Positions 1-32,000 of a stretch of 32,000 nt of DNA are shown here, piece by piece. This stretch comes from Candidatus Electrothrix sp. GW3-4 (GTDB taxonomy: Bacteria > Desulfobacterota > Desulfobulbia > Desulfobulbales > Desulfobulbaceae), in assembly GCF_037902255.1 (NCBI RefSeq), contig NZ_CP147990.1, positions 3,360,001 to 3,392,000 on the forward strand, written 5' to 3'. Positions within the stretch are counted from its first letter, which is position 1. The number at the start of each line of letters is the position of its first letter. Below the pieces are notes generated by a model that was not told where the DNA came from, ran no database searches, and was given only the letters and a program-made list of their open reading frames with translations. The position numbers were made by a program, and so were the translations under genes.

Positions 1-314
1 GTTCTCCCTGTCCAACGGATGATCAGCGATGATCAGAAAATCCCGGTCAGAGTCTTGCCGGGTTGCATTGGCGGACAGGGGAACCGTGCAGAATGACTTT
101 CGCATCAGGCAGCAGACGTGTACTTCTTCCCGCACCTGATGCAGGAACTTGACCGGATTAACCAAATAAGTTACCATAAGGATATGAAAAAATGCCCCGC
201 ATATAAGATGAAACCGGAGAAGAACGTCATGGTTACAGTGTGCAGACAGGAAATCGCGGAATGGCTTCTGATGGAATACCATGCCGCTCTGCATACAGTC
301 TGCGAGGAAATGAA

Positions 315-611
315 ATGAAAACCGATCTTCCTGCAATCAGAAAAAAATTGGCACAGCGTCTTCCCTTGCTGACAGCGCAATACAAAATTAAATCGCTGGC
401 GCTGTTCGGTTCTTACGTCCGCCACGAGCAGAACGATGCCAGCGACTTGGATATCCTGATAGAATATCAGGAAATTCCTGACCTGATCAGCTATATCGAG
501 CTTGAAAACAGTATGTCCGATCTTCTGGGCATCAAGGTCGATCTGGTTATGAAAGACGACCTGAAACCGAGAATTGCCAAGCGCATCCTGGCGGAAGCAG
601 TGCAGGTATGA
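315..611 (+). CDS. mntA: MNT-type minimal nucleotidyltransferase, antitoxin partner of HepT (type VII TA family)
   Basis: The translation carries the nucleotidyltransferase signature LFGSYVRHEQNDASDLDILIEY (GS...SDxDxL). It is about 98 aa from the ATG at 315. The ORF track opens at 240, but family length favours 315. Its stop overlaps the next ORF's start by 4 nt (ATGA, 608-611), the usual TA-pair coupling. Confidence 0.85.
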   Translation: MKTDLPAIRKKLAQRLPLLTAQYKIKSLALFGSYVRHEQNDASDLDILIEYQEIPDLISYIELENSMSDLLGIKVDLVMKDDLKPRIAKRILAEAVQV

Positions 612-785
612 AGAAAAGCCGGTATTACGAGGATTACCTTGAAGATATTGTTGAGCAAATAAGGTTAGTTCGACGTTTCATCAGCGGCATGACGTATGAG
701 CAGTTCAGTGCGGATGAGAAGACTGTCTATGCCGTGATTCGGGCTATTGAAATAATCGGCGAGGCGACAAAGAACATCCCGGAGC
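608..785 (+). pseudogene. hepT: HepT (DUF86) toxin gene, 3' end removed by IS insertion
   Basis: The N-terminal about 59 codons (MKKSRYYEDYLEDIVEQI...RAIEIIGEATKNIPE) match the DUF86/HepT layout. The reading frame then runs straight into the IS terminal repeat (GTAACCGTTCA at 786), before the family's RX4HXY catalytic motif appears. The 116-aa ORF in the track (608..958) is a HepT-IS read-through. Confidence 0.8.
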
Positions 786-813
786 GTAACCGTTCAGACC
801 TCTCTCATTTTTT

Positions 814-2202
814 TTACGCAGCAAGAGGCAGAGGAGGCACATCCAGACCCTGGCGCCGAGCCGTGATGACCTCAGCGAGATATTTCCACGGACAGGCGTT
901 GCGCTTCCTACACGTATCAATCACACTTGCAAGTATGGCGAACACACGACTGCCTTGATCATTACGGGTACCGTGGCTTAATTTGCGCGCAATAACCCAA
1001 TGACGTAGCGCTTGCTCCGCCTCATTATTGGTCAGGGGCCACGTCGGATTCGACAACACATGAAAAATAGTGTCCCAGTCGTTGAGAAATTCTCTGGCCA
1101 GCTCGCGTGTTTTTTTATGCGTTGAATCCCGATATTTCAGGCAGCATTCCTTGAATTCGGCCAGGAATTCTCTGTATATTGGCAAAAGGTCCGTGGGCGG
1201 CCCCTCACGAGCCTTGTAAATCGCATCCATCAGCTCGGTGAGCACGTCGTGGGCCTCGGTGCCGAATGTACGGGGATCATCACTCAAGCTCTGTTTCAAA
1301 CCTTTTGTCTTGCGCAGTAAATGCGCCCAGCAACGGAGCCTGTTGAGGAATTTACGATAGGCCTTGTAGCCGTCGGTCATCAGCAACCCCTTAAAGGTTT
1401 GCCCGAGCACATAATCAAGTACTTTCTGGCTGCGAAAGCCAATGATGTAAAAGGTGACTTTCAGCGAGGTAAAAACCCATAACCACTGTTTCTTGCCCCA
1501 CTCCTTCCAGGATGTCTCATCCACGAACAGGATCAGTGATTCACGCACCTCCTCAAGAAACTCATCGGTAAGGGGAGAAGCGGCGCGGCCAGCTTCATGG
1601 ATACATTGATTGATCGTACCGATGCCCAAATCCAATCGCAGCCAATCACGCAAAAACTCCCGGATGCGGCGGCGAGAGAGGCGCATGCGCTTGGAGAGGC
1701 ACACGATCAGAGCGACTAATGTCGGGCCGACCATGTGCCATTGGCTTATTTCAACCCCCCAGTCTTCGTTTTTTTCGAGACGATGGGGCATAAGCCGATT
1801 GACATGACCACAGCCGCCGCACGTCGTGTCTCCGTAGATATGCTTGGTGTTGATCACCTCTATTCCCGGGCCGGTGTCATCGCCTACCTCAATATCAACG
1901 ACATAATGACCTGTGCGAGCGGTGAAGTCGCATGTTTCGTCCAGCTCAAGGTTACAAGCCAAGCAGGTGTCTGCTTTGTGAATGATGGTGTCGTGTACGG
2001 GAAGTTTTTGCGTTCGACCATGCCCGGTGGCACCGGGTTGCTTGCCGGGTTTGTTGCCCTTGGGGCGATCATCAATATTTTTGGGGGAATCCTGCTGGTC
2101 GGACTTGTCCGCATCTTCATCATGCTCGACGGACTCCTCGTCAGAATCGTCGAGTTCTATGTGCGTGGCTTCAACTTGCTCTTCATCCGGTTCCTCCTCG
2201 TC
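814..2202 (-). pseudogene. IS66-family DDE transposase of copy A, C-terminal 462 codons
   Basis: IS66-type motifs are present: a Cys-rich zinc region (CLACN...CGGCGH), DETSW, MTDGYKAY, RCWAHLLRK and NNEAEQALRHWVIARK. The first 15 codons of the 477-aa track ORF (MSSSFLCGMRGVNGY) are read-through into copy B's terminal repeat, not transposase. Confidence 0.9.
2195..2202. repeat. Target-site duplication (left copy) of IS copy B: TCCTCGTC
   Basis: This 8-mer lies immediately outside the left terminal repeat and is identical to 3935..3942. Confidence 0.9.
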
Positions 2203-3934
2203 GTAACCGTTCACCCCCCTCATTCCACACAAAAAAGAACTGGACAAAAAAGAGGATCACGATAGTTTAACGGTCACAACGTTTTTTACGAGATCTATCC
2301 ACGTTCTGAGTTCGCATGCATCTATCCAGAGAAGAGTTGCTAAAAATAGATAAGCAGTTTATTGACTCCTTGCCCGGTAAGAGTGCAAAGGAGCTGTGCC
2401 TGCTCGCACTTGATGACCTCAAAGAACTTCACTGAACGGCTGGGTCAAAATTCCGAAAACAGCTCCATGCCTCCCAGCTCAAATTTCCCCTGGGCCCGGT
2501 TTGATGCCGACGCTCAAGCCGACGAGGAGGAACCGGATGAAGAGCAAGTCGAAGCCACGCACATAGAACTCGACGATTCTGACGAGGAGTCCGTCGAGCA
2601 TGATGAAGATGCGGACAAGTCCGACCAGCAGGATTCCCCCAAAAATATTGATGATCGCCCCAAGGGCAACAAACCCGGCAAGCAACCCGGCACCACCGGG
2701 CATGGTCGAACGCAAAAACTTCCCGTACACGACACCATCATTCACAAAGCAGACACCTGCTTGGCTTGTAACCTTGAGCTGGACGAAACATGCGACTTCA
2801 TCGCTCGCACCGGTCATTATGTCGTTGATATTGAGGTGGGCGATGCCACCGGCCCGGGAATAGAGGTGATCAACACCAAGCATATCTACGGAGACACGAC
2901 GTGCGGCGGCTGTGGTCATGTCAATCGGCTTATGCCCCATCGTCTCGAAAAAACGAAGACTGGGGGTTGAAATAAGCCAATGGCACATGGTCGGCCCAAA
3001 ATTGACCGCTCTGATCGTGTGCCTCTCCAAGCGCATGCGCCTTTCTCGCCGCCGCATCCGGGAATTTCTGCAAGATTGGCTGCGATTGGATTTGGGCATC
3101 GGCACGATCAATCAATGTATCCATGAAGCTGGCCGCGCCGTTTCTCCCCTTACCGAGGAGTTTCTTGAGGAGGTGCGTGAATCACTGATCTTGTTCGTGG
3201 ATGAGACATCCTGGAAGGAGTGGGGCAAGAAACAGTGGTTATGGGTCTTTACCTCGCTGAAAGTCACCTTTTACATCATTGGCTTTCGCAGCCGGAAAGT
3301 ACTTGATTATGTGCTGGGCCAAACCTTTAAGGGGTTGCTGATGACCGACGGCTACAAGGCCTATCGTACATTCCTCAACAGGCTCCGCTGCTGGGCGCAT
3401 TTACTGCGCAAGACAAAAGGCTTGAAACAGAGCTTGAGCGATGATCCCCGCACATTCGGCACCGAGGCCCACGAGGTGCTCACCGAGTTGATGGATGTAA
3501 TTTACAAGGCTCGCGAGGGACCACCCACGGACCTTTTGCCAGTATACAGAGAATTCCTGGGCGAATTTAAGGAATGCTGCATGAAATATCGGGATTCAAC
3601 GCATAAAAAACACGCGAGCTGGCCAGAGAATTTCTCAACGACTGGGACACTATTTTTCATGTGTTGTCGAATCCGACGTGGCCCCTGACCAATAATGAGG
3701 CGGAGCAAGCGCTACGTCATTGGGTTATTGCGCGCAAACTAAGCCACGGTACCCGTAATGATCAAGGCAGTCGTGTGTTCGCCATACTTGCAAGTGTGAT
3801 TGATACGTGTAGGAAGCGCAACGCCTGTCCGTGGAAATATCTCGCCGAGGTTATCACGGCTCGGCGTCAGGGGCTGGATGTACCTCCTCTGCCTCTTGCT
3901 GCGTAAAAAAAATGAGAGGGGTCTGAACGGTTAC
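2203..3934 (+). mobile_element. IS66-family element, copy B, nested inside copy A in opposite orientation
   Basis: 1732 bp. The left end is GTAACCGTTCACCCCCCTCATT (2203->) and the right end is ...AATGAGAGGGGTCTGAACGGTTAC (->3934). It is flanked by the identical 8-mer TCCTCGTC on both sides. Apart from scattered substitutions and four 1-bp indels it is colinear with copy A. Confidence 0.92.
2316..3906 (+). pseudogene. IS66-family transposase of copy B, broken by four single-base indels
   Basis: The reading frame moves 0->1->2->1. Relative to copy A there is an extra C near 2430-2432 that creates TGA at 2433; an A6 run (2948-2953) versus 7 in copy A; a G5 run (2962-2966) versus 6; and an A6 run (3605-3610) versus 7. 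Track ORFs 2362..2970, 2912..3688 and 3661..3906 are the pieces. Confidence 0.9.
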
Positions 3935-3942
3935 TCCTCGTC
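3935..3942. repeat. Target-site duplication (right copy) of IS copy B: TCCTCGTC
   Basis: This 8-mer lies immediately outside the right terminal repeat and is identical to 2195..2202. An 8-bp duplication is what I recall for the IS66 family. Confidence 0.9.
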
Positions 3943-4146
3943 GGCTTGACCGTCGGGATCGAACCGGGCCCAGGGAAAGTTTGAGCTGGGAGGCATGGAG
4001 CTGTTTTCGGAATTTTGACCCATCCGTTCATGAAGTTCTTTGAGGTCATCAAGAAAGAGCAGGCACAGCTCCTTTGCATTCTTACCGGGCAAGGTGTCAA
4101 TAAACTGCTTATCTATTTTTAGCAACTCTTCTCTGGACAGGTGCAT
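3935..4146 (-). pseudogene. IS66-family transposase of copy A, N-terminal fragment
   Basis: MHLSREELLKIDKQFIDTLPGK...FDPDGQADEE then hits a stop created by copy B's end. It joins in frame to 2202 (..QADEE|EPDEEQVEATH) once copy B and one TSD copy are removed. Copy B shows the same junction sequence uninterrupted (QADEEEPDEEQ). Confidence 0.9.
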
Positions 4147-4734
4147 GCGAACTCAGAACGTGGATAGATCTCGTAAAAAACGTTGTGACCGTTAAACTAT
4201 CGTGATCCTCTTTTTTGTCCAGTTCTTTTTTGTGTGGAATGAGGGGGGTGAACGGTTACCTATGCAGGGGTACTTTTCAACACCCTTACCTTCCCTTGAT
4301 GCTTACAAAAAAACAAGTATTCTGGATTTTACTATTTACAGTTCAGGAGCATTGCCTGTACCTTATAAACTGTTTTAAAATCTTCCGTTTCAGAAAAAGG
4401 GTGGTCGCCAAAGCCGATCAAGCTTCCCATCTTTCATGTTTTGTTGTCGTGGCTTGTCGGGCTGAGATTATATGTGAACAGAACGGGCAAAAAACACATC
4501 TCAATCTATAAAAAAAATCGGCGGACAATCAGTCGAGACTTGACACTTATAGAATTACTGGTACGGTAAGATCCCGGAATACAAATTGATCCGAGAGGAA
4601 ATCTTATTCAATTTTTCATCACTTTAAAAAAATAGTTAGGGACGTGCATAAATAATTTTGTTTCTCAGGGCCACGAAAAAATCTCTAACTGAATAACGCT
4701 GTTGTGATTCGGTATAAAAACAGGGAGATACAGA

Positions 4735-5916
4735 ATGGACCGAATATTCCACGCCGTTGTTTTAAATCTTCACCAGCCTTCTGGAAACCTCCAACACCTG
4801 TTTGATCACAACAAATGGGAAGCAAAAGAAATTCTTTTCTCTCTGGACAGGATTCCCCGCTCGCTCTGGCAAGACAGCGATATAGCCAGAGTCCATCTAT
4901 CGTTATCCGGTACGCTCCTTGAGACCTTGGCAGATCCAGGATTCCAGGCTGCAGCCTATGGTACCATTGACTGTGGCTCCTTCCTCTGGCATCTGCAGAA
5001 TGAGCAGATTTTTGAGATTCTCGGCACTGCCTATTACCATCCCGTACTCCCTCTTATACCGGCAGCAGACCGGGAGGAACAGATCAAACGTTGGCTCGGC
5101 AGAGGACAACATCTCTTCTGGCGCCATCATTTTAATGGATTCTGGCCACCGGAAATGGGATTTTCCATGGAGCTCATTCCCCTGCTCAAGCGGTATGGTT
5201 ATAAGTATGTTTTGATCGACAGCGAGAATATCAGGCCTGTTGACCCCATGAGCTGGCAGGAACTGCGCTACCGACCTCACCTCGCCAGGTATGGTGAGGA
5301 CGAAATCATTGTCATTGTCCGTGACCGGGACTTATCAAATGCCCAGGAAAGCGGCATGGATTATGGTTGGTTTTACCGCGAGGTGCAGGAACGGACCAAT
5401 GGGTGTGCTTTTCCACCTCTGGTGACAACATGCACAGATGGCGACAACGGCGGCTGGTTCCGCAATACCAATCCGCAGGCAAATTTCTGGGGCTCTTTTT
5501 ATCCGGAACTTCTGGCCCATGCCCGGGCAGGAACAGGAAATATCCAGCCAGGTTTCATCACTGATTATCTTCATCAGTACGGCGCGCACGGTTACGTCGA
5601 GGTTGAAACAGCAGCCTGGAATACCGGTTGGCACCATGGCAGGGGCTTTGTCCAATGGACAGGATCACAGGCCCAAAAAGACGCCATCGGCAGAGTCGAG
5701 CTGACAAGTGCCGCAATACATCAAACGGCCAGGGAACTGGCAGCAGCGAAGACACCTGACCATCACCCTGCCTGCTCTGAGCTCGAAAACTCGCTCTGGC
5801 ATATGCTTCGTGCTGAAACCAGCTGTAATTTTTTCTGGGGTGAGGACTGGGTCCATAAATGCCATGCAGACCTTGACACGGCATGGTCATATCTGCACAG
5901 GGTCAGGCAAGGATAG
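4735..5916 (+). CDS. Glycoside hydrolase family 57 protein (short, 393 aa)
   Basis: GH57 conserved regions are readable: LHQPSGN, GTAYYHPVLPLIP, FWPPEMGFS (nucleophile Glu region), CTDGDNGGW (acid/base Asp region) and ETSCNFFWGEDW. There is an AGGGAGA Shine-Dalgarno ahead of the ATG. Confidence 0.85.
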   Translation: MDRIFHAVVLNLHQPSGNLQHLFDHNKWEAKEILFSLDRIPRSLWQDSDIARVHLSLSGTLLETLADPGFQAAAYGTIDCGSFLWHLQNEQIFEILGTAYYHPVLPLIPAADREEQIKRWLGRGQHLFWRHHFNGFWPPEMGFSMELIPLLKRYGYKYVLIDSENIRPVDPMSWQELRYRPHLARYGEDEIIVIVRDRDLSNAQESGMDYGWFYREVQERTNGCAFPPLVTTCTDGDNGGWFRNTNPQANFWGSFYPELLAHARAGTGNIQPGFITDYLHQYGAHGYVEVETAAWNTGWHHGRGFVQWTGSQAQKDAIGRVELTSAAIHQTARELAAAKTPDHHPACSELENSLWHMLRAETSCNFFWGEDWVHKCHADLDTAWSYLHRVRQG

Positions 5917-6080
5917 GCAAGAGGTTTCTTTGCTGGCAAGCTGTCTGTTCAACGGTCTGTTTAGAGAACTTCATTCCACTACCCCCATCCCGGTGGGCCG
6001 GGACAACGAAATATAAACGGCCTGTAGTAAGATCACGTTCCCGGGACTTTCATATAAACTCTCTCAAGCGAGTGTGAATC

Positions 6081-7553
6081 ATGTATATAGTAATGGTCTC
6101 TTCAGAATGTGCGCCGGTTGCCAAAGTCGGAGGCCTGGCTGATGTCGTCTTCGGGTTAAGCAGGGAATTGTCCCTTCGCGGTAATGCAGTGGAGATCATT
6201 CTGCCGAAATATGACTGCATGCGCTACGATCATATCTGGGGACTGCAGGTAACCTACCCCGACCTGTGGGTGCCCTGGTTTAACTATTCCGTTCACTGTA
6301 CCGTCTATTTTGGCTTTGTCCATGGGCTGAAATGTTTTTTCATCGAACCACATTCAGAGGATAATTTTTTCAATCGGGGCGCCTATTACGGTTTTCCAGA
6401 TGAAGCCCTGCGCATGGCCTTTTTTACCAAGGCGAGCATGGAGTTTCTGCTGAAGACGAACAAACGGCCTGACATCATCCATTCCCATGACTGGCAAACC
6501 GCGTTAAGCCCGGTCCTGCTCTATGAACTCTACAGACATAAGGGTATGGACAACTGCCGGGCCATGCATACCATTCATAACTTCAAACACCAGGGGGTAG
6601 CCGGTGAAAATATTCTCTGGTTTACCGGCCTGGGGAGGCCAGACTATTATTATGATCTGGCACGACTCAAAGATGATTTCAATCCGAGCGCGATCAATTT
6701 CACCAAAGGGGCCATCGTCTATGCCAATTTTACCTCCACGGTCTCACCAAGATACGCCTGGGAGGTCAAGCACACCGACCAGGGCTATGGCCTGGGACAC
6801 ATCCTGCATGTCCATCAGCAGAAGTTTGGCGGTATCCTGAACGGCCTTGACTACGATATGTGGAATCCAGAAACAGATCCACATATTCCGGCACCCTACC
6901 AAAGCAAGACCATTGAAAAAAAATATCGCAACAAAGAGGAACTGCGGGAACGACTGTGGTTGGCCAAATCATACAAACCGCTGATCGCCTATGTCGGCCG
7001 GCTCGACGGCCAAAAAGGCGTCCACCTGATCAGGCACGCCCTGCTCTATGCCATCAATCATGGTGCCCAGTTTGTCCTGCTTGGCTCCAGTCCTGAAGCC
7101 GGTATCAACAACGAGTTCTGGGACCTCAAACACGCCCTCAACGATAACCCTGACTGTCATCTTGAGATCGGCTATAACGAAGAACTCGCCCACCTCATCT
7201 ATGCTGGGGCCGATATGATCGTGGTCCCCAGTATCTTTGAACCCTGCGGTCTGACCCAGGTCATTGCCCTGCGTTACGGCACTGTTCCCATTGTCAGAGC
7301 AGTTGGCGGGCTGATGGATACGGTTTTTGACCGTGACTATTCAAACAAACCTGAAGAAGAACGCAATGGCTATGTCTTCCATGAGGCCGATTTTCAAGGC
7401 ATAGAATCGGCACTTTCCCGTGCCATCGGGCTCTGGAACCATTACCCGGAAGAGTTCAACAAACTGATGTTGCATGGTCTTGCGTATGATTATTCCTGGA
7501 ATAATCCTGGCCAGGACTACCTGAATGTCTATGAATGGATTCGTCATAAATAA
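6081..7553 (+). CDS. glgA: Glycogen (starch) synthase, GT5
   Basis: The N-terminus MVSSECAPVAKVGGLADVV is the classic GlgA K-x-GGL motif. Length is 490 aa, and the C-terminal half has FEPCGLTQ and YGTVPIVRAVGGLMDTV. Confidence 0.93.
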   Translation: MYIVMVSSECAPVAKVGGLADVVFGLSRELSLRGNAVEIILPKYDCMRYDHIWGLQVTYPDLWVPWFNYSVHCTVYFGFVHGLKCFFIEPHSEDNFFNRGAYYGFPDEALRMAFFTKASMEFLLKTNKRPDIIHSHDWQTALSPVLLYELYRHKGMDNCRAMHTIHNFKHQGVAGENILWFTGLGRPDYYYDLARLKDDFNPSAINFTKGAIVYANFTSTVSPRYAWEVKHTDQGYGLGHILHVHQQKFGGILNGLDYDMWNPETDPHIPAPYQSKTIEKKYRNKEELRERLWLAKSYKPLIAYVGRLDGQKGVHLIRHALLYAINHGAQFVLLGSSPEAGINNEFWDLKHALNDNPDCHLEIGYNEELAHLIYAGADMIVVPSIFEPCGLTQVIALRYGTVPIVRAVGGLMDTVFDRDYSNKPEEERNGYVFHEADFQGIESALSRAIGLWNHYPEEFNKLMLHGLAYDYSWNNPGQDYLNVYEWIRHK

Positions 7554-7565
7554 GAGGAAAAAATC

Positions 7566-9029
7566 ATGAGAGATCTACCGGAATACATCGGTGAATGGCC
7601 CAATATCGCAGGTTCGGAACCCCTTATTGACGAGGTGATCAGTCAGGCGGCAGACAAGCCTGCTTATTTAGGAAAAACCAATATTGATTTCAAGGCGGTG
7701 AAGAGTGCCTATGCCATCGCTCTCCATATGCATCAACCGCTTATACCGGCAGGCGGGGATGACCTGCGCACGGCGGGTATCATCAGCAATCTCCAATACA
7801 TGATGGAACATCAGGGTGTTGGCGACAATCACAACGCCCCGGTGTTTCACCATTGCTACAAGAGGATGGGTGAATTTATCCCCCAGCTCGTCCATGAAGG
7901 CAAGGCCCCGCGGGTGATGCTTGAATATTCCGGCACCCTGTTGCACGGCCTGCGCAAGATGGGGCTTGATGATGTTTTTGACAGCCTGAAAACCATTACC
8001 TGCAACCCTGAATATCAGCATTGTGTTGAATGGCTTGGTGCTCCGTGGGGGCATCCGGTTGCCCCATCAACGCCGGTGCAGGATTACCGTCTCCATATCA
8101 AGGCCTGGCAGCATCATTTTGCTGCCATTTTCGGCCTTGAGGCCCTGGAACGGGTGCGCGGCTTTTCTCCATCAGAAATGGCCTTGCCCAACCATCCTGA
8201 CCTTGCCTATGCATTTGTAAAATCCCTGCGTGATTGCGGCTATCAATGGGTTCTTGTCCAGGAGCATACTATTGAACTGCCTGAAACCGGCCTGGGGCCG
8301 GAACAAAAACATCTGCCCCATCGACTTGTCTGTACCAATTCGGCAGGTGAAACGGCGAGCATCATTGCCGTCATCAAAACCCAGGGAAGCGACACCAAAC
8401 TGGTCGCCCAAATGCAGCCCTATTATGAGGCCAAAGGGCTTTCGCACTGGCAACTGGCAGGCAAAGCAGTACCACCATTGGTCAGCCAGATAGCCGATGG
8501 CGAAAATGGCGGGGTGATGATGAATGAATTTCCTGACAAATATTTCGAGGCCGTGCGTGCATGTTCGGGTACCGACACCCCGATAATGAATGTGACCGAA
8601 TACCTCGAACACCTTTTTGCCCTGGGAATCAGCGGAAACGACCTGCCTGTGGTGCAGCCTTTGTTCCAAAAAACTATCTGGGATCAGTTCAACCCCGGCG
8701 ATGGACCGGAAAAATTAGAGAAAGTTATCAAAAAGCTCAAGAGCGAAAACCATCAATTCCACATGGACGGGGGAAGCTGGACCAATAATATTTCCTGGGT
8801 GCATGGTTATGAAGATGTGCTTGGCCCCATGGAGGAAGTAAGCGCCTTGTTTTTTGAGAAGATCATCAGCCCAGGGCTACCAACCAATGAAGACCGGTAC
8901 AGAAACGCATTGTTTCACCTGCTCAGTTCGCAGACCAGCTGTTACCGCTACTGGGGACAGGGCATCTGGCCTGATTATGGCAGGGAAATCTGTCGGCGCG
9001 TTCATGACATCCTTGTCTATGATTACTGA
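7566..9029 (+). CDS. Glycoside hydrolase family 57 protein (487 aa)
   Basis: GH57 regions are present: ALHMHQPLIP, SPSEMALPNH, IADGENGGVMMNEF and SSQTSCYRYWGQG. A good Shine-Dalgarno (AGAGGA) sits 12 nt after the glgA stop, so it is probably co-transcribed. Confidence 0.85.
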   Translation: MRDLPEYIGEWPNIAGSEPLIDEVISQAADKPAYLGKTNIDFKAVKSAYAIALHMHQPLIPAGGDDLRTAGIISNLQYMMEHQGVGDNHNAPVFHHCYKRMGEFIPQLVHEGKAPRVMLEYSGTLLHGLRKMGLDDVFDSLKTITCNPEYQHCVEWLGAPWGHPVAPSTPVQDYRLHIKAWQHHFAAIFGLEALERVRGFSPSEMALPNHPDLAYAFVKSLRDCGYQWVLVQEHTIELPETGLGPEQKHLPHRLVCTNSAGETASIIAVIKTQGSDTKLVAQMQPYYEAKGLSHWQLAGKAVPPLVSQIADGENGGVMMNEFPDKYFEAVRACSGTDTPIMNVTEYLEHLFALGISGNDLPVVQPLFQKTIWDQFNPGDGPEKLEKVIKKLKSENHQFHMDGGSWTNNISWVHGYEDVLGPMEEVSALFFEKIISPGLPTNEDRYRNALFHLLSSQTSCYRYWGQGIWPDYGREICRRVHDILVYDY

Positions 9030-9698
9030 TCCCTTTCGCCAACAACACCTCAACAGAACCAGATACTAGTACACTGCGGCGCAAGTCTTACGTATCTTTT
9101 TTTCACGTAACATCATGTTAAGTTTTAAAAAGCTAAACTTGTAAGTATGGTAGAATTTACGCCCTAATGTACTCGCCAAATGAATAAATCTGACTGTTAC
9201 ATTTTTAGGGGAGGGGCACCTTGACATAACCAACCGTATGATTATCAATGGAAAGTTAGATCGCAATATCATAACTGCCATGATAACTGTATGAAGGTAT
9301 TAATGGGGAGCTCAGCCCCGAGAGCAAATTGTACAATATGTGTCCCTTTTGACAAAGCAGGGTCTGTATACCAGGTGGAATGTCCACAAAATTATCGTCG
9401 CCAACTTGATGACATCATAAGAAAACATCCCGAACCTTTCCTCCTGACATCAAAAACGGATATCGGATGATGCCTCGTTCCTGATCAACGCATAGCAAAA
9501 TCATGCAGGCAAGAAGAGGATGTGCAGCACCATCCCTTGGCTGCACCTCCCATATTGTCTTCCTCCCTCCTTTTCCTCTTCCTTACTGTCTGCCAACATC
9601 TTCCCTTGCAATTTGCCAGACCATACGATAGTGATTGAAGGGTTCCGTTGTGAAGCCGGGACCACGCTCACAAAAATTACCACTACCCCATAGAATCT

Positions 9699-12600
9699 AT
9701 GCGTACCTTTTTATTCCCTTGTTTCTTATCGTTCTTATTCATGCCCCTTTTTCTCTCCTCTTCTTTGCTGCTGCAAAATGCTGAAGGGGCCCCAACTCCG
9801 GTTTCCCCTGCGCCACTGCACCAGGATATCCATATCGCCTTTGCCCTTGAATCAGCCTTGTTGCAGGGTAATGCCACCATCCTTCTGCCGCCGGAGAGAG
9901 AACTGAACCTCTCTTTTGTCGAGCTGGAACACATCCAGATAGAGATCACCGAAACATGGCAAGAAGCAAACGATGAAGAACCCGTTCCGCAGGAAATCGC
10001 ACCAAACAGTGACAAGACACTCTCGCTGGCCCCGACAGCCCAGGAACGCACCCTTTCCCTGAGCTGGCAGGTGACTGCCCCGCCTCCGGGGACATCCGGT
10101 AACCTGATCAGCCCTCAAGGCATCACCCTGACCGGTCCCTGGCATCCAACAACAGGCGAGAAGATGCTCTTCTCCCTGCATGCAGAACTGCCGCCCGGTT
10201 TCTCTGGAGTGACTGAGGCTGAAAAAATAAAAATTAGAGCAGAGGAAGAACAGCAACTCTTTAAAGCCACATCCCCCCAGCCTCTTTACTCCATCAATTT
10301 TGCTGCTGGCCCCTATACGGTCCTCTCGCGCCATCTCAACAGGCTGACCCTTTACAGCTATTTCTTTGCAAAAGATGAAGAACTCGCTCCGGCCTATCTG
10401 GACCGGGCCGCAGAATACATTCAGCGTTATGAGGAACTGATCGGTCCCTTTCCCTATACAAGATACTCCATAGTCGAGAATCGACTGCCCACTGGCTACG
10501 GCATGCCCGGCTTCACCCTCCTGGGGCAGGCAGTGGTTCGACTCCCCTTTATCAAGGACACCTCGCTAGGGCACGAAATCCTGCATTCCTGGTTCGGCAA
10601 TGCCATCGACATTGGAGAAGGTGGCAACTGGTGCGAAGGGTTAACCACCCTGCTGGCTGATCAGAGCTCTGCCGCAGAAAAGGGAGACGGCATTGCCTCT
10701 CGTAAAAATCAGCTCCTCCGCTATCAGGCCTATGCCGGACAGGACAACGAGAAGACGGTGCTCGATTTCCAAAAAGCTGGGGATTACCGGCCCATGGCTC
10801 GAAAAATGCGGGCCATCGGTTACGACAAAGCAAGCATGCTCTTTCATAGCCTGCGGCGGGAGATCGGGGACGAGCCATTCTTTGCAGCACTCAGACAGTT
10901 CTACCAGGACAAGAAATATTCTGATGCCAATTGGTCAGATCTGGAAAACACCTTTGCTGCGACCTCAGGCCGGGATCTCTCCCTATTTTTCAGTCAATGG
11001 CTGGCCCGCCCAGATATCCCCTCGTTTACAGTAGAGGAGGTTGGGATGGAGCAACAAGGGGGCAGCACCGTACTTTCCTTCCATATCGTCCAACATACCG
11101 AGAAACCCTACTCTTTTCGCCTGCCGATCATTGTCAAGACGCGACAGGAGACCATCCGCGAAAACATCATAATCGAGACCGCGGATCAGGAGGTAATGAT
11201 CACGATACCCAGCCTGCCCACTGAAATGATCATTGACCCGGAATACGACCTGATGCGGATACTGGATAAAAAAGAACGTCCTCCTGTCTGGATGTCCTTT
11301 GTGGGAGCGAAGCAGAAGACAGTGGTCCTGCCGGAGAACGAGGAGGCCCTTCCCTCTTACCTGCCCCTGATCACCGAGCTTGAACGCTGGGGCTGTCGGA
11401 TCGTCAAGGCCAAAGGACTGAAGAACAGTGAACTGACACAGGGCAGTTTTCTCTTCCTAGGGAGCTCTTCACACAACCGGACTCTCTTTGGCACAGCCCA
11501 GGAGCAAAAAACCGGATTCAGCCTTGCTGTGCGGAAGAATCCCCTGAATCAAAAGCAGGTCATGGTCCTGATTTCCTCAGCATCTGCGAAAGAAAGCCAA
11601 AAGGCCTTGCCCAAGCTCAGGCATTACGGCAAATATTCCCGCCTTCTCTTCCAGCAGGGCAAGATCAAAGAAAAAGATATCACCCCGGCAGACAACGGTA
11701 TCCGCCTGCCCCTGCTGAAGCCAGCAATCGGCATTCCTGTCCCCCAGGTTCAGGGATTTCCTGCTATTCTTAACGATATTTCCCAAAGCAGGATCATCTA
11801 CCTCGGGGAAACCCATACGGATTACGGGACCCATCTCCTCCAGTTGCAGATCCTCCAGGCCCTGCGGGCACACCTGGAGCAAGAAGGGAAAGGCAAGGAC
11901 CTGGTTATCGGGATGGAGATGTTTCCCCGTAGCTCCCAGCCTGCCCTGGATGGCTACATCAACGGAACCATCGCCACGGAGCAGAACTTTCTCCGCCTCT
12001 CAGATTATTACGATACCTGGGGCTATGATTACCGCATGTACCGGGATATCATCAACTATGCCAAGGCGCACCGAATCCCCATCATCGGGCTGAATCTCAA
12101 TAAGGACATCGTCAGTAAGGTCTTCCAAACAGGATCCACCGATGAGCTGACACCGGAGCAGCTCAGCGAGGCCGCACCAGATCGTGACCTGGATCTGGCT
12201 GGCTATCGGGAGCGTCTTGTCCAGGTCCATGCCCTGCATAAGGAGAAGAACGAAAAGAACTTTGGCGGCTTTTTGCAGGCCCAGGCTATCTGGGATGAAA
12301 CCATGGCCGAATCCATTGCGGACTTTCTTCAGACCCATCCTGACAAAAAAATGCTGGTTCTGGCCGGGACAGGCCATGTATACAAGGATAGTGCGATTCC
12401 ACCTCGGGTGGCCCGCAGGATGAAAGGACGTCAATCTGTGCTCATTGCCAATAACGGTCAGGTCACCGGGGCGAAAAAAGGCTGGCAGGCCGACTATCTG
12501 ATGTTCACCGAAGAGGTGGAGCTGCCCCCTGCCGGTAAAATCGGGGTGGTTCTCAAAGAAGATGAGCAGACCGTTGATCGACCTTCCCGAGTTGAGATTG

Positions 12601-12842
12601 TTGATATTAACCCCTTGGGTAAGGCCAGTGAAGCGGGCCTGCAACAAGGCGATGTTATCCTGGCCGTGGATAACTCTCCGGTTGCCACCATTGGTGGTCT
12701 GAAAATAGCCCTTCTTGATAAAAAGCCTGGGGAAACGGTTCAGCTGAATATCGTCAGAAAGAATAAGGTAATGGATATCAAGGTGGAGTTATCAGATATG
12801 GAGAAGGCAGCTATGATGCCGCCAGGGCATCCGAAGAAGTAG
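9699..12842 (+). CDS. Exported multidomain protein: M1-family zinc peptidase + ChaN/Tiki-like (haem-binding uptake) module + C-terminal PDZ
   Basis: There is a hydrophobic N-terminal signal (MRTFLFPCFLSFLFMPLFLSSSLLLQNA). The zinc motif is GHEILHSWFGN...NWCEGLTT (HEXXH at nt 10572-10586 plus a downstream Glu). The ChaN/Tiki-type motif set is IIYLGETH, VIGMEMF, AQAIWDETMA and LAGTGH (about aa 690-935). The PDZ-like end is GLQQGDVILAVDNSPV...GETVQLNIVRKNKVMDIKV. Confidence 0.8.
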   Translation: MRTFLFPCFLSFLFMPLFLSSSLLLQNAEGAPTPVSPAPLHQDIHIAFALESALLQGNATILLPPERELNLSFVELEHIQIEITETWQEANDEEPVPQEIAPNSDKTLSLAPTAQERTLSLSWQVTAPPPGTSGNLISPQGITLTGPWHPTTGEKMLFSLHAELPPGFSGVTEAEKIKIRAEEEQQLFKATSPQPLYSINFAAGPYTVLSRHLNRLTLYSYFFAKDEELAPAYLDRAAEYIQRYEELIGPFPYTRYSIVENRLPTGYGMPGFTLLGQAVVRLPFIKDTSLGHEILHSWFGNAIDIGEGGNWCEGLTTLLADQSSAAEKGDGIASRKNQLLRYQAYAGQDNEKTVLDFQKAGDYRPMARKMRAIGYDKASMLFHSLRREIGDEPFFAALRQFYQDKKYSDANWSDLENTFAATSGRDLSLFFSQWLARPDIPSFTVEEVGMEQQGGSTVLSFHIVQHTEKPYSFRLPIIVKTRQETIRENIIIETADQEVMITIPSLPTEMIIDPEYDLMRILDKKERPPVWMSFVGAKQKTVVLPENEEALPSYLPLITELERWGCRIVKAKGLKNSELTQGSFLFLGSSSHNRTLFGTAQEQKTGFSLAVRKNPLNQKQVMVLISSASAKESQKALPKLRHYGKYSRLLFQQGKIKEKDITPADNGIRLPLLKPAIGIPVPQVQGFPAILNDISQSRIIYLGETHTDYGTHLLQLQILQALRAHLEQEGKGKDLVIGMEMFPRSSQPALDGYINGTIATEQNFLRLSDYYDTWGYDYRMYRDIINYAKAHRIPIIGLNLNKDIVSKVFQTGSTDELTPEQLSEAAPDRDLDLAGYRERLVQVHALHKEKNEKNFGGFLQAQAIWDETMAESIADFLQTHPDKKMLVLAGTGHVYKDSAIPPRVARRMKGRQSVLIANNGQVTGAKKGWQADYLMFTEEVELPPAGKIGVVLKEDEQTVDRPSRVEIVDINPLGKASEAGLQQGDVILAVDNSPVATIGGLKIALLDKKPGETVQLNIVRKNKVMDIKVELSDMEKAAMMPPGHPKK

Positions 12843-12974
12843 ACGACAGCCGCCATTACATTCAGGCTTCGAGCCTTTGCCTTTCCTCCCTTATACCCCG
12901 CATCAGGGCATGGTCTCAAGGTATGCAAGAGGCTGAAAGAAGAGATCCCGCGCCGGATATTCAAGACGACCATC

Positions 12975-13007
12975 AAAAAAGGCGGCACCTTGCGGCGCCG
13001 CCTTTTT
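12975..13007. terminator. Bidirectional rho-independent terminator
   Basis: AAAAAA-GGCGGCACC-TTGC-GGCGCCGCC-TTTTT: a GC-rich stem with one mismatch and a tetraloop, with an A-run on one side and a T-run on the other. It lies 133 nt after the 9699..12842 stop. Confidence 0.7.
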
Positions 13008-13125
13008 CTCTTACACCTCAAGACCGGGGTATTTCTTTAGATCATGCTCTCCAGATACCTGATGGCCTCCTTACTCACCGGATACACCTGATTCTGGCTG
13101 TCGCAGTCTTGAATCCAGTCATTAG

Positions 13126-13759
13126 TTAACCGAGATTATTCCGACCTCCGACGAAGTGTTGCGCATTGTCGAAGAGATGTCCAAGGAGCAGCACAGAAGA
13201 CCTATTTTTGTTTTTGCCGCCGACGGTGCAATGGCACCGATCCAGACTGAGAAACAAGGGAAGCCGAACTGTTGAAAGGAGGCTAAAGGCATTCGGGATA
13301 TCTGATTGATTAGGAGCACATAATTCATCTATTGAGTTGGCATCAAATCGGCAACAAAGAACAGTTTTTGTCACAAGGTTCGCGTATGCTTTATCGGTGA
13401 CGGAGCAGGCTGGATATGGAACACGGTGAAAGAGGTGTACCCCAGTTGCCGGGAGGTCCTTGACTATTTTCATTATTCACAGGCATCTGTATGATTTTGC
13501 GAAAATTCATTACGGAAATGGCGCCCCATGCCGGGATTGGATTGAAAGCACCAAGGTACGCCTTTTTGCCAACAAGGTTTCTGCCGTGATCAGCGGTCTC
13601 AAAAGAATGCAATGCCGTACGGACGAAACGCAAGACAGCTGCAGAAAGCTGATTGATTACCTTACGGAGCATAGGGGTCGTGTCGATTATGGAAAACTCC
13701 GCCGAGGCGGGTATCCCTTAGGCAGCGGAGCAATTGAAAGTGCGAATAATATGAAATAG
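13126..13759 (+). pseudogene. DDE transposase remnant (ISKra4-like by motif pattern), truncated at both ends and decayed
   Basis: Readable pieces are ...PIFVFAADGAMAPIQTE.., FIGDGAGWIWNTVKEVYPSCREVLDYFH and ...YLTEHRGRVDYGKLRRGGYPLGSGAIESANN. They are separated by in-frame stops (the first at 13270-13272) and a +1 frameshift near 13480. There is no N-terminus, and the C-terminus ends where the AT-rich island begins. The family assignment is from memory of the GDGA.WIW / LD.FH / G.PIGSG.IES pattern. Confidence 0.65.
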
Positions 13760-14172
13760 GTCCTTCAAAACTATAAAACTAAATTTTTTGAAAAATATTT
13801 CAAGAAATTTTATTGCGGCAGAGTGAAATTCAAAAATCACGAGAATGTGACTTTTTATCAACCAGATATTTTTACAGTTTTTTATTGTTTTTTTTGCTGT
13901 TCACTATATTTTGTATAAAAAATACCCGGATGATATCCGCAGGGCGAACGCACGAGATATTATCTTTTTATAACAGATAGTTAAAATGCATGTATAGTTC
14001 CTTGAAAAAGTGTCATCCAAGCGTCGTTATTGCATAAAAACTATAGAGAGAAGCATATTTTCAATAAAACATGGAACGAGTTTACATATTCTATTAATTC
14101 TATGGCAGAAGTCATGCGTTTGCCCTGATGATATCCGGCACTACATAACTTTGCTTATTTATAACGGAAAAA

Positions 14173-15456
14173 ATGAAATTTACTTTATTAGACAGAGAAA
14201 AAATAGATCACTGGAAGGCATTGAAAAGATACCTTACCATTGCTCTCATCATTGAATTCATTATTCTCTGCATCTACACGCCATACGCTAGCTCCGCTTT
14301 AAATATTACGGAGAATATAGTCAGCCATTTGCATCACTGGATTCGACAAAAAGAGGATAAATTCATTGAGTGGACAATGAATGTGTATGAGGGCGCTGAG
14401 CTAGTTAATGAGAAGGGAAACTTATGCTGGATTAACATAGATAATGATACCTATAAAAATAAAGCATGGCACTCTAATGATAACTCTCGAGGAAAAATTA
14501 ATAAAAGTAATCTATTGAAACTTATTAAGTCTGTCCTTGAACTCCAGCCAGCTTTGGTAGTTGTCGATGTTAGTCTGAGAACAAAGGAAACTCTTGATTC
14601 TGATTTTCAGATTAACTACCTAGCTAAGTATAATAAAAAAGAAATTCCAATTGTTCTCACCGGAAATTTTTACAATTTCGATATAGAAAAAAACTTTAAT
14701 GAGATAAAAAGCATCTATTGGGCACTCCCTACCTTTTATCAAGAAGAGGATGGTGTAATACGTCGCTTTAAATTATGGAAATCAGGTTGTCCAGATACAG
14801 GAGACCGTATTATACCGTCCATACCACTACTTGCTAATGCCTTGGTAAAAACAGATGGATGTGAAGCGGCAAAAGAATGTGATTTTCATTATCCCACCTC
14901 AGACTGTTTCGCATTGAGCAGCAACATGCTTCATCGAATTATTTACAGATTTCCTTGGAAAAATGCAGATAACAGCCCATCACAGTTAAAGGTGATTTCC
15001 GCAGAAAACCTTAAAGGAAACAAAGAACAATACGGGGAGAAAATAAAAGGTAGCATTGTGATTATTGGAGGAAGTTACCAAAAAAGCAACGATTTTCACG
15101 AAACACCGCTGGGCGAAATGCCGGGAAGTCTCATTATTATCAACGCCATACACTCTCTGCAAATTGAAGGTGCGAACAAGCCATTTCCTCTGTGGGCTGT
15201 CCTCCTCATTTTGACAGCAATTGTTTTTTTGATAGCTGTTGTATTCTCTCAATTTGGTTCCACTAAGGGAAGTATTATATCTTCTGCCATCATTGGATCT
15301 TTCAGCTTGATTGTACTCTATATTTTTCCAGACACCCTTTTTATATTCAAAAACGGCGTCCCCTTCACCTTTGCAATTGCGCTGAGTATTGTCGGCATAC
15401 TCGGCTGTATCCCCATCGGCAATGTTGATCCTACCAACAAGGAAAAGCAATCATGA
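14173..15456 (+). CDS. Stand-alone CHASE2 domain membrane protein (no output domain)
   Basis: The topology is one N-terminal TM (YLTIALIIEFIILCIY), an extracytoplasmic region of about 300 aa, then three C-terminal TMs, ending 15 aa after the last helix. CHASE2-like motifs are CWINIDNDTY...PALVVVDVSL, EEDGVIRRFKLW and IVIIGGSYQKSNDFHETPLGEMPGSLIIINAIHSL. Confidence 0.75.
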   Translation: MKFTLLDREKIDHWKALKRYLTIALIIEFIILCIYTPYASSALNITENIVSHLHHWIRQKEDKFIEWTMNVYEGAELVNEKGNLCWINIDNDTYKNKAWHSNDNSRGKINKSNLLKLIKSVLELQPALVVVDVSLRTKETLDSDFQINYLAKYNKKEIPIVLTGNFYNFDIEKNFNEIKSIYWALPTFYQEEDGVIRRFKLWKSGCPDTGDRIIPSIPLLANALVKTDGCEAAKECDFHYPTSDCFALSSNMLHRIIYRFPWKNADNSPSQLKVISAENLKGNKEQYGEKIKGSIVIIGGSYQKSNDFHETPLGEMPGSLIIINAIHSLQIEGANKPFPLWAVLLILTAIVFLIAVVFSQFGSTKGSIISSAIIGSFSLIVLYIFPDTLFIFKNGVPFTFAIALSIVGILGCIPIGNVDPTNKEKQS

Positions 15457-16340
15457 AAATTTGTAATTATTTGAAATTAACCATTGCTGTAACAATCTCA
15501 TTGCAACCTATCACGGTTGCAGCACACGCTGCCTCCCAACACATCAAACAGCATGGGGTTCTCTTTGCGGGATCTCTTGAAAATGCCCATCCCTACCAAT
15601 ATGCATATAATGAGATACCACAGCCAAACCTGACAGGAACTTTAAAAAATAACAGCAACAGGGATAAACAGTCAGCAGAAGCAACAGAAAGGAAAAAAGA
15701 AGACAACGCGACAGTCAGGGCCAACCTGCTGGCATGGGTTACCCACATCCTGACCGAGCGTTATGACTATGAGAAAGAATGCGAAGAAGTACCACTCTTC
15801 ATACGAGGTGATAAAGAAAGCAAAAAACTAACCATTCCCCTACTGGAAAACCATCGAAAAATTATAGCTGGCACTCGAGTCTTTCACCTGAGATGGCAAG
15901 GAGGTAAATCGCCCTATCGAGTCCGTATAAGCCGTGAATATGAACGTCACCCCTTCATTGAGCGAGATTCGATTCAGGGGCATGACCTGCGTCTGGAAAA
16001 TTTCTCCCTTTCTCCCGGCAATTACACTCTAAAAATTAACGATACGGAACACAGTAAAATTCGAGTCGAATTTACTGTGGTTCCAGGCAAAACTGTGCCT
16101 CCAATGCCAGCCGAAATAAAGGGAAGCGATCTGTCCCATGCGGCAAAGGCCACGGTATATGCCACTTGGTTAGCTTCTCAGCAGGGAGGAACTTGGATAT
16201 TCGAGAGCTTTCAACGAGTGGCGGGCATGTCGGATAATTATCAACCCGCTCACCTGTTAAGCAATTTATTGGCTGACGGCCAAGACCTTGGGCCAATTCG
16301 TAAAGTAACAGTCCCTATTCAGAACAGCATAAAGTGGTGA
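15453..16340 (+). CDS. Secreted protein of unknown function (possibly distant DUF928-like)
   Basis: Its start overlaps the CHASE2 stop by 4 nt (ATGA) and is preceded by AAGGAAAAG. There is a signal peptide (MKICNYLKLTIAVTISLQPITVAAHA|AS). The C-terminal part (LSPGNYTLKINDTEHSKIRVEFTVV...AAKATVYATWLASQQGGTWIFESF) loosely recalls the DUF928 layout. That family call is tentative. Confidence 0.7.
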   Translation: MKICNYLKLTIAVTISLQPITVAAHAASQHIKQHGVLFAGSLENAHPYQYAYNEIPQPNLTGTLKNNSNRDKQSAEATERKKEDNATVRANLLAWVTHILTERYDYEKECEEVPLFIRGDKESKKLTIPLLENHRKIIAGTRVFHLRWQGGKSPYRVRISREYERHPFIERDSIQGHDLRLENFSLSPGNYTLKINDTEHSKIRVEFTVVPGKTVPPMPAEIKGSDLSHAAKATVYATWLASQQGGTWIFESFQRVAGMSDNYQPAHLLSNLLADGQDLGPIRKVTVPIQNSIKW

Positions 16341-16341
16341 C

Positions 16342-18723
16342 ATGGAGAAATTGCATCTTTTACGACTGGTATCGCGACCGCTGCGACTTCTCGGCTTTTT
16401 CCTGGGCCTAGCTATCCTACCGTCTTTATTTTATACAAGTTGGGATCAGGCATTGGCGAACGCCAACTCTCCGGCAAAGACCAACAGGGCGAATCAACTA
16501 CAAGCTCAGGGCCGAGAGGCATTCCTGCTCGGCGATTTTGCGCGAGCCGCTGTCCTTTGGCAGGACGCCACAGACTCCTACAGAAATGCCAACATGGTTA
16601 CTGAAGAGATCAACGCCTTAATTCTTCTTGCCGATGCGTATCAGGCCTTGGGACAACATCCACGCGCTCTAGAGGTACTTCATCAAGCCGAAAAATTTAC
16701 TGAGAATATTCAAGATAATAAGGAGTTATTAGCAATCATTAACGTCGGTCAGGGCTCAGTCTCTTTTTCTTTGGGAAATAAGGACAAGGCCAAAAAATAT
16801 TATGAACAGAGCATTGAATGGGCAAAAGCAACTGACAAAATGGCAATTGAAGCCGTATGTCGTAACAACCTCGGCAATATCCTGACCATCGAACAAGAAT
16901 ACGGCGAGGCTCTCGATTCCTATGATATAAGCATCAAATTGGCCAGATCTACAGGCAATAAAGTACTTACTGTCAATGCCATGATCAATGCCGCAAAAAC
17001 CGCTGTGCAATGGAACAGTCCCAACGACATAAAAAAGTACCTTAAACCCGCCTTACGCCAAACCAGAAAACTGGAGGATTGCTACGAAAAGGCATATGGT
17101 CTCGCAGCATTGGGAAGAATAGCTCATGAAATGAGTATAAAAGGTTCGGCCACCGCTTCCGACCGCTGGCGGTTATTTGCCTTCCACGCACTTACCGAGG
17201 CATCTGAAACCGCTAATCGTCTTGGTGATCTACGTGCAAAATCATACTCACTGGGGTATCTCGCCCGGCTGTATGAGGACGAAAAACGTTATGATGATGC
17301 CTTACGCCTAACTCACCAAGCTATCTTCATAGCCCAACAGGTAAATGCCCCGGAAATTCTCTATCTCTGGCAATGGCAAATCGGTCGTCTCCTAAAAACC
17401 AAGGGGAAAATAGAAGAAGCACTGGTCTCCTACCGGGATGCCCTAAAAAACCTGGAAACAGTACGCCAAGATCTCTCTGTCGCCTGCCGTGTCGCTAATA
17501 TAAACTTTCGCGAGCAGGACGGTCGTCTTTATATGGAATTAGCAGACTTGCTATTGAAACGTGCTGACTCGCAAACAGATTCAAAAAAAGTTCAAACTAC
17601 ATTGCGGGAAGTCCGGGATACCGTTGATCACCTCCGTGCGGCAGAATTGCGCGATTATTTCCAAGACCAATGCGTAACAGCATTGCAAAAAAAAGAGACC
17701 CAAATCGAAGGATTGCAAGTTATCACCAGGCAGACAGCCGCGATTTACCCGATTATCTTTCCCGAGCGCCTGGAATTACTCCTTGAGCTACCTGATGGAT
17801 CAATAAGCCAATTTGTGGTCAACGTTACCAGTAAGGAACTTAAAAGAGAGGCGGATAATTTCCGTAAAAAACTGGAAAAACAACCACCTGTTAATGGCTA
17901 TCAAGCACCGGCGCAAAAGCTCTACGAATGGCTCATCAAGCCGCTGCAAGATGAACTCACGGCATATAAAATAGACACCTTGGTCTTTGTTCCAGATGGC
18001 TCACTGAGGACCATCCCTATGGCCGCCCTCTATGACGGTTCCCATTTCCTGATTACTCAATACGCAGTGGCCATCATGCCGAGTAGGCTCTCTCTTGTCG
18101 CGGCAACCAGCGAGACACGCAAAAAATGGCAGCCATTGCTGGGGGGCCGGACAGATTTCGACGGTAACCGGAATTCCCTGCCGAAAGTCGCTGACGAACT
18201 TGCAGATATCAAAAAGATATATGGTGGCACCTTGCTATTAGATGAAGATTTCACCATCCAAAATATGGAGCAAAAACTCAAACATGATCCATACACGATT
18301 GTCCACCTGGCGACCCATGGAGAATTTCAAAGCGATATGAGCAAGTCATATCTCCTGACCTATGACGGCAAACTGACTATGGATGACCTGGAGCGATTGG
18401 TAGGCCTTGTCCGCTTTCGGGATATTCCAGTGGACCTGCTCACCTTGAGTGCCTGCCAAACCGCCGCAGGCGATGACCGAGCCGCTTTAGGATTAGCTGG
18501 TATAGCTGTTAAATCAGGGGCTCAGAGTGCTATAGCCACACTATGGTCTGTCAATGATGAGGCGACCTCAATTCTGATCCCAGAGTTCTACAAAAATTTA
18601 AAAAACTTGAAGATGTCCAAGGCTGAGGCTCTGCGTCAAGCACAACTCAAGATGCTGACTTATGAACAGTATAAGCATCCAGGGTACTGGTCTGCTTTTT
18701 TACTCACTGGAAGTTGGTTGTAA
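16342..18723 (+). CDS. Exported or membrane-anchored TPR-repeat CHAT-domain (caspase-like) protease
   Basis: It starts 1 nt after the upstream stop. The N-terminus has a hydrophobic segment LRLLGFFLGLAILPSLFY followed by ALA|NA. The middle holds many 34-aa TPR-like repeats (e.g. ALILLADAYQALGQHPRALEVLHQAEK). The C-terminal CHAT domain has the His in IVHLATHGEF (H659, nt 18316-18318), the Cys in LLTLSACQTAAG (C705, nt 18454-18456) and the typical ending HPGYWSAFLLTGSWL. Confidence 0.88.
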   Translation: MEKLHLLRLVSRPLRLLGFFLGLAILPSLFYTSWDQALANANSPAKTNRANQLQAQGREAFLLGDFARAAVLWQDATDSYRNANMVTEEINALILLADAYQALGQHPRALEVLHQAEKFTENIQDNKELLAIINVGQGSVSFSLGNKDKAKKYYEQSIEWAKATDKMAIEAVCRNNLGNILTIEQEYGEALDSYDISIKLARSTGNKVLTVNAMINAAKTAVQWNSPNDIKKYLKPALRQTRKLEDCYEKAYGLAALGRIAHEMSIKGSATASDRWRLFAFHALTEASETANRLGDLRAKSYSLGYLARLYEDEKRYDDALRLTHQAIFIAQQVNAPEILYLWQWQIGRLLKTKGKIEEALVSYRDALKNLETVRQDLSVACRVANINFREQDGRLYMELADLLLKRADSQTDSKKVQTTLREVRDTVDHLRAAELRDYFQDQCVTALQKKETQIEGLQVITRQTAAIYPIIFPERLELLLELPDGSISQFVVNVTSKELKREADNFRKKLEKQPPVNGYQAPAQKLYEWLIKPLQDELTAYKIDTLVFVPDGSLRTIPMAALYDGSHFLITQYAVAIMPSRLSLVAATSETRKKWQPLLGGRTDFDGNRNSLPKVADELADIKKIYGGTLLLDEDFTIQNMEQKLKHDPYTIVHLATHGEFQSDMSKSYLLTYDGKLTMDDLERLVGLVRFRDIPVDLLTLSACQTAAGDDRAALGLAGIAVKSGAQSAIATLWSVNDEATSILIPEFYKNLKNLKMSKAEALRQAQLKMLTYEQYKHPGYWSAFLLTGSWL

Positions 18724-18809
18724 ATTTTTGGTAACGGAAGGGGTTATTTTAATGCAAATAACATGTTCTCGATCTGAAGAGGCAAGCAAACTGTTAAAGG
18801 AGAGAGGCT

Positions 18810-21212
18810 ATGCTTAAAAAAAATAACCATGTGTGCTCTTTTGCTATCCTCGTAGCATCTTTACTAACGTTATCACTATATGCTCCATTGTGCTGGGCAG
18901 AAATCACCCTGGATGGAACCGTTGGTCCGGCAGGGACGCTTAGTGGACCCGATTTTTTGATTTGGGCAGAATTAGGCAAGATTTCAGGTAGCAATCTATT
19001 TCATAGCTTTAAAGATTTTAATATTAACCAAGGAGAAAGCGCGAATTTTTTCGGTCCAGACTCAATAGAGAATATTATCGGACGAGTCACGGGCGGTGAT
19101 ACATCTTCCATCAATGGTTCATTGAACAGCTGGATACCCGGAGCAAACTTATTTTTGATCAATCCGGCTGGAATAGTATTTGGCCCTGATGCTGAACTCA
19201 ATGTACAAGGCTCCTTTCATGCCAGCACAGCAGACTACATTCGCTTAGGTGAAAATGGTAGCTTTAACGCAACCCAGCCAGAGAACAGTGTATTGGCGGT
19301 TGATCCGCCCTCTGCTTTCGGTTTTCTGAGCGATAATTCTGCTCCGATTTCCGTACAGCATAGTACGCTCAAAAGCTCACAGGGAGAGACCTTATCCCTG
19401 GTGGGAGGTGATATTGATATTGTTGACAGTGAAATTTCTTCAAAGGACGGAGCAATCAACATCGTCACTACATCTTCACCCGGAGAAATCATCACCACGG
19501 AAAATTTTCAACCATCAACTACTGCGACAGATTCTTTCTCAAAACTTGGAACAATTCATATAGATGAGTCTATGTTGACCACAGGAGGTAGTATGGGAGG
19601 TAATATCAATATTTCTGGAAAAGATCTGTGTGTTGAGTCAACAGTAATTACTAATCATAGATATATAGAAGAATCAATCTCCAATTTAAAAATACCAGAC
19701 AAGTTAACCACTACTGCTAGCGAAAAAGCTGGCGACATAAATATAATGGCAGAAAATATAATACTTGATTATTGCTCAATAACATCATCTACTTATAACG
19801 ATAAAAACGCTGGCAACATCAACATAAAGGGAACGCAGGCGACGATCAATAACACTAGTATATTTTCAAATTCACTTGAAGGCGCAACGGGAGATGGTGG
19901 AAATATACAAATAGATATTGACGACCTTGTGATAGGAAAAGACACTTATATCACTTCCGTATCTGATAGCCCACAAGGTGGGAACGCTGGCGATATAGAA
20001 ATAACATCAAACATATTAGAACTATTACCAGGTGCAAATATTTCTACCGAAACAAGTGAACAATCTACAGGAGAAGCGGGAACTATTCGAATTCAGACTG
20101 ATAGCTTGCTCATGAAAGGCGGAAAAGATTTTGATTCCTGTACTAGGATAGCCAGCGACACTGGCAATTCAAAAGATGCAGGAAATATTGAAATAGTAGC
20201 TCAAGAAAAAATCTCATTGAGTGGAATGGCGGGCATCTTTAGCACCACACATAGTACTGGTAAAGGAGGAAACATAGAAATTCAAACTAACAATATGGAA
20301 TTGAAAAACGGAGCATTGATCTCCACCAGTAATGTAAGCACTTCAAGTCGTGGGCAGGGAGGAAACATATCCGTAATTGCAAACGACCTTCAAATATTAG
20401 ATGGAGCACAAATACAATCAGGTAACTTCGGCCAAGGAGATGGAGGAATGATAACTGTATCAAATAGTAACGATATACTCGTTTCCGGCTATGGCACAGA
20501 TGGTCATGCTAGTGGTATTCGTACCGACTCTCAAGGCGCAGGACAAGGAGGACAAGTCCATGTCCAATCTAATAATATCAGACTTGAAAATGGTGGAACT
20601 ATATCTGCAAAAAGTTCATCAACAGGTCAATCAGGTGCCATCTCTATTCAAGCTGACGACTCCATTGAAATCAAGGACGGCAGTAGCATCACCGTGCAAA
20701 CCAAGCAAGCCGATGCCGGTGATATTGAAGTGACAGCTGGCAATATGATTTACCTGTTAAATAAAGGTGAAATCAGCACCTCAGTTGCTGGTGGACAAGG
20801 AGATGGCGGCAACATCAATCTTGAATCGACCTTCGTTATCCTCAACAAGGAAAGCAAAATCATCGCCAATGCCCGTGAAGGAAATGGCGGCAACATCAAC
20901 GTACAAATTCAGCAAGATGGGGCTGTACTGAAGTCTGCTGAAAGCACGATTAGTGCTTCCTCAGAATTCGGCGTTGATGGCGCGGTAACAATCAATGCAC
21001 CGGATACGGATATTACTGGAGCTATCTCTACCCCGCCGGTAGAGTTTTTCGATGCATCTTCTATCTTGAGTGATCGCTGCGTAACCCGTGGCACAAGCGA
21101 CCTAAGCAGCTTCAATGTAGTCGGCCGGGGAGGCATGGCATTTTCACCGGACACCCACTTCCCTGCCTTTTATTCTCTTATCCCCGCAAAAAAGAAGAAA
21201 GAAAAGAAGTAA
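18810..21212 (+). CDS. TpsA-type exoprotein (two-partner secretion passenger) with N-terminal TPS/haemagglutination-activity domain and beta-helix repeats
   Basis: There is a strong Shine-Dalgarno (AAGGAGAG) and a signal peptide ending CWA|EI. The TPS domain reads NLFHSFKDFNINQGESANF...IIGRVTGGDTSSINGSL...ANLFLINPAGIVFG. It is followed by about 15 repeats of [AG]G[ND]I-x-[IV] (GGNIEIQTNN, GGNISVIAND, AGDIEVTAGN, and so on). Confidence 0.9.
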   Translation: MLKKNNHVCSFAILVASLLTLSLYAPLCWAEITLDGTVGPAGTLSGPDFLIWAELGKISGSNLFHSFKDFNINQGESANFFGPDSIENIIGRVTGGDTSSINGSLNSWIPGANLFLINPAGIVFGPDAELNVQGSFHASTADYIRLGENGSFNATQPENSVLAVDPPSAFGFLSDNSAPISVQHSTLKSSQGETLSLVGGDIDIVDSEISSKDGAINIVTTSSPGEIITTENFQPSTTATDSFSKLGTIHIDESMLTTGGSMGGNINISGKDLCVESTVITNHRYIEESISNLKIPDKLTTTASEKAGDINIMAENIILDYCSITSSTYNDKNAGNINIKGTQATINNTSIFSNSLEGATGDGGNIQIDIDDLVIGKDTYITSVSDSPQGGNAGDIEITSNILELLPGANISTETSEQSTGEAGTIRIQTDSLLMKGGKDFDSCTRIASDTGNSKDAGNIEIVAQEKISLSGMAGIFSTTHSTGKGGNIEIQTNNMELKNGALISTSNVSTSSRGQGGNISVIANDLQILDGAQIQSGNFGQGDGGMITVSNSNDILVSGYGTDGHASGIRTDSQGAGQGGQVHVQSNNIRLENGGTISAKSSSTGQSGAISIQADDSIEIKDGSSITVQTKQADAGDIEVTAGNMIYLLNKGEISTSVAGGQGDGGNINLESTFVILNKESKIIANAREGNGGNINVQIQQDGAVLKSAESTISASSEFGVDGAVTINAPDTDITGAISTPPVEFFDASSILSDRCVTRGTSDLSSFNVVGRGGMAFSPDTHFPAFYSLIPAKKKKEKK

Positions 21213-21257
21213 GCCCTTAAAATATAATATTTTATGAAATAATATTTACCCCTTAGC

Positions 21258-22994
21258 ATGAAACCTAAATCGATAATGGAACGTGGACTTAAGTATGTTG
21301 TGTGTGCCGGATTATTATTAATGACAAGCTTGAACGCTACCGAACTTATCGCTCAAAGTTCAGATCTGCTTCATGCCCAAAAAACAAGGCAAGAAAGACC
21401 AGCACTTCCAGACTATGCAAAGCCCAATCCGCCAGAGCTGGTACTCCCACCGGTTGCACCAACTCCCAAAACGCAAAAACGGCTTTCTGAAGAAATAAAG
21501 GTAAATGTCAAGGAATTCAGACTGACGGGCAATACCGTCTTTACCGATAACGAACTTGCAACAATCACAAAAAATTATAAAAACAACTATCTTACCTCAG
21601 AAGAAATACAAGAGGTACGGCGTAAGCTCACGCTCTTCTATGTAAACCAGGGATATATCAATTCTGGAGCCATTATCCCCGACCAAAAGATGGAAAACGG
21701 CATTCTGGATATCCAAATCATTGAAGGGAAGCTTACTGCTATAGAAGTCAGAGATAACAAGTGGCTTCGCACCACATATATCACAGAACGAATTTCTCCA
21801 AATAAAGACGCTGTCCTCAATATCAATGAGCTGCGGGAACGTCTCCAAATTCTCCAGCAAGATCCACTTGTCCTCCAATTTCACGCCCAACTGAAACCGG
21901 GAATCGAACCGGGTGAAAGCATCCTTGTACTTAAAATCAGGGAGGACAATCCGTGGCAGCTTAATATGACCTTTGCCAATGACCGTTCGCCAAGCATTGG
22001 CGCTGAAAGACTTTTTGGATATGTCGCGCATCGCAGTATTAGCAAACATGGGGATACTCTGGCATTCAAATCCGGCTTTACCAATGGCGCCGATGACTTT
22101 GGCTTATCCTATAGTTATCCCCTCACTGCCAATGACACCCTATTATCCTTGAAATTCAACAAAAATGAATCCGTTGTCATTGAAGAGCCCTTTGATTCAA
22201 TTGACATAGATAGCGAAATGGAAAGCTACGGCATTTCAATAAGTCATCCGTTTTACAGGACACCGCAACGACTCTTGTCAACGAGGCTAGCCCTTGAACG
22301 ACGTCATAGCGAGACTTTTCTCTTAGGAGAGCCGTTCTCTTTCTCACCGGGAGCAGTGGATGGTAAGAGTGATGTAACGGTTGTCCGTTTCACCCAGGAA
22401 TGGTTGAGTCGCAGTCTCAACCAGGTGATTTCTGTATATTCTACATTCAACCTCGGAATTGATGCGTTTGGGGGGACAGATGGACCAGAAGAGACCGATG
22501 GTCAATATTTGTCTTGGCTGGGGCAGTTTCAATGGGCAAGACGCTTCACGAAACGGGGGGATCAAATCATTTTCCGCACCGATGTGCAGCTGGCCAATGA
22601 TTCGCTCTTATCTATAGAAAAAATGGCTATCGGAGGTGCCTCAACTGTGCGGGGGTACCGAGAGAATCAACTCATCCGGGATAATGCCGTGGTAGCATCC
22701 CTGGAGTTGCGCCTTCCCTTATTTCGCCTACCAATTCCCAAGATAAGCCGAAGAGCTGAAGATGGCATGTTGCATCTTGTACCGTTCGGAGATTTTGGAC
22801 AGGGCTGGAACACTCATACTCCAACACCGAATCCAGACTCTATTTCCAGCCTGGGAGTTGGACTTAGATGGGACCCTAGCTCTAAAATTCATGCAGAAAT
22901 ATATTGGGGGTATCCGTTAAGAGACTTAGATACCCCCTATGAGGATTTACAAGACGACGGTATTCACTTTAAATTGAGCTATTTCCTCTTTTAG
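21258..22994 (+). CDS. TpsB / ShlB-FhaC family outer-membrane transporter (POTRA + 16-strand barrel type)
   Basis: It has a signal peptide, a Pro-rich linker and a POTRA-like segment (VKEFRLTGNTVFTDNELATITKNY...IQIIEGKLTAIEV). The body has alternating beta-strand character, with GGASTVRGY and a C-terminal aromatic end ...GIHFKLSYFLF. The exact start (21258 versus 21279) is uncertain because neither has a clear Shine-Dalgarno. Confidence 0.88.
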   Translation: MKPKSIMERGLKYVVCAGLLLMTSLNATELIAQSSDLLHAQKTRQERPALPDYAKPNPPELVLPPVAPTPKTQKRLSEEIKVNVKEFRLTGNTVFTDNELATITKNYKNNYLTSEEIQEVRRKLTLFYVNQGYINSGAIIPDQKMENGILDIQIIEGKLTAIEVRDNKWLRTTYITERISPNKDAVLNINELRERLQILQQDPLVLQFHAQLKPGIEPGESILVLKIREDNPWQLNMTFANDRSPSIGAERLFGYVAHRSISKHGDTLAFKSGFTNGADDFGLSYSYPLTANDTLLSLKFNKNESVVIEEPFDSIDIDSEMESYGISISHPFYRTPQRLLSTRLALERRHSETFLLGEPFSFSPGAVDGKSDVTVVRFTQEWLSRSLNQVISVYSTFNLGIDAFGGTDGPEETDGQYLSWLGQFQWARRFTKRGDQIIFRTDVQLANDSLLSIEKMAIGGASTVRGYRENQLIRDNAVVASLELRLPLFRLPIPKISRRAEDGMLHLVPFGDFGQGWNTHTPTPNPDSISSLGVGLRWDPSSKIHAEIYWGYPLRDLDTPYEDLQDDGIHFKLSYFLF

Positions 22995-23057
22995 GCACTG
23001 AGCTCCAACTGCTGCAAATGTGTTTCTTTCAGGACGGTGCTGTGTTAATCTCAGGGC

Positions 23058-23234
23058 ATGAATACACTTACCAAACTCCATTCTCCCGAATGTCAGTCAT
23101 TAAAAATAGAGCCGTTCAGAAAATACAATACGGTCCATAACGGCGAACGCAGCCTGCTCAAATGCGATGAATGCGACAACGTTTTTCCGAGACGGCCGGT
23201 ACGCCCATGCAGGATATCAAGTCACCGAATCTAA
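23058..23234 (+). pseudogene. Possible N-terminal zinc-ribbon fragment of a transposase (IS1/IS1595-like style)
   Basis: This 58-codon ORF is below the track cutoff: MNTLTKLHSPECQSLKIEPFRKYNTVHNGERSLLKCDECDNVF... It has the spacing of the (C)PxC...G..R..CxxC..F transposase zinc ribbon, but the first Cys is Ser and there is no catalytic domain after it. The call is weak. Confidence 0.3.
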
Positions 23235-23255
23235 AGTGGACCCCTGATCAGCCTC

Positions 23256-25676
23256 TCACGCCAGCGCCTGCCTTACCTTCTTGGCCAACCCTTCAAGGCG
23301 AAACGGTTTTTTAACAATGAGATCAACCCCAAGCTGCCTCATCTTTTCTATCTCGTCATGTTTTGAAAAACCAGTGACAATAATTGTTTTCTGTCCGGGA
23401 TGAATCATAATAATTTGCTCGTAGGTCTCCCGGCCATTGAGGCCGGGGCCCATGACCATATCCAACAGGAGAAGGTTTACCTTATTTTTTTGCATGTAGC
23501 GAACAGCCTCCTCACCGGAGGAAACCGCATGGACGGTGTATCCTAAAAGATTCAACATTTTACCTGCAATCTCTCGCTGCTCCGTCTCGTCATCAACCAG
23601 CAACACCGTCTCACCATTTCCTTTCAGGCCATCCAACGTCACCTCATCACTCTCTTGGATCAGTTCATCAGTGATTGCCGGGAAGAAGAGCTCGAACAGG
23701 GTCCCTTGAGGGCCGGATTCCACAATAATACCACCGTTATGATCCTGTACACTGTTCCAGACGACTGCCAACCCCAGCCCGGTCCCGCTTCTACCCATAA
23801 CTTTTTTACTGTAAAAAGGCTCAAAAATATGTTGCAGGTCGTTTTTATCAATGCCAGAACCTGTGTCTCTGATAGCAACAACAGCATACCTCCCGGCTTG
23901 AAGGGTCATACCGACTGCTGTCATCGGCACATCGACCAACTGATTGCGGGTGACGAGAGTAACAGTACCGTCACCATTGATGGCCTCGGCAGCGTTACCA
24001 ACCAGATTCATGATGCATTTTTTCATATGAACGGGAGAACAACTTATATTCATCAGGTTCGGTTCCAGGCTAACATTAAAAGAGACGTCCTCATGCCGTT
24101 TTTGGAGTTCTTTTCCTTCTGGCGAAACGAGATATTCACGAACGAGGGTATTGAGATTGGCAGGCTGCCGTTCTGCCAGCACACCACGCGCAACAGTCAG
24201 CAGATCAGCCACAACCTCACCGGCCATCTCTCCTGATCTCCTTATACTTTCAAGTGGTTGCCGAAGTTGACTATCATCAGGGAGTTCCATAAGCAACAGA
24301 TCCGGGTAACCTACTATGGCGGCGAGGATATTATTGAGGTCATGGGCCACCCCTCCGGCCATCAGCCCGATAGCCTCCATCTTTTCGGCCTTGCGTAATT
24401 TCGCCTCAGCCTCTTTCTGTGCAGTTATATCACGGGCAACATGCACGGATCCGACAAAAGAATTATTTTCATCATATAATGGTGTAACCATAATATGGAG
24501 ATAGCATTGTAACCGCTCCTCAAAAACTTCCGCAGAATAGGGCTTATGATCCTTGAGGAGCTTCGTATGAGGACAGAAGGTCGGCGGTGACTCAGTACCA
24601 TGCATGAGGCGGTAACATTTATTATTAATGATCTGCTCCATCGGTATATTCAACCTTTCGGACATAGCCTTATTGGCGTGGATAATATCATGCCGGTCAT
24701 TGAGAATAGTAATCAGGTCAGGGACTGAATCAAAGGTCCGTTCCCACTCTTTTTGCGCTCGCAGGGTTTCCAGCTGGGCCTTTTTACGTTCTTCTATCTC
24801 CTGTTGCAGCTCCAGGGTCCGGTCTTCAACGCGTTGCTCCATTTCTTCGTATGCCTGCTCCAGTTCATGTTCTACCTGTTTACGCTGTTCAATATTCCTG
24901 AGGATTTTTTTATTACCGCAATAGACACCGCCGAGTCCGATAAATAGCAGCACTGCATGCCATACAACAAGTATCAACCGGTTACGATCAGCGATTTCCT
25001 TAAACGGCAATAGCGGCACAGAAACAGATATTCCACCGCGTACGTCACCGACCTGATATCCTTGGGATGCATGGCATTGCATACATTCACCATTCACCAT
25101 GAGTGGTTTCATGAGGCGCAGGTAAGGTACGCCATTCATGACCTCAACAGAACTGACTTCTGTTACCCCTTGAACGAATTGTTTAAGGGCCTCAGCTTCC
25201 CACGGATCAGCCCGGTTTTCTGGACGAATCGGGTTAAGACTGGTGATATGTTCTTGTATGCCACTCTCCTGCATCTGCAATTCTAAAACCTGCCGCGTCA
25301 TGTAAGCGGGATTAACCAAAGTCAATTTTATTCCAGACGCTGTCATAATATCACGTCGTTCCGAAGTCAGGTGAGGATTACTCGGCGTCTTATCTGTCAC
25401 CGGTACATAGACTCCGCCATGCATGGCATTCCATCGACGATAAATAATATCTTTCTTATAAGAAGATCGAGCATGGGTTTGTGCCGTTTCCAGGGTGCTC
25501 TGCTGAATTCTATGCATATTCCATGTCATGGAAGAGGTTACCGTTGCCAGCCACAAAAAAGCCAGCACCCAGCCGTACCGCTGTTGCAACCTACATTCCT
25601 GCTGTTCAAAACGGTGAATTTGATCTCTTGGACCGGGAGCCATTTTTTTCGCTCGGTTAAAATTCAAGAAAGACAT
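23256..25676 (-). CDS. Hybrid sensor histidine kinase: TM - DUF3365 (Tll0287-like, CxxCH haem c) - TM - coiled coil - PAS - HisKA/HATPase - receiver
   Basis: The periplasmic segment is HITSLNPIRPENRADPWEAEAL...YLRLMKPLMVNGECMQCHAS...RGGISVSVPL (CMQCH at nt 25071-25085). The H-box is GGVAHDLNNILAAIVGY. The ATPase part has RDTGSGI and GTGLGLAVV. The C-terminal receiver reads VLLVDDE...LLLLDMVMGPGLNG...IIVTGF...VKKPF. Confidence 0.9.
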   Translation of the reverse strand: MSFLNFNRAKKMAPGPRDQIHRFEQQECRLQQRYGWVLAFLWLATVTSSMTWNMHRIQQSTLETAQTHARSSYKKDIIYRRWNAMHGGVYVPVTDKTPSNPHLTSERRDIMTASGIKLTLVNPAYMTRQVLELQMQESGIQEHITSLNPIRPENRADPWEAEALKQFVQGVTEVSSVEVMNGVPYLRLMKPLMVNGECMQCHASQGYQVGDVRGGISVSVPLLPFKEIADRNRLILVVWHAVLLFIGLGGVYCGNKKILRNIEQRKQVEHELEQAYEEMEQRVEDRTLELQQEIEERKKAQLETLRAQKEWERTFDSVPDLITILNDRHDIIHANKAMSERLNIPMEQIINNKCYRLMHGTESPPTFCPHTKLLKDHKPYSAEVFEERLQCYLHIMVTPLYDENNSFVGSVHVARDITAQKEAEAKLRKAEKMEAIGLMAGGVAHDLNNILAAIVGYPDLLLMELPDDSQLRQPLESIRRSGEMAGEVVADLLTVARGVLAERQPANLNTLVREYLVSPEGKELQKRHEDVSFNVSLEPNLMNISCSPVHMKKCIMNLVGNAAEAINGDGTVTLVTRNQLVDVPMTAVGMTLQAGRYAVVAIRDTGSGIDKNDLQHIFEPFYSKKVMGRSGTGLGLAVVWNSVQDHNGGIIVESGPQGTLFELFFPAITDELIQESDEVTLDGLKGNGETVLLVDDETEQREIAGKMLNLLGYTVHAVSSGEEAVRYMQKNKVNLLLLDMVMGPGLNGRETYEQIIMIHPGQKTIIVTGFSKHDEIEKMRQLGVDLIVKKPFRLEGLAKKVRQALA

Positions 25677-25934
25677 TGGCAGTCCCTGAACTCTCTGAGG
25701 GCATCTACTTCGGCATTTAAGACAACATCCCTTCCAGCGGACGGGCTACTCCTCCCCAGAATATATTTTACAAGGAGACCTTCCCGACCGCATTGATCCA
25801 AGTCAATAAGGTTAGGTAATTCTTACAGCAGAAAAATTATTTAATGATACGCTTAACGCGTTAGCGCAAAAAAAAGGGGGGGGGCATTTGGGAAAGAAAG
25901 GGAAAAAGGCTCTTGCAGGATCCGGTAACAAATC

Positions 25935-25965
25935 AAAAAAAAGGCTGTACAGTACCTGTACAGCC
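25935..25965 (-). terminator. Rho-independent terminator downstream of the flavoprotein gene
   Basis: On the minus strand it reads GGCTGTACAG-GTA-CTGTACAGCC followed by T8. It lies about 50 nt after the stop at 26014. Confidence 0.8.
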
Positions 25966-26013
25966 ATCCTTTAAGCAATCCCGCCTGTGTCAGCAGGTTA
26001 ACAATCAGCGCCC

Positions 26014-26628
26014 TTATTCATGCAACCTGCCCTTTCTGGGATAACTTGCCCGAACCGGTTGAATCGCCTTGCCCAGCCACCCTATGGCACGACCAAGCTG
26101 ACGCATATTGGCCATTCCCTCTATATCGTCCTTGACCTCTCCCTTGTCCAGCCCAAAGCCCATATTCCAATATGTTGAGCCAGGAACGATCATCTGGGAC
26201 ATCTGAAACATATGGTTGATGGTGTCAAAGACATGTGTGGCCCCACCTCTTCGGACAGCAACAACCGCCGCACCGATCTTACCGGCAAAGGCATGGTCAT
26301 TGGCAAAGGCAACATAGCCTGCCCGCTCGATAAGGGCTTTGAGGTCGGCTCCGACCGCTGCAAAGTACACCGGCGAACCCAGGATAATCGCGTCGGCCCT
26401 GAGCATCTTACTGTAGATCTCGTTAAAGGCATCTTCCTCCTGCGCGCATCGGTTATCCTGCTTCTTGAAGCAGCTGTGACAGGCCAGACAGCCGCGAATA
26501 TCGATCCCGCCGACCTTGACCAGCTCTGTTTCCCAGTTAAGATTATCGAGTTCCCCCAAGACCTCCTGCAACAAGACCTCTGTGTTCCCCCCCTTTCTCG
26601 GACTCCCGTTTACTGCCAGTGCGTACAT
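26014..26628 (-). CDS. Iron-sulfur flavoprotein (Isf-like) / NADPH-dependent FMN reductase family
   Basis: The flavodoxin-like N-terminus is AVNGSPRKGGNTEVLL. The compact cluster motif C-x2-C-x2-C-x7-C (CLACHSCFKKQDNRC) is as in Isf-type proteins. There is a GGAGGA Shine-Dalgarno 7 nt ahead of the ATG. Confidence 0.85.
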   Translation of the reverse strand: MYALAVNGSPRKGGNTEVLLQEVLGELDNLNWETELVKVGGIDIRGCLACHSCFKKQDNRCAQEEDAFNEIYSKMLRADAIILGSPVYFAAVGADLKALIERAGYVAFANDHAFAGKIGAAVVAVRRGGATHVFDTINHMFQMSQMIVPGSTYWNMGFGLDKGEVKDDIEGMANMRQLGRAIGWLGKAIQPVRASYPRKGRLHE

Positions 26629-26771
26629 GTAATTTCCTCCAAAGACGTTTGGTTAGAATAACATCGAAGACACTTCGGCCTTTGACCAGCTCTTTGCTCT
26701 TTCGGCCCATCACCTTCCTGAGGAAGAGAGTTCCGTCTCGTCAGATTAAAATGATAGAGGCTCGCTCGCAA

Positions 26772-26807
26772 TAAAAAAAGGCCGTACAGTCAAAAACTGT
26801 ACGGCCT
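26772..26807 (-). terminator. Rho-independent terminator of tRNA-fMet
   Basis: On the minus strand it reads AGGCCGTACAGT-TTTTG-ACTGTACGGCCT followed by T7. It starts 12 nt after the tRNA's 3' CCA. Confidence 0.85.
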
Positions 26808-26819
26808 TGAGATATCTTG

Positions 26820-26896
<77 letters not shown>

Positions 26897-26908
26897 TCAC
26901 TGGAAAGC

Positions 26909-26937
26909 AATATATACTAATCTCGACATCCTGTCAA
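26909..26937 (-). promoter_or_regulatory. Sigma-70-type promoter for tRNA-fMet
   Basis: On the minus strand: TTGACA (26937-26932), a 17-nt spacer, then TATATT (26914-26909), with 12 nt to the mature tRNA 5' end. The sequence immediately upstream is AT-rich and UP-element-like (AAATAAAAAAGAATGATAG). Confidence 0.75.
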
Positions 26938-26964
26938 GAGATTATTTCACACTATCATTCTTTT

Positions 26965-27432
26965 TTATTTATCAGGCTCCATCTCCTGTTGCCATATACC
27001 CTGAATCGCCTCCCGAATATTATCTGGAAAGGACATCAGCTTGCCCTGGCGATTGATGCAGGCATGGTTGGTAAAGCCCTTAGCCAGGAGCTGCTCCCTA
27101 TTCTGCTCTTCTTCCCAGCGAGTAATTCGATAATGGAAGCGGAGGGAAACGAATTTAATCTCAGCAAGGGCGGTGGCAATGGTGATCAGGTCATCGTATC
27201 TGGCCGGGGCCTTATAACGAAGATAGCTCTCAGTCACTGGCAGAATAATCCCCTGCCGTTCCATATCGCTGTAGGGCATGGCCCAGTTACGCATCAGCTC
27301 AGTTCGGCCCATTTCAACAAAACGGAGATAGTTGGCATTATAGACCAACCCTCCAGAATCGGTATCACCGTAGATTACCCGATACTGGACCCGGAAGATC
27401 GGCTCTGTCATCTTCATGTGCAAATCAGCCAT
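26965..27432 (-). CDS. Acyl-CoA thioesterase, 4HBT (YbgC/FadM-like) family
   Basis: The family signature is YRVIYGDTDSGGLVYNANYLRFVEMGRTE. I chose the start at MADLHMKM (GGAGGG Shine-Dalgarno, 1 nt after the upstream stop) rather than the 218-aa track ORF, which overlaps the upstream gene. Confidence 0.85.
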   Translation of the reverse strand: MADLHMKMTEPIFRVQYRVIYGDTDSGGLVYNANYLRFVEMGRTELMRNWAMPYSDMERQGIILPVTESYLRYKAPARYDDLITIATALAEIKFVSLRFHYRITRWEEEQNREQLLAKGFTNHACINRQGKLMSFPDNIREAIQGIWQQEMEPDK

Positions 27433-27433
27433 A

Positions 27434-28684
27434 TCACCCTCCAGCCTTTGTCCCGACAAAGCGGGTAAAGAAGGCTGCCCCGCTGTCAAGACAGAGGTTG
27501 CCTTGTTCTGCTGCCGCAATGATATTCGCCTCGGTGTAGGTGATACCCGAGGACCGCTCAACTCCCTCGGAATCGTAGATAAACAGGGGCACAGGCCAGT
27601 CCTCATGAGTGCGACGGGCAAGGGGGGTGTAATGATCCATGGTCACCACCAGACGATAGGGCTCGCCTCGGCGGTCCATCTCCGTGACAATCGGGGCCAC
27701 GACCTTACTGTCAAAATCCTCAATGGCCTGTACCTTATCCGAGACAGAGCCCTGATGGCCTGCCTCATCCGGGGCCTCCACATGGACCAGCACAAAATCC
27801 TGGGCCTTGAGAGACTCCAGGGCGGCCTCGGCCTTGCCCTGATAATTGGTATCCAGATAGCCGGTGGCGCCCTCGACCTCCAGTACCTCCAGACCGCTGC
27901 ACACGCCCAATCCCTTGAGCAAGTCTACTGCCGAGATAAGACTACCCGTGATGCCGTGCCGTTCCTGCAAGGTGTTCATAGCGGGTTTCTTACCCTCCCC
28001 CCAGATCCAAAGGGCATTGGCAGGACGCTTGCCTTCAGCCTGGCGCCTCAGGTTGACCGGATGATCGGCAAGCACCTGAGCAGAGGTCCGCATCAGCTCA
28101 GCGAGGTAATCAATGCCAAGATACTGCTGATAGAATACTGTCACGTCCTGATCCATATGGTCATGGGGCGGGACCGTGTGCAGAGAGTCAGGCACCCTGC
28201 CTTGATGGATAAGCAGATGACGATAGCTGACACCGGGGTAAAAGTGCAGTCGATCCGTGCCACAGGCCGCCTGCACCGCTGTGATCAGCTCTGCGGCTTC
28301 TTTGCTGCTGATATGGCCTGCACTGTAGTCAATCATGGTCATACGATCATCATCCAGATACTCCACCGTGACCAGATTGCAGCGAAAGGCTAGGGCATCC
28401 TCAGGGATGGAGACTCCCATACTGGCCGCCTCTAAGGGTGCCCGACCGGTGTAATATTTATTCGGCTCATAGCCGAGCAGGGAGAGGTTAGCCACATCAC
28501 TGCCCGGAGGGTAGCCCTCTGGCACAGTACGCACCAGCAGGGGCTCGGCAGCTGCGCAGAGTCGATCAATGAAAGGTTTATGGGCGACTTCCAGCGGGGT
28601 TTTGCCCCCGAGTTCCGGCACCGGAGTATCACCCATGCCGTCGCCGATCAGGAGAATGTATTTCATAAGCGTACAGTGTTTCAT
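27434..28684 (-). CDS. apgM: Cofactor-independent phosphoglycerate mutase, archaeal type (ApgM family metalloenzyme)
   Basis: The signature is MKYILLIGDGMGDTPVPELGGKTPLEVAHKPFIDRL...PPGSDVANLSLLGYEP..YYTGRAPLEAASMGV...AFRCNLVT...VHVEAPDEAGHQG. The start is set at MKHCTL (GGAGGGG Shine-Dalgarno). The track ORF's extra 29 N-terminal codons are probably not translated. Confidence 0.88.
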   Translation of the reverse strand: MKHCTLMKYILLIGDGMGDTPVPELGGKTPLEVAHKPFIDRLCAAAEPLLVRTVPEGYPPGSDVANLSLLGYEPNKYYTGRAPLEAASMGVSIPEDALAFRCNLVTVEYLDDDRMTMIDYSAGHISSKEAAELITAVQAACGTDRLHFYPGVSYRHLLIHQGRVPDSLHTVPPHDHMDQDVTVFYQQYLGIDYLAELMRTSAQVLADHPVNLRRQAEGKRPANALWIWGEGKKPAMNTLQERHGITGSLISAVDLLKGLGVCSGLEVLEVEGATGYLDTNYQGKAEAALESLKAQDFVLVHVEAPDEAGHQGSVSDKVQAIEDFDSKVVAPIVTEMDRRGEPYRLVVTMDHYTPLARRTHEDWPVPLFIYDSEGVERSSGITYTEANIIAAAEQGNLCLDSGAAFFTRFVGTKAGG

Positions 28685-28727
28685 CTCTGCCCCTCCCCCA
28701 GAAGAAGGCGAAGGACAGAGGAGTTCA

Positions 28728-29552
28728 TTAGCGTTGGTATTGGAAGCTGGACCACGGACTTGCCAGGCCATTCATGCCGCGTCGCCCTTGGGCCATGACA
28801 CGCCACTCGCCCTGCCCTGCGCCGGGAAAATCAAAGGTTACAAAGCTTGCATCGCCAGTGGTGTTAAAGGTATTCCACAACCTACCATTATATTTCACCT
28901 CAACCACATAGCCCCGGGCCCGGGGAACAGGCTGCCAGGCCACTAGGGTGCGGCGGGGCAGATGATGGAAGACCGTGCCCTGGGCCGGGGAGACCTGCTG
29001 CGGAGCAGGTATCGGCCTCTGGTTCCGACATTTGCATTGGGTCATAACGCCACTTGCAAGCAGGGTTCTGGAAGTCGGGCTCATGCGGGTGCCGCATCCC
29101 GGCCCTCCATCAACAACCGCAAAGATAGAGTACTGAATATCAGCTTTCCCCCTGCGGCAGGGCAAGGGCTTAAGGGCCCGACAGACTTCCCGTTGCAGGG
29201 TTCTTTCAAATTTCTGCATAGTATAGCCGGAAATACGCTGCTGATCCATACATTCACGGGGAGTCATCCCGTTTTGCCTGTTATACCATTGGCTCTGCAT
29301 ACAATGCTCAGCATTCTCTTTGGCCCGGATGGCCGCGCCTATGGGCATCCGCCCCCTCCCCATACTCCGAAATTCGCCAAATTGAATCACCTTGTTCATG
29401 GGCCTGCCGTTCACCTGGGTGACCACCACTTCATAGCGGGCGTTACAGGTACCCGAGACTGCCTGCACCGTGTTCAGCGGCAGCAGGCAGAACAGGGCCA
29501 CAAGCAGGACGACCAGTTTCGCCAGGGAGAGTTTCTCAGTGATTGTTTTCAT
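28728..29552 (-). CDS. Secreted cysteine-rich protein of unknown function with FN3-like C-terminal domain
   Basis: The start is set at MKTITEKLSLAKLVVLLVALFCLLPLNTVQA (AAGGAGA Shine-Dalgarno, clear signal peptide). The mature part has 9 Cys. The C-terminal 90 aa (RTLVAWQPVPRARGYVVEVKY...EWRVMAQG...SPWSSFQY) look like a fibronectin-III/Ig-like beta sandwich. I recognise no family. Confidence 0.7.
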   Translation of the reverse strand: MKTITEKLSLAKLVVLLVALFCLLPLNTVQAVSGTCNARYEVVVTQVNGRPMNKVIQFGEFRSMGRGRMPIGAAIRAKENAEHCMQSQWYNRQNGMTPRECMDQQRISGYTMQKFERTLQREVCRALKPLPCRRGKADIQYSIFAVVDGGPGCGTRMSPTSRTLLASGVMTQCKCRNQRPIPAPQQVSPAQGTVFHHLPRRTLVAWQPVPRARGYVVEVKYNGRLWNTFNTTGDASFVTFDFPGAGQGEWRVMAQGRRGMNGLASPWSSFQYQR

Positions 29553-30319
29553 ACGCTTTCTCCTTTGTTCTTGTGCTGATGATAATATAATGAGTGTGGT
29601 GTTGATACAGGACGTACTGAGGAATGCAGGGAGCTGAGGGGCTAAGGCGTTCAAGGTTATACATGCAGGATATCTGTTCGTCTACCGCAGTGATCATTGC
29701 AGTCGGTCGGAAAAATACGGAAAGCAGATCCAGTATAATCTGGGAGAGACAGGTGCGTTGACCTCGGGACGCCCAAGTATGCCTACCATATCCTGTCTCC
29801 TTGTTTACTAACAACAATCAAAATGACCACACAACTCCTCGATATTCAACCCTAAAACCCAAAACATATTTTGTCAAGAAATTCTTCGGCATTTGGCAGA
29901 AACGAGAAAGAGGCCCAGGCGTTAAACAAGAAGGAAAGATGCAGGGATAGGCCTCTATATCTCTTCAAAATCACCACGGGCAATCAAGGGGATTAACCAG
30001 ACACCCCACCCAAAACACAAAGGTGGATACGCAGGCCTGCGCGCCCTACAGGGATGGTGGATTGTCCCCCATAAGGCATCTTGAAAAACATAGCTCTAAT
30101 CCGACATTCCGCACCTCACTTTGTGAAAGCTACCTCTATCCTGTAGGGACAAACGATAACGGCCCCGTGATTTATCGCGGGGCATGCTCTGTCTCTCCTT
30201 GGTGTCCCCACCAAATTTCACTTCCTGTCTGCACCAAGTTCTGCTTCATGGAGATACCAACAAAATCGGCACCAGGTCGGCCTGGGCATGTAAAATCATG
30301 GCGCGCCGTGTCCCTACCG

Positions 30320-31081
30320 CTACTGTACCGAACCCAGGGGCAGGACCACCGGGATGCCGTCGACCTCCCGGATCAGGGCGTGCATACCAAAGACCTCGCG
30401 GATAGCCCCAGGGGTCATGACCTCACGATCTCCACAGGCGTGCAGGCCCCCGTCCTTGAGCAGGACAAAACGGTTGGCATAGCGCAGGGCGATGCTCAGA
30501 TCGTGGAGCACGGTGATAGTGAGCAGGTTCATCTCTTGGGTCAGCTCCTGGAGGATGGACATGGTCTCCAACTGGTTGCGGACATCCAAATGATTGACCG
30601 GCTCATCCAGGAGCAGGACCTTGGGTTCCTGGACCAGGGCACGGGCGATGACCACCTTTTGCAGCTCGCCGCCGGAAAGCTCGGTGGTCTCGCGCAGGGC
30701 CAGCCGCTCCATGCCCAGTCGCTTAAGCATCCCCTCAACTACCTCAAGATCGCGCGGGGTGACAGTGCGCCCGAAATGGGGCTTCCTGCCCAAGAGCACG
30801 GCATCAAAGACCGTGCAGATCACGCCCCCGCTTTTCTGGGGCATATAGCCGATGCGGCGGGCGATCTCCTTACCGGAAAGATCCTTGAGCGCCCTGCCTT
30901 CCACCAGCACTGCTCCCTGCCTGGGCTTGAGGATACCGTTGATGGTCTTGAGCAGGGTGGACTTGCCTGAACCATTGACACCCAGCAGGGCAGTCATTTC
31001 GCCGCTGCCCAGGCGGAAGCTGATGTTATCCAGGATGTTGGTGCCGTTAAAGGCAAAGGAAAGTTTGTTAAGTTGTAGCAT
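30320..31081 (-). CDS. ABC transporter ATP-binding protein, iron-siderophore/cobalamin (FepC/FecE/BtuD) type
   Basis: Walker A is GVNGSGKSTLL, the signature is LSGGELQKVVIARAL and Walker B is LLLLDEPVNHLD. Its start is 1 nt after the upstream permease stop. Confidence 0.92.
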   Translation of the reverse strand: MLQLNKLSFAFNGTNILDNISFRLGSGEMTALLGVNGSGKSTLLKTINGILKPRQGAVLVEGRALKDLSGKEIARRIGYMPQKSGGVICTVFDAVLLGRKPHFGRTVTPRDLEVVEGMLKRLGMERLALRETTELSGGELQKVVIARALVQEPKVLLLDEPVNHLDVRNQLETMSILQELTQEMNLLTITVLHDLSIALRYANRFVLLKDGGLHACGDREVMTPGAIREVFGMHALIREVDGIPVVLPLGSVQ

Positions 31082-31082
31082 G

Positions 31083-32000
31083 TCAGTTCTTGCGTTTGCA
31101 GGTCAGGAGATAGAGAAAGAGCGGTGCTCCGGCAAAGGAGGTGATGATCCCCACCGGCAGGATGATCGGGGGCATGAGGATACGGGACACGATATCCGAG
31201 ACCAGCAGCAACAGGGCACCGGTCAGGGCCGAGGAGATGAGCAGGTAGCGGTAGTCGTTGCCCACGAACATCCGGGCCAAATGGGGGGCCATCAGACCGA
31301 CAAAGCCGATAATACCGAGAAAGGCCGTGGTCACGGCAACGGTCAAAGCCGAGAAGAGCATGGCCGTAATACGCAGATGCCGCACTTTAATGCCAAGACT
31401 GGCCGCCACCTCATCCCCCCAGAGCAGGGCGTTGTGCTGCCATCGCCCCAGGAGAAAGAAAGTAAAGGCTAAGATCAGGACGACTCCGATCAGGGTGTTC
31501 TCTGTCCAGCCTGCCTTGCCCAGATCGCCGAAGGTCCAGAAGACCGAAGCCGCCACCTGGACATCATCGGCAAAATACTGGAGCAGCATGGTGGCGGCCC
31601 CGAAAAAGGCAGATAAGGCCACCCCAGCCAGGATCACGGCCTCGGTGCTCACCCCTTTGAGCGAGGCCAGTACCAGGATGAAGATGACCGCCAGCAGGGC
31701 ACCGGTAAAGGCGCAGAGCACCACCAGATTGGGCAGGTTAATAGTAACTGCTGATGAGGCCGAGGAGTGGGTCTGCCCGGCCCCGAGAAAAATAATGGCA
31801 AAGGCCGCCCCGAAAGCCGCGCCCTGGGAAACCCCGATGGTAAAGGGGGAGGCCAGGGGATTCTTGAGGACATTCTGCATGACCGCCCCGGCAATGCCTA
31901 GACTGGCACCGGCTAGGATCGCGGCAGTGACCCTGGGCAGGCGAATCTGCTGAATAACGTGCGCGGTTCGGCCTCCGATATCCCAGTCCAGTAAGGCGGT
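31083..32000 (-). CDS. FecCD/BtuC-family ABC permease (5' end outside window)
   Basis: The motifs are LPRVTAAILAGASLGIAGAVMQNVLKNPLASPFTIGVSQGAAFGA... and a C-terminal ITSFAGAPLFLYLL. The frame stays open from 31880 to the window edge at 32000 (40 further codons, no stop), so the 265-aa track ORF is only the distal part. Confidence 0.9.
   Translation of the reverse strand, partial: TALLDWDIGGRTAHVIQQIRLPRVTAAILAGASLGIAGAVMQNVLKNPLASPFTIGVSQGAAFGAAFAIIFLGAGQTHSSASSAVTINLPNLVVLCAFTGALLAVIFILVLASLKGVSTEAVILAGVALSAFFGAATMLLQYFADDVQVAASVFWTFGDLGKAGWTENTLIGVVLILAFTFFLLGRWQHNALLWGDEVAASLGIKVRHLRITAMLFSALTVAVTTAFLGIIGFVGLMAPHLARMFVGNDYRYLLISSALTGALLLLVSDIVSRILMPPIILPVGIITSFAGAPLFLYLLTCKRKN

Follow-up and report, generated by a model that had tools for sequence, protein, structure and literature searches.

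A two-partner secretion locus with a predicted exported TPR-CHAT protease in a cable bacterium, a probable cyclase-less variant of a widespread envelope module

In two-partner secretion (type Vb), TpsA, a beta-helical exoprotein whose TPS domain is N-terminal, is paired with TpsB, which has POTRA domains, a 16-strand-type barrel, the L6 motif VRGY and a C-terminal Phe. Processing of a TpsA C-terminus in the periplasm has a precedent in the FhaB prodomain and DegP (PMC8263021, PMC4542190), and a 2017 TPS review makes no mention of CHAT or caspase partners. Among CHAT proteases, the characterised periplasmic TPR-CHAT precedent is DdvA, an anti-sigma factor (PMC11506125). Csx29, of the type III-E Craspase, and separase, with its partner securin, are regulated and highly specific proteases located in the cytoplasm or nucleus, and Csx29 needs Cas7-11 and crRNA. 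In the LapD-LapG-LapA system of Pseudomonas, LapA is a giant surface adhesin that leaves the cell by type I secretion and stays lodged in a pore of the outer membrane. Its anchor on the periplasmic side is cleaved by LapG, a transglutaminase-like cysteine protease of the periplasm, which is in turn controlled from the inner membrane by LapD, a receptor for c-di-GMP whose GGDEF-EAL domains are degenerate.

The window analysed here is a stretch of 32,000 nucleotides from the cable bacterium Candidatus Electrothrix sp. GW3-4, in which five co-directional genes form an island at 14173-22994, Table 1. The open reading frames lie exactly where the initial annotation had placed them, and direct reading of the junctions reproduced its overlap and gaps. 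The CHASE2 gene and ORF2 overlap by 4 nt in an ATGA (15453-15456), ORF2 and the CHAT gene are separated by a single nucleotide at 16341 (TGA-C-ATG), and the gaps between CHAT and TpsA and between TpsA and TpsB are 86 and 45 nt. Profile-HMM searches upheld the CHASE2, CHAT, TPS, POTRA_2 and ShlB assignments, which had been read from motifs. Using the Pfam, NCBIfam and PADLOC profiles, no cytoplasmic domain, ATPase, toxin or immunity gene was found in the five-gene block, in agreement with the earlier description of a block free of cytoplasmic enzymes and of the other three. A signal peptide or TM segment had been claimed for every product. With a hydropathy heuristic and its crude 19-residue threshold, this holds for CHASE2 (TM 16-34), CHAT (14-32), TpsA (8-26) and TpsB (14-32), while ORF2 has a signal-like start, MKICNYLKLTIAVTISLQPITVAAHA|AS, that falls below the threshold and its homologues pass.

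Table 1. Position, strand and supporting evidence of the features, in window coordinates.
Feature	Position	Strand	Evidence
ISKra4-like transposase C-terminus remnant	13460..13759	+	tblastn, weak evidence; context, may mark the island's left edge
AT-rich intergenic region, 30.5% GC	13760..14172	+	composition; presumed cassette promoter region
CHASE2 gene	14173..15456	+	Pfam CHASE2 1.1e-17
ORF2	15453..16340	+	no Pfam/NCBIfam family; ATGA overlap with the CHASE2 gene
TPR-CHAT protease gene	16342..18723	+	Pfam CHAT 2.7e-66 and TPR families
Catalytic His659 codon, HLATHG motif	18316..18318	+	sequence read
Catalytic Cys705 codon, LSACQT motif	18454..18456	+	sequence read
TpsA gene	18810..21212	+	Pfam TPS 2.1e-33; TIGR01901 2.8e-21
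TpsA-subfamily C-terminal tail motif, aa 746-780, FFDASSILSDRCVTRGTSDLSSFNVVGRGGMAFSP	21045..21149	+	alignment of 51 cassette TpsAs
TpsB gene	21258..22994	+	Pfam POTRA_2 6.4e-18, ShlB 5.5e-26, Omp85 4.4e-12

The protease has 793 residues, with a signal peptide or anchor at 14-32, a TPR superhelix at about 54-460 and the CHAT domain at 521-791. The caspase-type dyad had been described as intact; both codons could be located, and His659 and Cys705 are invariant in an alignment of 25 homologues. An N-terminal hydrophobic region is present in 101 of 107 CHAT orthologues compared with 3 of 107 in the control. According to the AF2 model (pLDDT 77), residues 497-541 form three consecutive helices. 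The best Foldseek matches of the model are Csx29, DdvA and separase (8eey_B, E 8.5e-13; 7xsq_B, TMq 0.49; separase 9hma), all regulated, substrate-specific proteases. With Csx29 and separase the overall TPR-plus-CHAT architecture is shared, phmmer detects no sequence similarity to either of them, and no CRISPR genes are found at the window locus; unlike both, the window protease is predicted to be exported. DdvA shares with it a TPR-CHAT fold in the periplasm and a His-Cys dyad, and is proposed to cleave its substrate at the inner membrane in response to a signal. The view that CHAT proteases are best known from cytoplasmic contexts needs changing to admit this one characterised periplasmic case (PMC11506125). 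However, DdvA unites its protease part with a TM helix and, in the cytoplasm, a zinc anti-sigma domain in one chain, is paired with an ECF sigma factor and lacks the three-helix motif, whereas the window protease is predicted to be exported as a protein of its own, neither a sigma nor an anti-sigma gene lies close to it, and it is partnered by TPS, CHASE2 and ORF2.

The TpsA protein has 800 residues, with a signal peptide, a TPS domain at 59-265, NPAG at 118 and beta-helix coils of the G(G/D)NI type. No toxin domain was found in it by Pfam or by reading the sequence. Its C-terminal tail follows the consensus L..rCaAr..gG..SSFvvaGRdGlP.eP, which is shared by 51 cassette TpsAs from several phyla, in both cassette types described below, and is also seen in cyanobacteria, in the Nostoc plasmid TpsAs that adjoin CHAT genes. 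We propose that this tail may serve as a periplasmic anchor or a protease-recognition element. TpsB (578 residues) has a signal peptide, POTRA_2 at 83-157, a ShlB/Omp85 barrel at 219-578, VRGY at 464 in L6 and a C-terminal Phe. Both proteins have the layout of two-partner secretion, and here also the C-terminal segment of TpsA may be periplasmic and cut by a periplasmic protease. The locus differs in encoding its own dedicated candidate for this protease, a clan-CD TPR-CHAT protein in place of a housekeeping serine protease, in two extra dedicated partners, the Ig-like ORF2 product and CHASE2, and in a tail of about 35-90 residues compared with a prodomain of about 1,200.

The CHASE2 protein (427 residues) has a TM segment at 16-34, a periplasmic CHASE2 domain at 57-354, which spans positions 14-252 of the 257 in the Pfam profile, three C-terminal TM segments and a cytoplasmic tail of about 12 residues; profile searches found no output domain. 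It is strongly diverged, scoring 65 bits to Pfam CHASE2 compared with about 210 bits in the common form. Proteins without output domain, 34-56% identical to it, are also encoded at L001, L083, L089 and L082. The lack of output is a conserved state rather than decay, because proteins of this type end 10-15 residues past the last TM segment in four diverged lineages. An adenylate/guanylate (class III) cyclase domain is found on 35 of the 41 CHASE2-type proteins scanned. The description of the cassette as entirely extracytoplasmic is therefore right for the window sub-type and wrong for the common form, where CHASE2 carries this domain; judged from the sequences, the absence of a cytoplasmic component is probably a derived feature of the sub-type.

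ORF2 encodes a predicted secreted protein of 295 residues, with a signal peptide, a disordered region at 30-87, a conserved helix at 88-112, a seven-strand Ig-like sandwich at 135-210 and a helical subdomain at 220-274. The AF2 model (pLDDT 81.8) gives only generic Ig-like matches in the PDB, and no Pfam match is obtained even at E<=10. The protein had been called an orphan, which is not the case: an exhaustive profile search gives 753 representative clusters at E<=1e-3, and some of these relatives are fusion proteins that join an ORF2-like domain with CHASE2, TPR-CHAT, caspase, WD40 or TIR domains. In the fusions with CHASE2, a fourth hydrophobic segment is predicted to keep the ORF2-like domain periplasmic, and in one protein, P0179, CHASE2 and an ORF2-like domain are coupled to a cytoplasmic TIR-STAND module. 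ORF2 occupies the slot held by DUF928 in related clusters. The link to DUF928 in cyanobacteria, mentioned in the initial annotation, is real and is found on the Nostoc punctiforme plasmid pNPUN03. None of the sequence tests identifies ORF2 itself as a DUF928 protein. By hydropathy, 42 of 44 DUF928 proteins carry export signals, compared with 0 of 44 in the control.

A synteny census was performed on 80 genomes with full-length protease orthologues, seeking partners within 10 kb. The hosts include Nitrospira, Desulfobacterota, Gamma- and Betaproteobacteria, Verrucomicrobiota, Scalindua and others, from at least eight phylum-level groups. TpsB was found at 60 loci (61 with L049), TpsA and DUF928 at 59 each and CHASE2 at 35, in almost every case as a fusion with a nucleotide cyclase. 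At 37 loci the sequence extends for 8 kb or more in both directions, and among these the counts are 34 for TpsA, 31 for TpsB, 33 for DUF928 and 20 for CHASE2, the most dispensable partner. At 24 of the 80 loci, mostly in Nitrospira MAGs, CHAT, DUF928 and TPS genes occur and CHASE2 is absent. Three complete loci contain CHAT, CHASE2-cyclase and DUF928 with no TPS genes within 10 kb, so the protease pair can also occur where no TpsA is adjacent.

The usual order is TpsA-TpsB-CHAT-(CHASE2-cyclase)-DUF928, in Nitrospira, Desulfobacterota, Competibacter, Verrucomicrobiota, Scalindua and Nostoc plasmids. In this common form CHAT is orthologous to that of the window (38-44% identity, with 93% or more of the length covered), TpsA has the same C-terminal motif, TpsB is present and all partners are predicted to be exported. 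The window cassette differs in gene order, in the cyclase-less diverged CHASE2, in ORF2 replacing DUF928 and in a shorter TpsA without the second, C-terminal Cys. Its five genes follow one another in the same way on independent contigs (L001, L083/L084, L089), with 51-63% protease identity. These sister cassettes have kept the tight translational coupling, and L001 retains the 4-nt overlap and the 1-nt gap. From this comparison of sequences the window cassette is best described as a rearranged, cyclase-less variant of a widespread module. In Mantel tests, which ignore shared species phylogeny, CHAT distances correlate with those of DUF928 (r 0.90), TpsB (0.83), CHASE2 (0.74) and TpsA (0.68), all with p<=0.0005. 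Synteny, coupling, fusions, distance correlations and export signals support the proposal that the five genes work together as a single module located in the envelope. The same protease-secretion partnership recurs in many genomes of several phyla, and we found no functional study of it in the literature searched, as had been suspected.

As a tentative reading, which we favour at rather less than even confidence, the cassette may be one envelope machine in which the periplasmic protease, its Ig-like partner and CHASE2 act on the TpsA tail to control retention or release. TpsB would deliver the TpsA beta-helix to the cell surface, and the conserved tail (C-x2-R...SSF-x3-GRGG-x-P) would stay on the periplasmic side as an anchor. 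The TPR-CHAT protein would recognise the tail through its conserved TPR groove and cut it, and this cut would determine if the filament remains surface-bound or is set free. The nearly invariant TPR stretch 301-349 in both cassette types points to a ligand common to both, such as the tail. ORF2, or DUF928 in other lineages, would bind to the protease and serve either as an adaptor or, in the manner of securin, as an inhibitor, for which a pseudosubstrate partner of the securin type is a conceivable model, and CHASE2 would tether the CHAT-ORF2 pair to the inner membrane or regulate it there. The CHASE2 of the common form might also report to the cytoplasm via cAMP or cGMP; in the cable-bacterium variant this output would be lost and control would be purely extracytoplasmic. 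The proposed logic is that of LapD-LapG-LapA with zero families in common, an analogy of mechanism and not of membership. Cleavage at GRGG is speculative because CHAT specificity is not predictable; the cut falls after Met or Leu for Craspases and after Arg for separase (PMC11506125).

The strongest co-variation of CHAT is with DUF928 and not with TpsA, so DUF928/ORF2 could itself be the substrate. This also fits a doubtful alternative, outside-in signalling, in which the TpsA filament is an antenna, CHAT cleaves DUF928/ORF2 or the CHASE2 ectodomain, and CHASE2 relays the signal inward. Such a relay would agree with the class III cyclases of the common form, the TIR-STAND module of P0179 and the trios without TPS genes, and DdvA is a periplasmic TPR-CHAT protein that serves trans-membrane signalling (PMC11506125). 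However, the relay in the window variant would need another membrane partner or be vestigial, the output-less CHASE2 is conserved in four lineages, and CHASE2 is missing from the 24 loci mentioned above. A hybrid histidine kinase does neighbour the window cassette, but it is not conserved beside the sister cassettes.

The cassette has a GC content of 43.7% compared with 51-53% in the flanks, and transposase remnants lie nearby. In tblastn the remnant to its left matches plasmid-borne genes that bear the annotation ISKra4 family transposase (E 4e-4), with 45.7% identity to a Desulfohalobium plasmid, and has no Pfam match. The AT-rich region contains no Rfam family, and promoter-like hexamers are not more frequent there than in shuffles. 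The sister copies adjoin IS elements, integrases and a HigB toxin gene.

These surroundings of the window and sister cassettes, together with the fusions of ORF2-like domains to TIR, caspase and WD40, would suit a role in conflict or programmed death in multicellular bacteria, with an envelope caspase-like executioner triggered by damage, phage or non-kin contact and TpsA as contact sensor or delivery filament. Many hosts are filamentous or form aggregates (Electrothrix, Beggiatoa and Thioploca relatives, Entotheonella, Scalindua, Thiomargarita, Nostoc), an enrichment that is an impression. We consider this role improbable: the PADLOC defence families give only a weak TPR match and a weak BovA match, TpsA is free of toxin domains and is not followed by an immunity gene, and the protease lies outside the cytoplasm, far from the usual death substrates.

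Caspase-like peptidases have been proposed as releasing peptidases of polymorphic toxins, with TPS as one export route (PMC3482391), but a CDI or polymorphic-toxin system is very hard to reconcile with the anatomy, as TpsA ends in a conserved 35-residue tail in 51 relatives and not in a variable toxin domain, there is no immunity gene, and the peptidase is a separate exported protein rather than an internal toxin domain. That unrelated genes stand side by side by chance in a mobile island, as the low GC and the transposase remnants might suggest, is the least credible explanation and is refuted by the census, with the partnership conserved around 80 orthologues, and by the fusion proteins and conserved stop/start codon overlaps.

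Our comparison shows that the five genes make up one co-inherited module with an intact protease dyad, located in the envelope as far as can be read from the encoded proteins. Recomputing the ORFs, we obtained five co-directional genes exactly where the initial annotation had placed them, and its CHAT, CHASE2 and TPS assignments were all recovered by profile searches against Pfam and NCBIfam. The junctions, read directly, are an ATGA stop/start overlap, a one-base gap (TGA-C-ATG) and gaps of 86 and 45 nt, the last of which separates tpsB from the upstream tpsA. Searched with the same profile libraries, the five-gene block shows neither a cytoplasmic enzyme or ATPase nor a toxin or immunity gene. 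In a simple hydropathy scan, four of the five products have a hydrophobic segment at the N-terminus. Using PADLOC, nothing specific was detected among the cassette proteins: the CHAT protein matches only a generic TPR model (9.4e-11) and, weakly, BovA (3.7e-05), and the other four have no match. No riboswitch or leader was found upstream of the cassette, and promoter and terminator scans gave matches no more frequent than in shuffled sequence.

Features of the cassette and its surroundings, in window-relative positions.
Feature	Position	Strand	Basis or remark
IS66-family transposase piece	814-2247	-	further upstream of cassette
IS66-family transposase piece	2912-3688	+	further upstream of cassette
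ORF, no Pfam match at E<=0.1	7566-9029	+	
Peptidase_M1-ChaN/Tiki-PDZ gene	9699-12842	+	directly upstream of island
ISKra4-like transposase remnant	13460-13759	+	weak similarity; directly upstream of cassette
CHASE2 gene	14173-15456	+	ORF scan, Pfam
ORF2	15453-16340	+	ORF scan
TPR-CHAT protease gene	16342-18723	+	ORF scan, Pfam
tpsA	18810-21212	+	ORF scan, Pfam/NCBIfam
tpsB	21258-22994	+	ORF scan, Pfam
Hybrid histidine kinase gene	23256-25676	-	converges on cassette end
tRNA gene	26823-26896	-	Rfam
ORF, no Pfam match at E<=0.1	26860-27468	+	
ORF, no Pfam match at E<=0.1	28728-29654	-	

To find related loci, one genome per GTDB species was scanned with the family alignment as query, which gave at least 586 relatives, and the best 80 loci were kept. 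All ORFs of these loci were searched with the window proteins and the unassigned neighbours were then clustered. The two largest clusters are DUF928 (Pfam E-values 1e-30 to 1e-38) and CHASE2-cyclase proteins. The hosts of the best 80 of at least 586 relatives are Nitrospira, Desulfobacterota, Gamma- and Betaproteobacteria (Competibacter, relatives of Beggiatoa and Thioploca), Verrucomicrobiota, Scalindua, Myxococcota, Zixibacteria and Entotheonella. Within 10 kb of the CHAT gene, these best 80 loci contain TpsB in 60 cases (61 with L049), TpsA in 59, DUF928 in 59 and CHASE2 in 35, and all five families are found together in 21. By a rough estimate, a TpsB gene would be expected in no more than about 2% of 20-kb windows taken at random. 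When only the 37 loci that extend 8 kb or more to both sides are counted, TpsA is present in 34, DUF928 in 33, TpsB in 31 and CHASE2 in 20. The commonest gene order is TpsA-TpsB-CHAT-(CHASE2-cyclase)-DUF928. An apparent in-frame TpsB-CHAT fusion at L049 (3260-3290) is an artefact of NN scaffold bases, and the CHAT protein there keeps its own signal peptide.

The pairwise distances between CHAT proteins follow those of their neighbours, with Mantel correlations of 0.90 for DUF928, 0.83 for TpsB, 0.74 for CHASE2 and 0.68 for TpsA (p<=0.0005, shared species phylogeny not corrected for). The trio of CHAT, CHASE2-cyclase and DUF928 can exist apart from the TPS genes, as in three complete loci (L006, L026, L068) that have no TpsA or TpsB within 10 kb. 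In Nitrospira loci (L010, L014, L019, L023, L024 and others) further genes recur downstream of DUF928, namely receiver-PAS proteins in 29 loci, ABC substrate-binding proteins in 13 and TonB-dependent receptors in 10, which may be lineage-specific synteny or further partners.

Full-length CHAT orthologues are also found on plasmids of the cyanobacteria Nostoc punctiforme PCC 73102 and Anabaena PCC 7120. The initial annotation mentioned a cyanobacterial association with DUF928, and indeed pNPUN03 of N. punctiforme carries, within 17 kb, genes annotated as CHASE2, filamentous-hemagglutinin-N-terminal, CHAT and DUF928. The neighbourhood differs on pCC7120alpha of Nostoc sp. PCC 7120 (L090, 341462-363675), where a 688-aa TpsA-like gene with the conserved tail motif described below is found close to the CHAT orthologue, as are genes for a peptidase-domain ABC transporter, a PPIase, an HlyD adaptor and a PPC-domain protein.

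The window cassette, which exact protein matches assign to the cable bacterium Candidatus Electrothrix sp. GW3-4, is a derived, cyclase-less member of this wider module. Its CHASE2 protein matches PF05226 (E 1.1e-17) and no other domain in Pfam or NCBIfam; the hydropathy scan places one transmembrane segment (16-34) before the domain and three between 340 and 415. A cytoplasmic output domain (cyclase, kinase or GGDEF) is absent, and the protein ends about 12 residues past the last transmembrane segment. The sister proteins of L001, L083, L089 and L082 all end 10-15 residues past theirs. Since the output-less state is common to sisters at 34-56% identity, it is conserved and not a truncation. 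The CHASE2 proteins of the common clusters are about 650 aa long and combine CHASE2 with an adenylate/guanylate cyclase domain. Of 41 CHASE2-type proteins scanned, 35 have a cyclase domain (Guanylate_cyc in the common-cluster relatives), and the window-type proteins are among the remaining six.

The closest relatives, at 51-63% CHAT identity, have the gene order of the window, i.e. CHASE2 without output, ORF2-like, CHAT, TpsA and TpsB. These sister cassettes are L001 (a Logan contig with an IS66 fragment at its start), L083/L084 (a JGI contig bordered by phage integrases and an rve integrase) and L089 (an ENA contig, adjoining a HigB toxin gene). Against the ORF2 profile their small genes score about 1e-70, and they have no DUF928 match. 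A decayed, IS-broken copy of the window type without TPS genes is present in Desulfobacula toluolica Tol2 (L082, FO203503.1 3141897-3164302), where two DDE transposases split the CHASE2 and ORF2-like genes from CHAT, followed by an IS66 element and a DruA-like gene. In the window, the GC content of the cassette is 43.7%, compared with 50.8% and 52.8% in the flanks. Together with the nearby transposase pieces this composition is consistent with a horizontally acquired island. The fragment directly upstream of the cassette was also considered as IS66, to which it has no similarity; it gives weak ISKra4-like matches instead.

The protease combines TPR repeats with a CHAT domain (PF12770, E 2.7e-66) that covers profile positions 1-289 of 289. 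Reading the codons confirmed His659 and Cys705 as the proposed dyad, and neither residue varies among 25 aligned homologues. In this alignment the TPR stretch 301-349 is nearly invariant across both cassette types. The family is conserved over its full length of about 770-800 aa (42-63% identity, at least 89% coverage). By sequence it belongs to the CHAT/clan CD cysteine proteases, with a complete domain and His-Cys dyad, and is predicted to be active. An N-terminal hydrophobic signal region is found in 101 out of 107 full-length gene-called members, compared with 3 out of 107 for an internal control stretch.

In the AlphaFold model (pLDDT 77), a TPR superhelix precedes the CHAT domain, and three consecutive helices are formed at 497-541. 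Foldseek gives Csx29 of the type III-E Craspase, DdvA of Myxococcus xanthus and separase as the best matches in PDB, i.e. the predicted fold is of the separase/Craspase TPR-CHAT type. When PDB sequences were searched with just the CHAT domain, there was no match. Neither the window nor the 80 related loci contain Cas7-11/gRAMP, a CRISPR array or Csx30/31, and the window protease differs from Csx29 by having a signal peptide. DdvA, for which self-cleavage has been proposed (PMC11506125), has an N-terminal zinc anti-sigma domain, a single TM helix and a cognate ECF sigma gene, whereas the window protease has only a signal peptide before the TPRs and no adjoining sigma factor gene. DdvA is the one precedent for exported CHAT proteases, and its architecture is different.

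ORF2 had been described as an orphan, which does not hold: an exhaustive HMMER search with a three-sequence profile gave 753 representative clusters at E<=1e-3, and 410 at <=1e-10. Most members are about 300 aa. Word-indexed (k-mer-limited) homologue searches badly under-report this family, with 2 and 10 matches versus the 753 clusters. ORF2 itself matches no family in Pfam or NCBIfam, and its N-terminus is signal-like, MKICNYLKLTIAVTISLQPITVAAHA / AS. The AlphaFold model (pLDDT 81.8, above 90 over most of residues 130-280) consists of a signal helix, a disordered region (30-87), a conserved helix (88-112), a seven-strand Ig-like sandwich (135-210) and a helical subdomain (220-274). Its structural matches in PDB are generic Ig-like only.

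Among the top 150 matches, six are fusions holding an ORF2-like domain: CHASE2-ORF2like (P0185, P0191), TIR-DUF7779-CHASE2-ORF2like (P0179), ORF2like-TPR-CHAT (P0208), ORF2like-Peptidase_C14 (P0267) and ORF2like-WD40 (P0184). Fusions in which the domain is N-terminal begin with a signal peptide, and the CHASE2 fusions preserve a fourth hydrophobic segment that resembles a retained signal peptide. This places the ORF2-like domain in the periplasm in every case. The 1373-aa P0179 joins cytoplasmic TIR and DUF7779 (STAND-associated) domains through a TM segment to CHASE2, which is followed by further TMs and the periplasmic ORF2-like domain. It resembles a trans-membrane receptor coupled to a death-type effector.

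DUF928 and the ORF2 family occupy an equivalent genomic slot, next to CHAT and CHASE2 and with one and the same set of partners, and both are secreted proteins of about 250-300 aa. For DUF928, 42 out of 44 have a hydrophobic region upstream of the Y.PP..G.P..RvGGG.RG motif, compared with 0 out of 44 for a downstream control. We tried to identify ORF2 as DUF928 (PF06051) without success. ORF2, P0001 and P0002 have no Pfam match at E<=10, an HMM built from 60 DUF928 cluster members misses ORF2 and its sisters, and hhalign gives P 0.011-0.016 at 3-4% probability. The likeness is one of position, and homology is not demonstrable. By eye the consensus patterns look alike (RG ... L.W ... pG.Y ... 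G.W.[DE]A), and the two families may be remotely homologous.

The two genes by which two-partner secretion (T5bSS) is recognised are both present, and export of TpsA is predicted from them. TpsA matches Pfam TPS at aa 59-265 (2.1e-33) and TIGR01901 (2.8e-21), with NPAG at 118; TpsB matches POTRA_2 (6.4e-18) and ShlB (5.5e-26), with VRGY at 464 and a terminal Phe. At their C-terminal ends, the 51 full-length TpsAs of the clusters share a conserved motif, L..rCaAr..gG..SSFvvaGRdGlP.eP, located at aa 746-780 in the window protein (FFDASSILSDRCVTRGTSDLSSFNVVGRGGMAFSP) and also present on Nostoc plasmid TpsAs adjoining CHAT genes. In many canonical members of this group a second Cys stands at the very C-terminus; the window type lacks it. 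None of the 51 has a toxin domain; there is a short conserved tail instead of a variable toxin C-terminus. CDI and polymorphic-toxin TPS systems have a variable toxin domain and an immunity gene, whereas the cassette has neither, nor a small downstream ORF family.

It is very probable that the cassette genes work together in the envelope. A specific mechanism can be proposed only tentatively, namely that a periplasmic protease cuts the TpsA tail and thereby sets retention versus release. TpsB would export TpsA with the conserved tail remaining on the periplasmic side, where the TPR-CHAT enzyme would recognise and cut it. Since the tail is kept when DUF928 is swapped for ORF2, the conserved 301-349 groove may bind a partner common to both types, e.g. 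the tail. For ORF2/DUF928, the fusions to CHASE2 and to proteases and the tightest co-variation suggest a role as adaptor or as securin-like inhibitor. CHASE2 would tether or regulate the pair of protease and ORF2/DUF928 and in most lineages report through its cyclase. It is speculation that the Arg-Gly motifs (RvGGGxRG in DUF928, GRGG in TpsA) are CHAT cleavage sites. The LapD/LapG/LapA release switch and HMW1, anchored by its C-terminus, are analogous. The FhaB prodomain is likewise processed in the periplasm (PMC8263021, PMC4542190).

The main rival reverses the flow, i.e. proteolysis creates the input for CHASE2. The CHASE2-cyclase fusions point in this direction, as do the three complete loci without TPS genes; however, in this window the output is conservedly absent from CHASE2, and we regard the reversed order as rather unlikely. 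As a whole, a trans-envelope sensor with TpsA as antenna, TPR-CHAT and DUF928/ORF2 as reader and CHASE2 as receptor seems distinctly unlikely. The TPS-exported beta-helix would be the extracellular antenna, whose mechanical or ligand-bound state the separase/securin-like pair would read by tail cleavage, and CHASE2 would receive the proteolytic event and convert it to cAMP/cGMP. In the cable bacterium, a derivative without output would work wholly in the periplasm of the filament. If true, this would give the first known input for CHASE2. Also distinctly unlikely in our judgement is a conflict or cell-death module, a reading to which the low-GC, transposase-associated setting, the TIR and caspase fusions of the ORF2-like domain and the often multicellular hosts lend some weight. 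A polymorphic-toxin system is contradicted by the anatomy of the cassette, and chance neighbours by the locus census.

Two-partner secretion is usually presented as a pathway of two components. In the loci compared here, TPS pairs of a large subfamily, in at least eight phylum-level groups, consistently occur with a dedicated exported caspase-like protease and a DUF928-type protein, often also with a CHASE2 cyclase. In the variant of the window, type Vb secretion is combined with such a protease, an Ig-like partner and a CHASE2 receptor. A functional link would add a layer of regulated proteolysis to type Vb secretion, give a role to the uncharacterised DUF928 and ORF2-like families, supply CHASE2 with its first concrete candidate input, and extend periplasmic TPR-CHAT proteases past the single DdvA case. 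Nostoc punctiforme PCC 73102 and Anabaena PCC 7120, which have orthologous clusters on plasmids, are genetically tractable, which makes the question open to direct testing. In agreement with the initial annotation, which knew of no functional study, a full-text literature search, with most subscription papers outside it, gave no description of the combination. In the literature searched, DUF928 appears in one paper, as a passing remark on a WD40-CHASE2-DUF928 cluster of N. punctiforme (PMC5587647), a metacaspase survey lists one CHASE2-metacaspase fusion (PMC2853523), and a TPS review does not mention CHAT.

The gene directly upstream of the island encodes a 1047-aa protein of unusual-looking architecture, with a Peptidase_M1 domain, a haem-binding domain of ChaN/Tiki type (E 1.3e-58) and, at the C-terminus, a PDZ domain. 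At the other end lies a hybrid histidine kinase with a Tll0287-like periplasmic domain, PAS, HisKA/HATPase and a receiver. It was considered as the missing output and rejected, as it is not conserved beside the sister cassettes. The three ORFs without a Pfam match encode 202-487 aa, and the tRNA gene is the sole Rfam match at gathering score within the window.
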